Translations under genes and position numbers: made by a program
IMG/VR virus record: IMGVR_UViG_3300045996_000711
Location: 1-47,892 of that record
Source: a virus
Direction: 5' to 3' (one strand)
Length of the DNA stretch: 47,892 nucleotides
Notes under the pieces: generated by a model
Database searches by the model: none
What the model was told of the DNA's origin: nothing
The model's input: only the letters and a program-made list of their open reading frames with translations
Shown here: positions 1-47,892 of the stretch, piece after piece
How the letters are laid out: each line of letters starts with the position of its first letter
How positions within the stretch are numbered: position 1 is the first letter of the stretch

Positions 1-127
1 TACCGATGCTTGGCTGCATCGTAGCGTCTTCCGGAAAAATGTGTGTCCACAGACCCTTTCCGCTTGGGTTGTGGCCGGTGATCGAATAAATCTTCATGCC
101 GGTTCATCCTGTAGAAACTCTACCAGA
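1..127. repeat. Terminal overlap copy 1, identical to 47766-47892 (circular closure or terminal redundancy; unit length 47765 bp)
   Basis: Both window ends read taccgatgcttggctgcatcg...gtagaaactctaccaga. ORF 47659..47862 and the RusA-like stop (94) both lie across the duplicated segment. Confidence 0.95.
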
Positions 128-435
128 ACACTGTAGCCGTGAGAAACCTGCTGTGCAAACTGCCAAGTAATACGCTCATCGCCGTCATCAATCTTTAATC
201 GATCAGCGATCCCGTCAATGACGCCCTTGCAAGAACTGACGTTACCGTCAATATCCATTTTCCTAGGTCCGAACCGCGTTATGCGTACCGTGATTGGCAC
301 GTCCTCACGCTTGGTCATCAAGTAGGCAGTCAGCCTGTGTTCCTTGATGAAACTCGCTCGCTTGGCCCAGTGCATTCTCAGATTTGAGAAGTTCCTTAGC
401 CTAAGAGGCAGCCTAACCGATTGAACGATTTTCAC
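94..435 (-). CDS. RusA-like Holliday junction resolvase
   Basis: 113 aa. RKMDIDGNVSSCKGVIDGIADRLKIDDGDERI matches the RusA D.DN..K...D.L....DD..I acidic motif. Located in a nin-like region with NinB and Ref. Confidence 0.6.
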   Translation of the reverse strand: MKIVQSVRLPLRLRNFSNLRMHWAKRASFIKEHRLTAYLMTKREDVPITVRITRFGPRKMDIDGNVSSCKGVIDGIADRLKIDDGDERITWQFAQQVSHGYSVLVEFLQDEPA

Positions 436-595
436 GCCCCATCCTCTCGCACTGCGACGAAAACCCGTTCTCCCAAGCCTCGCCGCGATAGTCGCCCTTG
501 AATGGATTGTCGGACAGCTTCTTCCCGCCCCGTCGCGCCTGCTCGCCCAGCGCCCGGGCCTTCTCCCACTCCCTTCTGCGTTCTTCGGTAGTCAT
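413..595 (-). CDS. Small Rmf/CrpP-like protein
   Basis: 60 aa. GEQARRGGKKLSDNPFKGDYRGEAWENGF resembles the Rmf/CrpP G..A..G.....NP.......W..G pattern. Confidence 0.4.
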   Translation of the reverse strand: MTTEERRREWEKARALGEQARRGGKKLSDNPFKGDYRGEAWENGFSSQCERMGRENRSIG

Positions 596-792
596 GTCAA
601 GTGCCCCCTTTCAATCGGCCAAATTCCCCGCTTACGCGCGCTCCTGTAGCGTCTGTAAGCCTCATCCTTAGCAACCCCCAGCACTGCGCCGATGGCGGCA
701 TAGGTCATGTACTTTCCATCTAACAACACCTGCAAGACTTGCGACTTATTGCCGCGCTGCCTGGCCTCTGCGGTTTTTACCTTATACGCCAT
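592..792 (-). CDS. Small putative helix-turn-helix protein
   Basis: 66 aa. MTYAAIGAVLGVAKDEAYRRYRSARKRG looks like an HTH segment. Start and stop overlap the neighbouring genes. Confidence 0.35.
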   Translation of the reverse strand: MAYKVKTAEARQRGNKSQVLQVLLDGKYMTYAAIGAVLGVAKDEAYRRYRSARKRGIWPIERGHLT

Positions 793-1150
793 CTTGCCAC
801 CCGATCAATTCGTCTTGCAGCTTCAAAAGATCATCGTCCGAACCATAGGCCTGATGAAATGCTTTCGACCCATCCATCAAACTAGGCCCGAAGTAGCAGA
901 CCATTTCAGTCGTCCTATATCCATCTAAGGGAACTTTGCGATGGTGGTGAGCGCAAAGCGCGATTCCGAATCGGTGGCCTCGTCGGCGCCCTCCCATTAG
1001 CATGTGATGGTAGTCGCACCCATCGTTGTCGCAATAGTTCCCGGTCTTCTCTTGCTGGATAATGCAGGCCATGCATCTGCCCTCCTTACAAGCAACGATC
1101 CTCTCGGCTTCGCGCTTGGTTGGCTTGCCGGTTGATAGTCCTTTTTTCAT
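782..1150 (-). CDS. Ref-family (RecA-dependent) HNH-type nuclease
   Basis: 122 aa. Motifs KPTKREAERI, C.AC, then YHH...GGRRRGH....ALCAHHHR, as in P1 Ref-like recombination enhancement nucleases. Confidence 0.6.
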   Translation of the reverse strand: MKKGLSTGKPTKREAERIVACKEGRCMACIIQQEKTGNYCDNDGCDYHHMLMGGRRRGHRFGIALCAHHHRKVPLDGYRTTEMVCYFGPSLMDGSKAFHQAYGSDDDLLKLQDELIGWQDGV

Positions 1151-1572
1151 TCCGCAACCTCAGTGAATCTCACATCGTTGTCAGCACCCCAGGCATACAC
1201 GAACTCTATCAATTCTGCGCAGTCTCGCTTGTTAAGCTTGCTAGTCCGGACCGGAACAATATCGATGCCGTGACCGTCAAGAGCGGGGAGAATTTCAACT
1301 GGCTCACCCCTTGCGCGGCACCAAGCCGAAACCATAAGGCGCTTCCATACTTCAACATCTCGTTTCTTTCCTGCCCATTCGACCTGATCCGCGACTTCGG
1401 ACAGCATGGCGTGAAGCTTGGCGTTCTCGTCTAGAGTTCTTTTAGGCTCGCCAATCGTTATCCGAAGGACTCGCCCGTTGGTCACCTCTTCGCCGATGAA
1501 CTGATCCATCACGCCTTTAACAGCACGCCACCTTGGATTTTCTCGGTCTAGTTGAAACACTCGATTAGCCAT
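1147..1572 (-). CDS. ninB: NinB/Orf-family recombination mediator
   Basis: 141 aa. RTLDENAKLHAMLSEVADQVEWAGKKRDVEVWK parallels lambda NinB RSLDQNRKLWACLGDVSRQVEWHGRWLDAESWK. Confidence 0.85.
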   Translation of the reverse strand: MANRVFQLDRENPRWRAVKGVMDQFIGEEVTNGRVLRITIGEPKRTLDENAKLHAMLSEVADQVEWAGKKRDVEVWKRLMVSAWCRARGEPVEILPALDGHGIDIVPVRTSKLNKRDCAELIEFVYAWGADNDVRFTEVAE

Positions 1573-1795
1573 AAACCCACTTCCCTACCATGTCGCGATG
1601 TCCAAAGTCTCGCGCGGCATCGGCGAAGCTGGCGCCGTCAATTTGCACGATTCTCTCGTTAATCTCTCGCGGCGGTGAGCGGACGTAGCCGGACCAGTCG
1701 CGGCGCGGCGCATCAGTCCCACCGCTGTTAGATGGCTGACTCCCGCTGCCTCGGCTATCTCGTTTGCGTTGTACCTTTCGAGCATTAGAAGCCAT
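1565..1795 (-). CDS. Hypothetical protein, frame B of a dual-frame region (see finding)
   Basis: ATG at 1795 preceded by AAAGGGGGA. The C-terminal half (REINERIVQIDGASFADAARDFGHRDMVGKWVYG) looks protein-like, but the N-terminal half is low complexity. The stop overlaps the ninB start. Confidence 0.4.
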   Translation of the reverse strand: MASNARKVQRKRDSRGSGSQPSNSGGTDAPRRDWSGYVRSPPREINERIVQIDGASFADAARDFGHRDMVGKWVYG

Positions 1796-1818
1796 ACATC
1801 CCCCTTTTCGATGTTCAT
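1585..1818 (-). CDS. Hypothetical HTH-like protein, frame A of a dual-frame region (see finding)
   Basis: ATG at 1818 shares an ATGA overlap with the stop of ORF 1815..1985. The N-terminal half (LERYNANEIAEAAGVSHLTAVGLMRRA) is HTH-like; the C-terminal half looks off-frame. Confidence 0.4.
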   Translation of the reverse strand: MNIEKGDVWLLMLERYNANEIAEAAGVSHLTAVGLMRRAATGPATSAHRRERLTRESCKLTAPASPMPRETLDIATW

Positions 1819-1985
1819 TGGCAAGCCTTGAAACCATCAATCCACTGCTGTGTTGGCTTGTATCGCCTATCGGATTCAGGCCACCGGTTGATGAGCCGGC
1901 CATCCTTCATCTTCGCGACGGACCAACCATCGTAGATACCGCGAATCTCGATGTAGGCTTCTAGTTCGGATTCATCAATTTCCAT
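1815..1985 (-). CDS. Hypothetical small protein (56 aa, below the ORF-track cutoff)
   Basis: Hand translation: MEIDESELEAYIEIRGIYDGWSVAKMKDGRLINRWPESDRRYKPTQQWIDGFKACQ. Overlap-coupled on both sides. Confidence 0.5.
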   Translation of the reverse strand: MEIDESELEAYIEIRGIYDGWSVAKMKDGRLINRWPESDRRYKPTQQWIDGFKACQ

Positions 1986-2121
1986 TCAGCACCTCACTGA
2001 ACTCATCCCGCTGCACCGTGCAGCACCAGAATACCTCGACGCAGTGACCGCAAAGGCACTGGACCCCTGATGCGGTCGTGACCTCTGTGGAGGCTTCGGC
2101 TTCGCATTGGGAGCATTCCAT
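1975..2121 (-). CDS. Hypothetical Cys-rich small protein (48 aa)
   Basis: Hand translation: MECSQCEAEASTEVTTASGVQCLCGHCVEVFWCCTVQRDEFSEVLNGN. TAATG overlap with the upstream stop. CxxC...CxxC pattern. Confidence 0.4.
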   Translation of the reverse strand: MECSQCEAEASTEVTTASGVQCLCGHCVEVFWCCTVQRDEFSEVLNGN

Positions 2122-2372
2122 TAGACTGACTCAATCCTTATACCAGCGATCACCGCGCAAGCTTGAAGCAAGTCGCCGCCATAGGTGCATCCTGAGCCGT
2201 AACCTCCATCGCCGAGCTGAACTAAGCTATCCTCACTTGAGGCAAGCTCAAATTCCTTAGCGTCGTCATATTCATATGGATTCCTGCTGTATAAGGTCCA
2301 GCAATCGTTATCCACAATGGCAACTGCGCCTGGGTTATCTCGGATAATTTGAACCAAGTCTTTCTTGCCCAT
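2121..2372 (-). CDS. Hypothetical protein
   Basis: 83-aa ORF in the co-directional early gene string. Confidence 0.5.
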   Translation of the reverse strand: MGKKDLVQIIRDNPGAVAIVDNDCWTLYSRNPYEYDDAKEFELASSEDSLVQLGDGGYGSGCTYGGDLLQACAVIAGIRIESV

Positions 2373-2395
2373 ACCATTTCCTCAGTTGTTTTCAG

Positions 2396-2554
2396 TTAGT
2401 CGCACCAGCATGAAATTTCATCGTCTGCCGAATCCTCCGGACTTATGTCCGGCTCATATTCGGCAGAGTCCGAAACAAAGTCGGCGAATCTTTCGCTAAC
2501 TCCGCGCTCAACAAGCCGTCTCCGGTACATATATCGCCACTCTTTCTCGTTCAT
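2396..2554 (-). CDS. Hypothetical acidic small protein (52 aa)
   Basis: Internal ATG at 2554 preceded by GGAGGGG. The upstream extension to 2629 lacks an RBS. Confidence 0.5.
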   Translation of the reverse strand: MNEKEWRYMYRRRLVERGVSERFADFVSDSAEYEPDISPEDSADDEISCWCD

Positions 2555-2603
2555 AACCCCTCCTGTCCTACCTAACAACGCGCGATGCGGGGGAAAGCGG
2601 ACA

Positions 2604-2891
2604 TCATTTGTCTTTGAACGGCACCACATTTTCCAATTCTGACCGGACGCCGCCGCTTTCCCTGAACTCTCTCCACATCAGGGCATGTCCTGGGCAATAG
2701 TGCATATTCGGAGAAACCTCAAAGGAATGTCGGTGGCATAGAGGCATGTCGCATGTTTTCCCATCCGAAACCGGGAAGTCGCAAAGGTTCTCGCCTACAT
2801 CACCGCAATTGGAGTCGCCACAATGCGGACCTAATTCGCCGCACAAGAAGCCTTTCCCGCCACCCTCAAGATGGATCGTATAACAGGGCAT
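2604..2891 (-). CDS. Hypothetical Cys/His-rich (putative Zn-binding) protein
   Basis: 95 aa from ATG 2891 (RBS GGAAGGA). Contains many Cys/His residues, including C..HC and C..C pairs. Confidence 0.5.
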   Translation of the reverse strand: MPCYTIHLEGGGKGFLCGELGPHCGDSNCGDVGENLCDFPVSDGKTCDMPLCHRHSFEVSPNMHYCPGHALMWREFRESGGVRSELENVVPFKDK

Positions 2892-2925
2892 CACTCATCC
2901 TTCCCATAGAGCAGCTTGCGAAGAA

Positions 2926-2947
2926 GCGGGCCTATCTGAGCGCCCGC
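2926..2947 (-). terminator. Weak intrinsic-terminator-like hairpin after the SPFH gene
   Basis: GCGGGC/GCCCGC 6-bp stem with a 10-nt loop, followed on the minus strand by CUUCUUCG (poor U tract). Confidence 0.3.
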
Positions 2948-2952
2948 AAAAG

Positions 2953-3825
2953 TCACTTGATGTTGATGAAAGGAAGCGCGCCACCGGCATTCGTGGTAGG
3001 CAGATGTCCGTCCCACTTTTCGACCGCCGTCATTTGAACGATTTCTGGATTCGCCGTGATGGCCTGGGCCTTGACTCGGATCGCATTAGCCTGAGCCTCA
3101 GAAATGATCCGCAACGATTCAGCCGAGCCGAGCGCGTTGGCAATCTTCACGTCTGCCTCAGCCTTCGCCTTGGCGACCTGATTCTGCGCACGCTGAGCTT
3201 CCTGCGTCATGGTGATCTTAGCGTTGATGGCCTGCGTGACGGTAGGCGGCAAACGAAGCTCGCCGACCCAATAGATTTTCTCGATGACGATGCCCAAGGC
3301 TTGGACCTGCTCGGTTACATCCTTCTGGACCTTGGCGATGAGGTCAGTCTTGCCCTTGCCGTAAACAGTTTCGACCGGAAGCGTCGAGCCGTTCTTCACC
3401 AGCGAATCGCGGACCATATTCCGCAGGTAAATGTCGGTGATTTCATCCACGCCCTTGCGATACTTCTGGAAGACCAAAGCGGCCTTCTCGGGGCGGATGT
3501 GGTAGCTGATACCCACGTCGGCGGTGACCGGCAGACCCTCGGCTGTCTGAAAGCCGACCTCTTCGTTCGTGCAATCGCCTTCCTGGCAATCCTTGGCCCA
3601 AGTGTAGTTCTGCGTGAACGTCGGAAACAAATACATTTCCTCGTTGAATCCCACCCAATGACGACCGGGCGACTTCTCTTCCACGTCCACGCCCTTGGAG
3701 CCGCCGAGCAAGTAGACCTTAATGCCGACGTTACCGGCCGGGACCTTGTAGATGTTTGCCATGACAACCAAGCCCGCGACCAACACGAGAATGCCTGCCA
3801 CACTTGCGATGATGACCTTACGCAC
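2953..3825 (-). CDS. SPFH/band-7 (prohibitin/stomatin-like) membrane protein
   Basis: 290 aa. N-terminal TM (VIIASVAGILVLVAGLVVMA), then an SPFH-like core, then a C-terminal Ala/Gln/Lys coiled coil (QEAQRAQNQVAKAKAEADVKIANALG). Confidence 0.85.
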   Translation of the reverse strand: MRKVIIASVAGILVLVAGLVVMANIYKVPAGNVGIKVYLLGGSKGVDVEEKSPGRHWVGFNEEMYLFPTFTQNYTWAKDCQEGDCTNEEVGFQTAEGLPVTADVGISYHIRPEKAALVFQKYRKGVDEITDIYLRNMVRDSLVKNGSTLPVETVYGKGKTDLIAKVQKDVTEQVQALGIVIEKIYWVGELRLPPTVTQAINAKITMTQEAQRAQNQVAKAKAEADVKIANALGSAESLRIISEAQANAIRVKAQAITANPEIVQMTAVEKWDGHLPTTNAGGALPFINIK

Positions 3826-4009
3826 TATTCTTCTCCTTCGGAATGTAATTTCGGATTACGCGATACGTCGCGTAAAGAGTGGCGATGACCAGCAGGAACC
3901 CGATGATTGGAGCCGCATCGTTCTCTGCTGAAACTAAGAACGGAGCAACGAATCCAAACAGGACAAGCCACCACAAAATAATTCCGATAGCTTTCAACTC
4001 AGTTTTCAT
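3818..4009 (-). CDS. Small two-TM membrane protein
   Basis: MKTELKAIGIILWWLVLFGFVAPFLV...IIGFLLVIATLYATY. Its stop overlaps the SPFH start and its ATG overlaps the end of the lipoprotein ORF. Confidence 0.55.
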   Translation of the reverse strand: MKTELKAIGIILWWLVLFGFVAPFLVSAENDAAPIIGFLLVIATLYATYRVIRNYIPKEKNSA

Positions 4010-4136
4010 AGCGCGCCTCAAATTGGTCTGCGGGGACGCAGTACATCAGCACTTCTTTGTTGTTCGTTCTAGGTTGCGAATCGACTCGCTTGCAACCTGT
4101 CAGACAAATCACGATTGCGATCAGCATGATTTTCAT
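3999..4136 (-). CDS. Small lipoprotein (45 aa, below the ORF-track cutoff)
   Basis: Hand translation: MKIMLIAIVICLTGCKRVDSQ..., with lipobox LTGC. RBS TAAGGAA upstream. Confidence 0.55.
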   Translation of the reverse strand: MKIMLIAIVICLTGCKRVDSQPRTNNKEVLMYCVPADQFEARYEN

Positions 4137-4179
4137 TCTTGTTCCTTAGAGGATAGATCGTCTAATGAGAGCCTTTGGG

Positions 4180-4575
4180 CTAGATAGCACGCATATGCTG
4201 TCTCCAATCCGTGTCATCCCATCCACCCTTTCCGATATTGCAGTCATCGCATAACACTTGCAGATTTGAAAGCACAAGCGCCAACTCGGGGAAGCGTGAG
4301 CGTGGCTTAATATGGTCAACATGGAGCTTTATGCCGTCGTGCTGCGATGCACCACACAACTGACAGCATCCGTTGCAATTCTTTAGAGCTTGGTAGCGGA
4401 GTGATCGCCATTCAATCGACTTGTAGAACTTGTCGTCTGGCTGCCGTTTCGGAGGCTTCTGTGTCCCCTTCTTAACTCTCTTCCTGCGTAATTTCGCTTT
4501 CACATAATTGAGTTCTTGAACCCTAGTAGGCACTAGATCACTAGGTGGCTTCCAGAAACCTCTTAGGTTTTTCAT
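4180..4575 (-). CDS. HNH endonuclease
   Basis: 131 aa. CQLCG....LHVDHIKPRS......NLQVLCDDCNIGKG is a classic HNH motif. Confidence 0.85.
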   Translation of the reverse strand: MKNLRGFWKPPSDLVPTRVQELNYVKAKLRRKRVKKGTQKPPKRQPDDKFYKSIEWRSLRYQALKNCNGCCQLCGASQHDGIKLHVDHIKPRSRFPELALVLSNLQVLCDDCNIGKGGWDDTDWRQHMRAI

Positions 4576-4603
4576 ATCTGCTCTTGGGTGGGTGTTGAGG
4601 GCA

Positions 4604-4641
4604 AGCAGAAGCTAACCCTTGCTACTGGGTTAAGTTCTGCT
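4604..4641 (-). promoter_or_regulatory. 14-bp interrupted hairpin just upstream of the HNH start
   Basis: Minus RNA: AGCAGAA-C-TTAACCC-AGTAGCAA-GGGTTAG-C-TTCTGCT. No U tract follows. Confidence 0.4.
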
Positions 4642-4830
4642 CTCGTCCGATACTGCTCTCCGGAGCCGTGCGTCGGTACAAGCCCAAAGGTCAAGCTGCT
4701 TTGCCTAGGGTTCCATCACTTGAGGGAGAAGCCCCCTCCTATCGACCTGATGGATTGCGCTACGGTCGCTGATTGCATGACCCTGGTGCTTGCCTCACCA
4801 TGCCCCCAGTCGTCCCAGGCAGGCGAATCG

Positions 4831-4943
4831 CCAAAAGAAAACCCCCAGGAGGCTTAGAGGGGCGGGCCTTGGCGAGGCAATCGACAGAGACGGGGCTTAG
4901 ATCGTCTTGCTGATTACACCGCCCCTCTAAATCAACTGGGGGT
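4831..4943 (-). terminator. Long nested helix followed by a U tract (terminator-like element or 3' end of an sRNA)
   Basis: 4841-4848 pairs with 4936-4943 (8 bp) and 4856-4865 pairs with 4919-4928 (10 bp). Two inner hairpins. The minus RNA then continues UUUCUUUUGG. Confidence 0.35.
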
Positions 4944-5055
4944 TGTGCGTTCATTCTAAGCCCTAACACTGCCGACTGCCACATCAGCGCGGATAGTCCA
5001 TCACGATTCGTTCACGCCGTCAAGACATTTCTATCACGAAGCGTCCACGCCATTT

Positions 5056-5259
5056 TCATCCCTCCAACCACATCCCCAGCCCGGTCCATAGGGCGATGGC
5101 GGCTTCTGTCGATAGTCCGAGCGGCGCAATGTCCGGTCCGTTGTAGATTTCTACCGCGTAGCCATTCGAGACTTGGAAAATGTCAATGTGCCTATCCTCA
5201 TCAATCCGTACCGTCTTGCAGGGATAGACCCCGGCGGGGATGCCTTCGGTGACGATCAT
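5056..5259 (-). CDS. Hypothetical protein (67 aa)
   Basis: ATG at 5259 forms an ATGA overlap with the stop of 5256..5498. Confidence 0.5.
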   Translation of the reverse strand: MIVTEGIPAGVYPCKTVRIDEDRHIDIFQVSNGYAVEIYNGPDIAPLGLSTEAAIALWTGLGMWLEG

Positions 5260-5498
5260 GCGACCTTCCCCATTACTTCGCAGATATACGTCAGAATCAT
5301 CTTTGCGGATTCGTGACTGCCCTCCTTCCATAGAGCCACAGCATTTTCAACCGGGGTCGAAAGGGTGCCTGTGACTTGGCCGAATATCGCCATTTCCAAA
5401 TCCTCAGTAAAACCTTCAATCTCGGCCTGTGGCCCATTACGATTAGCCACCGACAGGATGCAGGCGGCCAAGTCCCACGGATCATGTTCATCGCTCAT
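5256..5498 (-). CDS. Hypothetical protein (80 aa)
   Basis: ORF in the co-directional early gene string. Confidence 0.5.
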   Translation of the reverse strand: MSDEHDPWDLAACILSVANRNGPQAEIEGFTEDLEMAIFGQVTGTLSTPVENAVALWKEGSHESAKMILTYICEVMGKVA

Positions 5499-5510
5499 TC
5501 TCTTCTCCGC

Positions 5511-5756
5511 CTATCGCTTGGTGATCATGGATCGAAGTATCCGGCGATATAGCCGTTCGGCGGCCTTTATCAGCCTTTCGTCAGATTGCCAATGCCAGTG
5601 ATAATAGCCATCTGATTCGTCGCCCTTTTCAGTTGGGTACTTCCTGAGAAGCTGGGCCGTTGCTTCGCCCCAAGCCGCAGCCTTTCGGGTGAAGTAGTGC
5701 CGGCGTCGCGTGGGCGCGTAATAGGCTACCCGCTCTCTTCGTTCAATCGCGGGCAT
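5511..5756 (-). CDS. Hypothetical protein (81 aa)
   Basis: ATG at 5756 preceded by GAGGGGGAG. The longer ORF-track version lacks an RBS. Confidence 0.5.
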   Translation of the reverse strand: MPAIERRERVAYYAPTRRRHYFTRKAAAWGEATAQLLRKYPTEKGDESDGYYHWHWQSDERLIKAAERLYRRILRSMITKR

Positions 5757-5758
5757 CC

Positions 5759-5935
5759 CTACTCCCCCTCTGTCTTGGGTGGCGGTGGGAGCATTTGTTT
5801 CCCGTTCCAGATATCCAAGGCGAATATCACACTTGCCGCTTGATCCGGTGTTACATCGGCTAAGCGAGCAATCTCCCTCAGCCAATCGGCGCAGCGCTGG
5901 TCGAGCCTTATTTTCACGTCAACGTGTGTGTCCAT
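5759..5935 (-). CDS. Hypothetical small protein (58 aa, below the ORF-track cutoff)
   Basis: Hand translation: MDTHVDVKIRLDQRCADWLREIARLADVTPDQAASVIFALDIWNGKQMLPPPPKTEGE. RBS GAGAGGAAG. Confidence 0.45.
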   Translation of the reverse strand: MDTHVDVKIRLDQRCADWLREIARLADVTPDQAASVIFALDIWNGKQMLPPPPKTEGE

Positions 5936-5978
5936 TACTGCTTCCTCTCTCTATTGAACCTGATTCCGTCTGTGACGA

Positions 5979-6260
5979 TCATGGGGTGTCCTCTTCAATG
6001 GGGATGATGGCGACACGCTTGCCGAGCAAGCAAGGCAGCAATTCCCCTATTACTTGGCCTTTATCCCGTCCTAGATCGTAGCTAAAATATCGGCTTATGC
6101 CATATCTAGGTGCATCTTCTACCTTGCGCACAAGCTCAAGGCACTCAGAGAGGATGAACCATTCATGATCCGGACACAGATTGTTCGTGCTAAGGCCAAA
6201 TGACTTAACGCTGTCCTCGATTATGTCTAGACGTGATTGCAATCGTTCGCTCAGTTTCAT
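5979..6260 (-). CDS. Hypothetical protein (93 aa)
   Basis: ORF; its start overlaps the stop of 6257..6538. Confidence 0.5.
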   Translation of the reverse strand: MKLSERLQSRLDIIEDSVKSFGLSTNNLCPDHEWFILSECLELVRKVEDAPRYGISRYFSYDLGRDKGQVIGELLPCLLGKRVAIIPIEEDTP

Positions 6261-6538
6261 CTGACCCTCTCCCCAACCTTTTCTAGCAGGCAGTCTAAGG
6301 AGGCCTTAAATTCAGACTCGCAGGGTTCTTGTTTGTCGATGATGGGTTCTAGCTGGTGCGGCCAGAAGACCCAAAAGTCTTCGTTGCTTACCGTGACCCC
6401 TATCATTCCTGCTTCTCCACGCGTGTTTTTCTTGTTGGTAGAGTTTACTCGCGCCTCTTTCCCTACCAAACGCTCTGCATTAGAGCCTCCGTTGCATGCA
6501 ACAATTCTCACCCTCATCCCAACTCTAAAGAAGGCCAT
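6257..6538 (-). CDS. Hypothetical protein (93 aa)
   Basis: ORF, overlap-coupled on both sides. Confidence 0.5.
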   Translation of the reverse strand: MAFFRVGMRVRIVACNGGSNAERLVGKEARVNSTNKKNTRGEAGMIGVTVSNEDFWVFWPHQLEPIIDKQEPCESEFKASLDCLLEKVGERVR

Positions 6539-6876
6539 TAGACTGTCCTCCGCATATCCCTCGGGAAATACTGCATCTTTAGGCTGCGATTGGATGAGTT
6601 GGACGGCGTAAAAATACCGGTCGCTTCAATCACCCCATCACGCAATGCCCGCTGCGTGACTGCACCAAAACTTCTCTGCTCCGGCGGCACCGGAAGCCCT
6701 TTTGAATAAGCCCAATTCCTGAACTCTTCGATGGAAAAGGCTTGGCGCTTGCGCAGCATCAGGCGGGAATACCACCGCAAGTAATGGCTGCATTCGTCCA
6801 ACCACTGAGCGCCAGCATGCTCCGCGCTGCTGGCTATGCCCTGATCGGCTCGTTGGCGTGCGGCTTTGGTGTTCAT
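6538..6876 (-). CDS. Hypothetical protein (112 aa)
   Basis: ORF directly downstream of the Cro-like gene with a 4-nt overlap. Confidence 0.5.
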   Translation of the reverse strand: MNTKAARQRADQGIASSAEHAGAQWLDECSHYLRWYSRLMLRKRQAFSIEEFRNWAYSKGLPVPPEQRSFGAVTQRALRDGVIEATGIFTPSNSSNRSLKMQYFPRDMRRTV

Positions 6877-7058
6877 TTCTTCTTCTCCGGGAATTTGGTC
6901 GGGTAGAGGGCTCGCAGGTACATCTGGCGCAGCTTCGGCAGCGGTTCATCTTCCGGCCACTGAGACACAGCAGCCCTTGTGCACTGCATCATCCTTGCCA
7001 GGGCGTAGTCGGACGGGATGCCTAGCTTCTTCTTTGCGGATCGTTTCGTAATGTGCAT
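6873..7058 (-). CDS. Cro/YdaS-like HTH regulator
   Basis: 61 aa. LGIPSDYALARMMQCTRAAVSQWPEDEPLP matches the YdaS/Cro HTH pattern (...avSqW....iP). First gene of the leftward unit; RBS AAGAGGA. Confidence 0.55.
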   Translation of the reverse strand: MHITKRSAKKKLGIPSDYALARMMQCTRAAVSQWPEDEPLPKLRQMYLRALYPTKFPEKKK

Positions 7059-7186
7059 TACAGTCCTCTTGATTGTGGTTTAATTACTGCACGTAAAGAA
7101 TACTTGCATTCGGCCAAACAATCAAGTACCTTTGCACTTGTCCGGTTCTGGCCGTGACCTGCGTAATAGAGGGAAACAACGGGAGA
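7059..7186. promoter_or_regulatory. Divergent early control region with an inverted repeat
   Basis: CTTGATTG (7068-7075) and CAATCAAG (7119-7126). The minus-strand promoter reads TTGATT-17nt-TATTCT (-35 at 7120-7125, -10 at 7097-7102). The plus-strand candidate is TTGATT (7069-7074) with a weak -10 TAAAGA. Confidence 0.4.
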
Positions 7187-7438
7187 ATGAAGATGGATAA
7201 CTGGTATCAATCATCCGATGCGCGAGCAGTACATCGGGAGCTGCGCAGGATGAAGGGGCGTTCCGGATTGGTGTATGTCCGTTACGACGAACGAGGCAAG
7301 CGCATCGTATCGTTCTGCGAGGACCCGATTACTACGCTGAGACTTTTGCGTGAACTACACCACCGATTCCCGGCCCGCTACGGAGAAATCCGCCAGCGCG
7401 TCGTCTCCCAGGTCAATCTGCCTGATTTGAGGAAGTGA
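7187..7438 (+). CDS. Hypothetical protein (83 aa), first rightward gene
   Basis: ATG at 7187 preceded by GGGAGA. The GTG at 7154 given in the ORF track is less likely. Confidence 0.5.
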   Translation: MKMDNWYQSSDARAVHRELRRMKGRSGLVYVRYDERGKRIVSFCEDPITTLRLLRELHHRFPARYGEIRQRVVSQVNLPDLRK

Positions 7439-7617
7439 TGATGAACAATGATTTGAGTGAACGCCAAAAAGAGATTCTGGCCGCGTATGAGCTGTTTGAA
7501 GACGATGACATCAGCACCGAGCGATTGCTTCAAATGGTGGCCGATTATTGCGAGTGCGAAGATGTCGGCGAAGTCGTGGACGCTTTATGGGCTGACAGGA
7601 ACGAAGACGATGAATGA
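7435..7617 (+). CDS. Hypothetical acidic small protein (60 aa)
   Basis: ATGA overlap with the upstream stop. Asp/Glu rich. Confidence 0.5.
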   Translation: MMMNNDLSERQKEILAAYELFEDDDISTERLLQMVADYCECEDVGEVVDALWADRNEDDE

Positions 7618-7744
7618 GTCCAACCTAACCCTGCGTCAGTGGCTCCGGGTTAACTCGGAGAGTATTGCCGCCTTCATCATCGGCGCCGTGGTTATGGGCC
7701 TGTTCTATGGGCTGATCTTCATTACTTGGACGGCTGGAGGCTGA
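7610..7744 (+). CDS. Small membrane protein (44 aa)
   Basis: MNESNLTLRQWLRVNSESIAAFIIGAVVMGLFYGLIFITWTAGG, with one TM segment. Overlap-coupled. Confidence 0.45.
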   Translation: MNESNLTLRQWLRVNSESIAAFIIGAVVMGLFYGLIFITWTAGG

Positions 7745-8031
7745 TGAAAATGAAATGCATGGATCATCTATCTTTTGCCGAGTCGAAATGTCCCGATTGC
7801 GGACTAGATGTTGACGCCTACGGGAACACTGAGGATCAGTTCGATAACTGCTGCTTCCCCGACTGCGGATGTGATGGCGAACGTCTCTGCATGGCTCCAT
7901 CGGGAGCTAGTTCTCGGGCACAACACCAGAACGTAGAGGGAATGTGGAGCGGGAAATCGATAAAGCAGCGCAAAGCCGTGTTCGCCTTGATGGACAGCGT
8001 GAATAAAGAAAATAATGGGGCCGGCAAATGA
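7744..8031 (+). CDS. Hypothetical Cys-rich protein (95 aa)
   Basis: ATG at 7744 overlaps the preceding TGA. Motifs CPDCG...CCFPDCGCDGERLC. Confidence 0.5.
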   Translation: MKMKCMDHLSFAESKCPDCGLDVDAYGNTEDQFDNCCFPDCGCDGERLCMAPSGASSRAQHQNVEGMWSGKSIKQRKAVFALMDSVNKENNGAGK

Positions 8032-8204
8032 TCGCCTGGGAGCGCCGCACCGTCGTGGCTGAGACGCCGGCTGATCTGAAGGCGCGGGAGGATCGTATGG
8101 ATGAAGAGCTGCGCCTAGCCGCCTTCCGATATTCGGCAACCGTAATGGCCGGCAGCCGCCCTAGTTTCCGTCTAATAGAAAAACCACAGCAGGAACAGCA
8201 ATGA
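8028..8204 (+). CDS. Hypothetical small protein (58 aa, below the ORF-track cutoff)
   Basis: Hand translation: MIAWERRTVVAETPADLKAREDRMDEELRLAAFRYSATVMAGSRPSFRLIEKPQQEQQ. ATGA overlaps at both ends. Confidence 0.45.
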   Translation: MIAWERRTVVAETPADLKAREDRMDEELRLAAFRYSATVMAGSRPSFRLIEKPQQEQQ

Positions 8205-9178
8205 ATACCGAAGTAGCCACCATCCCACCGTACGAAGACGGGATAATCAGCGCAAAGGATGACTTCCAAAAGCTAGCTCCGGCTGATTTGAAATACGGCG
8301 ATGAGGAAATCTTCGCCATGCAAATGTTGACCAAGACCAACTTTGCGTTGGAGACGGCCAACAAGAATCCTCGCAGCGTCCAGTTCGCCATGATTAACGT
8401 GGCATCAACAGGGCTGACGCTGAACCCGGCACATGGCTATGCCTACCTTGTGCCTCGCGATGGCGCTATCGTGCTGGATATCAGCTACAAAGGTCTTATC
8501 AAGATCGCAACCGATGCCGGCGCTATCCGCTGGGTTCGGGCTGAGTGTGTGCATGAGTTGGACGACTTCGCCTATTCTGGCCCGGCGCGTGAGCCTGAGA
8601 TACGCACCAACCCGTTCAAGGAGCGCGGACCCATCGTCGGCGTGTATTGCATCGCCAAGACCGTAGATGGCGACGTGCTGACCGAAGTCATGGACTTGGA
8701 CGCGATCTACAAGATTCGAGATGCGTCTACCGCCTTCACCAAGGGTAGTGTTGGCAAGAAAGGTCCCTGGGAGTCCTACTTCGCCGAAATGTGCCGGAAG
8801 GCCGTCATCAAGCGTGCCCGGAAAACTTGGCCGTACTCCGCGCAAAGTGAGCGATTGAACAAGGCTATCGAAATCGCGAATGATGCCGAAGGCGGATATA
8901 CCTTTGAGCATGTCGAACTGACCGAGGAAGAGAAGCTAGCCAAGCGGAAGTCAGAGCATGACCAAGCCGTAGGGCGCTACTCAGAATCAGTCGCCTTCAT
9001 CAAGGACCGAATCGCCGCAAAGGACTTTACGGCTGTTGCCGAGGAGTGGCGTGCCATTCCGAAGGATGACCAGATGGCCTTATGGTTAGCCCCGACCAAG
9101 GGCGGCTGCTTCACCACCGCCGAGCGCGACTCTCTCCGCAAGAACCTTCCCAGCACCAATAAGGACGCAAACCAGTGA
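8201..9178 (+). CDS. recT: RecT-family single-strand annealing recombinase
   Basis: 325 aa. The SVQFAMINVASTGLTLNPAHGYAYLVPRDGAIVLDISYKGLIKIA core is typical of RecT. Confidence 0.85.
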   Translation: MNTEVATIPPYEDGIISAKDDFQKLAPADLKYGDEEIFAMQMLTKTNFALETANKNPRSVQFAMINVASTGLTLNPAHGYAYLVPRDGAIVLDISYKGLIKIATDAGAIRWVRAECVHELDDFAYSGPAREPEIRTNPFKERGPIVGVYCIAKTVDGDVLTEVMDLDAIYKIRDASTAFTKGSVGKKGPWESYFAEMCRKAVIKRARKTWPYSAQSERLNKAIEIANDAEGGYTFEHVELTEEEKLAKRKSEHDQAVGRYSESVAFIKDRIAAKDFTAVAEEWRAIPKDDQMALWLAPTKGGCFTTAERDSLRKNLPSTNKDANQ

Positions 9179-10263
9179 GTCAGATCGTTACTGAATCCCC
9201 GATTGCCGAGTACCGCCCGACTGAAGCCGTGCTGGCAGATCTTCGCCAGAAGTACGAGTCTGTCGTCTACGACGTCACTGACAACAAGACCATGGCCATG
9301 GCCAAGGCTGCCCGCAAAGAGTTGCGCGACGTTCGCGTGGCGTTAGAGGCCGAGCGCGTGCGTATCAAAGCACCGTCCCTACAAAGGTCTCGCGATATCG
9401 ACAGCGAGGCCAAGCGCATCACGGCCGAGTTGGAAGCCTTGGAGGAGCCTATTGATGCACAGATCAAGGCCGAGGAAGGGCGGAAGCAGCGCGAGAAGGA
9501 AGCGGCGGAACAGGCTGAGCGCGACCGAGTGGCGGCGATCAATGCTCGATTTGACGCGCTCAGGGCGCAGGCCAACGTCCCGCATGATTTCACTAGCGAA
9601 CAGATCAATGATCGCTTGGCAAACTTGATGGGATCGGACGGAATCCCCGCCGACCTGATGTCGGCATGGACCCATGAGGAGCGCTTGGTGGTGGCCAGCC
9701 TACGCGCTAGTCTTGACAAGCAATTAATCTACGAAGCCGAACAGGTGGAACTAGCCGCGCTCAGGGAACAGAAGGCAGCAATGCAAGCCAGCGAGGAAGC
9801 GTTCCGAAAGGCTGAGGAAGAAGCCAAAGCCCAAGCTGCCGCCGAACAGGCAGAAAGGGACCGCTTTGCGCGCGAGGACGCGATACGCGCCGAGGCTGAG
9901 GCAAAGGCGGCTCGTGATGCAGCCGAGGCCGTGCGCGCTGCTGAGCGCGCTGCGGAAGAGGCGCGGGAGCGGGAACGTCTGGCCACCGAACGGGCCGAGC
10001 AAGAAAAGGCAGAGGCCGTCCGTCAGGCCGAACTTAAAGCCCAACGCGAAGCGGAGGAGCGCGAGCGCGCCCGACTGGCCGAAGAGGCCCGGGTAAAAGC
10101 CGAGGAAGAGCGCAAGGCCGCAAACAAGGCCCATCAGCAGCGCATAAACAAGGCGGCGGTGGCAGCCCTGACTCAGCATGCCGGACTCGATGAGGAAACG
10201 GCGAAGAAGGTCGTAATCGCCATCGCGACCAAGCAAATTCCCTCCGTCAGCATCAACTACTAG
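9175..10263 (+). CDS. Ala/Glu/Arg-rich coiled-coil protein (DUF1351-like recombinase-associated protein?)
   Basis: 362 aa, overlap-coupled to recT. The N-terminus resembles DUF1351 (KTMAMAKAARKELRDVRVALEAERVRIKAP). Long EAAR-type heptad region. Confidence 0.35.
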   Translation: MSQIVTESPIAEYRPTEAVLADLRQKYESVVYDVTDNKTMAMAKAARKELRDVRVALEAERVRIKAPSLQRSRDIDSEAKRITAELEALEEPIDAQIKAEEGRKQREKEAAEQAERDRVAAINARFDALRAQANVPHDFTSEQINDRLANLMGSDGIPADLMSAWTHEERLVVASLRASLDKQLIYEAEQVELAALREQKAAMQASEEAFRKAEEEAKAQAAAEQAERDRFAREDAIRAEAEAKAARDAAEAVRAAERAAEEARERERLATERAEQEKAEAVRQAELKAQREAEERERARLAEEARVKAEEERKAANKAHQQRINKAAVAALTQHAGLDEETAKKVVIAIATKQIPSVSINY

Positions 10264-10265
10264 CC

Positions 10266-10475
10266 ATGAAACCACCCCAAGGCTTCACCAAAGACCTAAG
10301 CCCCGAGGCGCAGAGCCGGCGGGCGCGGGAGAACAAAGGTCTGACTCCCTGGCGATGCGGCCCAATCTGCGCCAGCCGGAAGGCTCACGCCAAGTTCCAG
10401 GCCGATCACGTCCAAGTTGATCGCCGCGTGTCCGGTCTTGCGGTGTTTCGGCGTTCTAATGGGAAAGGAGAGTGA
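10266..10475 (+). CDS. Doubtful ORF (69 aa)
   Basis: Fills the gap in the co-directional operon, but its composition is Arg/Pro-rich and unconvincing. Confidence 0.2.
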   Translation: MKPPQGFTKDLSPEAQSRRARENKGLTPWRCGPICASRKAHAKFQADHVQVDRRVSGLAVFRRSNGKGE

Positions 10476-10476
10476 C

Positions 10477-10596
10477 ATGAACGTTGGCGATCTGAAGAAA
10501 TTGCTTGAACAGTATCCTGAGGATATGGAAATCCTGTATGCACTCTACAGTGATTACGAAAAGCTAGAAGCGCCGGACAGCATGCTGATTTCTTAG
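10477..10596 (+). CDS. Hypothetical small protein (39 aa)
   Basis: Strong RBS GGGAAAGGAGAG. MNVGDLKKLLEQYPEDMEILYALYSDYEKLEAPDSMLIS. Confidence 0.45.
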   Translation: MNVGDLKKLLEQYPEDMEILYALYSDYEKLEAPDSMLIS

Positions 10597-10660
10597 AGCG
10601 CCGATATGACCACGCCAGCGACGATCAAGGCTGGGACGAACACAAGAATTGGAGCGGATC

Positions 10661-11287
10661 ATGACCAAAGAACTAGAACTTGTAGCTGATCGTTTGGATA
10701 ATTTGTCTGGCCGGCTATGTACGCAAGTTGCAAGCAGTAAAGTAGACCTTACTTGGTCGATAGCCCTTAACTACGCTAACGAGATAGAACAAATCAACCA
10801 TGCCTTAGGCACTGCCTTAGCCAATCTCGCCAATGCTCGGGCAGGCGCGGTGCCTGATAGCCGTCCTATTCATTCCAGCAAAGTCATGGATGACGAGCCG
10901 AAATTCGATCTTGTAAATAGAATGATCCCAATGGAGGTGTATTTCTTCCGAGTCGGATGGAATGCCTGTCGTGCCGCCCTAACCGCCCAGCAGAAGGCGC
11001 CCGAGGGTAATGGCATTGTTCTGTGTCGTGAGTGCGGAAAGCCGACCATGCACATGGGGACGCTGTGTTTTCACTGTTCAAAGCCCGACAGCGCCGCTCA
11101 CGATGGTGTGGATGTGGAGCAGATGGCGCGGGAACTTCTTGGTAAGCATCCACTTCCGGATAAGGTTTCATCAGCCAATGGATACGATGCCGCTTGGGCT
11201 GCTGGATTCAATGATGCCATCGACCTATGCGAAGAAGATGCCATCCGCGCCATCATCGCCGCCCTACGCCAGCCCGCCACCCGCTGA
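10661..11287 (+). CDS. Hypothetical protein (208 aa) with a CxxC...CxxC knuckle
   Basis: ATG at 10661 after GGAGCGG. Motifs CRECGKPTMHMGTLCFHC and GWNACRAAL, the latter shared with 12367..13380. Confidence 0.5.
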   Translation: MTKELELVADRLDNLSGRLCTQVASSKVDLTWSIALNYANEIEQINHALGTALANLANARAGAVPDSRPIHSSKVMDDEPKFDLVNRMIPMEVYFFRVGWNACRAALTAQQKAPEGNGIVLCRECGKPTMHMGTLCFHCSKPDSAAHDGVDVEQMARELLGKHPLPDKVSSANGYDAAWAAGFNDAIDLCEEDAIRAIIAALRQPATR

Positions 11288-11362
11288 CGATTTCGCAGAT
11301 GACGATATCCCATTTTAGGTCAACGGACCGAGCCAGGCACAGCCCCACCACTAGGAACTGAC

Positions 11363-11800
11363 ATGACCAACGAAACCGAAGCGGTGCGGGCTGAGCCGGT
11401 GGTATGGATAAGCGACGCTGACTTGTGCCGCGCACGGACGGATGACAGGGGCATTCTTGCTCCAGTGCGGACTGTGCGCAGAGGCAGGACGGTTCCTCTT
11501 TACCCCGCCTCAGAGATAGATCGCCTGACGGGCGAGGTTGAGAGACTGCGTGAGTACATAAAAACCGGGGAAGCTCGGTGGAACAAAGCTATCAGCGCGG
11601 CTTTGCGGACAGAGTTAGCGGAGCGGCGGGTGGCTGAGTTGGTCGAGTCTGCGCGTGCGTTCTTGGCCGCATCTGACGCATACGACAGCGCGGAAACGAG
11701 CAGCTCTTACCCGGATCATCAGAGCTTGCTGAGTCAGTACAAGTGGTCCCGGCAAGAATTCGAGGATTCTCTCACCCAACCGGAGGCGGATCATGGGTAA
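11363..11800 (+). CDS. Hypothetical coiled-coil protein (145 aa)
   Basis: ORF in the operon. Confidence 0.5.
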   Translation: MTNETEAVRAEPVVWISDADLCRARTDDRGILAPVRTVRRGRTVPLYPASEIDRLTGEVERLREYIKTGEARWNKAISAALRTELAERRVAELVESARAFLAASDAYDSAETSSSYPDHQSLLSQYKWSRQEFEDSLTQPEADHG

Positions 11801-12062
11801 TGTAGACGTGATTTCTGTGTTGGATGATGCGATTAGTGACGCCATAGAAGATGGAAATCCAATTGACGATGCTTTAAAGAAAGCTCGCGCGGCAATAAAC
11901 GAGCTTTTTGATGCAGTTCGCGACTACAAAGCCAAACGATCTAGCTACTTATCGACAAAGATCACGGATTGCGAACTTCGCTCATCGGATGCATGGGAAG
12001 CATACATGCAAGCCTCATCTCGACTTGATGAGGCTTTCGCTAAAGTCGGAGCCACCCCATGA
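11793..12062 (+). CDS. Hypothetical protein (89 aa)
   Basis: ORF, overlap-coupled. Confidence 0.5.
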   Translation: MGNVDVISVLDDAISDAIEDGNPIDDALKKARAAINELFDAVRDYKAKRSSYLSTKITDCELRSSDAWEAYMQASSRLDEAFAKVGATP

Positions 12063-12370
12063 CCAACTTCACCATCCCGGAAGAGGCTTTGGACGTTGCC
12101 TTGCGCGCCAGTTTCGCGAAAGCATGCGAGGTCGAAGGCAAGCAATTCGATGAAGACGAGTACCAAGGCCACAAGTCGGAGTCCGATAAGAAGTCTCGAC
12201 AACATGCACGCGAACTGATCCGCGCCGCCATCGCCGCAGCGCTGCCGGTGATGTTCGAGCGAGTTGGTCACTTCACGGCATCGGCAAGAATCTATTGCGA
12301 ACAGCCCGCTGACATCCATGACGTTATGAATCCTGGCGTAGCTGTCTACCGAATCAAGGAACCGAAATGA
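12059..12370 (+). CDS. Hypothetical protein (103 aa)
   Basis: ORF, ATGA-coupled. Confidence 0.5.
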   Translation: MTNFTIPEEALDVALRASFAKACEVEGKQFDEDEYQGHKSESDKKSRQHARELIRAAIAAALPVMFERVGHFTASARIYCEQPADIHDVMNPGVAVYRIKEPK

Positions 12371-13380
12371 AAGAGCTAGATAAGCTGGTGGAGTTGCCGG
12401 AAGGCGTGTGGCCTGACAGCCTGATGATTCGTGACACACAGATTCACGATGACATGGGCGGTCTTGGGCAGAGAATCTATACCACGGCTGGCGCAGGCTA
12501 TCCCAAGGTGAAGTATGTCCGGGCTGACCTCGTTCCCGAAGCGGGCAAACAATCCGCCGCCGGGGAGAGGGTGGATTTGGAGCAGTTTCGGCCGGCTGTT
12601 GAGTGCTGGGTCATGCTTCGCCGGAACGCTTTAGCAGAGAAGATTGCGTTCCGTCTGGATGTGCCTGCGGCACAAAATGATTTGGAAAACGCCAAGCGCC
12701 TACTCGCCCTGATCGACAACCAGAAGTCCGGCGAGGGTGAAGGCGACTTGACGGAAGCCGAGCAACAGGGGCCGGAGGAAATGTCTCCAGATTTCACCGA
12801 CTCCGCACGCGGAGCGATTGCATGGGTTCTGTGGCACCACCAAGGCGGCAGCAGCGCTATCGGACAGCCTCTGCGGTTCGCGCTCGGTATGGGCGCACAT
12901 GAACCGTTACCTGAGTGGCGCATCGCCGAAGGCAAACGTTGGGCGAAACGAGCTGGCGCCACAACAGCAGATTTCCATGCACCAAACCCCGGCAGCGCCG
13001 CTCACGATGTGGTCCCTGATCCGCGTCCGTCATTGCAATATGACGATGAGGGGAATGGTGAGTACAACTACAACGAAGGTTGGAACGACTGCCGAGCAGC
13101 AATGATCGCCGCTATAGCTACCGAGTCACCCCCTATTGCCGACGCCAGCAAGCCGGGGCGGGTGGATGTTGAGGCAGGCACGATTGATTCGACTTCAAGT
13201 GATTGGCGTAGGTCACCTAAAGGCGTTATTGACCATCTGGATGGTCTGATAGCGCAAAGCAAACCTACGCGCGGCGACTACTTGTCACCTACTGTGCTTG
13301 CCTGGACTTCTTCAATCGAAGTCGCTCGCGACATGATCGCCGCCCTATCCTCGCCCCGGGCCGATGTGGGGGATGGCTGA
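12367..13380 (+). CDS. Hypothetical protein (337 aa)
   Basis: ORF. Shares the SAAHD and GWN.CRAA motifs with 10661..11287. Confidence 0.5.
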   Translation: MKELDKLVELPEGVWPDSLMIRDTQIHDDMGGLGQRIYTTAGAGYPKVKYVRADLVPEAGKQSAAGERVDLEQFRPAVECWVMLRRNALAEKIAFRLDVPAAQNDLENAKRLLALIDNQKSGEGEGDLTEAEQQGPEEMSPDFTDSARGAIAWVLWHHQGGSSAIGQPLRFALGMGAHEPLPEWRIAEGKRWAKRAGATTADFHAPNPGSAAHDVVPDPRPSLQYDDEGNGEYNYNEGWNDCRAAMIAAIATESPPIADASKPGRVDVEAGTIDSTSSDWRRSPKGVIDHLDGLIAQSKPTRGDYLSPTVLAWTSSIEVARDMIAALSSPRADVGDG

Positions 13381-13673
13381 TGTCTGTCTTCACACGAACA
13401 GTCAAGCCAGACCTAACAGTGCGCGTGCGTGGAGCCGATTTTGAGCCTCGCGACCAGCATTCGGCTGATTTGATGAAACGCTGGATTGGGCAACGCGTAG
13501 AAGTTGGCGAGTACAACTATTGGGGCACCGAAATGGTTGCATCAACTAGGCTCCCTGCCTTCGACGTTATGCACCAAGCGACCCTGACCATGGTTAATGA
13601 TCGCGAGACGCTGCTGGAGGGATACGACGATGACGCCACCGCGCCCGACGAGAGCGGGAAGGAGGGGGAGTGA
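13380..13673 (+). CDS. Hypothetical protein (97 aa)
   Basis: ORF, overlap-coupled. Confidence 0.5.
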   Translation: MSVFTRTVKPDLTVRVRGADFEPRDQHSADLMKRWIGQRVEVGEYNYWGTEMVASTRLPAFDVMHQATLTMVNDRETLLEGYDDDATAPDESGKEGE

Positions 13674-13981
13674 TGGACGTTCAACTTAAACACCACTACG
13701 GCTGGGAAACTCACAAGACGGATTCCGACAACTTGGACGATGCTGCCAAGCAAGCAGTTCGAGATACGCATCACTTCCTAACCGACACGAACCATACGAT
13801 GGACGCAAGCGAGCGCGTCGTATCCCGGGGCGGCAACTCATCGAGATATCACTCCGTTTTAGTTTATCGAGGCGAAGGCGCCCCGGCGTATAGCGGCCCG
13901 CGCAGCTTGGAAACCGATTACTGGTTCGCGGTTGAGTATCGAGCGGAAACCACTCCCAGCGCGGAGTCCGGCAATGGATAA
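13670..13981 (+). CDS. Hypothetical protein (103 aa)
   Basis: ORF, overlap-coupled. Confidence 0.5.
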   Translation: MMDVQLKHHYGWETHKTDSDNLDDAAKQAVRDTHHFLTDTNHTMDASERVVSRGGNSSRYHSVLVYRGEGAPAYSGPRSLETDYWFAVEYRAETTPSAESGNG

Positions 13982-14366
13982 GCTACTGCCCTGTCCCTTC
14001 TGCGGGAACGAGCCTCGCATGTTTGTCGGATATAAATCCGATTACGATGTGAAGATACTATGCGACTGGTGCGGCACTGAGGGGGCAACATTCGGTAGCG
14101 ATGATTTCAAGGGCGATGAACGGCAGTCGTGGATAGACAGTGCCATCGCCGCCTGGAACAGCCGCACCCCAGCCGCGACGGTGGTGGGGTGGAGGCCGAT
14201 TGAGACAGCTCCGAAAGACGGTAGCGTAGTTCTGTTAGTCACTGACTATGGGGTCGTCGCTAGCGCGTGGGATGAATCGACTGGCTATTTCGGCAACGAT
14301 TACGTCGAGTACGACTGCGCCACTCTCTGGGCACCGATGCCCGCACCGCCAGCAGGGGAGGGGTGA
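13974..14366 (+). CDS. Lar-like restriction-alleviation domain fused to a DUF551-like domain
   Basis: 130 aa from ATG 13974. LLPCPFCGNEP...CDWCG...AIAAWNSR fits the Lar family pattern; GWRPIETAPKDGSVVLLV fits the DUF551 pattern. Confidence 0.55.
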   Translation: MDKLLPCPFCGNEPRMFVGYKSDYDVKILCDWCGTEGATFGSDDFKGDERQSWIDSAIAAWNSRTPAATVVGWRPIETAPKDGSVVLLVTDYGVVASAWDESTGYFGNDYVEYDCATLWAPMPAPPAGEG

Positions 14367-14418
14367 AAAATTCAAGAGTAAGTGCGACACCAATCAACCA
14401 ACCAACAGGGGAAACACA

Positions 14419-15552
14419 ATGCATAAATTTATACTCACGGCTGCATTAGCTATCGCAGTCTCGCCCGCCTTCGCCCTCGCACCGAGCGGAGGCGAACCCA
14501 ACAACACCGGATGTAACGGCGTGGGTAATTCAAACTCGCCATGTCAGCCGTCTAATACCAACGAGAACGCGAATGAGCAAACGCAGACCAACTGGCAGGG
14601 CCAAGGTCAGTCGCAAGGCCAAGCTCAGGGACAAGGCCAGATCGCGACAGGCGGCGCAAGCGAAAGCAATGCAACAGGTATTGGAATCGGCCATGGCGGT
14701 GCCGGCGGTAATGGCGGAAGTGCGTCGGCTAAGGGGGGAGAGGGTGGCAGCGTTGGAGATGTTGGATCTTCATCGGCAGCGCTTTCCGGCTCTCTATCGG
14801 GCGTGGCGGACAGCGGTAACTCCGCAAGCCAATCCGCAGCAACTGGTGGCTCGGTAGGCGATACATCGTCTTTCGCATCCAACGGCGACCAGAGCACCGC
14901 GGTCGATGCGTCCAGTGGCTCCGCGTCCGGTGCTTCGGCGGATGGTAGCGGCAACAGCACGACACGCGTCGATGCGTCCAACAACAGTCGCTACAACAGC
15001 CAGTCGTTGTTCCAGGCGTCCATCCAGGGCGCGGCACCTACCTTCGCACCAGGCGCGTTGGCGACCGTCGTACACGGCCAATGCGGCCCGCTGATGGCCA
15101 TCGAGAGTGAGAGAGTGGATGGTACCTACCTCGGGCTGTTCCGCAAGCACAGCATCCCGCTGGGCCGCACTGATCGCATCGTGCCCTACCAAGGGGGTGA
15201 GTACGTCAGCCGCAACTATCCGGATGGCAGCGTTCGTCTGTTCGGTCACCGTGCCGTGCGCACTACCGCAGTCGTCACCATCTCGGGCAGCCGGCAGGTC
15301 GGAGCTGGCGGTGGTCAAACGGGTGGCGGCTATGGACAACTCGGCGTCGGCGGTGGATCGTCCATGCAGCGCGTGGTGACGCAGATCGACCTTGAGCCGT
15401 GTGAGGCGTTTCACAGCGTTCCTTCACCGGCTCCGGTAGTAGTGACTGCTTCGGAACCCGCTCCAGTGCGTCGAGCCATCAAACGCCGTGCTGCCATGTC
15501 GATGTGCGTGCCTAAACCGGCGATGCCGGCGACGACATGTCCCGTTAAGTAG
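14419..15552 (+). CDS. Secreted Gly/Ser/Asn/Gln-rich low-complexity protein
   Basis: 377 aa from ATG 14419 (RBS AGGGGAA). Signal peptide MHKFILTAALAIAVSPAFA. Low-complexity runs QGQGQSQGQAQGQGQ and GGAGGNGGSASAKGGEGGS. Last gene of the rightward operon. Confidence 0.6.
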   Translation: MHKFILTAALAIAVSPAFALAPSGGEPNNTGCNGVGNSNSPCQPSNTNENANEQTQTNWQGQGQSQGQAQGQGQIATGGASESNATGIGIGHGGAGGNGGSASAKGGEGGSVGDVGSSSAALSGSLSGVADSGNSASQSAATGGSVGDTSSFASNGDQSTAVDASSGSASGASADGSGNSTTRVDASNNSRYNSQSLFQASIQGAAPTFAPGALATVVHGQCGPLMAIESERVDGTYLGLFRKHSIPLGRTDRIVPYQGGEYVSRNYPDGSVRLFGHRAVRTTAVVTISGSRQVGAGGGQTGGGYGQLGVGGGSSMQRVVTQIDLEPCEAFHSVPSPAPVVVTASEPAPVRRAIKRRAAMSMCVPKPAMPATTCPVK

Positions 15553-15572
15553 GCTATCGACTGATACAAAGA

Positions 15573-15590
15573 ACCCCGCTTCGGCGGGGT
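15573..15590. terminator. Bidirectional intrinsic terminator between the convergent operons
   Basis: ACCCCGC-TTCG-GCGGGGT hairpin. The minus-strand reading is followed by UCUUUGUAUC. Confidence 0.7.
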
Positions 15591-15594
15591 CTTC

Positions 15595-16287
15595 CTATGA
15601 ATTTGGGAATGGTCCTGATGGCGTGTAGTTTGAAGAATAACGTCCCACGCCTTTTGTAATACGAAGCTCATCAATATGCCCTACCCATACAACTGTGTTG
15701 TTGTTTGCAGCTCCTACAAATGCTCTGCCTGTATTGTTATGGTTGTTCGCCATTGCTCCACTTATTTCTAATAATCCGTCTCTAAAAATGTACATAACGC
15801 CAGAAACTCTTGAAAATGCGAAAGAATGCCAAGTCCCATCGCATACGGTAGTTAGTCCATTTATGGTAACTGAACTTCCTGAATTGCAGAAAGCCTGAAG
15901 AAATCCACTTGCATTTGTACCAAAGAAAAAACCCGGTGTACCTACTGCTCTTAGGTCTAGCAACGCGCGTCCAAGCGTTGATGAAAGACACCATCCTTCT
16001 ACGGTGAAATCTCCAGTCCCCATAGTAAATCCAACGTCAACAGAATTACTACTCACATAGTTCCCAGTCCCATTAAATAATCCTGACGCGCCGCCAAACA
16101 TGGATTGAGCTGTGTCGATTTGGGCAGTACCATTAGCTGTGAATAACTTTGGCGAGCCGCTTGAATCAATAAACGATGTGCTCCCGTCCGCGCCGTCCAT
16201 ATGGAGAAGCGCTGAGACGCTTGAGAAATTAGGGTCCGTTCCAGAAGACGAACCATAACTCAATAGGACTTGCTGATTCGCACTCAT
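15595..16287 (-). CDS. LamG/concanavalin-A-like lectin domain protein (distal tail fibre or receptor-binding accessory)
   Basis: 230 aa from ATG 16287 (ATGA overlap). GDFTVEGWC....DGTWHSFAFSRVSGVMYIFRDG is typical of Laminin_G_3-like domains. Confidence 0.55.
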   Translation of the reverse strand: MSANQQVLLSYGSSSGTDPNFSSVSALLHMDGADGSTSFIDSSGSPKLFTANGTAQIDTAQSMFGGASGLFNGTGNYVSSNSVDVGFTMGTGDFTVEGWCLSSTLGRALLDLRAVGTPGFFFGTNASGFLQAFCNSGSSVTINGLTTVCDGTWHSFAFSRVSGVMYIFRDGLLEISGAMANNHNNTGRAFVGAANNNTVVWVGHIDELRITKGVGRYSSNYTPSGPFPNS

Positions 16288-17030
16288 GTAAGGCCGGTTC
16301 CAGAAATAATCCATTCCGTCGCTGTGATTTTAAGTGCAGTCGCTATTCCGTTAGCTGCAAGTGTACGGCTTCCTGTCGTTCCTGATCCAGCTAGACGCAT
16401 AGTATCCGTAGTAATGGAGATAGTGATAACCCCAGCACCGTTTTGGTTCACAAAAGTAACGGCTGTGCCAATTGTGAAAGCCACGGAGCTGTTAGCGGGG
16501 ATAGTGAATATTCTTGCAGTGGTGTCAGCGCTTGGATGGAGAATATGCTTGTTGGCATCAGATAAAACAAGGGTGTATGCGGATGATTGGCTATTCTGAG
16601 GAATGCCGGTATCAGCTTTCGCATCGAGTGCATCTTGTAAATCAGTTTGATCCGATAATGTTCCAGCAATAGAACCCCATACCGCAGCGCCACCACCTGC
16701 GACAGCAGCCCATCCCGAACTTCCATCATATTGCTGTAGTGTTCCCGCGACATTGACTACTAGACCATCAACAGGCCCAAACGCATACCACGTTCCACTC
16801 GTGAATATAGCAATATCGTCAGGATCAAATTCATCCCACTGAGCCCCTGTAGCGCCAGAAGGAATGATATATACATCCCCATCGGCTGGTGACGCGGGCT
16901 GTTCCGCCTCTACTTTGCTTATTACTAAGCGCCGGCTAGCTTCCAATCTATGCCAATTGTCATTAGCCGGAATGCTGTTGTCTAACGTGCCTTGCTGCCA
17001 TACAGCTAAGGGAAAGATAGGGTCGCTCAT
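16284..17030 (-). CDS. DUF2793-like tail fibre protein
   Basis: 248 aa. The N-terminus (WQQGTLDNSIPANDNWHRLEA...PASPADGDVYIIPSGATGAQW...IAIFTSGTWYAF) matches the DUF2793 pattern found downstream of GTA-type host specificity genes. Confidence 0.55.
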   Translation of the reverse strand: MSDPIFPLAVWQQGTLDNSIPANDNWHRLEASRRLVISKVEAEQPASPADGDVYIIPSGATGAQWDEFDPDDIAIFTSGTWYAFGPVDGLVVNVAGTLQQYDGSSGWAAVAGGGAAVWGSIAGTLSDQTDLQDALDAKADTGIPQNSQSSAYTLVLSDANKHILHPSADTTARIFTIPANSSVAFTIGTAVTFVNQNGAGVITISITTDTMRLAGSGTTGSRTLAANGIATALKITATEWIISGTGLT

Positions 17031-20000
17031 GCGATTTCCTCGGTTACAGACGGACCATCGCCTGTTAGTCGGTTAATTTGAGATACGGCCACTTGAACAG
17101 GGGACGACCACCCTGAAACATCAAAAGATTCATCCGTCGATGTTCCTATCCTGTCGATGGAATTCGACCCGTCGGTTACTTGCCAATGATACCCCTGCCA
17201 ATTAATGGATCGTATTGGATTCATTTCCGTACCGAAACGGTTCCTTGGTATGACAGTAGCTTCTACCACTGATCCAGCCCGCTCCAATAGGACGTTAGCC
17301 ACAGGCCACTCTATCTGTGAGTTTCCATGAAACACATCATTCACGATGGTGCCGGACTCAGGCGTATTGCCATAGCTAATAGCCCGGTGGTAAATATCTA
17401 AATCAATATGAGATACCGGCGCGGCGACCGCAGAAATCGTGTCAAGAAGGACAAATCTAGCCCCAGCAAGGTGCTCGGACGCCTCAGTATTGTATCTTCC
17501 TCTCATCAAATGAGATATCTCGTACAAGCCTTCTCCTAAGTCGTCTGCATCTCGGAATTGACCTATCTCAAAAGTACCATCGCTATTGTGAATAGCAAAT
17601 CCGCCGCCTTCGTTCAGCCATTGAGATTCGGTGAGCGAGTCAATTTCTATTGATCCGTCACTGATATCTAGCTGTACAACTATTTTATTAGTCGTATCCG
17701 GATAATACGGAGAAGCGGCGGTCATATCATCTTGGAGGGTTCCCATAATGGCGCCTTGGGAAACATCCAGCATGTCGGTATAACTAGATCCTCCATCCGT
17801 GCTGTACTGACCTAGAGCTCCGCGCCATGCCGGGCTTATCCCACCCATTGCTACATACTTCACTAGCGTGCTGATATCGTCCTGATCGCGCAAAGCAGGG
17901 TAATCACCAATGATGATTTGGGTTGGCCCTACTATAGAAGGTGGCGGCGGGGTTGGAGGAGGGGGATCAATGCCTTCTACATTAGACGTATAGGCGCTTT
18001 GCCTATCGTTTCTGCAAGTTAGCCTGATTTGACCTGATGCATATTCAAGCTTGTCTATGCGCAGACGACGAATAGTATCTCTAAGAGAAAGTCCTATACA
18101 GTGACCAGGGACCAAGTCAATGTTGTTGTCAGGTACAGTAAAGATTACCTCACCATCTGTATCGGACCACGAGACCTTGTGCAGTACCATGGCCCGCTGA
18201 GCAGCCTCATTTGGCGTGAGGACAACAGGAATTTGGACATTTGCTTCACCGAGGACTCGGGCATCTATGCTGCTTCGTGAGCTAGTTGCTTTAGCAGGGG
18301 CGTAATCCACGCCGGGGTTTTGATAGTCCAAATGAAGTTTGGCGGGGTATTCAATGGCTTGTTCCCGAGTAGCCTCTTCTGGCTCGTCAACAAGATCATC
18401 AAAAGTGAACAACCGTTCTATAGGCTTACCGCGCAATCGGTAATGTATCTTTTTGTCGTATTCTGGTGAATCAATCATCCACAGAGATTGCAATGTCCTT
18501 ATACAATCAGCTCCAGAATAACCACCTGCCAATATCATTCCTCTTACGGGAATATCAGCAAGCTCAGTGACGTCGTACTCATTGGCCGGTTGGTGACAGA
18601 ATGTATGTATGGTAGATATTACTTCATCCAGCATAGGAGGGACATCAGATATTTCTCCACCAGAAGCAGCAAGGGATTGAATACAATTCCACGATTCTGA
18701 AAAGCCTATAGTCTCGGTCCGACGAGTCGTCCAGGTTATCCCATCCTCACTTGTCTTTATTATGCCTATGTTTGGGCTGCCACCCGTATATCCTATGGCA
18801 GAGAATCTAACTCCATTGAATGTTATCTGCCGGGGTGTACATCCCATATTGTCAGGGGATGTGTGCCAGCCCCCAAATGCAGTTTGCTTATAGATGATCT
18901 GCCCATCATCCATCATGGCAACGCAGGTTTCATCATAAGTTCCTGCAAACGTGCCACTGCAAATAGCAGCTACATAACTGGGAGAGCCTGACAATGCAGG
19001 GATAGGCGCGGGGCCCCAATCCAAACCATCAACTGATTGAAGGAGTCTAGGTGAATAGGGGAACGGGCTAGACCCTCCTATGTATCCATGAGTGACAGAA
19101 TTCCATCTAGAAAGACCAAGCGCAGCGCTAAGAGATACCGAACCTAACAGTGCCCAGCCTACACCATCAACAGAATTGAAAAGCCTTCCACCCCCTCCAA
19201 AACGATAGTAGCCGATGAAATGTGCTCCCCGGTGAAGAATCAAATTCAAATCTATGGGGGTTGAGTGATTCCAGCTCAATCCACCATCTTCACTTCTAAG
19301 CAGAGGAGCATTAAGACCACCTGGAATCAGAATAATTTGTCCGGTATCGTCCATTGCAGCCAATTTCTGGCCACCTACCGAGCTTACTGAGTCACCGGTT
19401 GCAATTTGCCAATCGTTGGTACCAACCTCTAGATATGCGGGAACTCGCGTATTCCCATAAGCAATGTACCTGTCCTGATTAGCGATTAGCCATGAATCTC
19501 TATTGTCAATTATTGCCGAGTTAATCCACGGAGAAGAGAAATCTAAACCATCAGCAGAACTAAGCCAATCAGCAGTAGATTCTGAATCGGTGTGAGCCGT
19601 CGCCACTACTTGGATAGCCTGAACGGCAGTTCCCCCAGTAACTACCTCAAAGGAATACTGCGGGATAGCTTTCCACTGAGTAATATCGTATTGAGGAAAA
19701 ACAATGTAGGAACGACCACGATAACTAGGCGTATTACCTAAGCCGTAAATGGCTTCTAAGGCTGGGTCAGGTAACTGAGTGTCCGTTCCCGTATATAATC
19801 TAAACTTAGTTGAAAATTCAGCAGACTCCGCAGGAATAGTGCTATTCGCTCTGATATCAAAAACAAGTTTACCGTTTTCCCATATACGAGAAATACCAGT
19901 TATTCCTTCCTCACCTTTCCAACTAACGCCTATACGGATAGCGAAGGTCTTATAAAGGCTTTCGGTGATGGTTACAGGGCCACCCTTACCTTGGCTCTCT

Positions 20001-20257
20001 TTCCTGCGACGGATGATGTTCGGCCCTTGGGCTATGATGTTTCCTGCCCCTTGAGACGTTCCGAAGTAAATGGGCTGATAGACGCCTTCAGATGAAGTCT
20101 GCTGTGCGATGTCACCAATTTTCGGGCCGTCAATCATCAATGGATCGACAGCATTTCCTACCACAGAACCAATGGCATAGCCAATCTGTGCACCTTGAGG
20201 TCCGCCGAAATACGCACCAATCACCGCGCCTACGATGGGCAATACCTGACGAGCCAT
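17027..20257 (-). CDS. Host-specificity / central tail-tip protein (GTA g15-like) with an inserted BNR/Asp-box propeller
   Basis: 1076 aa. Gly-rich N-terminus (IVGAVIGAYFGGPQGAQIGYAIGSVVGN) typical of GTA g15/J-like proteins. Four Asp-box-like motifs (SEDGGLSW, SVDGVGW, SVDGLDW, SEDGITW) plus the weaker SADGLDF, all within aa ~233-515. Confidence 0.7.
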   Translation of the reverse strand: MARQVLPIVGAVIGAYFGGPQGAQIGYAIGSVVGNAVDPLMIDGPKIGDIAQQTSSEGVYQPIYFGTSQGAGNIIAQGPNIIRRRKESQGKGGPVTITESLYKTFAIRIGVSWKGEEGITGISRIWENGKLVFDIRANSTIPAESAEFSTKFRLYTGTDTQLPDPALEAIYGLGNTPSYRGRSYIVFPQYDITQWKAIPQYSFEVVTGGTAVQAIQVVATAHTDSESTADWLSSADGLDFSSPWINSAIIDNRDSWLIANQDRYIAYGNTRVPAYLEVGTNDWQIATGDSVSSVGGQKLAAMDDTGQIILIPGGLNAPLLRSEDGGLSWNHSTPIDLNLILHRGAHFIGYYRFGGGGRLFNSVDGVGWALLGSVSLSAALGLSRWNSVTHGYIGGSSPFPYSPRLLQSVDGLDWGPAPIPALSGSPSYVAAICSGTFAGTYDETCVAMMDDGQIIYKQTAFGGWHTSPDNMGCTPRQITFNGVRFSAIGYTGGSPNIGIIKTSEDGITWTTRRTETIGFSESWNCIQSLAASGGEISDVPPMLDEVISTIHTFCHQPANEYDVTELADIPVRGMILAGGYSGADCIRTLQSLWMIDSPEYDKKIHYRLRGKPIERLFTFDDLVDEPEEATREQAIEYPAKLHLDYQNPGVDYAPAKATSSRSSIDARVLGEANVQIPVVLTPNEAAQRAMVLHKVSWSDTDGEVIFTVPDNNIDLVPGHCIGLSLRDTIRRLRIDKLEYASGQIRLTCRNDRQSAYTSNVEGIDPPPPTPPPPSIVGPTQIIIGDYPALRDQDDISTLVKYVAMGGISPAWRGALGQYSTDGGSSYTDMLDVSQGAIMGTLQDDMTAASPYYPDTTNKIVVQLDISDGSIEIDSLTESQWLNEGGGFAIHNSDGTFEIGQFRDADDLGEGLYEISHLMRGRYNTEASEHLAGARFVLLDTISAVAAPVSHIDLDIYHRAISYGNTPESGTIVNDVFHGNSQIEWPVANVLLERAGSVVEATVIPRNRFGTEMNPIRSINWQGYHWQVTDGSNSIDRIGTSTDESFDVSGWSSPVQVAVSQINRLTGDGPSVTEEIA

Positions 20258-20715
20258 TAGACAGGCCTCCGAAACACATGCGTGATTCGAGTGATTATGT
20301 CAGGTGACAATCGGTGCTCTATTACCTTTCCACACTTACCATCATGAGGCCATCCATCGGCATGAATGATGGCTAATCCTCCTAAAGGATAGTCTGTCAC
20401 AATAGCGACATGATGAGGTTCATGATCAAAACGAATCAAAACCACATCACCTATGTTCAATTGGTACTGAGAAATTTTGCCGACATGAATTGGCGCGCCT
20501 AGAGATTTAATCGCATGATCAACGAGAACAGGTTTGTGCTGTTCGGGCTCACGCTCATATAGTTGAAAGTCAGAGACAGTGACCCCGCAATCTCGATAAG
20601 CAATCCAAACTAGGCCAGCGCAATCCAAGCCCTTCCCCGGACCATCGCCCTTCCTTCCCCTATGGCGGAAGCGAACGCCAAGGTAGCTACGGGCGGCGTG
20701 CACGAGGCGGTTCAT
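20257..20715 (-). CDS. NlpC/P60 cysteine peptidase (GTA g14-like tail protein)
   Basis: 152 aa. GLDCAGLVWIAY (catalytic Cys) and HHVAIV...IIHA (His). Confidence 0.75.
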   Translation of the reverse strand: MNRLVHAARSYLGVRFRHRGRKGDGPGKGLDCAGLVWIAYRDCGVTVSDFQLYEREPEQHKPVLVDHAIKSLGAPIHVGKISQYQLNIGDVVLIRFDHEPHHVAIVTDYPLGGLAIIHADGWPHDGKCGKVIEHRLSPDIITRITHVFRRPV

Positions 20716-21713
20716 TCCACGTCCTCGGGAGGATTGCTAACTCCACCACCAGAGTTGGAAGTAGTGCCACCCGGAACCGTATTGGCAATAGCGTCTCCAA
20801 TTGGAATATCCGGCTCTCCCCTGAAGTGCATAACCCATTGTGCCCCCCAATGAGAAGGACATCCTTTGATGCTATGCCGTGCGTGTTTGTTACAGTCACG
20901 GCGGTATTGGAATGTATCTCCGGCCTGTATGGTGAATGGAGTCCGGAAAGCGAGTGAGATTGAATTGGATGTATTGGACTCTATTTCTTGTTCTTTGCCT
21001 GTATTCCGGCCAGTTAACCATCGGACCATGCCGGGAGCATAGTAGTCATCAATGTCAATGCCTGAGTCTTGAACTAGTGGAGCAGTGGTTGTAAATGAGT
21101 AGTTAGATTCTGCCCCCGCAGCCAAGACAGTGCCATCTTCCCAGTACGTAGAAAGATCGATTCCGCAGTATTCCCGTTCTTCATAGACCCCACCTCCCGT
21201 ACCGATAGGCTGAGACCCTAATCGGGCCCGGCAAGTAATCGAATCACGTGCGCAAATAGTTTGTTTTAATTGCTGGGAAAGACCCCTCAACTCTTCCCAA
21301 AAAGACAAGCCATCTAACGTACGCATCTGACCGAGACGGCCATAATCAAGAACCACATGCGATCCAGGCGTAAGATCGTTGTAGTTGACTAGATAAAGAG
21401 TGAATCTAGCAAAGTCGTAAACGCCGGCCTGGATATCCTCTTCTGAAATAGGAAATTCGTATTCAGGAAGAAGACCCTGCATCTGTGAATTATCTATGGA
21501 TAGGTCATTGGTATACAGCAACGATTGAGGCTGCATGCCGACATAGGCTGAATACTCAAGCTCTCCAGTTCCGTCATCGTAGACCAAGCTTTGATTCGTG
21601 AGCGAAGCACCAAACGAATCCGCGCCGATAGGATCAATCCGCATCAGCATGGTGGTGGTAGAAGCGCCAGACTCAAGATTCTCTTGAATCTGGATAGGAA
21701 TGTTTCGGCCCAT
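20712..21713 (-). CDS. DUF2163/BR0599-like distal tail protein (GTA g13-like)
   Basis: 333 aa. Position and C-terminal Cys motifs (CARDSITCRARLG, RRDCNKHARHSIKGC) fit this family. Confidence 0.6.
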   Translation of the reverse strand: MGRNIPIQIQENLESGASTTTMLMRIDPIGADSFGASLTNQSLVYDDGTGELEYSAYVGMQPQSLLYTNDLSIDNSQMQGLLPEYEFPISEEDIQAGVYDFARFTLYLVNYNDLTPGSHVVLDYGRLGQMRTLDGLSFWEELRGLSQQLKQTICARDSITCRARLGSQPIGTGGGVYEEREYCGIDLSTYWEDGTVLAAGAESNYSFTTTAPLVQDSGIDIDDYYAPGMVRWLTGRNTGKEQEIESNTSNSISLAFRTPFTIQAGDTFQYRRDCNKHARHSIKGCPSHWGAQWVMHFRGEPDIPIGDAIANTVPGGTTSNSGGGVSNPPEDVE

Positions 21714-22327
21714 TAGCTCACCTGTACCGCAGGCGGCGGCATTTCAATTAGCTCCACCTGACCGTTTCTCGCATTGGGATTATCCAAGCTGAAAGGCAAA
21801 TAGTCTTGATTGAACCTTACCCATACGTCGAACTCACCTGTCCAGCGGATAGGTAGCGCGTTCCCTGGAGGCGAATCAAATATCACCAAACCTCTGTCTC
21901 TATCTATGGAAAAGCTAGAAGTCGGAATGCCATTAACTGTGATGGTCGGGGTTTCGCTATCTGGAATAGCGTAAACATTCCGTTGATAACTGAAACCGCC
22001 AATAGTGTAAAGCTTTGACAACTGGAAAGTATCAGTGACGCCATCACCAAATCCAACTAGCTCACTTGAAGCTGAATGATCTAAAGGGTCGCGATATAGA
22101 AAGCAGTGAAGCATGCCTTGGGCCACAAGAAACATGGAAAGAATGGGCTCGTAGCGCTCACTAGAAAGGTTCAAAAAAGGGATGGAATACTTACGACGAG
22201 GTTGGACCCAATCGCCATTACGGCGCTCAAAGCCATTCGCCATGGTCACAAGGCGCGTGCTGAACTCGGGACCGCCTTCCCAGCCAAACCCTTCGCAAGT
22301 TTCAAGATAGCCTCTTATATAGGCCAT
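21713..22327 (-). CDS. DUF2460-like distal tail protein (GTA g12-like)
   Basis: 204 aa. GWEGGPEFSTRLVTMANGFERRNGDWVQPRRKY matches the TIGR02217-type N-terminus. Confidence 0.6.
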   Translation of the reverse strand: MAYIRGYLETCEGFGWEGGPEFSTRLVTMANGFERRNGDWVQPRRKYSIPFLNLSSERYEPILSMFLVAQGMLHCFLYRDPLDHSASSELVGFGDGVTDTFQLSKLYTIGGFSYQRNVYAIPDSETPTITVNGIPTSSFSIDRDRGLVIFDSPPGNALPIRWTGEFDVWVRFNQDYLPFSLDNPNARNGQVELIEMPPPAVQVS

Positions 22328-24492
22328 CAGCTATTTCTCCTAAGTGCGGTCCCTGATTTACGTCCTACATCGGCAGCAATCTGTTCTTGTGTGCGGGGAT
22401 CGATGTTGCCCCGCACAATGAAATTGTTCGTCTGGTTTACGCCTCCCATTCCTAGCGAATGATTAGGAATGATCGATCCCGACTTGGGAGCTACGAAAAG
22501 CTCTGGACCACGCTCTCCTACAAGATAAGGAACGCCCGCCATAACAGAACCGCCATTCGCTCGCGCGCCTCCAAATAGGGAGCCGAACAGGTTGGCTGCT
22601 GCGGCCATCCATCCGCCACCTTGAGCGCCTCCGGCTGAGCTTTCAGACTGACTAAAAGCACCCACAATCTGCTCAGCCCACTGGTCTGTAATAGCTTGTA
22701 AAATCTGCCGGCTTAATTCCTCAAAGAAGTCCTTAACAGCATCCTGTAGAGATTTGGTGCTGCTGATAGCGTCAAATAAGGAATCAGACAACGCACGCTG
22801 TGCGTCATTCCAGCCCTGAGCGGTTCTCGCGGCTTGTTCTTGAGCGGCTGCCAAGTCTTTTACCGTTTGAATTTCTTCCTCAGTCGCATCCGCGTTAAGG
22901 TAGCGAAGAGCAATAGCTTCATTACGCTTGGCGTTGGTCATACCCAGCAACTCAAGCTCAAACTCCATATCGGCGATGAACTCTTTGTTGGCCTTGGTAT
23001 TCTCGGCGAAGGCTTCCGACTCTCTTTTTACACGTTCATCTGCTGCTTCCTGAAGCTCGGCCAACCGTTCCTGAGTGTCTATCTGCTGGGCAAGTACAAG
23101 TAACTGATCCTTTTGTCCTTTAGCCAGATTCGCCAAGCTACCACTTTCCGTTTCATAACGAAGCTTAGCTTCCTCACCAGTCTTTCCGAATAGAGCAATC
23201 TGTTGCTCCATGGAAGCCGTCAGAGACTCATAGGTTTCTTTAAGGCGCGCGGCCTCTTTGTCGGCTTCTGACAATGCTTTGGATGCAGCCTTACCTGCCT
23301 TCTCGGACCCGGCTAGGAATTTATTTACGCTGGCTAGTAGTTGCGGGGAACTTCCGCCGGTCTCTGGCCTATTAGAGCCGCCGCGCGCGTTGGCAGCCCG
23401 ATTGCCTTGGACAGTAGCCGTAACGCCACTAAAGTCAGCTTGGTCACCAAAGGCATTGGAGAAAAACTGACGGATGCCATCGGCTTGGCGCTTGGCATTG
23501 TTAAAGAACCCGCTGAAATCTAGGTTCGCTAGCTTTGAGGCCATTTCGTATAGGGCAGTAAACGTCTGCGTCAGACCATCCATAGATCGCCTAAACGATG
23601 CCCCTACTTCGCTGCCGTCCTTGATCCAGCCCACTAAGCCGGATATAGCACTTGCGACTTCTTTAACGCTTACGCCGAACGCATTGCCTTCTTTCGCCGA
23701 CTCCCTGAACTCCTTTACCAGCTTGGTTAGCTCAGGGAGAAGTTCTTGGGCAAGCTGGGAAAATAGACCATTGACTGTCGCACGTAACTTAGCAAGTTCG
23801 TCATTGAAATCGTCAGCCGCTTTTGCCGTTTCATCACTGATTATCGCGGCAACCGATTCGGCCTCAGCTCCTAACTTGCTTAGTCCGTCGCTCCCATTTT
23901 CCAAGAACTCAATGAGTTCTGCGCCAGACCGACCAAATAGCTCCATGGCCAAAGCTGTCTCGGTCGTGTCGTTGTCAAGAGACTTGAAAGCGTCGGCTAC
24001 CTCGGGAAGCAACTCCTCTACGTCCCTCAGATTGCCTGAAGCATCCTTGATGCTAATTCCAAGAGCAGCAAATAGCTCTGATTGCCTAGAGCCGCTATCC
24101 GCAGCAGCCGCTACCGTCTTGCTGAACTTGCCAAGAGCACCCGTCAAGGACTCAAGATCGGTTCCCGATTGCTCGGCCGCATAACCCCATGCAGAAAGCT
24201 GCTCTGTCGATATGCCTAGCCGGACCGAGAACTCATTAAGCTTATCTGCCTTATTAACTGCATTCGTGAAACCTTGGAATGCAGCTTGGGCAGAAAGCAA
24301 TCCGCCAATCAGACCGCCTGTAAAAGCAGCTACGCTACCAAGCGCGCCCTTTAGTCCATTGCTAATTGACTTACTGATGTCCTTTGAACGCCTGTCTGCG
24401 AGGCGCGCGGCTTTGTCCATCCCTTGCTCGAAACCTGCTATTCGAGCGATGAGATCGACCGTCAGGCTGCCGATTGACCTGCTTCCTGCCAT
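22327..24492 (-). CDS. Tape measure protein
   Basis: About 721 aa from ATG 24492 (TAATG overlap with the GIY-YIG stop; RBS GGTGGG; alternative GTG at 24504). Long Ala/Leu/Glu-rich helical protein in the canonical position. Confidence 0.8.
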   Translation of the reverse strand: MAGSRSIGSLTVDLIARIAGFEQGMDKAARLADRRSKDISKSISNGLKGALGSVAAFTGGLIGGLLSAQAAFQGFTNAVNKADKLNEFSVRLGISTEQLSAWGYAAEQSGTDLESLTGALGKFSKTVAAAADSGSRQSELFAALGISIKDASGNLRDVEELLPEVADAFKSLDNDTTETALAMELFGRSGAELIEFLENGSDGLSKLGAEAESVAAIISDETAKAADDFNDELAKLRATVNGLFSQLAQELLPELTKLVKEFRESAKEGNAFGVSVKEVASAISGLVGWIKDGSEVGASFRRSMDGLTQTFTALYEMASKLANLDFSGFFNNAKRQADGIRQFFSNAFGDQADFSGVTATVQGNRAANARGGSNRPETGGSSPQLLASVNKFLAGSEKAGKAASKALSEADKEAARLKETYESLTASMEQQIALFGKTGEEAKLRYETESGSLANLAKGQKDQLLVLAQQIDTQERLAELQEAADERVKRESEAFAENTKANKEFIADMEFELELLGMTNAKRNEAIALRYLNADATEEEIQTVKDLAAAQEQAARTAQGWNDAQRALSDSLFDAISSTKSLQDAVKDFFEELSRQILQAITDQWAEQIVGAFSQSESSAGGAQGGGWMAAAANLFGSLFGGARANGGSVMAGVPYLVGERGPELFVAPKSGSIIPNHSLGMGGVNQTNNFIVRGNIDPRTQEQIAADVGRKSGTALRRNS

Positions 24493-25310
24493 TATTGAAC
24501 CCACCTGTATGTCTTACGGTTTACTATCTCAGATATAGAAGCAGGATCAATATCAAAAATCTTAGCAAGATCTATCTGTTTTTCACCACGCGAATATCGC
24601 ATGCGAATTTCAACAACTTGATTGTCAGAAAGTTTTGCTCTTGCCATCCCATTTTTTATGTTTCTTTCTGAAGAACAGATATATCCCGTCATTCTCTTAG
24701 ACGCAGCTTCTGAAAAGCCGGGAGGCATCTTTCTTCCTATTAGCTTAGCCCTGCGCTTCTCTATCGTTTCTTTGCTCTGCTTCTTTCCAGTCAAGGCTAA
24801 TGAGATTTTAGATCGTTGTTCCTTTGTAATGATTCTGCCTTTATGAGCTAAACCTATTTTATCGCGACGTTCCTGCGTCATTGGACCGCTGCCTTTACCC
24901 TTTCTGCTTTCGCTGATCTTAGCCAAAGTCTCAGGAGTGTGCTTGCGTCCTTTCATAGGTGAAAATCCATTACGAGCCCGTGCAGCCCTAAGCTTAGCGC
25001 GCGTCTCTTCTGAATGGCGGTAGCCTAGCTGTGAACCAGCAATAGGACTCGTGTTGTAGTCTGGCTTTAACCCATCAATCAACCTTTGCTCGTAAAATAG
25101 AATGTCGTCGCGAGAGCAATAAGCCACTACCGTGAATCTGAAGAACAAAGGACCGTACTTGTTCCAAGCTCGCTGGAGGAACCGACTATGATGCCTGTTT
25201 TCTATCAGACCTCGCTGATGTTCCTTCCATCGCTTTCTAAGCGTAACTGAACTACCGACGTAACGCCTGCCATTTGCAAGATTTTCAATTAGGTATACAC
25301 CAGTATCCAT
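24492..25310 (-). CDS. GIY-YIG homing endonuclease (I-TevI-like, NUMOD3 repeats plus C-terminal HTH)
   Basis: 272 aa. GVYLIENLANGRRYVGSS...RWKEH...N, repeated H(S/T)(E/P)ET..K(L/I) modules, and a C-terminal DLAKIFDIDPASISEIVNRKTY. Visibly more AT-rich than its flanks. Confidence 0.85.
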   Translation of the reverse strand: MDTGVYLIENLANGRRYVGSSVTLRKRWKEHQRGLIENRHHSRFLQRAWNKYGPLFFRFTVVAYCSRDDILFYEQRLIDGLKPDYNTSPIAGSQLGYRHSEETRAKLRAARARNGFSPMKGRKHTPETLAKISESRKGKGSGPMTQERRDKIGLAHKGRIITKEQRSKISLALTGKKQSKETIEKRRAKLIGRKMPPGFSEAASKRMTGYICSSERNIKNGMARAKLSDNQVVEIRMRYSRGEKQIDLAKIFDIDPASISEIVNRKTYRWVQ

Positions 25311-25567
25311 TAGTGCTTACTCTTACTTGCGGTGGCGAGATTCTTAAACATAAGCAGAAGCTTCTCTGGAGTAGCCTCGGGTTCCGGCTCTCGTGGCCAT
25401 GGCATGAAGTCTCGCGGCTTGGCGTTCTTCATGAAGAGACTAATCGCCCGAGCAATCGCAGCCTCAAGCCTGAGCGATTCGTGTAGGGGACCATTCTCAA
25501 TCACGTACGCCTCCCATATGTGCAGCTCGGCTTGAGTCATTCGCCCTTTCAGCTCAGTGAGGGTCAT
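25310..25567 (-). CDS. Tail assembly chaperone T-segment ORF (expressed as a G-T fusion by -1 frameshift)
   Basis: 85-aa ORF in the -1 frame relative to 25585..25938. That frame is open from the slippery run to this ORF. Confidence 0.6.
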   Translation of the reverse strand: MTLTELKGRMTQAELHIWEAYVIENGPLHESLRLEAAIARAISLFMKNAKPRDFMPWPREPEPEATPEKLLLMFKNLATASKSKH

Positions 25568-25584
25568 GCCCCCAATGGCCAGCG

Positions 25585-25938
25585 TCAGGTCGCAGAGGAA
25601 CCTTTCGCGGGGCGTGAGGTTTTTTTTACGGTGTTGACCTCATTCAAAGCATGGAACATAGCGCCGGCTAGCGAGGGATCAAGCTTGTAAGCCATCTCAA
25701 ACGGGATAACCTCTTTGCCATCCTCGCCTAGCCGAACGCATACCGAAATCGCCTTCGCAGTACGGGCGCGTTCTTCTGTGTCGCCGAGGAACAACGTTTC
25801 AAACTCTCCGATGTTCATCTTCTTTACATGGATGGTAGCAGTCAGTTCCTCGCCACCCAGCGTGAATTTAATTTCTCTCTTGACCGGCTTGTCAGGAACA
25901 AAACCGCCAATCGTTTGAATGTCTTTCAAGGTAGTCAT
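25585..25938 (-). CDS. Tail assembly chaperone (gpG-like)
   Basis: 117 aa between the major tail and tape measure genes. Ends shortly after an A8 slippery run. Confidence 0.65.
   Translation of the reverse strand: MTTLKDIQTIGGFVPDKPVKREIKFTLGGEELTATIHVKKMNIGEFETLFLGDTEERARTAKAISVCVRLGEDGKEVIPFEMAYKLDPSLAGAMFHALNEVNTVKKTSRPAKGSSAT
25620..25627 (-). promoter_or_regulatory. Programmed -1 ribosomal frameshift slippery site (A AAA AAA A)
   Basis: Minus strand reads GUA AAA AAA ACC. A -1 shift reads AAC CUC ACG ... GGC AUG ACC CUC with no stop, entering ORF 25310..25567. Frame arithmetic: coordinates 25938 mod 3 = 0 and 25567 mod 3 = 1. Confidence 0.7.
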
Positions 25939-26011
25939 AGCTCGCCCTATAGGTTAAGAAGGTGAGCGGCGGAAAACGCGGCGAGACGCCTCACAGACCC
26001 GCTCGTAGAAC

Positions 26012-26488
26012 TTAGGTGGTCTTAGGCGTCATAGTCGGATCACCCGACACCTGAACGCCAACGGTCGCCGTAATCAGTGCATTTAGGCTGAAGTCGAAGG
26101 CGTATGAATTTACGAAGCCTTCAAACGAAACCCATGTACGAGTCGTCGGGAGGATAAATCCACACTCATCATCCGATTCTGTCTGCCCGGTCGGATCAAT
26201 ACCAATCCCATCGGGAAAACCAATCGTCCATTGCAAATTAGTGCCTGCCGATTTCAACTCAAGCAATCGGACGTGCGACGGGTCCTGTGGGTCAAGCGAC
26301 AATGCAAAGGACGCTGTGCCAGGAGTGGCTAGGCCCGCTTCATAGGTGCGGGCAGTCGATTCTAAGCAGGTTGTTTCAAGCTGCTCGATAGTAGAATCAA
26401 GCCCGGTGATGCTCGTCGGGCAGCCAACCTGCACAACGGAACAATCAGCCGGGTCCAAGAAATAAAGCTCGGTACCAGCAGTACGCAT
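26012..26488 (-). CDS. Major tail tube protein
   Basis: 158 aa in the canonical position upstream of the chaperones. Flanked by hairpin-rich intergenic regions. Confidence 0.65.
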   Translation of the reverse strand: MRTAGTELYFLDPADCSVVQVGCPTSITGLDSTIEQLETTCLESTARTYEAGLATPGTASFALSLDPQDPSHVRLLELKSAGTNLQWTIGFPDGIGIDPTGQTESDDECGFILPTTRTWVSFEGFVNSYAFDFSLNALITATVGVQVSGDPTMTPKTT

Positions 26489-26577
26489 TTGAAATCTCCA
26501 TCGATGGGATTAGCTGCCTCTCGGCAGGTATACGGCTGTCTCAACGACAGTCGTTTTCCGGGTTGTACACCCCGGAA

Positions 26578-26952
26578 CTAGCTAGACCTCTCGGTCCAAA
26601 ACTCTACAGTAAAACTGACGCGGTACAGGCCAGTGGCTTGCTCCCATTCCTCGCCATTATAGGAAACTATGTGGTTGAAAGTGGCTTCATAAGCGTCACG
26701 AAGTGCGTTGAAGACTTGCTGCGCTTGCGATGCCGTCTTGCCGTAGCAATCGAACTGGACGCCGGCTAGGTCTTCCTTGGGGATACAGGACAGAGAGTTG
26801 TCAGGGTTCCCATAAACCAACTGATGCACAGCGTAGGGGCGAACCTCATTCTGAGGAACGTGGCCGAAGGGCCACAGCCGAACCGGGGAGGTGCCGATGA
26901 CCGCCGTTACGGCTGAGTCTGCGGATGCGATCGGAAAGGCGGGATATGTCAC
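26578..26952 (-). CDS. DUF3168-like tail completion / head-tail joining protein
   Basis: 124 aa. IGTSPVRLWPFGHVPQNEVRPYAVHQLV....VQFDCYGKT fits the DUF3168 pattern. Confidence 0.6.
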   Translation of the reverse strand: MTYPAFPIASADSAVTAVIGTSPVRLWPFGHVPQNEVRPYAVHQLVYGNPDNSLSCIPKEDLAGVQFDCYGKTASQAQQVFNALRDAYEATFNHIVSYNGEEWEQATGLYRVSFTVEFWTERSS

Positions 26953-27419
26953 TTCGCCCCCAACTTCCTCAGCTCTTTGTCCATTTCTATGTTCATAGCA
27001 GCGACCGTTGCACTGATGGCTTTCTCGGCGCTAGATGAGGCAGCAGAACGGAGAAAAGGTCGAGCAGCAATCTTGCTCGTCCCCATTTCTAGGTATCGCC
27101 AATAGAAAGTATCGCCGCCAGGGGATGAAGGATCGCCGCCTGTAGACCGAGCTCCGCCTAGAACGCCAACGCGCATACCAACCCCGGCAGCCTGCCTCTC
27201 ACGCTTGCGGCCCATGCCCTGGGTGACGATGTTCTTCCAGATAGCCTCGCGGGTCAGGTTGTCGTCTAGGGCCTTAGCGTTAACCCGGGCTTGGTCACGG
27301 ATCACATTGGCACCCTTACGCAGCGCGCGGCGCATGGCATTTCGGCCGATCCGCTCTGGCAGGAGCTTCAGCTTGCGAACAATCTCATCTGCCCCTGTGA
27401 TGGAGGTTGTGACTTGCAT
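26949..27419 (-). CDS. HK97 gp10-family head-tail joining protein
   Basis: 156 aa. ITGADEIVRKLKLLPERIGRNAMRRALRKGANVIRDQARVNA is typical of the HK97-gp10 family. Confidence 0.7.
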   Translation of the reverse strand: MQVTTSITGADEIVRKLKLLPERIGRNAMRRALRKGANVIRDQARVNAKALDDNLTREAIWKNIVTQGMGRKRERQAAGVGMRVGVLGGARSTGGDPSSPGGDTFYWRYLEMGTSKIAARPFLRSAASSSAEKAISATVAAMNIEMDKELRKLGAK

Positions 27420-28084
27420 TAGCCAACCGTCTCCAAAAGCCTACGCTCATGGTGCCATAAATCGGCGTAGGGCGCATCATGGTAGGCGGGGAAGGCAGGC
27501 GTTCCGGCGGTGTGGTGGATGAGCTTGGCGCCCTCTCCGGGCTGGCCTTCGTCTACAAGTCGATTCCACTCGTCGGGCAGCCAGCCGATTTCAGCGGTCC
27601 AGCGGAACTCAAGAAGATCGCGGGTTGGCATAGTCGCCAGGGTTTCAGGGGTGAAAGCCTGCCAGTCGGGATGCTCGCAATTCGCTATGAACAGGCTTGC
27701 CCAGTTTTTCCTCGGATAATCCATGTTCGGGCATTCCATCGAGGTTCCCCGGTACTTGGTACGGTGCCGGGTCTTGTAATCGGGGTGTTTGACTACCTGT
27801 ACCGCGTATTCAGGATTAACTAGACTGTCAAGTTCAGTAATGTCCCCCAGCATGAGCATGTCGGAGGCGTCGCAGAAGATCGCATGGCCCTTAAACCCAC
27901 ACAGCCAAGGGACTAAAAACCTCGAAACAGTGAAGGAGTTAGAGCCTTCTGGAAGGCCCATGGACGAGAGCGGTATGAACTCTACGGGGCGCGATGCACG
28001 TCGGATCACGGAATGGCAGAAGACGCTGTAGCCGATGGCCTCGCGCTCATCCCATCCCGCAAATACCTTAATTGGCCGCGACAT
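27419..28084 (-). CDS. GT-A fold glycosyltransferase (GT8-like, DXD)
   Basis: 221 aa. FTVSRFLVPWLCGFKGHAIFCDASDMLMLGDITEL matches the GT8 pattern Y.R..iP.l......lylD.D.iv..di.eL. TAATG overlap with the gp10-like start. Confidence 0.55.
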   Translation of the reverse strand: MSRPIKVFAGWDEREAIGYSVFCHSVIRRASRPVEFIPLSSMGLPEGSNSFTVSRFLVPWLCGFKGHAIFCDASDMLMLGDITELDSLVNPEYAVQVVKHPDYKTRHRTKYRGTSMECPNMDYPRKNWASLFIANCEHPDWQAFTPETLATMPTRDLLEFRWTAEIGWLPDEWNRLVDEGQPGEGAKLIHHTAGTPAFPAYHDAPYADLWHHERRLLETVG

Positions 28085-28598
28085 TCGGCTTCACAGCCTC
28101 CATCCTAAAATCCCGCCTTTCACGTCCCACAGGATGGAATTCAGTCTTCTTCTCAACCAACTTAATGAAACCTGCTTCTTTAACTAGTGGTGATAAGCTA
28201 TTGAAATGCCAAGACCATTTGTGGATCATCAGCGGATCTTTTAGACGGCTATCTCCGAAAATCCCCCACATGCCAGCTTGGTCAGGATGTTTGCCGGCGT
28301 AGGTGTAACCTTCAACGATATTCTTCGCGCATTTCAGGATATCGGGCATCTCCATAACTAACCTTCCTCCTGGCTTGAGTAGTCGGAACCACTCTTTCAG
28401 AAGGCCACAGACTTCCCAGTGATGGACATGTTCAACTACATGAATTGCTATGATTTCATCCACGCTATTATCTGGCAGCGGAATGTTGTCAGCGGGAGCC
28501 ACAATATCGGCAGCAGGACGCGGGACTACATCAACCCCGGTATATCCTGGAAGCCGGCGACCTCCGCACCCCACATTAAGCTTCAGCGGTTCTTTCAT
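28068..28598 (-). CDS. Class I SAM-dependent methyltransferase
   Basis: 176 aa from ATG 28598 (ATGA overlap). Motif I LNVGCGG, DNSVDEIIAIHVVEHV, and LLKPGGRLVMEMPD. Confidence 0.75.
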   Translation of the reverse strand: MKEPLKLNVGCGGRRLPGYTGVDVVPRPAADIVAPADNIPLPDNSVDEIIAIHVVEHVHHWEVCGLLKEWFRLLKPGGRLVMEMPDILKCAKNIVEGYTYAGKHPDQAGMWGIFGDSRLKDPLMIHKWSWHFNSLSPLVKEAGFIKLVEKKTEFHPVGRERRDFRMEAVKPNVAAN

Positions 28599-29308
28599 AT
28601 CCTCGCCTCTATGAATATCCAAGCCTGCTCGGCTTCCTCGGCCTTCCACTGCCACCAAGCTAGCCGCCTGAGAAAGTCTAGCCTGTTTTCGGTCGTAAAG
28701 GGCTTATCCCGGAGCCAGAGAGCAGCCCCATCCGAGCATTCAAAGGGTACCCCGGCAATGATGGCGTCGATAGCGCAGTTGCTATGGCGGCAGACCAAGA
28801 GGGAGGCGCCTTTGAGGAAGGATTCAATGGGTCGCTTGTCCTGCTTGGCCTTAAGAATCGAGCCGGGATACCGCCGCCTCATCTTGGCCTCCCAATTTTG
28901 GAGATTGAGGAACCGCTTGGACTTCTCGCCCATGCCGGCCACGATTACCCTTCCCTTGGGCCTGTAGTCCTCACGCAGTCCAACCCCAAAAGCTTCCCAG
29001 CGAGTAGGGTCCGATGAAGTCCCCTCAATCAGTTCAGGGCTAGCGTGCCATCGATCCAGGCTAAGGCGGCAGTACCCATCGTGCTTCCCGAAATACCCCA
29101 AGTCCCACAGGATGGCACGCCCCCCGGCTTCCACATGCTGGCTAACGACTGCCGCATGGTCGGGCCGGCCATAACCCCAAAGCATCAATAGACTCTCCGA
29201 ACCCGTGTACTGGCTAACGATCCGGCAATCTCGCTGGCCTGCCATGGCCTCTAGAATCTTATGAGCGCGCCTTGAGTCGCGGTTATCTAGAAGCACCTCA
29301 CAGCCCAC
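28595..29308 (-). CDS. Putative glycosyltransferase-like protein, paralog A (Capsule_synth/KpsS-like?)
   Basis: 237 aa (GTG start uncertain). RVIVAGMGEKS...SLLVCRHSNCAIDAIIAGVPFEC...FLRRLAWWQWKAEEAEQAW parallels 30615..31334. Confidence 0.35.
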   Translation of the reverse strand: MGCEVLLDNRDSRRAHKILEAMAGQRDCRIVSQYTGSESLLMLWGYGRPDHAAVVSQHVEAGGRAILWDLGYFGKHDGYCRLSLDRWHASPELIEGTSSDPTRWEAFGVGLREDYRPKGRVIVAGMGEKSKRFLNLQNWEAKMRRRYPGSILKAKQDKRPIESFLKGASLLVCRHSNCAIDAIIAGVPFECSDGAALWLRDKPFTTENRLDFLRRLAWWQWKAEEAEQAWIFIEARI

Positions 29309-30122
29309 GTAGGAAATCCTTCAGCATCACTGCTGCATGTTCCACGGGAAACCTTTTCTGAATGAACCTGTCGCTGATAGTCTCACGCGCGCCCTGATCC
29401 ACCAACCAATCAAACGACATAGCGAGTTGGGCGGGCGTCTCGGCCCAATATTCAGCGCCGCTGGCGTTCTCTAGATATCCCGTTTCCGGACTTCCAACAA
29501 AAGGGGTTCCGCTGGCGTGGGCGTTCTGAAGCTTAATTGCCGATTTCCAGTGCCGCCCTACGTAACCGGGGTTGTCCCGGAAGGCCACGACGATATCTAG
29601 GTCAGAAAGGCTGCTTGGATTCACCACGAACTCACAGCCTCGTTTTTTGCACTCTTCGTTGACCATATCCGTCCACTTGCCGAGATAGGCGGGGGAACCT
29701 TCATAGCCCACCTTGCTGACCTTCTCGCGGATAGGGTTGGCTTTTATCCCGATTCGGTGATGATGAGGCAACACCAGTCCCGGAAGACCAGTATCGCAGT
29801 CATCCCGCATCCGCTGATTCGGCCAGATGATGGCGGTCGCTGATAGAGCCTTGATCTTGGATCGGACCCAAGCTACCGCGTCAGCCTTATCCCAGCGGTA
29901 GGCCACCGGTTGCGGAAACGCGTCTACGATGTCCCAAGCCCATTTACGGCCATTGAGCTTGGCGATTACCTCAGGCGGCGTACGCTTTACGACTACGGTC
30001 ACATCATGGTCAGTCGGGCCGGTCATGGGCTTTATATCGGCACCAAGGGCCGCGCCGAGTTGTTCCCCACGCATTTGCCAGCTACCTGACTTTCCGCCCT
30101 TCCCGGTCACCAGTATTTTCAT
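29298..30122 (-). CDS. Putative GT-B fold glycosyltransferase
   Basis: 274 aa. MKILVTGKGGKSGSWQMRGEQLGAALG looks like a Rossmann N-terminus. C-terminal HWKSAIKLQNAHASGTPFVGSPETGY resembles the GT-B donor-binding helix. Confidence 0.4.
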   Translation of the reverse strand: MKILVTGKGGKSGSWQMRGEQLGAALGADIKPMTGPTDHDVTVVVKRTPPEVIAKLNGRKWAWDIVDAFPQPVAYRWDKADAVAWVRSKIKALSATAIIWPNQRMRDDCDTGLPGLVLPHHHRIGIKANPIREKVSKVGYEGSPAYLGKWTDMVNEECKKRGCEFVVNPSSLSDLDIVVAFRDNPGYVGRHWKSAIKLQNAHASGTPFVGSPETGYLENASGAEYWAETPAQLAMSFDWLVDQGARETISDRFIQKRFPVEHAAVMLKDFLRGL

Positions 30123-30655
30123 TTTCGCCCAAACCCCACCACTTCTGAACGAATGATATAGGGGAACCCGTCTTTCTTCACTATCGGTATTTTCGGGCCT
30201 TCATAAAGTTCATCGGCACATATCGCCATAGCTTGCCATGCGATATCGGGGAAAAGGGATCGGACCCCGGCCGGAGTCATGCGCCAATAGTCATCGGGAT
30301 AGGCATGAATACGCCACGCAAAAGGAACCGCCAAGAATAGAGTCCCATTCGGCTCAAGCATTTGTTCAAGATTCTCCGCCAATAGCCACGGTCGGCGGGA
30401 ATGTTCTAGAACGCTCAGGCATTCAATGTGGCTGAAAGTCCCTAAGTCATTAGGCTCTTCCAAATTGCATACGACATCCACACCTTCGCCCTCTACCATG
30501 TCTACCCCCAGCACGGATTTAAACAGGGGCCGTCGATCTACGCGGCCCCGGTACACACGGGAGCCAACAATAAGCGTGCGGCCTTCTTTTGGCCTTACGT
30601 GATCGGCCTGAAATCTATCTAAGGAGGACATGGGCAAAGGCTTCACCGCTCTCAA
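30119..30655 (-). CDS. Class I SAM-dependent methyltransferase (second copy, divergent)
   Basis: 178 aa. TLIVGSRVY..., GVDVVCNLEE, FSHIECLSVLEHSRRPW, MLEPNGTLFLAVPF. Confidence 0.55.
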   Translation of the reverse strand: MRAVKPLPMSSLDRFQADHVRPKEGRTLIVGSRVYRGRVDRRPLFKSVLGVDMVEGEGVDVVCNLEEPNDLGTFSHIECLSVLEHSRRPWLLAENLEQMLEPNGTLFLAVPFAWRIHAYPDDYWRMTPAGVRSLFPDIAWQAMAICADELYEGPKIPIVKKDGFPYIIRSEVVGFGRK

Positions 30656-31334
30656 TCTCCTTGATTTGCCACTGCGCCCACGCCAAGCGGCGGAACATCT
30701 CTATCCGCCCTTCAGGGGTATTGTCCTGTTCGGCGACCCAATGCGGCATTTCAGACACGACAGGAATCCCCCACATCAGCGCCTTGACCGCACTTCCACT
30801 ACCCCAAGTCACAGTCCGTCCAGCATGCGCCAAATCCTGTTCCAGCGGCTTGCAGACCTTGGTGCCGGGGTGTGGCCGGATACGACCACCGTAGCGCCTG
30901 AGAGCGTCCTGGGGCCAGCCTGACGGCATTCTTGTAGGGGGCGACCCTATCCCGCGCTGGGGTAGTATGACCGTCTCGCCGGACTCTCTAAATGGAGCCA
31001 GATCTACACCTAGCGAATCCCATCTTTCATTACCACCAACCGGGAACCGGGCCGCCGTGTTGTGGTAGTACATCGCCAGTGAGTACCAGCGCCGACCTAA
31101 GAAATCATTCCCCCAAGCGGCGTTCTCGGCCACGATGACCGGCAAACAACGATCTTGGAAGCGCTGGGCGACTGTGTTTCCGGCGTTAATTCTTCCCCAC
31201 GTGATGAAACAGTCGCGCTCGCCGATTCGGTCGGGAAGACCAATCTCTGCCCTATATCCCAGCCGCTCAATGCCAGATACGAAGGCTCTCAGCCTTTCTG
31301 GCACTGTATAACGCAAGTTGAGCCATGCTCTCAT
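30615..31334 (-). CDS. Putative glycosyltransferase-like protein, paralog B
   Basis: 239 aa. ETVILPQRGIGS...RTVTWGSGSAVKALMWGIPVVSE...MFRRLAWAQWQIKEIESGEAF. Confidence 0.35.
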   Translation of the reverse strand: MRAWLNLRYTVPERLRAFVSGIERLGYRAEIGLPDRIGERDCFITWGRINAGNTVAQRFQDRCLPVIVAENAAWGNDFLGRRWYSLAMYYHNTAARFPVGGNERWDSLGVDLAPFRESGETVILPQRGIGSPPTRMPSGWPQDALRRYGGRIRPHPGTKVCKPLEQDLAHAGRTVTWGSGSAVKALMWGIPVVSEMPHWVAEQDNTPEGRIEMFRRLAWAQWQIKEIESGEAFAHVLLR

Positions 31335-31528
31335 TCCAGCGTTGCCGCTTTGCCTACTTCAAAACCGACGCTATAGGCATGATTTAATAAGTTGCAAATC
31401 TTTTCTATATTTTCAATATCTCTTCCGCTCATCATGGGGATATCCCCTTGGGCGAAGATAAAATGTTTCGCAAATGGACCAATTCCGCGACTTATAACAT
31501 AGAACTCATCATGAGATTCGCTAGCCAT
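31331..31528 (-). CDS. Hypothetical protein (65 aa) within the transferase cassette
   Basis: ATGA-coupled ORF. Locally AT-rich. Confidence 0.45.
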   Translation of the reverse strand: MASESHDEFYVISRGIGPFAKHFIFAQGDIPMMSGRDIENIEKICNLLNHAYSVGFEVGKAATLE

Positions 31529-31716
31529 TACCCTACTACCTTTACATCCTTGCTTCCGGTATAGCCGAGCTGCCTTTGTTTGGAAGCCTTGGCTTCTTCA
31601 AGAGTTGCGTAATTGGAAACCCAGTGCCATTCCGTAGGAAAAATCCAGAACTGTACAATACGTACCTGAAGCATATATCCGGGTTCAACCTGAATTATCC
31701 TAAATTCTTTCTTCAT
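31528..31716 (-). CDS. Hypothetical protein (62 aa) within the transferase cassette
   Basis: Overlap-coupled ORF. Locally AT-rich. Confidence 0.45.
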   Translation of the reverse strand: MKKEFRIIQVEPGYMLQVRIVQFWIFPTEWHWVSNYATLEEAKASKQRQLGYTGSKDVKVVG

Positions 31717-32224
31717 CTAACACATCCTCCAATCTCGCCATTGGGAAACACGTAAGTGCTGAATTTTTAGTGCAATTTACGACTCGAATACCCTTGTTCG
31801 ACCGTGCCCACTGCTCATACTGCTTCATATGGTTGGCCCGCTGCAATGGGGTCGTATTGCGCAGGCCGTTGGTGTACTTGCCGAAGAAGTGGCTGCCCTT
31901 CATGTCGAAGCCTAGAAGTAGGATTTCCGTAGCCCCGAGCATCTTGGCACATTCCAAAGCCAGTACACCCGAGTTACAGACCGAACCCAGCATGGGCAAA
32001 CTTACCTTCTCCGTCTGATTAAACGCAGACATTGAGAATTTCCGGCCATTCAACTTCAAGGCGTCCGGATGTTTCATCCACCAAGACCGGTCAGAGGCGG
32101 CAATGAAGTCAGCCCAGGGGGCTAGCTGAAAGGCGTTACCGATGACGCCTAGAGGAATGTCCCTGGCCTTTTCCGCCTGTTCAGCAGAGGCAGACGGACC
32201 CGGCGCGAGTAACGCCCACTTCAT
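31700..32224 (-). CDS. DUF115/MptE-like (Maf-type) putative glycosyltransferase
   Basis: 174 aa. LLAPGPS...VIGNAF...PDF..A.D...then CNSGVLALECAKMLGATEILLLGFDM matches the DUF115 core (GPS, NSG..A...A..LG...I.L.G.D). Confidence 0.4.
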   Translation of the reverse strand: MKWALLAPGPSASAEQAEKARDIPLGVIGNAFQLAPWADFIAASDRSWWMKHPDALKLNGRKFSMSAFNQTEKVSLPMLGSVCNSGVLALECAKMLGATEILLLGFDMKGSHFFGKYTNGLRNTTPLQRANHMKQYEQWARSNKGIRVVNCTKNSALTCFPMARLEDVLDEERI

Positions 32225-32565
32225 TGGTCAAGCCGTACGCCCTCAGCCACGGCCAGTGTCAGATGCTCCGTGCCTGATTCATTGTCTGGCATTGCTCCGA
32301 GAATACCAAACCATTTGCCACGGTGAACAACTCTCATGGTGGCATCTATGCCTTCTCGGTAGCGAATCTGCATATACCCACGTACTTCGGATTGCTCAGC
32401 ACTAGCGGCTACAAATTCACGAACAGACTGATAGTTTACGTCGGTCCATTGCTCGGAAAAAATTACCCACGACGTTTCAATTTCGCCCGTAACGGGATTT
32501 TGAGTCTCAATAGGGCGCTCAATCCGAGTCCACTTGTTGAGATTCCCAGCAGCGACCGCAGGCAT
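32221..32565 (-). CDS. Head closure / head-tail adaptor protein (SPP1 gp16 / HK97 gp9-like)
   Basis: 114 aa. LNKWTRIERPIETQNPVTGEIETSWVIFSEQWTDVNYQSVREFVAASAEQSEVRGYMQIRY is typical of this family. Confidence 0.7.
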   Translation of the reverse strand: MPAVAAGNLNKWTRIERPIETQNPVTGEIETSWVIFSEQWTDVNYQSVREFVAASAEQSEVRGYMQIRYREGIDATMRVVHRGKWFGILGAMPDNESGTEHLTLAVAEGVRLDQ

Positions 32566-32967
32566 CTAAGCCACCGTACTTTTGCGTAGGCCAGCCAATA
32601 GGGCCGTAGATGTTTTATTGAGGATATAGCCGTACCCAGCATCCGGGGGCACTACGTTGTCTTTTCCTTCGCCTTCACGGAAGCGATAGACAGAACCCAA
32701 TTCAAGCAGCACAGCCGCCTTCACAACCGGTCGGGTAGTCAGAGGAATGGCCGGGATAGGATCGCCGCCAGAATCCAGTAGTGGAATACCAGCCGAATCC
32801 AATTCCGGTACGTATAGGCGAGATTCTACTTTCAGCCACAGCGAGACGGCTTCCGAGATAGCCGGAATAAAGATAGCCAGCCAAGAGTCATCCGCGCCGC
32901 CGCCGCTGTCGTAATCCAGCCTCAGATGCTCGCGGGCTTCCTCCATGGTGACAAGGTCAGTTGCCAT
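32566..32967 (-). CDS. gp6-like head-tail connector protein
   Basis: 133 aa. TMEEAREHLRLDYDSGGGADDSWLAIFIPAISEAVSLWL is typical of the family. Confidence 0.7.
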   Translation of the reverse strand: MATDLVTMEEAREHLRLDYDSGGGADDSWLAIFIPAISEAVSLWLKVESRLYVPELDSAGIPLLDSGGDPIPAIPLTTRPVVKAAVLLELGSVYRFREGEGKDNVVPPDAGYGYILNKTSTALLAGLRKSTVA

Positions 32968-33853
32968 GGAGCTTCACCGGCTCGGGTGGCTTGGCGTCGG
33001 TCTTGTCCTGGCCGTCCCGTCCCTTACGGGCGGCAAGCTGCCAGTCTTGGCAATCGTACGCAGGAAATTCACTGGTGTCCTTGGTGCAAATCCAGAGAGA
33101 CCCGTGCGCAGTCGTGGTATTACCTGCCTGGGCTTTCATTCCCTGGCGCCAGAAACCAATATGTTTCATGACGTTCAGCGGGAAGCGCTGGGTTAGCGAC
33201 TTCTCCCCGCGCTTGTACTCATGCACGATGGCTTCGCCGTCGAACGAAACAGTAAGTTCATCGAAACCTAGCCCGTCTTTACCGTCCTCGCCGCGCTGGC
33301 CGTCTTTGCCGACAACTTGCCCCAACTCTTTGATGGTGCCGTTGCTCAGAGTCAGTAAGAGATTCCCTTCCCGGTCGATCATGGCCCCGGCCACGCCTGC
33401 ACCGTCTTGGCCTTTCTCCCCCACAACCGGATTATTGTTCATGTATTTGGCAACCTGAGCCGCAACCATGTCATCGGAAACAGGCTCAGCGTCTTTACCG
33501 TCCTTGGGTGGATTAGCCGCAAGATATGCAGCGACAGAATCAGCAGCTTGCAAATCCACCAAGGCTACCAACCCATCACTAGCGAGAAGTTCAGCAGCTA
33601 CATCGGACACCAAAATAGGTTCCGCGTCTTTCCCATCTTTGGGCGGATTGGCTTCTAGTGCTTTCTTTACCTCAGAGGCAGCATGGTTTGCCAACACATC
33701 AGACTGCAGTACCTCGGCCACAATATCGGCCGCTATGGGAATCTGCTTGGATTCCAGCGCTTCCAGCTTGGCAAGGATAGGTGCCAACGCCTTGTTCAGA
33801 TGCGCCTCCATCGCCTTGAATACGCCGTCTGCGACCTTCTCAACGTCCATCAT
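32957..33853 (-). CDS. Repeat-containing virion-associated protein with collagen-like G-X-Y tracts
   Basis: 298 aa. Two ~40-aa repeats end in ANPPKDGKDAEP. GEKGQDGAGVAG and GKDGQRGEDGKDG triplets. ATGA overlap with the portal stop. Confidence 0.45.
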   Translation of the reverse strand: MMDVEKVADGVFKAMEAHLNKALAPILAKLEALESKQIPIAADIVAEVLQSDVLANHAASEVKKALEANPPKDGKDAEPILVSDVAAELLASDGLVALVDLQAADSVAAYLAANPPKDGKDAEPVSDDMVAAQVAKYMNNNPVVGEKGQDGAGVAGAMIDREGNLLLTLSNGTIKELGQVVGKDGQRGEDGKDGLGFDELTVSFDGEAIVHEYKRGEKSLTQRFPLNVMKHIGFWRQGMKAQAGNTTTAHGSLWICTKDTSEFPAYDCQDWQLAARKGRDGQDKTDAKPPEPVKLHGN

Positions 33854-35217
33854 GCCTCCGCAAACCGCTTTTCAATGGCCGCCAGAAAGGCGCGGGCTTG
33901 TTCTTCAGGGTCTTCCTCGACAACTTCCACGACCGGTGCAGGCTCGGGCTCCGCAGGAGTGGCAGGCTGAGCCGTGTTCTTAGCCGCTTCCGCAAGTGGC
34001 AAGTCCTGAAGTTGCTTGTAGACAGTATAGCCGCCTTCAAGCGGCGGCAAATTGAACTGGCGGCGCCCTTCGTTCGGCGTAGAAATACCATCCTTGCCCA
34101 GTTGGCCCCACACAGTTGCTCTCTTTTGCGGGTCCATACGAAGGAGCGGACCGGTATCCATTTCCAGTCCGAGCGGACGACTAATCGCCAACCCTTCTTC
34201 CAGCAGATTCTCTCGGGAGTCAATCAAGGGCTGAAGCGCCAAACGCTCATACATCCCCATCATGTCGTCCACTTTCATTCCGGCTGGGATTTGGCCGATG
34301 CCTACAATGAAAGGCGGTACGCCAAAAGGCTGGCAAATCTGCTCGTCGGAATATCGTAGCTGTTCAACCAACTGTGAATCTGCTGACTTGAAAGCAAAGC
34401 TGGTGAATTTCAGGTCGGCGCCAATGACCGCGACTTTTCCGCTATTGCTGCCTTGGAAGTTGGTATTCCAGTAGGTCTTAACGTCTTCTGCATCCTGCTG
34501 AGACATGCCCGCAGGCGCGGTCAGGATACCGCCCGGGTTGGCTCCATTGGCAAAGAACGAAGCCGCGTTCTTCAGAATTTTGAGGTTCTTGACCACCGGC
34601 CAATAGGCGGCGCACAGAGGCGGCACGCCGATAAGCTGATGGTGAAAAGTATTAAGACGGTCGTGAATAATATCCCGCGCGGGCACAATGATCTGTTCGC
34701 CGGGGTATCCGTTCGGCAGGAGATTGTCGGCAGTCGGGTAACTCAACTGGTAGAACACGTCTCCCGAATCGGACACCATGGGCAGCACACGGCAGGGATC
34801 AAGCACATACAGACGATCCACGACGCCACGGTTGTCACGACCTTTTAGAACGTACGTGTTGCCATGCAGCAAAATAGAGAGCGTCCAAGCTTCGTGAAAC
34901 TGCTGGGCGTTCTGGTAATGGTTGGGTTTCCGTAGAACCGGGCTGTACGCCGGGTTATCGACGTTGTGCCAAATGCCGTTCGCGTCTTCCTGCTGAAGCA
35001 GCATAGGAAGCGTACCCATATCCCGAGAGATACGGTTTAGGCACGCATAGAGCGTCGGGTAACACAGGATATCGGCCCGCTTCTCTTCGGCATTTTGCTG
35101 CCAAGCGCCCGGGAACGGCTCAAGTACTCGGCTACCCCAACCCCACCCACCTCGCCAATCGGCCACAGGAGTTAGCTGCTTCTCAGCCTTCGTAAGCTCC
35201 CAGCCGAAAATGCGCAT
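33850..35217 (-). CDS. Portal protein, HK97 family
   Basis: 455 aa from ATG 35217. LHGNTYVLKGRDNRGVVDRLYVLDP, IIHDRLNTFHHQLIGVPPL, ICQPFGVPPFIVG. Confidence 0.85.
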   Translation of the reverse strand: MRIFGWELTKAEKQLTPVADWRGGWGWGSRVLEPFPGAWQQNAEEKRADILCYPTLYACLNRISRDMGTLPMLLQQEDANGIWHNVDNPAYSPVLRKPNHYQNAQQFHEAWTLSILLHGNTYVLKGRDNRGVVDRLYVLDPCRVLPMVSDSGDVFYQLSYPTADNLLPNGYPGEQIIVPARDIIHDRLNTFHHQLIGVPPLCAAYWPVVKNLKILKNAASFFANGANPGGILTAPAGMSQQDAEDVKTYWNTNFQGSNSGKVAVIGADLKFTSFAFKSADSQLVEQLRYSDEQICQPFGVPPFIVGIGQIPAGMKVDDMMGMYERLALQPLIDSRENLLEEGLAISRPLGLEMDTGPLLRMDPQKRATVWGQLGKDGISTPNEGRRQFNLPPLEGGYTVYKQLQDLPLAEAAKNTAQPATPAEPEPAPVVEVVEEDPEEQARAFLAAIEKRFAEA

Positions 35218-35218
35218 C

Positions 35219-35515
35219 TTAGGCCTGCGCCTCACGCAGCGCCGCTTTGACCTTTTCCGCGCCCGCGCGGTGATGAACTTCCACGCCACGCTCTTTCGCC
35301 AGCGCGTGCAGTTCCTCGACCGTTAGGGAATCCAAACTGTCATAAACCTTGGTAGTGGGTGTTTCGGTAACTAATACGCGGGTCGGATAGGATTCCTCTG
35401 CCACCAGCATACGGTTGCGCAGGACACGAGCGACTGCCTCGTTCGTGCGCATGATGCGACCATTCTTGAGTCGGACTTCAACTTTCATCGGGACTCCATA
35501 GAAGGAGGAGGCCAT
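35219..35515 (-). CDS. Hypothetical protein (98 aa) with a Rho_N/SAP-like C-terminal motif
   Basis: ATG at 35515 after AAGGGAGGAGG. C-terminus LTVEELHALAKERGVEV. Confidence 0.5.
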   Translation of the reverse strand: MASSFYGVPMKVEVRLKNGRIMRTNEAVARVLRNRMLVAEESYPTRVLVTETPTTKVYDSLDSLTVEELHALAKERGVEVHHRAGAEKVKAALREAQA

Positions 35516-35535
35516 TAAGACCTCCTCCCTTAGTT

Positions 35536-36969
35536 TCAGCAGGTGGTAGGCATACCGTCGATCCACTGGATAGCGCCGCTTCGACGCGGACCCCACCAGA
35601 TAAAGCGTTCTGCTCTCAGCGCGATGCTGTTAGTCTGCCACATGCTCACGAACGGCGAGCCGTTGGAAGTCACCGTCGCCGAGCTGGAACCCACCGGGGT
35701 ATCGCTCATTTCGATAGTGGCTTGGTCGCTCCAATCCAACGTAACGGAACCGTCGTCAGCCAGCCAGATTTCCGACTCATCCACGAGGATGAAGGGAGCG
35801 CCGCCCGAACCGCCGTTCTGCGCAAGGTACTGCGAGACACGGACCGGAACGCCCATCAGAGTACCGCCCTGCGGCGTCATGCCCGGGAAGGCCACATTAC
35901 CCAACGGATCGATAGCGAAGGCCAGCATGCGAGCGACCGCAGGCGTGGTGTAATACGCCGGACGGGAACCCAGGTTGGTCGAATCCCACGGCTCCCACAG
36001 GGCCGCAATAGCACAACGAACGGAGGCCGGATCGGAATAATCAATGGCACCCACCACGGTCGGAGCAACGCCATTCAACAGGCCGGCCGGCGACACATTG
36101 GCAACCGCAGCCAAATCCGGGTCCATCAGATCATTGTCAATGCGAGCAATGACCGTATCGGCCAGCGAGTCACGCACCAGAGCTTCCGCAGACGGATCAG
36201 AGAAGCGGGCCAATTCCTGCGTCAACACCGAAATAGCGGCCACCTTGGTGAACGGAATGGTCGTGGCGTTGAAATCGAACTTGGTTACCGGCTTGGACTT
36301 ACCCTGACCTACCCAACTTGCCGAGCCGCCCGAAGTTTGGCCGTTAATACGGACATTGAACGGAACAGCGCGGAACTGAGCCTGCCCGATCAAGGTACGC
36401 GGACGCAGGAACTCGATGAAGTCGCCGCCAAAGGTATTGGCATAGACCAGCGGAGCTGCCCAGGTGGAATCGGTCGTGGTACCGGCCGGAACCGTCGCCT
36501 TGATCTGGAACATTTCAGCCAGATTCGCGCCTTCGGCCTGAGCTTTCAGGGTCTTGACGATGGATTCGGTCTTGGGGAAGTGCTTCTCAGCTAGCTTGTA
36601 GGCGGTTTCATGGTTGCCCTTCGCCTTCATCAAGCACATGGCGTAGCGGGCAAAAGCAATGCCCGGGTCAAGCTTCTCGGTTTCTTTCAGCACGATGTCC
36701 GAGCGCTGCAAATGGGAAACCTGGTTGTCTTTAGTTTCCACGGGAACCGCATTCTTAGCGGCCATCGCTTCCAGCTCGGTGTAAGTGGCGATGTCCCGGT
36801 CAAGCTGAGAAACCTCACCGCGAAGGGTCTTCACCTCTTCGGATTCAGCCTCGTTCATCGAACGATTCTCGTCCATCGCCGCCTTAGAGACGGTTTCAAT
36901 CTTGGAAAAAGTAGCGTCACGCGTGGCCTTAAGGCCAATCAGGTGTTCGCCATAGGTCTTACCGCTCAT
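35536..36969 (-). CDS. Major capsid protein, HK97 fold, with N-terminal delta (scaffold) domain
   Basis: 477 aa. N-terminal coiled coil of ~100 aa, then an HK97-type body. Directly downstream of the prohead protease. Confidence 0.85.
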   Translation of the reverse strand: MSGKTYGEHLIGLKATRDATFSKIETVSKAAMDENRSMNEAESEEVKTLRGEVSQLDRDIATYTELEAMAAKNAVPVETKDNQVSHLQRSDIVLKETEKLDPGIAFARYAMCLMKAKGNHETAYKLAEKHFPKTESIVKTLKAQAEGANLAEMFQIKATVPAGTTTDSTWAAPLVYANTFGGDFIEFLRPRTLIGQAQFRAVPFNVRINGQTSGGSASWVGQGKSKPVTKFDFNATTIPFTKVAAISVLTQELARFSDPSAEALVRDSLADTVIARIDNDLMDPDLAAVANVSPAGLLNGVAPTVVGAIDYSDPASVRCAIAALWEPWDSTNLGSRPAYYTTPAVARMLAFAIDPLGNVAFPGMTPQGGTLMGVPVRVSQYLAQNGGSGGAPFILVDESEIWLADDGSVTLDWSDQATIEMSDTPVGSSSATVTSNGSPFVSMWQTNSIALRAERFIWWGPRRSGAIQWIDGMPTTC

Positions 36970-37092
36970 TGCCGTATTCCTTCTTTGTGGGATAAGTCGC
37001 TATCGCAGCGAGTTTTGCGGCCTTGCGGCCTCTACAGCAAAGAGAGGCAATATCCGCTAAAAGTGGCCGGAGTCTCACCGGCCTGACCATCT

Positions 37093-37701
37093 TCAGGGTC
37101 TAGCAACGTCTCGCGACGTGACCAAACGAACAGAACCATCTGAACGCTTCTCGCGCTCAGACATAATCCGCACTAACGGGATGCCGCCATTAACTAGCTG
37201 AGGGCGAACGCCCAATGCAGACCGAATCATAGCAGGATCGCAGGACTTAAAAGCAGTAACAACCGCTTCCGGATTCGCTGGCACACCCACTAACGACAAC
37301 TCCAACATTTCCCACTTCTTGAACAGATAGCCGCCAGTCTTCATTATCTCGGCACCGCCCTCAAGCACCTTAAACCCGATGGAAACGGCGTCAAGGAGTC
37401 GGTATTTCAAGGAATGAAGGGCTTCGTTAACCCGGTCTTGGACGATTCCCGGCTCACTGATCTCCGGGATAGTGGCCTCAAAGGGAAGACCCGCGCGAGT
37501 CGCCTTGCCGAAAGTGACGTGACCTACCGGCATATCGTGCTTATGGTATAGGTGGAGTTTGACCGGGGCGCGGAATACGACGCCAGCCGGGTCAACCGAG
37601 TCGCCCACTCGATCTAGGGTCGGAGTAGTCGCAATGCCCCGAACGATACGGGCACTATCGTCAACCGATTTGACCTCTAGTAGACTCCAAGCCCTGTTCA
37701 T
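37093..37701 (-). CDS. Prohead maturation protease, HK97 family (S78)
   Basis: 202 aa. IVRGIATTPTLDRVGDSVDPAGVVF...LHLYHKHDMPVG...LELSLVGVPANPEA. Confidence 0.8.
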   Translation of the reverse strand: MNRAWSLLEVKSVDDSARIVRGIATTPTLDRVGDSVDPAGVVFRAPVKLHLYHKHDMPVGHVTFGKATRAGLPFEATIPEISEPGIVQDRVNEALHSLKYRLLDAVSIGFKVLEGGAEIMKTGGYLFKKWEMLELSLVGVPANPEAVVTAFKSCDPAMIRSALGVRPQLVNGGIPLVRIMSEREKRSDGSVRLVTSRDVARP

Positions 37702-38360
37702 GCTGACCTCTTAGCCCGATTTTGCGCCATCTTATCCCGAAAGGCCGGGTCATTCCACCGCGCCTTATTTTGAGCCGACCTAAGCGCCCTAAGCTCAGGA
37801 GTATAAGAGCGCTTGATTGACTCACTCATCTGGGCAGCCAATTCAGGGTTTTGCCAGTTCTTCCGAGAGGCTTCGCCACGCTTTTCACGCAGCTCAGGAG
37901 TGTAGGAACGCCGGATGGATTCGGCCATCTTCGCCCTAGTCTTAGGGTTACTCCACGTCTTCTCGGAAGCCTTTCGCATCGATTCAACGTGGGCTGAGCT
38001 CTTAGCAATCCCGCTACGCCTCTTGGAGGCCTTCTCACGCGCCTCGTCCGACCACTTTACACCAAGGGGCGATCCGGCGATAGGTGCCTTGTTGTAATCG
38101 CATCCGGCGTCAATATGGAACTGCTCACGCTCAATCAGTGAGTCACGGCGGCAATACTCAAGAACGGAAAACTCAAAAGACTCTGAGCCGTAAAGATTCC
38201 AAGACTTCTGGAGATGGTCGGAATGATGAGTCCCTTTCTTCAGCAGGCTTCTATGCGCTGCCCATCGCTGGATAAGCCTCACAGCGCTTCCTACATAACG
38301 CTTGCCGTTACGCAGGTTCCTGATCTCATAAATACCTGAACCTTCTAGGTCCATCCCCAC
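37698..38360 (-). CDS. GIY-YIG homing endonuclease (second copy)
   Basis: 220 aa. GIYEIRNLRNGKRYVGSA...RWAAH...N. Duplicated SxxRSYTPELR modules. Sits between terL and the protease. Confidence 0.85.
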   Translation of the reverse strand: MGMDLEGSGIYEIRNLRNGKRYVGSAVRLIQRWAAHRSLLKKGTHHSDHLQKSWNLYGSESFEFSVLEYCRRDSLIEREQFHIDAGCDYNKAPIAGSPLGVKWSDEAREKASKRRSGIAKSSAHVESMRKASEKTWSNPKTRAKMAESIRRSYTPELREKRGEASRKNWQNPELAAQMSESIKRSYTPELRALRSAQNKARWNDPAFRDKMAQNRAKRSA

Positions 38361-38362
38361 CC

Positions 38363-40237
38363 CTAAAGCGTCATCATGACGATAGGCTTTCTTTCTACCG
38401 TCATCGAATTGGCAGCCCCGAACGCGATAACTAGGGCTACCGCCGCATCTATCTTATTCGTTGCTTTGGCTTTTGACAACCATGCATTCTCCCACTTGTC
38501 CTTTTCCACCACGGCGGACATTATCGCGGAGATAACCACGGGGTTACGCCTGATCCGGATTCGCTTCTGAAGCATGGCTTCTTCCAGGAGCCGTAGCGAG
38601 GCCGGGAACCATAGCCCCTCAGCCTTTTTCCCCGCCCGCTCAGCAGCCTTTTCCATTTCCGGAGTCGGCTTGCCCTTTTTGGTTCCGCCCTGGGGATGCT
38701 CCACAAAGTTCATGGACAGCCCGATTTCGATGCATTCTTCCTCGAACCGGCGGAAGGCATAGCGGTCGTAGGCCACCATTTCCACCCTATAAGTTCCGTT
38801 ATCTTCTGCCAACGTCTGAGCTACGTGGCGATAATCGATACTTTGACCGGCCGGCGCGTGGATAAAACCTTGCTGTGACCATAGGCGATAGGGGATTTTG
38901 TCTCGCTTCTCTCGGGTATCCAGCGTGTCGCCCGGGGTCCATGCATCAATCCATGCATCAAAGGTCGGCCGCATGACCTTGGTGACATTGCCCTCTTTAT
39001 CCTTTACCTCGACCTCGACCTCGCCCGTCTGAACCACATTGGCCTTCGCCGTGATATCCCGGTTTTGCGACAGGTCTAGCCCGATATAAACCGACTTTCC
39101 GGCATATTGGGCCGGGTCAAATTGCTGAATGAGAGGCTCAACCACTTCTCGGCTCATCCAAGCTTCGTCGGCGTCGGTCCAGACGCAGAAGTTAAGCCGG
39201 AGCACGTCGTTTTGTTTTGATGGGATATCCTGAGCCAGCTTGACCCGTCCGGCAATGTATTCCTCGGTAATGGTGACCCCTAATAGAGGATTGGCCTTCT
39301 TCCAGCAGGAAGGGTCATCAAAGGGCTGGTCACCGTCGTCCAAGGCGCAGACATAGGCAAATGCCGCGTCGTCCAACGGTTCGCCAATAAATGTGGGATC
39401 TGTCACGGCATCTCGATTGCCCGCCGCCACCTTAACCGCCCATTCGTGCTCAGCCCAGCACACCGAATTTCGATCTGTTCCAGAGTTGGTAATCATGAAC
39501 AGAAGAGGCTGACGGCGGAACTTGAAGCCCGCTTCCAGCATTTCCAGAATCTTGGCGTCCGGCATTTCGTGGATTTCGTCGGCCAGGACGAAGTACGGCC
39601 GTGGCCCTGAACCTGTCTTGCCAGTGTCCTTGGAAACCGGCCGGAAGAACGAGCCTGAAGCGTGGTGGGCAATGTTGTATTCCCGGCCGGGACCGCCAGA
39701 GAACGAAAGGCGCTTCTTTAGGCTGGGGGATGCTTTCACCATCTTTACCGCGTCAGCGAACAGAATGCCCGCCTGATCGCGCTTGGAAGCAGCCGAGTAA
39801 ATCTGTGCCCCAGCCTCGCCATCAGAGGCTAGCCCGTACAACCCAATGCCGCCGGCAACAGGTGATTTCCCGTTACCCTTACCCATTTCTATGTAGGCTC
39901 GCCGGAAGCGGCGTGTGCCATCTTCCCGTATCCAGCCAAACAGATTCCCAACGATAAAGCACTGCGCTGGCTGTAGCTGAAACGGCAATCCCTCAAACTG
40001 TCCCTCGGACAGCATCAGGACATTTTCAAAGTAGTCGAAAGCGTGCTGGGCCGCGTCGCCATCAAAGTAAAGACCGCGCTCATGCCCGTCATCAAGGTCT
40101 TTCAGGAACCTGCGGCAAGCGTTCCGCACATGAGGGCCAGCAACCTCGACCCCAGCTAGAACGTCTTCTGCGTATTGCCTAGTTCGGCTTTCCGCCGAAG
40201 AAGCGGTCGTCAGGGTCTTCGTCGCCGTCGCCGGCAT
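38363..40237 (-). CDS. terL: Terminase large subunit (Terminase_1 family)
   Basis: 624 aa. Walker A-like MGKGNGKS. YFVLADEIHEM (Walker B). C-terminal nuclease region. Confidence 0.85.
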   Translation of the reverse strand: MPATATKTLTTASSAESRTRQYAEDVLAGVEVAGPHVRNACRRFLKDLDDGHERGLYFDGDAAQHAFDYFENVLMLSEGQFEGLPFQLQPAQCFIVGNLFGWIREDGTRRFRRAYIEMGKGNGKSPVAGGIGLYGLASDGEAGAQIYSAASKRDQAGILFADAVKMVKASPSLKKRLSFSGGPGREYNIAHHASGSFFRPVSKDTGKTGSGPRPYFVLADEIHEMPDAKILEMLEAGFKFRRQPLLFMITNSGTDRNSVCWAEHEWAVKVAAGNRDAVTDPTFIGEPLDDAAFAYVCALDDGDQPFDDPSCWKKANPLLGVTITEEYIAGRVKLAQDIPSKQNDVLRLNFCVWTDADEAWMSREVVEPLIQQFDPAQYAGKSVYIGLDLSQNRDITAKANVVQTGEVEVEVKDKEGNVTKVMRPTFDAWIDAWTPGDTLDTREKRDKIPYRLWSQQGFIHAPAGQSIDYRHVAQTLAEDNGTYRVEMVAYDRYAFRRFEEECIEIGLSMNFVEHPQGGTKKGKPTPEMEKAAERAGKKAEGLWFPASLRLLEEAMLQKRIRIRRNPVVISAIMSAVVEKDKWENAWLSKAKATNKIDAAVALVIAFGAANSMTVERKPIVMMTL

Positions 40238-40568
40238 GGTTCACCTTGGTCTCATCAACAGGGGTCGCCCCCAACTTGGAAAGGATCGCACTCAGGCTGT
40301 TTATAGCAGAAATAGCCAGCGGCTTACCCTCGTCCATCTTAGCCACAATCTGGCTTGCCAGCCTCAGCAATACCCGATGACCGCTATGCAACCAAGGCAT
40401 GTCCCCGGCCATATCCGACCATGCCGCCTTCTCTCCTTCAGTCATGGCCGCATAGGGCTTGCCAAGCGGTCTCGGCTTGGGACCCTTCCGATTCCTAAAG
40501 CGCTGGGGATCGTGCTGGGCTGCGCCAGATGCAATGGCTTTATCCAGTGGCACTCGTGGTCTTGGCAT
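40179..40568 (-). CDS. terS: Terminase small subunit, P27 family
   Basis: 129 aa. LHSGHRVLLRLASQIVAKMDEGKPLAISAINSLSAILSKLGATPVDETKV is typical of the P27 family. Confidence 0.7.
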   Translation of the reverse strand: MPRPRVPLDKAIASGAAQHDPQRFRNRKGPKPRPLGKPYAAMTEGEKAAWSDMAGDMPWLHSGHRVLLRLASQIVAKMDEGKPLAISAINSLSAILSKLGATPVDETKVNHAGDGDEDPDDRFFGGKPN

Positions 40569-40672
40569 TACTGTACTACCTAGTTCTGAATTGCGGATGT
40601 GTGAAGGAAGGTCCGAGGGGCGGTGTCCGGCAACCTGAATGGGAATGTCCGATTACCCCCCCCCTGCCAAGC

Positions 40673-41491
40673 TCAGAAAACCCGCTCCATAGGTCGTTCA
40701 ACTACGTACATTCTATTTCCCTTTTTACAGTTACAGCTTAGATGGGCTGGCTTACAGTTTGCATAGGAATGCTCGCCGCCCTTAGACAAGGGTACAACAT
40801 GGTCAACAGTGCCAAACAAAGGGTCGGGCCATTCAGCCTGCTTAGGAATAGAGTCTCCGCATAGATGGCATAGCCATTCTCCTGCGTCCATAACCACACC
40901 TCTGTCTACATCTTGCACATAAGCTGTGACCTTAGCAGCCTTGCGCTTGTACTCAGCTCGCCTGTGCCTATCCCTACCAACCTCAGTTTGCATCTCACGC
41001 CTGTAGTGTTCTACAGCTAAGACCTTAGTTCTTTGCTTCCTACATGCGCCAGAGCACGTTACCGACCGTCTACTAACAGTTAAGGAATCATAGGTCCCTT
41101 CGCACACTAAACAGGTTCTATATCTAGGCACTGACCTTAATTCTCTAGCGCTGCACTTTGCCCCGCAGTGTTTAGCCCCGTTAGTAATAGCGCCGCAATA
41201 TGAACAGGATGCTTCCTTTACAGCCCTAGGTTTAACATCTATCGAGCCAGTTCTACGAACCCGGTAATAGTGAGTCTCGCAGTAGGGACTGTTACCTGAT
41301 CTAATCAGCCTAACGCAATCAGCTACCGAACATACAATAGATGGCTTTGGTGACTTGGGAATGCACCCAGTGGTGCAATACTTCCTGTCCTTCCCACGAG
41401 ATACTTCATAACTGAATGATTTTAGGCAAGAAACGCACTGCCTAGTCCTTTTACGTGGGCCATCCATCTTCGCCAATTTCCTTCTTAGCAC
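40673..41491 (-). CDS. HNH endonuclease with a Cys-rich multi-zinc-knuckle N-terminal region
   Basis: 272 aa. CHLCGDSIP.....GTVDHVVPLSKGGEHSYANCKPAHLSCNCKKGN. Several C..C/C..H pairs upstream. Confidence 0.8.
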   Translation of the reverse strand: MLRRKLAKMDGPRKRTRQCVSCLKSFSYEVSRGKDRKYCTTGCIPKSPKPSIVCSVADCVRLIRSGNSPYCETHYYRVRRTGSIDVKPRAVKEASCSYCGAITNGAKHCGAKCSARELRSVPRYRTCLVCEGTYDSLTVSRRSVTCSGACRKQRTKVLAVEHYRREMQTEVGRDRHRRAEYKRKAAKVTAYVQDVDRGVVMDAGEWLCHLCGDSIPKQAEWPDPLFGTVDHVVPLSKGGEHSYANCKPAHLSCNCKKGNRMYVVERPMERVF

Positions 41492-41732
41492 TCACAGATA
41501 TTCCGCTTTCAATGAGCGTCTTCTTGGTATGACATTCTATGCATATAGATTGTAGCTGAGCCGGCTCACTAGTTCCGCCTTTGGCGAGAGGGATTATGTG
41601 ATCTACCTCTTGAGCCTCAGTGTATCTACCTGCTCTTAGACATGGCTGGCATAGGTACTTGTCCCTTAGCAAGATAGATTCCCTCAGCCTGCGCCAAGGT
41701 CTGCCTCCTCTGCCTTTGCCCCACTTACTCAT
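41451..41732 (-). CDS. Terminase-associated HNH endonuclease (HK97 gp74-like)
   Basis: 93 aa. RPWRRLRESILLRDKYLCQPC......EVDHIIPLAKGG......LQSICIECHTKKT. Confidence 0.8.
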   Translation of the reverse strand: MSKWGKGRGGRPWRRLRESILLRDKYLCQPCLRAGRYTEAQEVDHIIPLAKGGTSEPAQLQSICIECHTKKTLIESGISVSAKKEIGEDGWPT

Positions 41733-41929
41733 TCAGGGATCAGTCTATCTAGAACGTAATGGGCGTTGTAGTTCACCCAATAGAACTCTTTCAGGTCGAT
41801 CCCTTGAGCCTCAGCATCCTTAGCGATGACTTCTGGCACGTACACGGAGAATGGCTGCTCAGGAGGGAGGTCGTCTAACCTTCCTAGCAACTCAGCCATA
41901 GCCTTGCGTAGATCGTATTCCCTAGTCAT
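41729..41929 (-). CDS. Hypothetical protein (66 aa)
   Basis: Overlap-coupled ORF. Confidence 0.45.
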   Translation of the reverse strand: MTREYDLRKAMAELLGRLDDLPPEQPFSVYVPEVIAKDAEAQGIDLKEFYWVNYNAHYVLDRLIPE

Positions 41930-42129
41930 AGCGAATCGCCATTGACTTTATGGAATACCTTAACCAGCTTCTCTACTTGTTCTTCAGACGGATGGTACGT
42001 AGCCACTACAGTAACAACTTCATTAGGCAAAAACCGGACCTCAAGGCCTGAACAGGCATTAGTTGGCAACCCTAGGGCTACCAACGCCTCTAATCCGATT
42101 GGCTTGTTAGGATCGCCTGATATAGCCAT
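41926..42129 (-). CDS. Hypothetical protein (67 aa)
   Basis: Overlap-coupled ORF. Confidence 0.45.
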   Translation of the reverse strand: MAISGDPNKPIGLEALVALGLPTNACSGLEVRFLPNEVVTVVATYHPSEEQVEKLVKVFHKVNGDSL

Positions 42130-42335
42130 CAGTGGTCAGAGAGCGACGTATAGCCACCCTCTTCCTCTTCTTCGCCGCTTTCATCTTGCATTGCAGCATC
42201 AGCAATGACGCTTAGCGAATTTGCGATCCGGTCAAGGCAATCCGCCTGCCATAACGACGCCATCTGATCGACCGTTAAGCTATTCCCCGTCGCCTCGGCG
42301 TATTCCATCATCTGTTCCGAGTAGCTCTTTTTCAT
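42129..42335 (-). CDS. Hypothetical acidic protein (68 aa)
   Basis: RBS GAGGAAG upstream of the ATG. Confidence 0.45.
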   Translation of the reverse strand: MKKSYSEQMMEYAEATGNSLTVDQMASLWQADCLDRIANSLSVIADAAMQDESGEEEEEGGYTSLSDH

Positions 42336-42495
42336 TGTCTTCCTCGCCGTTAATACCCAACACCATACCCGCTGCCTCAGATACCACTAGGACCGCGCCG
42401 ATGGCCGCAGCCTGTACGCCCTGCCGCTTGAGCTTCTTAGCGTCTCTGATGGCCTGAAGCTTCTTCCTTCTCTCTGCGCAGGATTTGCAGGCCAT
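42280..42495 (-). CDS. Hypothetical small protein (71 aa), possibly membrane-associated
   Basis: ORF overlapping the next gene by 56 nt. AAAIGAVLVVSEAAGMVLGI hydrophobic stretch. Confidence 0.3.
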   Translation of the reverse strand: MACKSCAERRKKLQAIRDAKKLKRQGVQAAAIGAVLVVSEAAGMVLGINGEEDNEKELLGTDDGIRRGDGE

Positions 42496-42686
42496 TACAA
42501 TTTGCCTGTGAATTGAATATGAGGAGACGCTTCAAGAATAATTTCGCGGACTGTATAAGCGGCTCGAAACGCATCTTGGTAGCGGGGATGAGCTTCGCCA
42601 GATGCAACGGTACGGTTATTCCCCGCCAAAAGCCTCCATCTGTAGCCGTCCTTACTCTTGTAAACCTCAAATCTCGCCGATTTCAT
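42495..42686 (-). CDS. YegP/DUF1508-like protein
   Basis: 63 aa. FEVYKSKDGYRWRLLAGNNRTVASGEAHPRYQDAFRAAYTV matches the DUF1508 repeat pattern. Confidence 0.6.
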   Translation of the reverse strand: MKSARFEVYKSKDGYRWRLLAGNNRTVASGEAHPRYQDAFRAAYTVREIILEASPHIQFTGKL

Positions 42687-42885
42687 GGTTCAGTCCTGAT
42701 TTCATGGCCTGTAGGCCGTCGTGAATCTCGTTTATGACCTTTTGCTGGCGCCTTACGACGAAGAACCACCATAGGGACAGCAAGAACGCAAAGGCAGCTA
42801 TCCAGTTAAAGTCAGCCAGCGCAGTGCCTATAGCTGTCCCGTAGCCGAAATAAATCGTGATGGCCCACCAGTCGGTTTTCATCAC
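42667..42885 (-). CDS. Small membrane protein (72 aa, 2 TM)
   Basis: WWAITIYFGYGTAIGTALA and IAAFAFLLSLWWFFV. Confidence 0.5.
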   Translation of the reverse strand: MMKTDWWAITIYFGYGTAIGTALADFNWIAAFAFLLSLWWFFVVRRQQKVINEIHDGLQAMKSGLNHEIGEI

Positions 42886-43097
42886 AGCTCCCGATAGTTT
42901 TTGGCCGGAATCCAGCGCCCATCTTTCAGTTTAATCTTACATCCTTGGAATACTTTGTAATCAGACTGAAAGCCACTGTCATTCCACTCGTTGTCGCATT
43001 TTATATGTTCAACAGCAACCAACACCCAAAGTAGAACGGCCATGAACAAAATGGTGCTGAATACTATGCCAGCTATCTGCTTTCCTTCACTTCTCAT
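42882..43097 (-). CDS. Small membrane-anchored protein (71 aa)
   Basis: N-terminal TM IAGIVFSTILFMAVLLWVLVAV. Confidence 0.5.
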   Translation of the reverse strand: MRSEGKQIAGIVFSTILFMAVLLWVLVAVEHIKCDNEWNDSGFQSDYKVFQGCKIKLKDGRWIPAKNYREL

Positions 43098-43151
43098 ACT
43101 TCATACTCGCCGTTGTTTACACCTAAGAACGCAGACTGTAACCGAAACCGG

Positions 43152-43355
43152 TCACTTGCCTTTGATGCGAGCCTTCAGCTCTCTGACTTCTTCTTCCAGC
43201 TCAGCGCGCTTCAGGTCCCAGCCAGCGCGAGCACGGTCATAGAACTCATTGGCCTTACTGGATCGACGGCCCAGGCCAACGCCTACGAAGGCACCTAGAA
43301 CGGCACCGATCACAAGACCCACAAGAAACTGGAACGAAAGGATGAACTCAAACAT
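43152..43355 (-). CDS. Small membrane protein (67 aa)
   Basis: N-terminal TM FLVGLVIGAVLGAFVGVGLG followed by a charged helix. Confidence 0.5.
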   Translation of the reverse strand: MFEFILSFQFLVGLVIGAVLGAFVGVGLGRRSSKANEFYDRARAGWDLKRAELEEEVRELKARIKGK

Positions 43356-43357
43356 GG

Positions 43358-43879
43358 TTACTCTCCTGGGTTAACTTTCAATTGTTCCGCTGACCACTGT
43401 TGCCACAAATCTACGGTTGCGTAGGCGATTTTGCATTTTCCCATGTTTCGGGCGTGGGTGTCGGCAACGTCTGCAATGGCGATAGGGGCTGCATGAGAGA
43501 TGCTGGTGGGGTCGGGAACGGTACCTTCGATGGCGGCATTGAAGAACAGCCTGAAACCGCCAGACAGGTAGCCAGAATCGACGGGAACGAAAACTTCTCT
43601 GATTTTGACAATGGCTTCTCCCTTTTCTTTGATAGTCTTAACCACAGCGACCGTTTTCGTTTCGTACCTGACGGTGACCTTCCCAGCTTCCTTCTTTAGC
43701 CGTTCAACCTCCTTCTTGCCGCGCTCTACAGAGGCATTCCATTCGGCCTTAACATCTGCCTGACCAGCCTCATACCGAGTATGTCCGTAGTACCAACCGC
43801 CAGCCAACAAAGCCAAGGCAACCCAAACCCACGCCGGGATACGCCCTAGAAATGCCCCGGCGGCGGCAAAGGCGAGCAT
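43358..43879 (-). CDS. i-spanin (Rz-like)
   Basis: 173 aa. N-terminal TM, then a coiled coil (VERGKKEVERLKKEAGK). Contains an embedded lipoprotein ORF in another frame. Confidence 0.75.
   Translation of the reverse strand: MLAFAAAGAFLGRIPAWVWVALALLAGGWYYGHTRYEAGQADVKAEWNASVERGKKEVERLKKEAGKVTVRYETKTVAVVKTIKEKGEAIVKIREVFVPVDSGYLSGGFRLFFNAAIEGTVPDPTSISHAAPIAIADVADTHARNMGKCKIAYATVDLWQQWSAEQLKVNPGE
43411..43611 (-). CDS. o-spanin (Rz1-like), fully embedded in the i-spanin gene
   Basis: 66 aa. Lipobox AVSGC, then a Pro-rich mature part (PPSKVPFPTPPASLMQPLSPLQTLPTPTPE). Confidence 0.75.
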   Translation of the reverse strand: MSKSEKFSFPSILATCLAVSGCSSMPPSKVPFPTPPASLMQPLSPLQTLPTPTPETWENAKSPTQP

Positions 43880-44211
43880 TAATCTTTACCCTCTACGGTA
43901 ACTTGCTCGCCTGGGGAAACGGCTACTGTGGGTGTAGGAGCAGCCGTTTGTGCGACAGTTTTAGCTGCATCTGCCATTTTGTCCAAGGTTTCCGTCTGCT
44001 GCTTATTGGTGTGACTTGAACCGAAGAAATATGAAATCAGGTCCGAATACTTAGCCAGCAATCCGCCCAAAACGAGCATCACAGCATCCCGGTTGCTGAT
44101 CGGGATTTCCTTGTTCAGAATTCCCCAACTGAAATAGCCGAGAAACACCACCGTCGCCACAACCAATAGCCCGCCGGACACGTTTAGGGCCAATTGGCGG
44201 GCTTCCTTCAC
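43879..44211 (-). CDS. Putative holin (2 TM)
   Basis: 110 aa (GTG start). TM segments GGLLVVATVVFLGYFSWGIL and AVMLVLGGLLAKYSDLISYFFG. Immediately upstream of the spanins. Confidence 0.45.
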   Translation of the reverse strand: MKEARQLALNVSGGLLVVATVVFLGYFSWGILNKEIPISNRDAVMLVLGGLLAKYSDLISYFFGSSHTNKQQTETLDKMADAAKTVAQTAAPTPTVAVSPGEQVTVEGKD

Positions 44212-44280
44212 TCCGGTGCCTTTCTATTCAGCCAGCGCCAAAACCTACGCGCTAGCTTCTTCAGGCCATAGAGGATCGCG

Positions 44281-44451
44281 TCAAGCATTGCCGTCTAGAA
44301 CGTCCGCTGCTGTACGAAGCTGCTCGGATACTGAGCCTTCTCCATTCAGTTTTACACGAATGATGGTTTTCCCTTCTTCTTCAGTTGTATCTGCCGAGCG
44401 TTGCTGCTCAGTTCCACCACCGATAATGATCACGACAGCCGGTCCACTCAT
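44281..44451 (-). CDS. Hypothetical small protein (56 aa, below the ORF-track cutoff)
   Basis: Hand translation: MSGPAVVIIIGGGTEQQRSADTTEEEGKTIIRVKLNGEGSVSEQLRTAADVLDGNA. ATGA overlap with the upstream stop. Confidence 0.4.
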   Translation of the reverse strand: MSGPAVVIIIGGGTEQQRSADTTEEEGKTIIRVKLNGEGSVSEQLRTAADVLDGNA

Positions 44452-44753
44452 TTCTTCTTATCCTGTTTGTTGTTGTTGATCGTTTGCAGCCAAGCATCGT
44501 GAATTTCGTCTTTCTCGCGAAGTTCGCGGATTTGGCTGGACAGTTCGCTTAGGGCCTCTTTGCTGTCGTTCTTGTTGTCCAAGTACAACGCGAAAATTGC
44601 CGCCGCTATCAATGTCACAATCCAAACCGCAATTCCGCCTGCCTCGATCCTGATACTTGCGCTGTTTCGGTTAACGGGTGAAGCCATTTCTTCTACCTTG
44701 TCCATCGCGCTATGAACCCGCTTGACTACATCGTCAACCGACGTGTTCGGCAT
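44448..44753 (-). CDS. Single-pass membrane protein (101 aa) in the lysis cassette
   Basis: TM GGIAVWIVTLIAAAIFALYL followed by a coiled coil. Confidence 0.5.
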   Translation of the reverse strand: MPNTSVDDVVKRVHSAMDKVEEMASPVNRNSASIRIEAGGIAVWIVTLIAAAIFALYLDNKNDSKEALSELSSQIRELREKDEIHDAWLQTINNNKQDKKK

Positions 44754-44765
44754 GATGCCCCCTGT

Positions 44766-44996
44766 TCAGTTCTCGGATCGTCCTCGTAAATAGGCCAAAT
44801 CCTCGGCAACTTTCTTCAGTTCATCATGCAGTTTGGAGAAATTGACTTGAAAATCCCTTTGAATGTTGGAAAGGTCTTCCCGAGTCACAAACGTGGCAAT
44901 CTTGCCCTGCAATTTGAACACCCACACGAATAATCCCGTCACAGACGCAATGGTTAGCGCCTGCACAATGGACTCGAAGCTCATTTCAAGCACCAT
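44766..44996 (-). CDS. Small membrane protein (76 aa) in the lysis cassette (holin/antiholin candidate)
   Basis: TM IVQALTIASVTGLFVWVF. Directly downstream of the endolysin. Confidence 0.45.
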   Translation of the reverse strand: MVLEMSFESIVQALTIASVTGLFVWVFKLQGKIATFVTREDLSNIQRDFQVNFSKLHDELKKVAEDLAYLRGRSEN

Positions 44997-45057
44997 TCGC
45001 GCTTCCTCAAGGATAAGTCATGTTCAAGGTACATGCATTTACCTGAAGGAAATGTCA

Positions 45058-45636
45058 TTAACGACCGCCAAAAGCCTTATAGGCCTTCGCTAGCTTGATG
45101 TCGTATTTGTTGGCTGAATAGCCGGAGCCGTTATACCCGAAGGCGAATCCGGCCCAATCCTTGCGGCGCAACTCATCGTCCAGATTCCGGCCCTTTACGT
45201 AACCGATAAACGCATCCAAATGATCGCGCTCTGATCGATACATGGCATTTATGAATGACTGAAGGGACGAATAGCCGCACACCTTCCAGTTAAAGCCCAT
45301 GATCTGAAACTTTCCATAACTGGCTGATTGTAATGCGGCTTCTCGGTCTAGACTGACGGCCTGGGCGAGCCGGCGATGCTGATGCTGGCCGGTCGGCCCG
45401 TATAGTTTCCGGTCCCAGCGCGCGCTTGAAATGTTGGGATGAGAAGCCCTGAACTTACCCTTGGTCAGTCGATCAAAGATATGGGCTTCAAAGAGAATGA
45501 CAGGTTCGCCAGTGGGGAGAAAGCCATCGCCCTGAGACTCTACTTCAGCCACAGCCTTGATAGCTGCCGCTTCGCAGTCAAGCTCACGGGCTTTGTCTTG
45601 GTAATCCTGTTCAGTAAGCTTCGGCTTTTCTGCCAC
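45058..45636 (-). CDS. Endolysin, N-acetylmuramidase (DUF3380) family
   Basis: 192 aa (GTG start; RBS GGGGGTGA). AIKAVAEVESQGDGF...ILFEAHIFDRLT...YGKFQIMGFNWK...DWAGFAFGYNGSGYSANKYDIKLAKAY. Confidence 0.85.
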   Translation of the reverse strand: MAEKPKLTEQDYQDKARELDCEAAAIKAVAEVESQGDGFLPTGEPVILFEAHIFDRLTKGKFRASHPNISSARWDRKLYGPTGQHQHRRLAQAVSLDREAALQSASYGKFQIMGFNWKVCGYSSLQSFINAMYRSERDHLDAFIGYVKGRNLDDELRRKDWAGFAFGYNGSGYSANKYDIKLAKAYKAFGGR

Positions 45637-45691
45637 AAGTCACCCCCTGCGTTCCATCAAGGCTATCACAGTCAATGGGTTGTGAAAAGTG

Positions 45692-45779
45692 TGGTGCCGC
45701 CGTCGGGAGTCGAACCAAGAGGGTATCCCCTCCGAACCTTCAGGTTAAAAGCCTGATGCTCTCCAAGAGCTTCAGCGGC
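45692..45779 (-). tRNA. tRNA-Lys(UUU)-like gene with a 16-nt hairpin insertion in the T stem
   Basis: Acceptor GCCGCTG/CGGCGGC plus ACCA. D arm GCTC-TTGGA-GAGC. Anticodon arm TCAGG-CTTTTAA-CCTGA. The T arm becomes TCGGG-TTCGACT-CCCGA only if 45716-45731 (AGGGGATACCCTCTTG) is removed. Confidence 0.55.
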
Positions 45780-45799
45780 ATATAAACAAGTTACAAATA

Positions 45800-45969
45800 T
45801 GGCGCTTGCGGACCGGGCTCGATACCGGCTGGTCCTGAGCTTGCTGGCCTAGGGGCCTGCTTGTGAAGTCCATCACTTCCGTCCTCTCCTTTTAGGTTGC
45901 AAGGAGCGCTCATTTAACGATGGTGACCCGCTTCCGTCACGCTGCATGTCCCTCCACGCTGCCGCAAGC
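45800..45969 (-). ncRNA. Structured ~170-nt RNA closed by an 8-bp acceptor-like helix with a GCCA 3' end
   Basis: GCTTGCGG (45962-45969) pairs with CCGCAAGC (45804-45811), followed by G-CCA. T-like arm GCCGG-TATCGAGC-CCGGT. At least four internal hairpins. Confidence 0.35.
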
Positions 45970-45984
45970 AAAATAATTAGACTA

Positions 45985-46091
45985 TGGCCTTCGTGGGATT
46001 CTAACCCACAGTACGCTGGTCCTCCGGTTCAATCGCCGTCCAGCTTCGCCTTTTTTGACTTTCAGCGTCTAACACATTCCGCCAGAAAGCC
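45985..46091 (-). ncRNA. tRNA-like element (Leu-like D arm, canonical T arm, no recognisable anticodon helix; 107 nt)
   Basis: Acceptor GGCTTTC/GAAGGCC. TGGCGGAATGTGTTAGACGC resembles the class II tRNA-Leu D arm. T arm GTGGG-TTAGAAT-CCCAC. The central 54 nt do not form a 5-bp/7-nt anticodon arm. Confidence 0.4.
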
Positions 46092-46155
46092 ATAATCTAA
46101 TGAAAAGATCCGTTACACGCTCCGGTGGACCAAGCCGGGCTCCCTGCCGGGGAGA

Positions 46156-46380
46156 TTATACTGAAAGGGTTGCTCCGAAGCCTTCTTCGTGCTTTGCCAT
46201 AGCGCGAGCCACATCAAGGGCCCGATCTTCACTAGGGAACTCTGCAATGACCTCACTACCACCAAGGCTTCTTTGAGTTCGATCCTCTGACATATAGGGG
46301 TGGCAGTAACGGGTGACTACATATCGAACCACCGGCCGTATCCGATACTCCGGGCCTGGGACATTCTTCTCGTTGAACAT
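46156..46380 (-). CDS. Hypothetical protein (74 aa)
   Basis: ATG at 46380 preceded by GGAGA. It is the only ORF inside the RNA-rich locus. Confidence 0.45.
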   Translation of the reverse strand: MFNEKNVPGPEYRIRPVVRYVVTRYCHPYMSEDRTQRSLGGSEVIAEFPSEDRALDVARAMAKHEEGFGATLSV

Positions 46381-46566
46381 ACTATCTCCGCGCCCCGCAG
46401 GGCATAAGGTTGAGGGTTGCCGGTTACCATCGTCCGGCATTGCTGCGCCAAGTTAGCATCTTGTACGCGCAATGGGTGGCTGCTTTGACGCATTGAGCCT
46501 GCGTCGGGACCCGGTCGCCGATCCGTACTGAGCAATACTGGAAGATTTGCTATTCCTCCCTCCCTC

Positions 46567-46614
46567 AGTCAATTACGCTATGCGTTTCGCCGTTTACGGC
46601 TCATCAGATTGACT
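46567..46614 (-). ncRNA. Hammerhead ribozyme (stem I open; type I topology)
   Basis: Minus RNA: AGUCAAU-CUGAUGA-GCCG-UAAA-CGGC-GAAA-CGC-AUA-GCG-U-A/AUUGACU. All core positions are canonical: C3-A9, G12 A13 A14, A15.1-U16.1, H17=A. Predicted cleavage is between 46574 and 46573. Confidence 0.8.
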
Positions 46615-46619
46615 TTAAG

Positions 46620-46749
46620 GCGCTGGTCTCTCCCGGCTGTCACGTCGTTATCCCCGCTACTGGCTCCAGACGTTCTCGTACCGCGATTACTCCAACGGGG
46701 TTAGGCCGTGCCTTCAATGCTGGGTTGGCTACGGAAACGATACCAGCGC
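46620..46749 (-). ncRNA. ~130-nt structured RNA domain immediately 5' of the hammerhead
   Basis: 8-bp closing helix GCGCTGGT (46742-46749) with ACCAGCGC (46620-46627). Nested CGTTTCCG/CGAGAACG, CCAAC/GTTGG and ACGTC/GACGT helices. Confidence 0.35.
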
Positions 46750-46762
46750 GTTAAATAGTTCT

Positions 46763-46829
46763 TGGTGCCGCAGAAGTAGCCAAGCCTACTGGGGAATGCT
46801 CTAGGATTGCCCTAAAGCCATGCTGCGGT
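46763..46829 (-). ncRNA. 67-nt tRNA-shaped mini-RNA lacking a D arm, with an encoded ACCA end
   Basis: Closing helix CCGCAG/CTGCGG plus ACCA. 7-bp hairpin GCTTTAG-GGCAATC-CTAGAGC. 5-bp hairpin AGTAG-GCTTGG-CTACT. Confidence 0.35.
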
Positions 46830-46838
46830 TCATGGGGG

Positions 46839-47039
46839 TCACTTTAGCAACTCTAGCGCCGTAAGCCCTTCTGCTCCGCTGGGAGCTGCTACGGGCACAT
46901 AATCAATACCGTTATCGTAGTCAATGTCCTTCGGACCCCACTGCTTCAGTAACTCTTCGCGGCTCTTAGCCGGCTCAAGGATCGCTTTCATGTTCTTGTT
47001 CATATTCAGCCAGTATACGTTATGCGTAGAAGTATCCAT
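46839..47039 (-). CDS. Hypothetical protein (66 aa)
   Basis: ORF, overlap-coupled to the upstream gene. Confidence 0.45.
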   Translation of the reverse strand: MDTSTHNVYWLNMNKNMKAILEPAKSREELLKQWGPKDIDYDNGIDYVPVAAPSGAEGLTALELLK

Positions 47040-47286
47040 CTTTAGCCCTCTGTTTCTCTAGTTCTGCTAGCCATTCTTTTCGGTATTCGGCCGTGTATTC
47101 CTTGAGCCACCAGCGCGCGATTGCAATTCGCATGGCGTACTCGTCCACCGAAATACCCGGACGAAGCTCAGCCTTCTCTATCGCGCGCTTAAGCGGGTTT
47201 TTTGTCGGGGTTGACATACAGCTTGTTTGAGAAGTAACGGCATTCGCCGCTTGGGAGAGTGTACTAATGGCCGATACGCTTGCCAT
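47020..47286 (-). CDS. Hypothetical protein (start uncertain: 47286 or 47217)
   Basis: 88-aa ORF. No clear RBS at either ATG. Confidence 0.4.
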   Translation of the reverse strand: MASVSAISTLSQAANAVTSQTSCMSTPTKNPLKRAIEKAELRPGISVDEYAMRIAIARWWLKEYTAEYRKEWLAELEKQRAKDGYFYA

Positions 47287-47340
47287 TGAACATCACGGCT
47301 ACTTTCGTCGCTGCATAGGCATCAAGGGATTCGTGGTATT

Positions 47341-47574
47341 TCATGAAAAAAGTCCTTTGAAAAATGCATCAGCGGCGGGACCGAAGTATTTAACCAGCAC
47401 CGTGGCAATGGCTACACCGAACATGACCCACATGATTTCGATCAGATTGGCTTTCGGAGGAGGAGGAATCTCAAGATTCTTACGGCGTTCTTCATCACCC
47501 ATCATCCAAGTATCGAAACGATGCTTCTTAGTCTCTGCAAGTTCACGGTTGGCGTCTGATTCGCTTCGGCTCAT
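47341..47574 (-). CDS. Small C-terminally anchored membrane protein (77 aa)
   Basis: ATG at 47574 preceded by GAGAGGGGAA. The TTG at 47649 in the ORF track is less likely. TM IEIMWVMFGVAIATVLV. Confidence 0.45.
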   Translation of the reverse strand: MSRSESDANRELAETKKHRFDTWMMGDEERRKNLEIPPPPKANLIEIMWVMFGVAIATVLVKYFGPAADAFFKGLFS

Positions 47575-47658
47575 GTCGTTCCCCTCTCGTTTCCCTGTAG
47601 CGAAATCATACTTCGGTTTTTTATGAATTTGTGACCATTCGTCGGCCAATAACTACCG

Positions 47659-47862
47659 TTAGTCGTCGTCTTGATGAATTTTGGCTACATAGACCCGGTG
47701 AAACTCCATTTCCCCATTGTCGTCTAGCCAATAGTCGCCGATGCTAGGCGAATGGACAAAGATTCTACCGATGCTTGGCTGCATCGTAGCGTCTTCCGGA
47801 AAAATGTGTGTCCACAGACCCTTTCCGCTTGGGTTGTGGCCGGTGATCGAATAAATCTTCAT
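47659..47862 (-). CDS. Hypothetical protein (67 aa)
   Basis: ORF whose 5' part lies in the terminal duplicate. In the circular map it follows the RusA-like gene with an ATGA-type overlap. Confidence 0.5.
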   Translation of the reverse strand: MKIYSITGHNPSGKGLWTHIFPEDATMQPSIGRIFVHSPSIGDYWLDDNGEMEFHRVYVAKIHQDDD

Positions 47863-47892
47863 GCCGGTTCATCCTGTAGAAACTCTACCAGA
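47766..47892. repeat. Terminal overlap copy 2, identical to 1-127
   Basis: Exact 127-nt identity with the window start. Confidence 0.95.

Follow-up and report, generated by a model that had tools for sequence, protein, structure and literature searches.

A conserved glycosyltransferase and methyltransferase cassette in the head-tail joining module of phages of Gram-negative bacteria: a candidate system for virion glycosylation

What do glycosyltransferases and methyltransferases do in the midst of a phage head-tail joining module? This question is raised by a complete, circularly closed phage genome of ~47.8 kb with a 127-bp terminal repeat, in which nine tightly overlapping ORFs (27419-32224) lie between a head-closure gene and an HK97 gp10-like gene; the window, i.e., the whole stretch of DNA analysed, is 47,892 nucleotides long. 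All nine are found on the minus strand at the coordinates given by a preceding sequence-only reading, and its flank identities stand as well: upstream is a head completion/closure protein (32221..32565, minus strand; Pfam Phage_HCP, 1.2e-20) and downstream an HK97 gp10-like tail component (26949..27419, minus strand; Pfam HK97-gp10_like, 7.5e-7). The enzyme inventory of that reading also holds, with seven of the nine ORFs coding for enzymes—a Maf-like protein, the paralogues A and B, a GT8-type and a GT-B glycosyltransferase, and the methyltransferases MT1 and MT2—and two small ORFs, w62 and w65, making up the remainder.

The stop codon of the head-closure gene overlaps the start of the first cassette gene (ATGA), and ATGA overlaps recur at w65/A, MT2/GT-B and B/MT1. 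TAATG overlaps join w62 to w65 and the GT8 stop to the start of the gp10-like gene, while the other cassette junctions are overlaps of 11-41 nt. The claim that every junction overlaps holds with one proviso, GT-B/B being an 11-nt overlap or a 1-nt spacer according to which GTG starts B. On the coding strand of the cassette interior, no sigma-70-like promoter or terminator-like site was found, with counts below those of shuffled sequence. The stop/start overlaps, both flanks included, and the lack of internal signals agree with the proposed coupling to structural genes, and the cassette is predicted to be translationally coupled to the head-tail joining genes at both structural flanks. Where the cassette is elsewhere (related locus L003) or absent (L090), the head-closure gene and the gp10 gene are immediate neighbours, as had been anticipated.

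The first cassette gene, c1 (31700..32224, minus strand), codes for a 174-aa minimal Maf_flag10 (PF01973/DUF115) or GT42 sialyltransferase-like protein, which only one of 52 complete cassettes lacks and which has homologues in phages D3 (orf7) and PAJU2 (ORF010) and in the P1-like PmgO. Its designation as DUF115/Maf-like is not carried by the window protein, which stays below the Pfam threshold for PF01973 (0.11), but by its relatives, of which 15 of 30 match this family (best 1.2e-5), and by phrog_4603 (6.8e-34). Against the PDB, the c1 family profile finds only Cst-II/Cst-I, in weak matches (E 0.07-0.9) that fall on the conserved SG...G.D motif. Like Maf enzymes and Cst-II (GT42), c1 has the PF01973/Maf_flag10-type core and this donor-site motif; unlike the Maf flagellin nonulosonic-acid O-glycosyltransferases, which glycosylate proteins directly on Ser/Thr, it consists of the core domain alone, without the Maf N- and C-terminal domains, and is unlinked to flagellar or nonulosonic-acid biosynthesis genes. 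We propose c1 to be a CMP-ulosonic-acid transferase and possibly the initiating enzyme.

A (c4, 239 aa; 30615..31334, minus strand) and B (c7, 237 aa; 28595..29308, minus strand; present in 49 of 52 cassettes) had been described as two KpsS-like paralogues. Their paralogy is borne out (BLASTP 1e-13; hhalign 99.8%, E 1.6e-28), and for A, which was modelled with AF2 (pLDDT 95.9), a KpsC/WbbB/KrkA-like fold is predicted. In a Foldseek search of the A model against the PDB, the top 14 matches were all retaining β-Kdo transferases (E 1e-4 to 1e-3), and matches in BFVD include a "capsule polysaccharide biosynthesis protein" of a Tetraselmis virus (5e-10). The A family comprises 1615 representatives at 50% clustering, and a broad A profile placed Escherichia coli KpsC on top in the PDB. 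The fold match appears moderate (TMq ~0.5) and the support at sequence level marginal (E 0.026). Likenesses to KpsC/KpsS (GT107), WbbB (GT99) and KrkA (GT140) are the predicted two-Rossmann-domain fold, the (K/R)XHP CMP-binding motif (R153-P-H155-P156 in A), the conserved Gln opening the QXXXD position and the phosphate-binding Ser; furthermore, E70 and S179 are invariant in A, and an invariant N-domain Glu aligns with the "LEDG" segment of KpsC. In contrast to these enzymes, A and B measure ~240 aa instead of the 320-390 aa of the known modules, have no membrane-anchoring region and do not match Pfam Capsule_synth. A reads QRGIG instead of QXXXD, an invariant Gly (G130) standing where the nucleophilic Asp would be expected; in B, the HP motif is missing altogether, while residues of its own are conserved (D69-G-Y, H175-S-N and D181). 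On the latter two grounds, an assignment of A and B as canonical retaining Kdo transferases was rejected, and their donor assignment is for the same reasons weak.

The last cassette gene, c9 (221 aa; 27419..28084, minus strand; phrog_28018, 9e-30), is found in all 52 cassettes. While the window protein has no Pfam match, 11 of 35 family members match Glyco_transf_8 (best 4.9e-9), and the DxxD motif (FCDASD) and the C-terminal H..G.P are carried by invariant residues (D72, D75, H190, G194, P196), so that the claim of a GT-A/GT8-like enzyme with a DXD motif is upheld by the family. The compact GT-B (GT4-like) glycosyltransferase c6 (274 aa; 29298..30122, minus strand), an accessory member occurring in 38 of 52 cassettes, has the fold that had been suggested, according to its AF2 model (pLDDT 96.2) and Foldseek matches to SenB, SdgB, GtfC/Gtf3 and TreT (E ~1e-7, TMq 0.6-0.7). 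Of the two class I SAM-dependent methyltransferases claimed, MT1 (c8, 176 aa; 28068..28598, minus strand, counted from an ATG start, with the ORF list prolonging it to 28658) matches Methyltransf_11 above the cut-off (1.5e-10). It is of the small-molecule/sugar O-methyltransferase type, and its nearest NCBIfam entry, far below the cut-off, is the mycofactocin oligosaccharide methyltransferase MftM (1e-5). The divergent MT2 (c5, 178 aa; 30119..30655, minus strand, with an alternative ATG start possible at 30631) is sub-threshold (Methyltransf_23, 4.5e-4) and has an atypical motif I (TLIVGS), but its family has conserved residues and aligns with the MT1 family (hhalign probability 92.7%). Both are accessory, with MT1 in 35 and MT2 in 14 of 52 cassettes. 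The small ORFs w62 (31528..31716, minus strand) and w65 (31331..31528, minus strand) are real, without Pfam, PHROG or NCBIfam match and GC-poor (0.43 and 0.41, respectively), but not conserved: no w62 homologue occurs in 88 related loci and w65 has a single one, in L005. They appear to be window-specific extras outside the conserved cassette. All enzyme types of the cassette typically occur in the assembly of LPS, LOS and capsule as well, an observation that counts against a virion target.

Among the 52 related loci that have both flanks, each member of the quartet of Maf-like protein, A, B and GT8 is present in 49-52, joined by GT-B, MT1 and MT2 as accessory members; enzyme-like genes occur together in sets of four to seven, arranged in a fixed order. 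A recent insertion of nine genes, as had been envisaged, is contradicted by this lineage-wide four-gene core; rather, the cassette appears to be an old, modular feature shared with 50 or more related phages that infect Gram-negative bacteria. The head-closure/gp10 (tail-completion) junction is the site of 40 of the 52 cassettes, the remaining ones being located elsewhere in the head module, after the MCP or portal gene; a moron-like or lysogeny-module position was never seen in more than 50 loci. Judged by these positions, together with those in Caulobacter jumbo phages and D3/PAJU2, the cassette seems to move but always to stay within morphogenesis modules. Active-site-type residues are conserved although the families share only 31-66% mean identity, which indicates that the enzymes are probably functional. 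Related prophages and MAG contigs come from hosts that all belong to the Pseudomonadota (Dokdonella, Haliea, Gallionella, Variovorax and Pseudomonadales).

Throughout the closed genome, no genes for nucleotide-sugar synthesis, Gtr components, flippases or membrane-anchored transferases were found, nor any C5-cytosine methyltransferase, TET/5mYOX, thymidylate-synthase-like hydroxymethylase or other nucleotide-metabolism gene, as had been stated before; given these absences, it is reasonable to argue, as was done earlier, against seroconversion and DNA hypermodification. None of the nine cassette proteins has a transmembrane segment. A search for a Ser/Thr-rich tail or other motif common to the structural proteins of all cassette-bearing phages found none, and the collagen-like neighbour p298 is missing from D3 and L003, which weighs against the virion reading.

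In the reading that we consider likeliest, with confidence about evenly poised, a virion component would be glycosylated and methylated late in infection at the expense of host sugar donors, possibly CMP-Kdo. In what follows, the sugars donated, the sequence of the reactions and, most of all, the acceptor are inferred. The cassette would be a late-expressed glycan-assembly line fed by host sugar donors, its co-transcription and translational coupling with head-tail joining genes placing soluble enzymes in the cytoplasm just as virion proteins accumulate. The Maf_flag10/GT42-like enzyme and A, both with hallmarks of users of CMP-activated ulosonic acids, would take a host CMP-sugar, most plausibly CMP-Kdo. 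This donor is made by every Gram-negative host and, the hosts all being Pseudomonadota, would therefore always be available. With host CMP-Kdo, Maf enzymes are able to attach Kdo to Ser/Thr by an O-linkage (bioRxiv 10.1101/2020.06.03.131540). The GT8 enzyme and, where present, the GT4-like GT-B might then add hexoses from host UDP-sugars, B might lengthen the glycan or serve as a scaffold, and one or two SAM methyltransferases would cap the product, which would be attached during assembly to some part of the virion, be it capsid, tail tube or a fibre/decoration protein.

An unlikely alternative, in our judgement, is late remodelling of a host envelope glycoconjugate—LPS/LOS core, capsule linker or flagellin—from the cytoplasmic side of the inner membrane, by which the receptor might be masked or destroyed to save progeny from being lost to debris, or by which competing phages might be excluded. 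KpsC/KpsS, GT8 (WaaO/WaaJ-type), GT4 and Cst-II-type enzymes are classic for LPS, LOS and capsule, flagellin is a substrate of Maf enzymes, related elements occur as prophages in Dokdonella and other genomes, and D3 is a known seroconverting phage, albeit by a separate operon. However, the cassette has neither promoter nor terminator of its own and is coupled to head-tail joining genes, and would thus be expected to stay off in lysogens and to act only in the last minutes before lysis; its consistent absence from moron-like positions, the lack of membrane anchor, flippase, polymerase and Gtr components, and the 237-239 aa proteins without KpsC-type membrane-anchoring C-terminal regions likewise speak against an envelope target. 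Quite improbable is the absence of any virion glycan pathway, with the proteins, chiefly the Maf-like protein and B, being non-catalytic morphogenetic or virion-associated derivatives of glycosyltransferase folds, or with a soluble or lipid-linked product serving another role. PAJU2 ORF010 carries the GenBank label "structural protein", and if this derives from virion proteomics, the Maf-like protein would be more than a transient cytoplasmic enzyme; the P1 homologue PmgO is named "putative morphogenetic function", although "Pmg" names are positional guesses. The missing HP motif of B, the missing nucleophile of A and the degenerate motif I of MT2 point the same way, whereas DxxD and H in GT8, RxHP/E70/S179 in A, motif I in MT1 and SG...G.D..G.H in the Maf-like protein are strictly conserved, and the fixed gene order is typical of pathways.

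Glycosylation and methylation of the phage DNA as a hypermodified base, before or during packaging and for restriction evasion, has a very slim chance of being the answer. Phage glycosyltransferases can put Kdo, heptose and multi-sugar glycans on 5hmC (bioRxiv 10.1101/2023.12.21.572611), expression beside packaging and head genes would fit post-replicative modification, and several cassette proteins are basic (pI 8.4-9.5). Nevertheless, the closed genome lacks every base-modifying gene sought, the methyltransferases are of the Methyltransf_11/23 and not the DNA methyltransferase type, and known DNA glycosyltransferases resemble the T4 β-GT or JGT fold, as opposed to Maf, KpsC and GT8; normal assembly of the contig from shotgun data is a weak argument in the same direction.

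The cassette can be set beside several phage systems. The cultured Pseudomonas aeruginosa phages D3 (orf7/orf12/orf13) and PAJU2 (ORF010-012) carry a triad of Maf-like, unknown and methyltransferase genes in the same module. The structural genes of PAJU2 place it in one lineage with the present phage, with matches for the portal (2e-189) as well as for p298, connector, head-closure, gp10 and tail tube, and its Maf-like gene sits at exactly the same head-closure/gp10 junction, followed by the methyltransferase; in contrast to the cassette, both triads lack KpsC-fold, GT8 and GT-B genes, and their middle gene (275 aa, phrog_6804) shows no relationship to A, B, GT8 or GT-B. The Caulobacter phages CcrBL9, CcrSC, CcrColossus and CcrPW possess a syntenic six-gene block (sialyltransferase-like, A-like, B-like, GT-A-like, methyltransferase and one more gene; identities 25-36%) in a late region adjoining virion genes; these, however, are jumbo phages with Alphaproteobacteria hosts, and the block follows the tail-fibre genes and precedes the endolysin instead of residing in the head-tail joining module.

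The closest functional parallel is provided by the Cluster O (Corndog-type) mycobacteriophages, in which an O-methyltransferase and three glycosyltransferases lie within the structural operon (PMC4351075); subunits of the capsid and tail tube are reported to be their targets (PMC11600133; PMC12619734), the enzymes themselves not being found in virions. Both systems embed a methyltransferase and several glycosyltransferases in a virion structural operon without donor-synthesis genes. There is no detectable sequence relationship, a tblastn search with four of the cassette proteins, covering 50,697 phage records, having yielded no actinophage match, and the cassette differs in its Gram-negative hosts, its site at the head-closure/gp10 junction and its enzyme set (Maf/GT42-like, two KpsC-fold, GT8 and compact GT-B), which points to ulosonic-acid chemistry; virion modification is here read from the genes. 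Lineage-wide conservation within morphogenesis modules and this precedent strengthen the earlier proposal of virion glycosylation, modification of virion proteins itself being what we infer; if correct, the cassette would constitute a Gram-negative analogue of the Cluster O system.

The ends of the window (1–127 and 47766–47892) form an exact 127-bp direct repeat; hence, the contig represents a phage genome that is complete and circularly closed (~47.77 kb). Its morphogenesis module runs on the minus strand in a single long stretch from ~40.2 kb down to 15.6 kb. The head part comprises TerL, a GIY-YIG homing endonuclease, an S78 prohead protease, an HK97-fold major capsid protein (MCP), a 125-aa protein, the portal, a 298-aa collagen-like protein (p298), a head-tail adaptor and a head-closure protein (32221–32565). 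These are followed by the nine ORFs of the glycosyltransferase/methyltransferase cassette (27419–32224), an HK97 gp10-like protein (26949–27419), a gp17-like tail-completion protein, a lambda-type tail tube (26012–26488), chaperones, a second GIY-YIG endonuclease and the tape measure, and by a GTA-type distal tail with DUF2460, a phiJL001 gp84-like hub, NlpC/P60 and an Rcc01698-like host-specificity protein. In the direction of transcription, the cassette encodes the Maf-like protein c1 (31700–32224), the small ORFs w62 (31528–31716) and w65 (31331–31528), protein A (30615–31334), the methyltransferase MT2 (30119–30655), the GT-B protein c6 (29298–30122), protein B (28595–29308), the methyltransferase MT1 (28068–28598), and the GT8-like protein c9 (27419–28084). 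All nine ORFs lie where a reading of the sequence alone had placed them. That reading had also described an overlap at every junction, both borders with the structural genes included; ATGA, TAATG or 11–41 nt overlaps are indeed the rule, with one junction possibly being a 1-nt spacer, depending on the choice of the start codon. On the coding strand, neither promoter-like nor terminator-like sites were found within the cassette.

Several features of the genome outside the cassette deserve mention. The order of the head genes at 33850–38360 (minus strand) is unusual in that the prohead protease and the MCP precede the portal, an arrangement kept across the lineage of the window and in Pseudomonas phage PAJU2. 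Three homing-endonuclease-type genes on the minus strand (37698–38360, 24492–25310 and 40673–41491), two of the GIY-YIG type—one with NUMOD3—and one of the HNH type, interrupt the packaging/structural module. Accessory genes of lambdoid type (RecT, DUF1351, NinB, Lar and a RecA-dependent nuclease) are present at 1–17000 and 40179–47862, together with genes for an SPFH/Band-7 protein and an N-acetylmuramidase; an integrase or a repressor was not detected (Pfam, E 1e-3 or better). Downstream of the host-specificity gene, 15595–17030 (minus strand) encodes a DUF2793 protein and a Laminin_G_3 (ConA-like lectin) protein, which are likely tail-fibre or receptor-binding proteins. Outside the structural module, there is a match to Pfam RMF (ribosome modulation factor; 3.2e-5) in one small ORF, probably, to judge from weak similarity to E. 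coli RMF, the 60-aa ORF at 413–595 (minus strand); an RMF-like protein encoded by a phage would be unusual.

Related loci were gathered with the A family as query (80 from IMG/VR and 8 from GTDB genomes) and annotated with the proteins of the window, and gene counts were taken over the 52 loci having both flanks. Besides A, the query, which is contained in 52 of 52, GT8 is likewise present in all 52, the Maf-like gene in 51, B in 49, GT-B in 38, MT1 in 35 and MT2 in 14, with the gene order being nearly fixed. The cassette is located between head-closure and gp10/tail-completion genes in 40 of the 52 loci, while in another set of phages it lies downstream of the MCP and ahead of the adaptors. 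The sequence-only reading had described the head-closure and gp10 genes as normally adjacent in HK97-type phages, and neighbours they are both in the latter set and in L090, a more distant relative devoid of the cassette. Hosts with names are all Pseudomonadota (Dokdonella, Haliea, Gallionella, Variovorax, Pseudomonadales). On the chromosome of Dokdonella sp. MW10 (CP197094, ~2.72–2.74 Mb; loci L085/L092), a prophage counted in this set carries the full cassette between MCP and adaptor; a collagen-like protein of 159 aa and another protein of 255 aa are encoded between its head-closure and gp10 genes, and the host is culturable.

The cassette extends beyond these loci. The Caulobacter jumbo phages CcrBL9, CcrSC, CcrColossus and CcrPW possess a version of six syntenic genes, flanked by their tail-fibre genes and the endolysin. 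PAJU2, a cultured member of the structural lineage of the window (portal 2e-189), has at its head-closure/gp10 junction a reduced triad of a Maf-like gene, a 275-aa gene (phrog_6804) and a Methyltransf_23 methyltransferase (AP009624.1, 7780–9723; locus L101). This triad is also found in the head-tail joining module of the Pseudomonas aeruginosa phage D3 (AF165214.2, 5951–9143; locus L100) and in the Klebsiella jumbo phage Eowyn. Its phrog_6804 member (D3 orf12, PAJU2 ORF011) was considered as a divergent A, B, GT8 or GT-B and rejected at hhalign probabilities below 3%. The Maf-like gene alone is more widespread than the cassette, occurring in morphogenesis modules as D3 orf7, PAJU2 ORF010, the homologue PmgO of P1-like phages, and in Eowyn. 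At the DNA level, 50,697 phage records were searched with the region and with the surrounding 24 kb; this yielded nothing useful, the sole match being 78 bp in the tail terminator gene of a Stenotrophomonas phage. Given its spread and placement across the related loci, the Caulobacter phages, D3 and PAJU2, the cassette is an old and modular feature of phage morphogenesis modules; the view of a recent nine-gene insertion is not borne out by the wide distribution, the near-fixed order and the modular gene content. A small insertion of apparently recent date is the pair w62 and w65 (31331–31716, minus strand; 62 and 65 aa), which separates the Maf-like gene from A, because these ORFs are GC-poor (0.43 and 0.41, compared with 0.53 for the genome) and have essentially no homologues in the 88 related loci.

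Proteins A and B of the cassette, with 239 and 237 aa, are paralogues and homologous over their full length (hhalign 99.8%). The AF2 model of A (pLDDT 95.9) contains the two-domain, modified GT-B-like fold of KpsC, WbbB and KrkA, and its best 14 Foldseek matches in the PDB are all KpsC, KrkA or WbbB, i.e., retaining β-Kdo transferases (probability 0.99–1.0, E 9e-5 to 1.7e-3, TMq 0.42–0.54); among viral models, it matches giant-virus “capsule polysaccharide biosynthesis” proteins. Neither A nor B has a Pfam, NCBIfam or PHROG match, Capsule_synth included, and no Pfam family is recorded among the listed close homologues of A. Of the earlier description as two paralogous KpsS/Capsule_synth-like proteins, the paralogy and the Kdo-transferase-type fold thus stand, while the Pfam assignment does not. 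A PDB search with a profile of the close relatives of A gave no match; with a broad profile built after exhaustive search (1615 representative relatives at 50% clustering), E. coli KpsC was the top match at a marginal E of 0.026.

Retaining β-Kdo transferases (GT99/GT107/GT140) are characterized by a QXXXD motif with an absolutely conserved nucleophilic Asp (KpsC D160, WbbB D232, KrkA D193), a CMP-binding (K/R)XHP motif and, in KpsC, Glu66 as the general base of the N-domain (PMC12887879, PMC10148158). At the QXXXD-equivalent site, as judged from topology and spacing, A reads Q126-R-G-I-G130; the Gln is usually kept in the family, whereas the position of the nucleophilic Asp is taken by G130, which, like R127, is invariant in 59 sequences of 31–54% identity. 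The CMP motif R153-P-H155-P156 shows no variation among close relatives, its conservation in the broad alignment being 90% or higher, and the phosphate-binding Ser is kept as S179. In the N-domain, E70 is invariant, and the invariant E70-N71 aligns with KpsC “RLEDG” in a marginal profile match (whole-sequence E 0.026, the N-domain stretch alone not being significant) that is off by one residue from the published numbering of Glu66. B reads GMGEK at the QXXXD-equivalent site and KAKQDK in place of the HP motif, and has conserved residues of its own. Compared with the retaining β-Kdo transferases, A would therefore share the fold and (K/R)XHP but lack the nucleophilic Asp, whereas B shares the fold by homology but lacks both the (K/R)XHP motif and the QXXXD Asp. 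Both proteins are predicted to have the fold of a Kdo transferase, with A apparently also having the CMP site of a sialyl/Kdo transferase; judged by their motifs, neither is a canonical family member.

The Maf-like protein c1 (174 aa) matches phrog_4603, “alpha-2,3-sialyltransferase” (6.8e-34). Its earlier assignment as DUF115/Maf-like would seem to apply at the family level: the protein itself is below the cut-off for PF01973 (E 0.11; 12.7 bits versus 34.6), while 15 of 30 family members match it (E 0.1 or better, best 1.2e-5). PF01973 is the Maf_flag10 core of Maf flagellin glycosyltransferases. Residues S85-G86, G105 and D107 of c1 are invariant or nearly so, and the family motif SG...G.D aligns with “TSG...LSGIDF” of Cst-II in a comparison of the profile with the PDB. 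The only glycosyltransferases matched in this comparison are Cst-II, Cst-I—both Campylobacter GT42 sialyltransferases—and another LOS sialyltransferase; these matches are weak (E 0.07–0.9) and fall on the conserved donor-site motif. Apart from one Dokdonella prophage protein, homologue searches with c1 and with the GT-B protein c6 returned only nameless metagenomic proteins without Pfam families. Maf glycosyltransferases attach nonulosonic acids to Ser/Thr by O-linkage, and host CMP-Kdo can serve as their donor in E. coli (bioRxiv 10.1101/2020.06.03.131540). Whereas the flagellin enzymes are multi-domain proteins, c1 consists of the core domain only, and neither flagellar nor nonulosonic-acid synthesis genes were found in the genome of the window.

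For c9 (221 aa), the window protein has no Pfam match and the family profile no match in the PDB; the call of a GT-A/GT8-like enzyme with a DXD motif is upheld at the family level, with 11 of 35 members matching Glyco_transf_8 (PF01501; best 4.9e-9), invariant D72 and D75 (DxxD, metal-binding type) and C-terminal H190, G194 and P196 (H..G.P), and phage homologues annotated as nucleotide-diphospho-sugar transferases. The GT-B-like protein of the sequence-only reading is confirmed in c6 (274 aa), a compact, GT4-like GT-B with two Rossmann domains in its AF2 model (pLDDT 96.2). Foldseek returned 128 PDB matches for c6 at E 1e-3 or better, of which the best 50 are all GT-B enzymes; its structural neighbours comprise MshA, BshA and the best-matching SenB, SdgB, GtfC/Gtf3 and TreT (E ~1e-7, TMq 0.6–0.7). 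By tblastn, c6 has no match in phage records; it has no Pfam match either, so that it is not placed in a CAZy family. Of the two class I SAM methyltransferases proposed, MT1 is to be classified as a clear Methyltransf_11 enzyme (42 bits, cut-off 21.2; motif I LNVGCGG); MT2, with an atypical motif I (TLIVGS), is sub-threshold for Methyltransf_23 (20.4 bits, cut-off 27) and linked to MT1 by hhalign (92.7%), suggesting a divergent relative. Single-sequence PDB searches with four cassette proteins gave noise only. Transmembrane segments were not found in any of the nine proteins (no hydrophobic 19-mer above 1.6, Kyte-Doolittle).

The cassette is real and widespread; its function is what we infer from gene content and context. 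The closed genome contains no nucleotide-sugar synthesis genes, no Gtr, flippase or polymerase components and, among its ~75 candidate ORFs (Pfam), no C5-methyltransferase, 5mYOX/TET or ThyA-like hydroxymethylase, so that the absences noted earlier from the sequence hold genome-wide. Cluster O mycobacteriophages carry an O-methyltransferase and three glycosyltransferases within the structural operon (PMC4351075), and the reported targets of these enzymes are the capsid and the tail tube (PMC11600133, PMC12619734). Because of this precedent, the absence of donor, base and Gtr genes, and the coupling of soluble enzymes to head-tail genes, virion glycosylation is favoured: the soluble cassette enzymes would be made together with the head-tail joining proteins, and a virion component would be glycosylated and methylated late, with donors supplied by the host. 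To such a late modification of the virion from host donors we give about an even chance. Remodelling of host LPS, capsule or flagellin would agree with the enzyme types, but is at odds with the operon wiring, the absent membrane components and the consistent placement, and we regard it as unlikely. O-antigen seroconversion, already doubted by the sequence-only reading, is hard to envisage with GtrA/GtrB, membrane transferase/polymerase families, transmembrane segments and an own promoter all lacking.

Glycosylation of the phage DNA has a counterpart in Kdo-modified phage DNA, known in other systems (bioRxiv 10.1101/2023.12.21.572611); however, with no route to a hydroxymethyl or hydroxy pyrimidine in the closed genome, there would be no modifiable base, and this reading, which the sequence-only account had also held unlikely, is highly improbable. 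That some cassette members are structural or stand outside any pathway is suggested by the label “structural protein” of PAJU2 ORF010 and by the catalytic motifs missing in A and B, yet the remaining catalytic-type residues are strictly conserved, which makes such a role rather improbable. Returning to virion glycosylation, CMP-activated ulosonic acids are the apparent donors for two or three of the four core enzymes; since, in addition, the hosts are all Gram-negative, we infer CMP-Kdo to be the most economical donor. The more specific proposal that a methylated glycan containing Kdo is assembled directly on virion proteins from the CMP-Kdo and UDP-sugar pools of the host is a doubtful one.

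Candidate acceptors were compared across loci by the C-termini of MCP, tail tube, gp10, tail-completion, head-closure and p298, and a C-terminal or Ser/Thr-rich feature common to all cassette-bearing phages was not found. In MCPs of the window lineage (window gene 35536–36969), the C-terminus ...QWIDG(F/M)P(T/S)(S/A/T)C, of which Cys is the last residue, is strongly conserved; this terminus was dropped as a universal sequon because other cassette-bearing lineages, PAJU2 and D3 end differently. p298 (32957–33853, minus strand) is encoded between portal and head-tail adaptor and shows repeats of ANPPKDGKDAEP and short G-X-Y runs of collagen-like type, along with a C-terminal domain that is conserved. 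It matches phrog_1289/2271, annotated “portal protein” (C-terminal parts), and corresponds to ORF007 of PAJU2. The protein could form a head or neck fibre and is, speculatively, a target of glycosylation; as an obligate acceptor it was rejected, being absent from D3 and from arrangements of the type of loci L003 and L085.

An earlier description of the cassette was not found in a literature search. One large protein family, A, is unannotated and without the nucleophile of its relatives; it joins the CMP motif of sialyl/Kdo transferases to the loss of the catalytic Asp. If glycosylation of the virion from CMP-Kdo were true, the cassette would constitute the first system for glycosylating virions among phages with Gram-negative hosts and a natural case of protein O-Kdo glycosylation, and the A proteins, with their invariant Gly and 1615 representatives, would be a new family of glycosyltransferases, one in which the double-displacement mechanism of the related enzymes has been given up. 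To date, virion glycosylation has been demonstrated for mycobacteriophages; the effect reported for it there is a weaker neutralising-antibody response (PMC11600133, PMC12619734). A widespread counterpart in proteobacterial phages, in a lineage spanning relatives of D3 and PAJU2, Caulobacter jumbo phages, and Dokdonella and Variovorax prophages, would make glycan coats a general phage strategy, and such a coat would affect immunogenicity in phage therapy, the stability of virions, and how they adhere in soil and water. In comparison with the mycobacteriophage systems, the enzyme set of the window is unrelated, the hosts are Gram-negative and the modification is a predicted one; like the Cluster O/F systems, however, the window combines methyltransferase and glycosyltransferase genes in a structural operon without donor synthesis, so that its logic is probably that of phage virion glycosylation, and its chemistry probably ulosonic-acid-based.

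Follow-up and report, generated by a model that had tools for sequence, protein, structure and literature searches.

The locus at 45692-45779 on the minus strand of the window, the whole stretch of 47,892 bp that was analysed, raises the question of what a tRNA gene can be when its T stem is broken by a hairpin. No part of tRNA is more invariant than the 7/5 acceptor/T-arm helix, which is read by EF-Tu, RNase P, the CCA-adding enzyme, the T-loop modification enzymes and the ribosome. In this gene the T-stem part of that helix is interrupted by 16 nt, for which a preliminary description had proposed an unusual extra arm, a small intervening sequence or a decayed gene.

Structure of the tRNA-Lys(UUU) gene

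ARAGORN, one of the checks proposed in the preliminary description, called a tRNA-Lys(ttt) of 88 nt in the window. The Rfam tRNA model RF00005 matched the same gene at 40.7 bits against a gathering score of 29 (E = 2.6e-5 for the whole window), and the match spans model positions 1-71 with 25 nt skipped in the T arm as a local insertion. Read from 45779 to 45692 on the minus strand, the gene runs GCCGCUG AA GCUC-UUGGA-GAGC A UCAGG-CUUUUAA-CCUGA AGGU UCG (GAGGG-GAUA-CCCUC-UU) GG UUCGACU CCCGA CGGCGGC A CCA, with the 16 nt in parentheses, and is made up of the following parts.

45692-45779, minus strand: branched tRNA-Lys(UUU) gene, 88 nt including the encoded A73-CCA (ARAGORN; Rfam RF00005; family covariance model R1 at 102.8 bits, a match by construction, since R1 was built on eight founding sequences that include the window)
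45773-45779, minus strand: 5' strand of the acceptor stem, pairing with 45696-45702 (ARAGORN; two compensatory pairs in the family)
45758-45770, minus strand: short D arm, GCUC-UUGGA-GAGC, with G18 and G19 present and A rather than U at position 8 (ARAGORN drawing; family alignment)
45740-45756, minus strand: anticodon arm, UCAGG-CUUUUAA-CCUGA, with the anticodon UUU at 45747-45749 (ARAGORN; two compensatory stem pairs in the family)
45733-45735, minus strand: lower part of the T stem 5' strand, U49-C50-G51, pairing with 45703-45705 (invariant in the family, as set by the search pattern)
45717-45732, minus strand: 16-nt branch, composed of the hairpin GAGGG-GAUA-CCCUC (45719-45732) and the 2-nt linker UU (45717-45718)
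45715-45716, minus strand: upper part of the T stem 5' strand, G52-G53, pairing with 45706-45707 (fold; alignment)
45703-45714, minus strand: T loop UUCGACU (45708-45714) and T stem 3' strand CCCGA (45703-45707) (ARAGORN; Rfam)
45692-45702, minus strand: acceptor 3' strand CGGCGGC, discriminator A73 and CCA (ARAGORN drawing)

The body of the molecule is otherwise tRNA-like. The acceptor stem has 7 bp (GCCGCUG/CGGCGGC) with a single wobble, U6.G, and the variable loop AGGU is of ordinary length at 4 nt. The anticodon stem has 5 bp and the 7-nt loop is fully standard (C32 U33 UUU A37 A38, with a purine at 37). The acceptor stem with one G-U pair, the encoded ACCA, the D arm with GG and the perfect anticodon arm with loop CUUUUAA and anticodon UUU had all been reported before and were read again here on the minus strand, the anticodon assignment in agreement with ARAGORN.

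The T arm is the exception. The 7-nt T loop is present and a contiguous 5-bp T stem is absent, the 5' strand being split into 3 + 2 nt by the 16 nt. Read across the 16 nt, the T arm becomes UCGGG-UUCGACU-CCCGA, with five Watson-Crick stem pairs. For the 88-nt gene ARAGORN draws instead a 20-nt "variable loop" and a T stem CUUGG/CCCGA with two mismatches. For the 72-nt sequence with the 16 nt deleted it draws a perfect cloverleaf, as expected from the earlier statement that the T arm is canonical solely when the segment is removed, and the minimum free energy fold of this sequence is likewise the cloverleaf, with T-stem pair probabilities of 0.82-0.99.

Position and fold of the 16-nt branch

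The branch consists of a 5-bp stem, a 4-nt loop and a 2-nt linker, and leaves the 5' T-stem strand between tRNA positions 51 and 52. The hairpin within the T stem had been noted in the preliminary description and is seen at 45719-45732. From the window alone the placement of the insert is ambiguous, 45716-45731 and 45717-45732 being equivalent. The branch of one homologue, L214, begins with A (UCG|AUGGC...), so the branch site lies between positions 51 and 52, the 51a position, and the insert occupies 45717-45732; the size of 16 nt and the T-stem site given earlier thus stand, and the ends given then, 45716-45731, shift by one nucleotide.

The hairpin is about 90% paired in the predicted ensemble, with a probability of at least 0.9 for nearly every pair in the nearest-neighbour model. 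A perfect stem of at least 5 bp occurs in 1.0-1.6% of shuffled or random 16-mers. The hairpin sequence occurs once in the window, and an origin of the insert from a repeat or mobile element was ruled out on that ground. In the same nearest-neighbour model the split T stem is disfavoured by 4.6-7.1 kcal/mol in every member of the family described below, with pair probabilities of at most 0.06. If the stem forms, tertiary contacts, which this model ignores, would have to offset the energy penalty. Inspection of the Lys gene for a bulge-helix-bulge motif found none; the hairpin abuts G51 directly (0 nt), with only UU on its other side.

A family of branched genes in viral contigs

IMG/VR viral contigs were scanned with the pattern GGTTCG-N12-24-GGTTCGACTCCCGA, which is the T arm of the window with the GGTTCG repeat and any 12-24 nt between. 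Eight contigs matched, and the gap was exactly 16 nt in all eight. Seven of these (L214, L215-219 and L221) carry homologous tRNA genes, 88-89 nt long in alignment; the remaining contig, L220, has two adjacent T-arm-like hairpins, a different structure, and was rejected as a member. In the seven homologues, as in the window, the insert is exactly 16 nt long and lies at the same site (51/52). The earlier statement that no phage tRNA was known with an insertion at this position no longer holds, with seven more present in IMG/VR contigs.

The family contains three different branch hairpins, all perfectly paired: GAGGG-GAUA-CCCUC-UU in the window, AUGGC-GACG-GCCAU-UU in L214 and GGGAC-GACG-GUCCC-U(C/U) in L215-219 and L221. 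The branch helix is thus paired in 100% of the family sequences, with compensatory changes at four of its five pairs, as counted over only three independent branch sequences known. Length and shape of the branch are strictly constant and its sequence is free. Two further compensatory pairs are found in the acceptor stem and two in the anticodon stem, and the other stems are intact in all members. Over the whole family alignment the split-T-stem structure has 99.4% of cells paired and eight pairs in which both partners have changed; this degree of pairing and compensation was reached in none of 500 shuffles, and controls with slid partners were 38-50% paired. In each member a perfect tRNA results when exactly these 16 nt are taken out. 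Because the search pattern prescribed both halves of the T stem and the T loop, these parts are invariant, so that the T stem yields no covariation evidence across the branch and pairing there rests on complementarity and tRNA homology.

The common body comprises an acceptor strand (A/G)CCGC(U/A)G, a short D arm, A26, UCG, the branch, GG, the T loop UUCGACU, CCCGA and A73. The variable loop is AGGU except in L221 (CGGU), and the 3' end is CCA except, again, in L221 (UCA). Family members score about 103-116 bits with covariance model R1, compared with at most 44 bits for ordinary tRNAs. Of the tertiary core, G18 and G19 are present. Position 8 varies, with A in the window, U in L214 and C in all the other members, and the D loop is only 5-6 nt long.

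The anticodon loop is the part that changes most freely. On near-identical bodies the anticodons UUU, CUU, CAU and GAU are found, in the loops CUUUUAA (window), CACUUAA (L214), UACUUAA (L215, L218 and L219), UUCUUAA (L217), UACAUAA (L216) and UAGAUAA (L221), and the differences among the closest members cluster at loop positions 33-35. A33 takes the place of the near-universal U33 in five of the seven distinct sequences. G18G19, the T loop and U36-A37-A38 are kept in all members; since U36-A37-A38 is constant, all members would read ANN codons (Lys, Met or Ile).

The contigs of the additional members are high in GC; in them the tRNA gene directly precedes a RecT- or RecE-type gene or is close to a repressor-like gene, and the RecT of these contigs resembles that of Xanthomonas, Ralstonia and Klebsiella phages. 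The family therefore occurs in two unrelated phage contexts, a lysis leader in the window and a RecT/RecE early region in the high-GC contigs, and the presence of one branched body in unrelated phages and different operons implies horizontal transfer.

With seven homologues that carry a 16-nt insert at one site and show compensatory changes, the extra arm is a selected feature: conserved position, conserved size and a covarying stem show that the branch is maintained by selection. The comparison with homologous genes called for in the preliminary description thus found the branch kept in seven genes with compensating hairpin changes, which is not the picture of a degraded pseudogene. Among the three options offered at the outset the decayed gene falls away on these compensatory changes, and an extra arm and an excised sequence are not separable by sequence. 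The Lys gene represents a conserved and apparently undescribed tRNA architecture that is the product of neither chance nor decay.

Searches for further relatives

Exact and near-exact patterns for the anticodon arm and T loop, the D arm or the 3' half found no relative in IMG/VR, and a scan of JGI metagenomes for relatives of the Lys gene returned only an unrelated canonical tRNA-Lys (L034). blastn of the region, the 88-nt gene and the insert-free sequence against GenBank phages gave either no match or generic tRNA-Lys at about 81% identity. The branched family had no match in 50,697 GenBank phage records, the cultured relatives SOVA965, Rb1 and RSK1 are without a branched tRNA, and the conserved flank pattern was absent from GTDB genomes and IMG/VR. 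When synteny was followed outward from the endolysin and from the 74-aa gene upstream, phage relatives were reached, none of which has the Lys cassette. An 89-nt "tRNA-Arg" in L016 was rejected on the ground that it sits in coding-like sequence.

A generic scan for tRNA-Lys(UUU) used GGCUUUUAACC, then 18-41 nt, then GGUUCGANUCC. It returned 174 other matches with an 18-41-nt expansion, 168 of which have a contiguous perfect T stem; the viral matches have a long variable arm and the archaeal matches have intron-like inserts upstream of the T stem. The element in the window was the only tRNA-like match with a split T stem. RNAalifold, applied to the tRNA-Lys family with a variable arm, mis-paired the D and anticodon regions and did not call the extra arm, and was uninformative. 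The literature searched contained no description of a tRNA with a branched T stem.

Genomic setting

The window is a complete JGI contig, and its phage is of siphovirus type, with a large terminase, portal, major head protein, tape measure, RecT, HNH and SPFH protein. Its genes are typical of phages of Gram-negative bacteria, and its cultured relatives are only distant, the best match of its large terminase being that of Stenotrophomonas phage SOVA965 at 60%. The Lys gene stands immediately before the lysis region, where the following features are found.

45058-45636, minus strand: endolysin, a PF11860 muramidase, directly downstream of the leader (context)
45637-45691, minus strand: 55-nt leader between the tRNA slot and the endolysin start, identical in the relative L025 (alignment)
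45800-45969, minus strand: module 2, a tRNA-framed structured RNA with an 8-bp terminal helix GCUUGCGG/CCGCAAGC, an abutting 5-bp hairpin and a GCCA end
45985-46091, minus strand: module X, a tRNA-framed structured RNA (Rfam tRNA, 28.1 bits; homologue in L212 with compensatory changes in three helices)

Neither a sigma-70-like promoter nor an intrinsic terminator was found near the tRNA gene, and for this reason the Lys gene is probably co-transcribed on the late/lysis transcript. The endolysin homologues reached by the walk are 92-74% identical and their flanks are common to the relatives; L030 carries a gene of the Phage_lysis family. The slot upstream of the endolysin is hypervariable and holds different tRNAs or tRNA-like RNAs in each relative. 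L026-29 carry Ser(GCU) and Ser(UGA), L001 has nine tRNAs and SOVA965 has four, L025 has a cloverleaf whose D stem is 6 bp long and whose "anticodon" loop has only 5 nt, and in L030 and L035 nothing can be recognised as a tRNA. The Lys gene was found in none of the slots of the relatives examined. A codon-usage rationale for the gene was considered and rejected, AAA making up only 31% of Lys codons, with no demand signal.

The stretch of roughly 450 nt upstream of the Lys gene contains module X and module 2. The two modules share one frame, in which a terminal helix of 7-11 bp has its 3' strand abutting a 5-bp hairpin, as in acceptor/T-arm geometry, around a variable core. Their terminal helices and hairpins show compensatory changes between relatives, and the module 2 hairpin of L031 is a textbook T arm (GGUGG-UUCAACU-CCACC). 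No copy of module X was found in IMG/VR. A related module 1 is present in relatives, also in the cultured phage SOVA965, and not in the window. The Lys gene is the last unit in an operon of tRNA-framed RNAs ahead of the lysis genes.

Interpretation and rival explanations

The reading we prefer, to which we give about an even chance of being correct, is that the element belongs to a small phage-borne family of tRNAs in which a 5-bp hairpin branches from the T stem at 51/52, is kept as a fifth arm, and leaves the tRNA able to be charged and to decode. The gene would be transcribed with the late/lysis operon and excised by the tRNA-processing enzymes of the host, with the branch retained as a fifth arm on a three-way junction in the T stem. 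The RNA would then be charged according to its anticodon and would supply Lys decoding during infection; LysRS, MetRS and IleRS take identity mainly from the anticodon and A73. The branch would reshape the acceptor/T-arm helix that many tRNA-binding proteins read, and its likeliest benefit would be escape from host factors that attack or sequester tRNAs. Confidence falls along this series, being highest for an RNA that is made and processed like a tRNA, lower for retention of the branch, lower again for charging by the anticodon, and lowest for altered recognition of the acceptor/T-arm helix. Outside the branch, the parts required of a working tRNA are kept: an acceptor stem of 7 bp, A73-CCA, G18G19, the UUCGACU T loop and an anticodon loop of 7 nt that contains U36-A37-A38. 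The fifth-arm reading appears weakened by A33 in most distinct sequences, by the presence of U8 only in L214 and by the very short D loop, and the predicted instability of the split T stem would likewise count against it. EF-Tu contacts the T-stem pairs 49-65, 50-64 and 51-63, and a helix at 51/52 could interfere with these contacts. The small number of independent hairpin types, the lack of a carrier among the cultured phages searched and the missing demand signal in Lys codon usage also count against it.

The main rival, which we consider possible but distinctly less probable, is that the RNA is a tRNA mimic that does not decode, its tRNA-like acceptor end and anticodon stem-loop serving off the ribosome as a decoy or sponge for tRNA-directed nucleases or tRNA-binding proteins, or as an element of transcript processing or stability. 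The same departures, A33, the loss of U8 outside L214, the small D loop and a split T stem that is thermodynamically disfavoured in all members, speak for such a mimic, as does the fast change of the anticodon positions on an otherwise constant body, and the window gene lies beside tRNA-framed RNAs unable to decode (modules X and 2, and in L025 the cloverleaf with its 5-nt "anticodon" loop). However, the Lys anticodon loop of the window copy is standard throughout, all four anticodons fall within the ANN codon box, and the constant U36-A37-A38, A73-CCA, G18G19 and T loop are the needs of decoding and charging and go beyond those of a decoy. The most radical rival is that the 16 nt are a small intervening sequence, cut out after transcription with rejoining of the halves to a canonical 72-nt tRNA, the hairpin geometry being the recognition signal. 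The perfect tRNA left in every member by exact removal of the insert is consistent with this, a fixed length and shape with free sequence is the pattern of a structure-recognised insert, and the generic scan contained archaeal tRNA genes with short inserts near the T-stem region. It is nevertheless improbable, given a hairpin that has no bulge-helix-bulge and lies 0 nt from the T stem on one side and 2 nt on the other, phages of bacterial type (PF11860 muramidase, the Phage_lysis-family gene in L030, RecT/RecE and HNH-terminase), and a scan of the larger ORFs that gave no candidate for a ligase or an endonuclease.

The remaining two explanations make the gene less unusual and fare worse. A decayed or accidentally disrupted tRNA gene, with a recent 16-nt insertion in dispensable cargo, would suit the hypervariable slot upstream of the endolysin, and before the N12-24 scan the pattern and blastn searches of IMG/VR, JGI metagenomes and GenBank phages, which had returned no insert-bearing relative, also spoke for it. 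The seven homologues with three different, fully paired stems at one site, and the unbroken state of the other stems over all eight genes, make it very improbable, and we regard it as essentially excluded. The last explanation, a class II-type tRNA whose long variable arm is an ordinary one, follows the drawing by ARAGORN with its 20-nt variable region, and tRNA-Lys(UUU) genes that carry an extra hairpin in this region are indeed found in many IMG/VR phages. Such a structure requires an 8-nt unpaired 5' spacer and a doubly mismatched T stem in the window gene, which lacks the contiguous perfect T stem of nearly all comparison matches, and no family member has lost the UCG that precedes the hairpin; this explanation has next to no chance of being right and is the least probable of those weighed.

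Returning to the fifth-arm reading, a defence-evasion role for the branch, as suggested in the preliminary description, is plausible. In its furthest form, which is speculative and in our view rather unlikely, the branched body would be a defence-proof universal tRNA chassis. The extra helix would block immune tRNases and host factors that read tRNA shape, the synthetases would still charge the RNA, and phages would swap one or two anticodon bases (UUU, CUU, CAU, GAU) to replace whichever ANN-reading tRNA the host destroys; in the window this chassis would be the working end of the tRNA-framed RNA operon before the lysis genes.

A natural and conserved tRNA with an extra helix would mean that the acceptor/T-arm helix is far more tolerant than assumed, with consequences for tRNA engineering and orthogonal translation, or else that the RNA has left normal translation to serve another purpose. 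The 7/5 acceptor/T-arm helix is also read by at least one immune nuclease. The switching of anticodons on one body among closely related phages makes the question of why phages carry particular tRNAs testable against tRNA-targeting defence. If the 16 nt were excised, this would be RNA processing of a new kind, in bacteria or in their viruses.

Comparison with known systems

Class II tRNAs (Ser, Leu and bacterial Tyr) and the long-variable-arm allo-tRNAs have, like the Lys gene, a fifth helical arm near the junction of variable region and T stem. In both, this arm emerges between positions 45 and 48 from a molecule with a contiguous T stem, whereas in the Lys gene it lies 3 bp further on, inside the T stem at 51/52. 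Another comparison is offered by the tRNA-Lys(UUU) genes with a variable-region hairpin in IMG/VR (L043, L054, L058, L077, L080, L087 and L090), which share with the Lys gene a class I body, the anticodon UUU and a short hairpin followed by UU upstream of the T loop, and whose stems differ between members as in the branched family. In these genes, in contrast, the hairpin precedes a complete 5-nt T-stem strand, and the covariation of their arm was judged by eye only.

Archaeal tRNA genes with introns at non-canonical positions resemble the Lys gene in having short inserts (about 11-40 nt) outside the anticodon loop, removal of which gives a canonical tRNA. The archaeal introns are bulge-helix-bulge substrates, defined by a 4-bp helix between two 3-nt bulges where exon and intron meet, whereas the Lys gene has no such motif and belongs to a bacterial-type phage. 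No tRNA-splicing endonuclease is known from bacteria.

The T-stem irregularities in the review literature come down to one, the bulged nucleotide 51a of selC* tRNA-Cys and (8/4) tRNA-Sec (PMC7609411, PMC5389517). This irregularity lies at the same T-stem backbone position as the branch of the Lys gene, a coincidence that favours the fifth-arm reading; the irregularity is a single bulged nucleotide in an 8/4 acceptor/T arrangement, in contrast to the 16-nt stem-loop in a 7/5 arrangement described here. Both selC* tRNA-Cys and the minor (8/4) tRNA-Sec with the 51a bulge are reported to be functional in translation (PMC5389517, PMC7609411).

With respect to defence, tRNA-Lys(UUU) is targeted repeatedly by defence tRNases (PMC13056530), being cut by PARIS AriB (PMC11455837) and by a bacterial Schlafen (PMC13056530). 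A possible rationale for evasion through the T arm comes from the immune tRNase Cas12a3, which positions tRNAs by touching the backbone of the T arm as well as the acceptor stem and the CCA tail (PMC12851939). The tRNA-Lys of phage T5 is a phage tRNA resistant to a nuclease, PARIS AriB (PMC11455837, and eLife 85183 cited therein), and the published nuclease-evading phage tRNAs differ in the anticodon stem-loop (PMC11455837). The published evasion mutations lie in that stem-loop, and nothing ties the branch to a nuclease. The Lys gene and the T5-type nuclease-resistant tRNA-Lys are alike in being phage-encoded tRNA-Lys. In the T5 type the resistance lies in anticodon stem-loop substitutions, whereas in the window copy the anticodon loop is standard and it is the T stem that is altered, with A33 in some of its relatives.

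Structured RNAs Framed by tRNA-like Ends

Upstream of the branched tRNA, the 88-nt tRNA-Lys(UUU) gene whose T stem is split by a 16-nt hairpin, the window carries two tRNA-framed structured RNAs, modules X and 2. A third of similar kind, module 1, is absent from the window and present in relatives, among them the cultured Stenotrophomonas phage SOVA965 (L224). The positions are as follows.

Positions of modules X, 2, and 1
Window 45985-46091, minus strand: module X, a structured RNA recognized by its Rfam tRNA score and a homologue in L212
L212:2948-3075: module X homologue
Window 45800-45969, minus strand: module 2 (also in L025, L026-29, L030, L031-33, L035, and L038)
L025:1206-1378, L026:5267-5464, L030:665-787, L035:155-277, L038:3709-3873, L031 ~5665-5800, and L224 ~37733-37873: module 1

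Module X has a near-threshold Rfam tRNA score of 28.1 bits, and its anticodon arm is replaced by ~50 nt. Comparison of the L212 homologue with the window copy shows that the single-stranded parts are kept (UGGCGGAAKGUGUUAGACGCUGAAAGUC and the loop UUAGARU), and that three helices differ in sequence with complementarity retained. The 5' box of module 2, (A)GUUUUGCUUGCGG, is conserved. The module also has a terminal helix of 8 bp, which a 3' hairpin abuts, as well as a hairpin resembling a D arm and a core of ~30–110 nt that is variable, and it usually ends in GCCA (GUCA in L035). The helix is compensated in L038 (GCUGGCGAC/GUCGCCAGC), a canonical T arm occupies the position of the 3' hairpin in L031, and L026-29 carry the module in two tandem copies. 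The terminal helix of module 1, GGAUGG/CCAUCC, is likewise compensated, to GGACGG/CCGUCC in L031 and to GUGGAG/CUCCAC in SOVA965; its 5' hairpin (UGCGCA-GGCUGA-UGCGCA) is conserved and its 3' hairpin abuts the terminal helix.

L025, L213, and SOVA965 also hold tRNA-shaped genes that standard tools overlooked or mis-called.

Further tRNA-shaped genes
L025:1480-1552: "tRNA-Ala(cgc)" whose D stem has 6 bp and whose anticodon loop has 5 nt
L213:~2750-2842: tRNA-shaped gene with an 8-bp acceptor stem, canonical T arm, and expanded anticodon branch
L224:38979-39056 (SOVA965): unannotated 78-nt Arg(UCU)-like element without a D arm

Sequence Preceding the Branched tRNA in High-GC Contigs

In the high-GC IMG/VR contigs with homologous branched tRNAs (L215-L219 and L221), the 5' end of the tRNA is partly copied ~35 nt upstream of the gene (CCGCUGACAGC versus CCGCUGCAGC), followed by the hairpin CCGG-GAAAGA-CCGG and then the branched tRNA gene itself. 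The partial copy may be a leftover of duplication or recombination.

Other tRNA Genes and T-arm-like Hairpins

An AT-rich contig (L220:~770-840) places two T-arm-like hairpins side by side, AGGGG-UUCGAGU-CCCU and CGGG-UUCGACU-CCCG, for which ARAGORN made no tRNA or tmRNA call. In the anticodon arm of a bacterial tRNA-Lys(UUU) gene (L179:6591-6675), the 9-nt sequence TTTTAACCA is duplicated in tandem.

A class-I-bodied phage tRNA-Lys(UUU) family of 86–89 nt in IMG/VR (members L043, L054, L056, L058, L067, L076, L077, L080, L087, and L090) has a variable region extended by a short hairpin; the stems vary by member (GAC/GUC, UGC/GCA, CC/GG), and the loops are mostly GNRA-like. Clusters of two or three tRNAs of 84–91 nt, with UUU or CUU anticodons and long variable arms, were observed in four IMG/VR contigs (L041, L053, L070, and L071) and in a Burkholderiales MAG (L112), the latter with Lys, Met, and Cys tRNAs that each have a ~20-nt extra arm. 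These clusters may be allo-tRNA-like.

Follow-up and report, generated by a model that had tools for sequence, protein, structure and literature searches.

Results

A hammerhead motif lies between nin-like genes and the lysis cassette of a complete phage genome

The stretch of DNA analysed here (the window, 47,892 nt) starts and ends with the same sequence: positions 1–127 repeat positions 47766–47892 as an exact 127-nt overlap, and the related contig L048 aligns across the junction. The identical ends lead us to regard the window as a complete phage genome of ~47.8 kb that is circular (or terminally redundant). It has no nucleotide match among GenBank phages, and its large terminase is 60% identical to the counterpart in a Stenotrophomonas phage. 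Read along the minus strand across the junction, the gene order starts with NinB, a RecA-dependent nuclease, small ORFs and ORF66, continues through a 459-nt spacer, ORF74 and a 519-nt spacer with a tRNA-like RNA and tRNA-Lys(UUU), and ends with the endolysin, holin- and spanin-like genes and the terminase (Table 1). The genome is thereby of a lambdoid-like type. PF11860 is found in the endolysins of relatives.

A hammerhead ribozyme motif occupies part of the 459-nt spacer, which, judged by gene order, appears to sit at the lambdoid position of the early/late boundary. The motif is intergenic, shares its strand with all neighbouring genes and is overlapped by no ORF of at least 40 aa on either strand. 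Its predicted cut is 193 nt from ORF74 and 937 nt from the start codon of the endolysin. The initial annotation had placed the motif in a leader upstream of the lysis genes; since a scan of 44900–47892 detected neither a sigma-70 promoter nor an intrinsic terminator near the hammerhead that could define a leader, the term describes synteny only, and we do not use it further.

Table 1 Features of the hammerhead locus, in window coordinates.
Feature	Position	Strand	Evidence or remark
ORF66, last gene upstream of the hammerhead spacer	46839..47039	-	Marker retrieving close relatives
Structured element, ~78 nt, directly after the ORF66 stop codon	46761..46838	-	By-eye covariation, L052 and L050
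Lineage-specific non-coding insert carrying the hammerhead, 341 nt	46420..46760	-	Alignment with L048, L050, L051, L052; BLAST
Conserved pseudoknot RNA motif, ~95 nt, directly 5′ of the hammerhead	46620..46713	-	Homologues, pairing, model R2
Hammerhead with predicted distal stem I extension	46562..46620	-	MFE and centroid folds
Type I hammerhead ribozyme (very probable)	46567..46614	-	Sequence read, MFE fold, sole regex hit, Rfam HH9, model R1
Predicted self-cleavage site, 3′ of A17	46573..46574	-	Hammerhead numbering on the sequence
Hairpin competing for the stem I 3′ strand	46527..46569	-	Constrained partition functions; 3′-product fold
Hairpin GCCCUGCGGGGC	46385..46410	-	Directly before the ORF74 Shine-Dalgarno sequence
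ORF74, first downstream gene	46156..46380	-	Conserved small protein preceding the lysis cassette across the phage group
tRNA-like non-coding RNA	45985..46091	-	Rfam tRNA 28.1 bits, just under the gathering score
tRNA-Lys(UUU), enlarged T-arm region	45692..45779	-	ARAGORN; Rfam tRNA 40.7 bits
Endolysin (muramidase family), first lysis-cassette gene	45058..45636	-	PHROGs endolysin, E 1e-74

The motif has the core, stems and fold of a type I hammerhead

On the minus strand, 46614 to 46567 reads AGUCAAU-CUGAUGA-GCCGUAAACGGC-GAA-ACGCAUAGCGU-A-AUUGACU. Stem I is formed by 46614–46608 with 46573–46567, and the core strand C3 U4 G5 A6 N7 G8 A9 is present as CUGAUGA at 46607–46601. Stem II and its UAAA loop (GCCG-UAAA-CGGC) span 46600–46589, with G10.1 and C11.1 at 46600 and 46589; they are followed by G12 A13 A14, present as GAA at 46588–46586, and by stem III with its AUA loop at 46585–46575, where A46585 and U46575 form the A15.1/U16.1 pair. 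Position H17 is A17 at 46574, not G, giving the triplet GUA. All invariant positions are thus canonical, with none of the 11 fixed core bases altered and 15 of 15 stem pairs preserved, and stems I, II and III (7, 4 and 4 bp) are Watson-Crick throughout. Stem I is open with the 5′ and 3′ ends, while stems II and III are closed by their loops (UAAA and AUA), which is the type I topology. There is no core-adjacent mispair and there are no multiple mispairs in the short stems, the properties on which hammerhead candidates have been accepted previously (PMC3088659).

The minimum free energy (MFE) fold of 46620–46560 is the hammerhead three-way junction itself (−18 kcal/mol, z = −3.2), and only 1 of 200 shuffled sequences folds as well. 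Stem I is predicted to continue for a further 4 bp (CCUU 46620–46617 with AGGG 46565–46562) across an AA/G internal loop, and a comparable internal loop appears in the Rfam HH9 alignment; in this modelled fold, the internal loop of the extended stem I is a candidate partner for loop II, a tertiary contact that hammerheads require to cleave fast at cellular Mg2+. Together, these features indicate that the minus strand of 46614–46567 very probably encodes a complete, canonical type I hammerhead. Our reading of sequence and stems is identical to that of the initial annotation and is joined by the MFE fold, and hammerhead numbering places the cleavage site where it had been put, at 46574/46573 after GUA.

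Chance expectation and covariance models

A pattern scanner run over both strands detected no type I hammerhead in the window other than this motif. When stem lengths were relaxed, 100 shuffles gave an expectation of 0.02 hits per window, and with stems of at least 6/4/4 bp they gave none; 1.06 Mb of unrelated viral DNA yielded one dubious, AT-rich hit. At gathering thresholds, Rfam reported only a tRNA for the whole window. Under E-value reporting, the motif matched Hammerhead_HH9 at 34.2 bits against a gathering score of 52 (cmscan; E = 5e-7 in 401 nt, 6e-5 over the whole window), and it reached the gathering score of no Rfam hammerhead model. A covariance-model score short of the family threshold had been named earlier as grounds for refuting the motif, and formally this applies, yet the threshold is uninformative for compact phage type I hammerheads: among other plainly canonical phage hammerheads that we tested, five scored 25–31 bits in Rfam or were missed, so the threshold does not discriminate for this subtype. 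A pattern of the core plus stem II retrieved 12 matches from IMG/VR, all 12 of which close a proper stem I and are plainly hammerheads.

Since the Rfam threshold was uninformative for the subtype, we built our own covariance model, R1, from compact type I hammerheads in IMG/VR retrieved with a pattern that fixed core bases only. This gave 38 unique hammerheads with a closed stem I, of which the 32 that aligned cleanly were used, the window being left out. R1 scored the window hammerhead at 49.5 bits (E 7.6e-11), a score in which only stems, spacing and flanks are independent evidence, the training set having been chosen by core-sequence pattern. It was the only R1 hit in the window and the second best of 13 hits in 203 kb, and R1 also recovered six held-out hammerheads with a short stem III, plus the earlier set. 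The window hammerhead has the 4-bp stem II, the family-typical loop II (U..AA) and the A-rich sequence 5′ of stem I seen in the R1 family; its 3′ flank is atypical, lacking the AA present in 23–24 of the 32 members.

Neither regex, Rfam nor R1 revealed a second hammerhead or other ribozyme in the 47.9-kb window. An exact 34-mer of the hammerhead has no match in IMG/VR, and searches of IMG/VR, GenBank phages and relatives from metagenome and Logan assemblies brought up no orthologue, so there is no covariation for this particular locus.

Compact type I hammerheads are common in viral contigs, with four in L263 and three in L270, and those of L029, L030, L031, L033, L034, L039, L040 and L178–L296 are likewise placed by Rfam far below the gathering score or missed. 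Some of these contigs hold ribozyme-associated RNAs: L029 (356–427, 603–733, 2028–2092) carries RAGATH-16, RAGATH-4 and a twister-P1 match slightly short of its gathering score (59.3 against 67.2 bits), and L030 (1983–2055) carries RAGATH-16. L040 (1908–2026) has a Betaproteobacteria-1 RNA 300 nt downstream of its hammerhead, which itself follows a RecA-dependent-nuclease-like gene, much like the nin-like region of the window.

The hammerhead lies within a 341-nt insert that close relatives lack

Homologues of ORF66 retrieved five close relatives (L048–L052), and homologues of ORF74 four distant contigs. The order of nin-like genes, small ORFs, ORF74, spacer and endolysin is common to these nine related contigs, none of which contains a hammerhead by regex or R1. 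In the five close relatives, the sequence on either side of the hammerhead segment is up to ~90% identical in nucleotides; L048 matches the window at 87–92% up to 46761 and again from ~46410, and BLAST places the breakpoints at 46761 and 46420, with the boundary ambiguous by 1 nt. At this slot, L051 and L052 have ...CACCAAG joined straight to CAACCCU(C/U)AAC...CUUAUGCCC, the window has 341 nt at exactly that junction, and L048–L050 have an unrelated segment of ~85 nt. This presence or absence of the 341-nt insert among close relatives is the main new finding of our analysis.

Since the short junction is found in two more divergent relatives, the hammerhead segment was most simply gained in the lineage of the window phage. 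The hammerhead would thus have come with a mosaic RNA segment as an accessory; it does not belong to a conserved system of lysis control, and because close relatives manage without it, any benefit of the ribozyme is dispensable and could be nil. The initial annotation had seen a special linkage of the hammerhead to a tRNA cluster and the lysis leader. Five relatives with the same gene order lack both hammerhead and insert, and since the ribozyme is missing from relatives that have the same cluster, a link to lysis timing and the tRNA cluster finds no support; nor did we find a paper linking hammerheads to endolysin or lysis loci.

Within the window, there is no further copy of the insert, no convincing target-site duplication and no repeats. 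Relatives found through the endolysin (L001–L024) have only the lysis cassette in common with the window and carry no hammerhead. ORF74 has a wide distribution that extends to other contexts, and in none of the relatives retrieved with it from IMG/VR, metagenomes, GTDB genomes and a protein database (L025–28, L041–47, L174–177) does it follow a hammerhead. Global folds of the spacer and of the insert are no better than those of shuffles (z = −0.19 to −0.85).

A conserved pseudoknot motif adjoins the hammerhead

Directly 5′ of the hammerhead lies an RNA motif of two interleaved helices, Pa (CCCCGUUG/UAGCGGGG) and Pb (ACGUC/GACGU); GACA comes next, and then a hairpin whose loop is GAGAGA. Homologues at ~85% identity occur in Phage zth2-2 (OL791268; L053, 2978–3072) and in the IMG/VR contig L075 (4487–4581). 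Across the three sequences, the 18 pairs are 98% paired and 6 of them are changed on both sides, the unpaired stretches UGGAGCCAG and GAGUAAUCGCGG are strongly conserved, and the hairpin loop is GAGAGA or GAAAGA. A second covariance model, R2, recognised the motif in these three phages only, among the loci retrieved in this analysis, and no Rfam family matches it. The hammerhead adjoins the pseudoknot in the window only; the copies in Phage zth2-2 and L075 have no adjacent hammerhead. The 130-nt structured domain that had been proposed upstream of the ribozyme thus survives in part: ~95 nt are the pseudoknot common to two other phages, whereas the domain as a whole folds no better than shuffles (z = −0.46). 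The pseudoknot motif is the most novel by-product of our analysis.

Three related ideas were set aside. Read as a minimal HDV-like ribozyme, the pseudoknot offers no space for P3/L3 (9 nt between Pb and Pa) and has no Rfam hit. The leader of L025 and the tail of the ~85-nt insert of L048–50 were both considered as homologues of the upstream domain from a by-eye likeness, and neither was supported by local alignment or R2.

Further RNA structures surround the insert

The element that follows the ORF66 stop codon is kept in all close relatives (L048 ~3205–3283, L050, L051, L052). It consists of an outer stem CCGCAG/CUGCGG and two hairpins, one being AGUAG-GCUUGG-CUACU; the other has compensatory changes in L052, and a different hairpin takes its place in L050. 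On the other side of the insert, the hairpin GCCCUGCGGGGC hardly varies among relatives with protein identity as low as 53% (L026, L174, L175, L177) and may be a translational or processing signal. Besides the hammerhead, the spacer contains at least three conserved RNA structures without an Rfam match at threshold.

Downstream of ORF74, the tRNA-like RNA combines an acceptor-like stem of 10 bp with a D-like arm and a canonical T arm, while an insert of ~50 nt takes the position of the anticodon arm. The RNA received no call from ARAGORN and is also present in the distant relative L174 (2950–3062), with 9 compensatory pairs. The T-arm region of tRNA-Lys(UUU) is ~25 nt instead of the expected 9 and contains an extra GAGGG-GAUA-CCCUC hairpin; this may be an unusual or non-standard tRNA. 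Measured from the predicted cut, the tRNA-like RNA (46091) begins 482 nt and tRNA-Lys (45779) 794 nt downstream, with ORF74 between. The spacer from ORF74 to the endolysin (45637–46155, minus strand) is hypervariable cargo, with 0–3 tRNAs in relatives (Ala, Ser and Leu in L050, Gly in L052). Complementary boxes shared in this spacer, UUUUGCUUGCGGC at ~45975 and CCGCAAGCGCCAUAU at ~45805, could close a domain of ~170 nt.

Predicted products of self-cleavage and a competing hairpin

Cleavage at the predicted site would yield a 5′ product ending in ...GCGUA with a 2′,3′-cyclic phosphate and a 3′ product beginning 5′-OH-AUUGACUGAGGG. A hairpin 3′ of the hammerhead (ACUGAG...CUCAGU) competes for the 3′ strand of stem I. 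In constrained partition functions, the hammerhead fold makes up ~50% of the ensemble until ~45 nt of downstream sequence have been transcribed; in longer transcripts, with the competing hairpin present, its equilibrium fraction falls to 0.2–30% depending on transcript length. Because the downstream hairpin lowers this fraction, cleavage could be partial. The 3′ product folds at −15.6 kcal/mol, with the hairpin 4 nt from the predicted new 5′-OH end.

These features suggest a mechanism in which the 48-nt motif would fold during passage of RNA polymerase and cut itself between A46574 and A46573. The upstream RNA would retain the folded ribozyme with a 2′,3′-cyclic phosphate at its 3′ end, while the downstream RNA would start with a 5′-OH, its freed stem I strand captured in the hairpin 4 nt from the end. 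The downstream message, encoding ORF74, the tRNAs and the lysis genes, would then be physically uncoupled from the upstream transcript. In a Gram-negative host, it would probably be a poorer substrate for 5′-end-dependent decay by RNase E, and probably stabilised on that basis, an overall effect akin to that of the engineered ribozyme insulator RiboJ.

Discussion

Our analysis of the sequence makes it likely that the window phage carries a genuine hammerhead that cleaves itself co-transcriptionally and so processes a polycistronic transcript. Read-through transcription across the hammerhead is plausible, since its vicinity showed neither a terminator nor a promoter in our scan. Processing of long phage transcripts is a published, unproven idea for phage hammerheads (PMC3088659; PMC6765202), which are abundant and whose role in phages is largely unknown (PMC6765202).

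Several other explanations deserve weighing against a transcript-processing ribozyme. That the motif resembles a hammerhead by chance alone and forms no ribozyme in vivo is hardly credible: its single occurrence and its score below the Rfam gathering score would fit, but even relaxed stems give an expectation of only 0.02 motifs per window and the observed stem lengths give none, the E-values are 6e-5 (Rfam, whole window) and 7.6e-11 (R1), and the MFE fold is the hammerhead. A more serious reading, although we still consider it unlikely, is that the hammerhead is an active or recently active passenger on a mosaic 341-nt segment, of no use to the phage and brought in by illegitimate recombination or by an unrecognised small mobile RNA cassette. 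It occurs in one genome only, five relatives have clean junctions, two different fillings are found at the same slot, the cargo between ORF66 and the endolysin is hypervariable throughout, with 0–3 tRNAs, and the 5′ module of the insert stands alone in unrelated contexts of two other phages. Yet a neutral 48-nt motif would decay fast, and here all 11 fixed core bases and every one of the 15 stem pairs have been preserved; signs of mobility, such as target-site duplications, repeats or a second copy, are absent; and the recurrence of compact hammerheads across many phages, often several per contig, argues for selection generally.

Two further possibilities give the neighbouring RNAs a part. Maturation of the tRNA and the tRNA-like RNA by the ribozyme, in the manner of the HDV-like theta ribozymes of gut phages, would draw on the two RNAs that lie downstream in the same orientation, tRNA-Lys and the conserved tRNA-like RNA, and theta ribozymes do connect ribozymes, phage tRNAs and late or lysis genes (PMC10879173); with the cut 482 and 794 nt away from the two RNAs, a protein gene between, and relatives that have tRNAs at the locus without a hammerhead, we regard this as very improbable. 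The pseudoknot could instead sense a ligand or protein, control stem I and thereby gate cleavage and downstream expression as part of a composite regulated device. In favour of this, its structure is genuinely conserved, with strong conservation of the unpaired bases as well, and it directly adjoins the extended stem I; 8 bp specific to the window (GCGCUGGU/ACCAGCGC) can close the upstream domain as a whole beside the ribozyme, and stem I has alternative folds. Such a device is nevertheless quite improbable, as the pseudoknot occurs without a hammerhead in its two other phages and matches no riboswitch or ribozyme family in Rfam, the whole upstream domain gives z = −0.46 against shuffles, and only three pseudoknot sequences are available.

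A bolder reading of the sequence would unite the hammerhead and the pseudoknot 5 nt upstream in a single composite RNA cassette, either a gated switch or one in which the pseudoknot represents a new ribozyme or riboswitch class; we hold this to be improbable. In the gated version, ligand- or protein-gated self-cleavage would set the 5′ end of the ORF74/tRNA/lysis message, and in the other the pseudoknot would accompany a known ribozyme, as RAGATH motifs do. If the cassette were real, the insert of 341 nt would constitute a regulatory RNA module capable of transfer.

Returning to the processing ribozyme that we favour, the locus offers a clean natural comparison, in which near-identical phages differ by a hammerhead-bearing insert of 341 nt at the boundary of early and lysis/late genes, and this insert polymorphism, together with the neighbouring unclassified RNA motifs, has some experimental value. 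More broadly, compact type I hammerheads, a common feature of viral contigs, are missed at the thresholds of the Rfam hammerhead models. Because intergenic hammerheads are well known in phages, the one described here is a further example of a familiar type, and knowledge of hammerheads as a class is unchanged by it.

Among known systems, a mechanistic analogy for uncoupling and stabilisation is RiboJ, which was reportedly engineered by Lou et al. in 2012 from the sTRSV hammerhead and a 3′ hairpin. In both cases the hairpin that follows the hammerhead would, once cleavage has occurred, head the downstream message; RiboJ is a synthetic construct based on a type III hammerhead, whereas the arrangement in the window is natural, of type I and known from sequence. 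The best Rfam match, Hammerhead_HH9 (RF02275), shares the type I topology, the A-rich loop II and a stem I internal loop ~6–7 bp from the core. HH9 is a vertebrate intronic family and the window hammerhead has one non-canonical distal-stem pair in its alignment; the likeness is one of architecture and does not speak for common descent. Theta ribozymes (minimal HDV-like; Kienbeck et al. 2024, PMC10879173) are likewise small self-cleaving RNAs of phages in a tRNA region that precedes lysis and structural genes. They belong to a different class, with a nested double-pseudoknot HDV fold for which Rfam gave no hit here with E up to 10, and cut within ~5 nt of a tRNA, so that their site abuts it, whereas the cut in the window is 482–794 nt away with an ORF between.

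The nearest relatives in kind are the type I hammerheads of phages and prophages (PMC3088659; Rfam clan CL00010), which have the same core, three-stem junction and open stem I and are likewise intergenic, on the sense strand and within a phage polycistronic unit. Several published cases have two or three hammerheads flanking genes (PMC3088659), whereas the window has a single copy, one in 47.9 kb, and so shows none of the clustering described as at least two within a few kb (PMC3088659). Its stem III, only 4 bp with a 3-nt loop, also differs from those of published phage hammerheads, while many hammerheads in IMG/VR share with it the compact 4-bp stem II, the A-rich loop and the short stem III.
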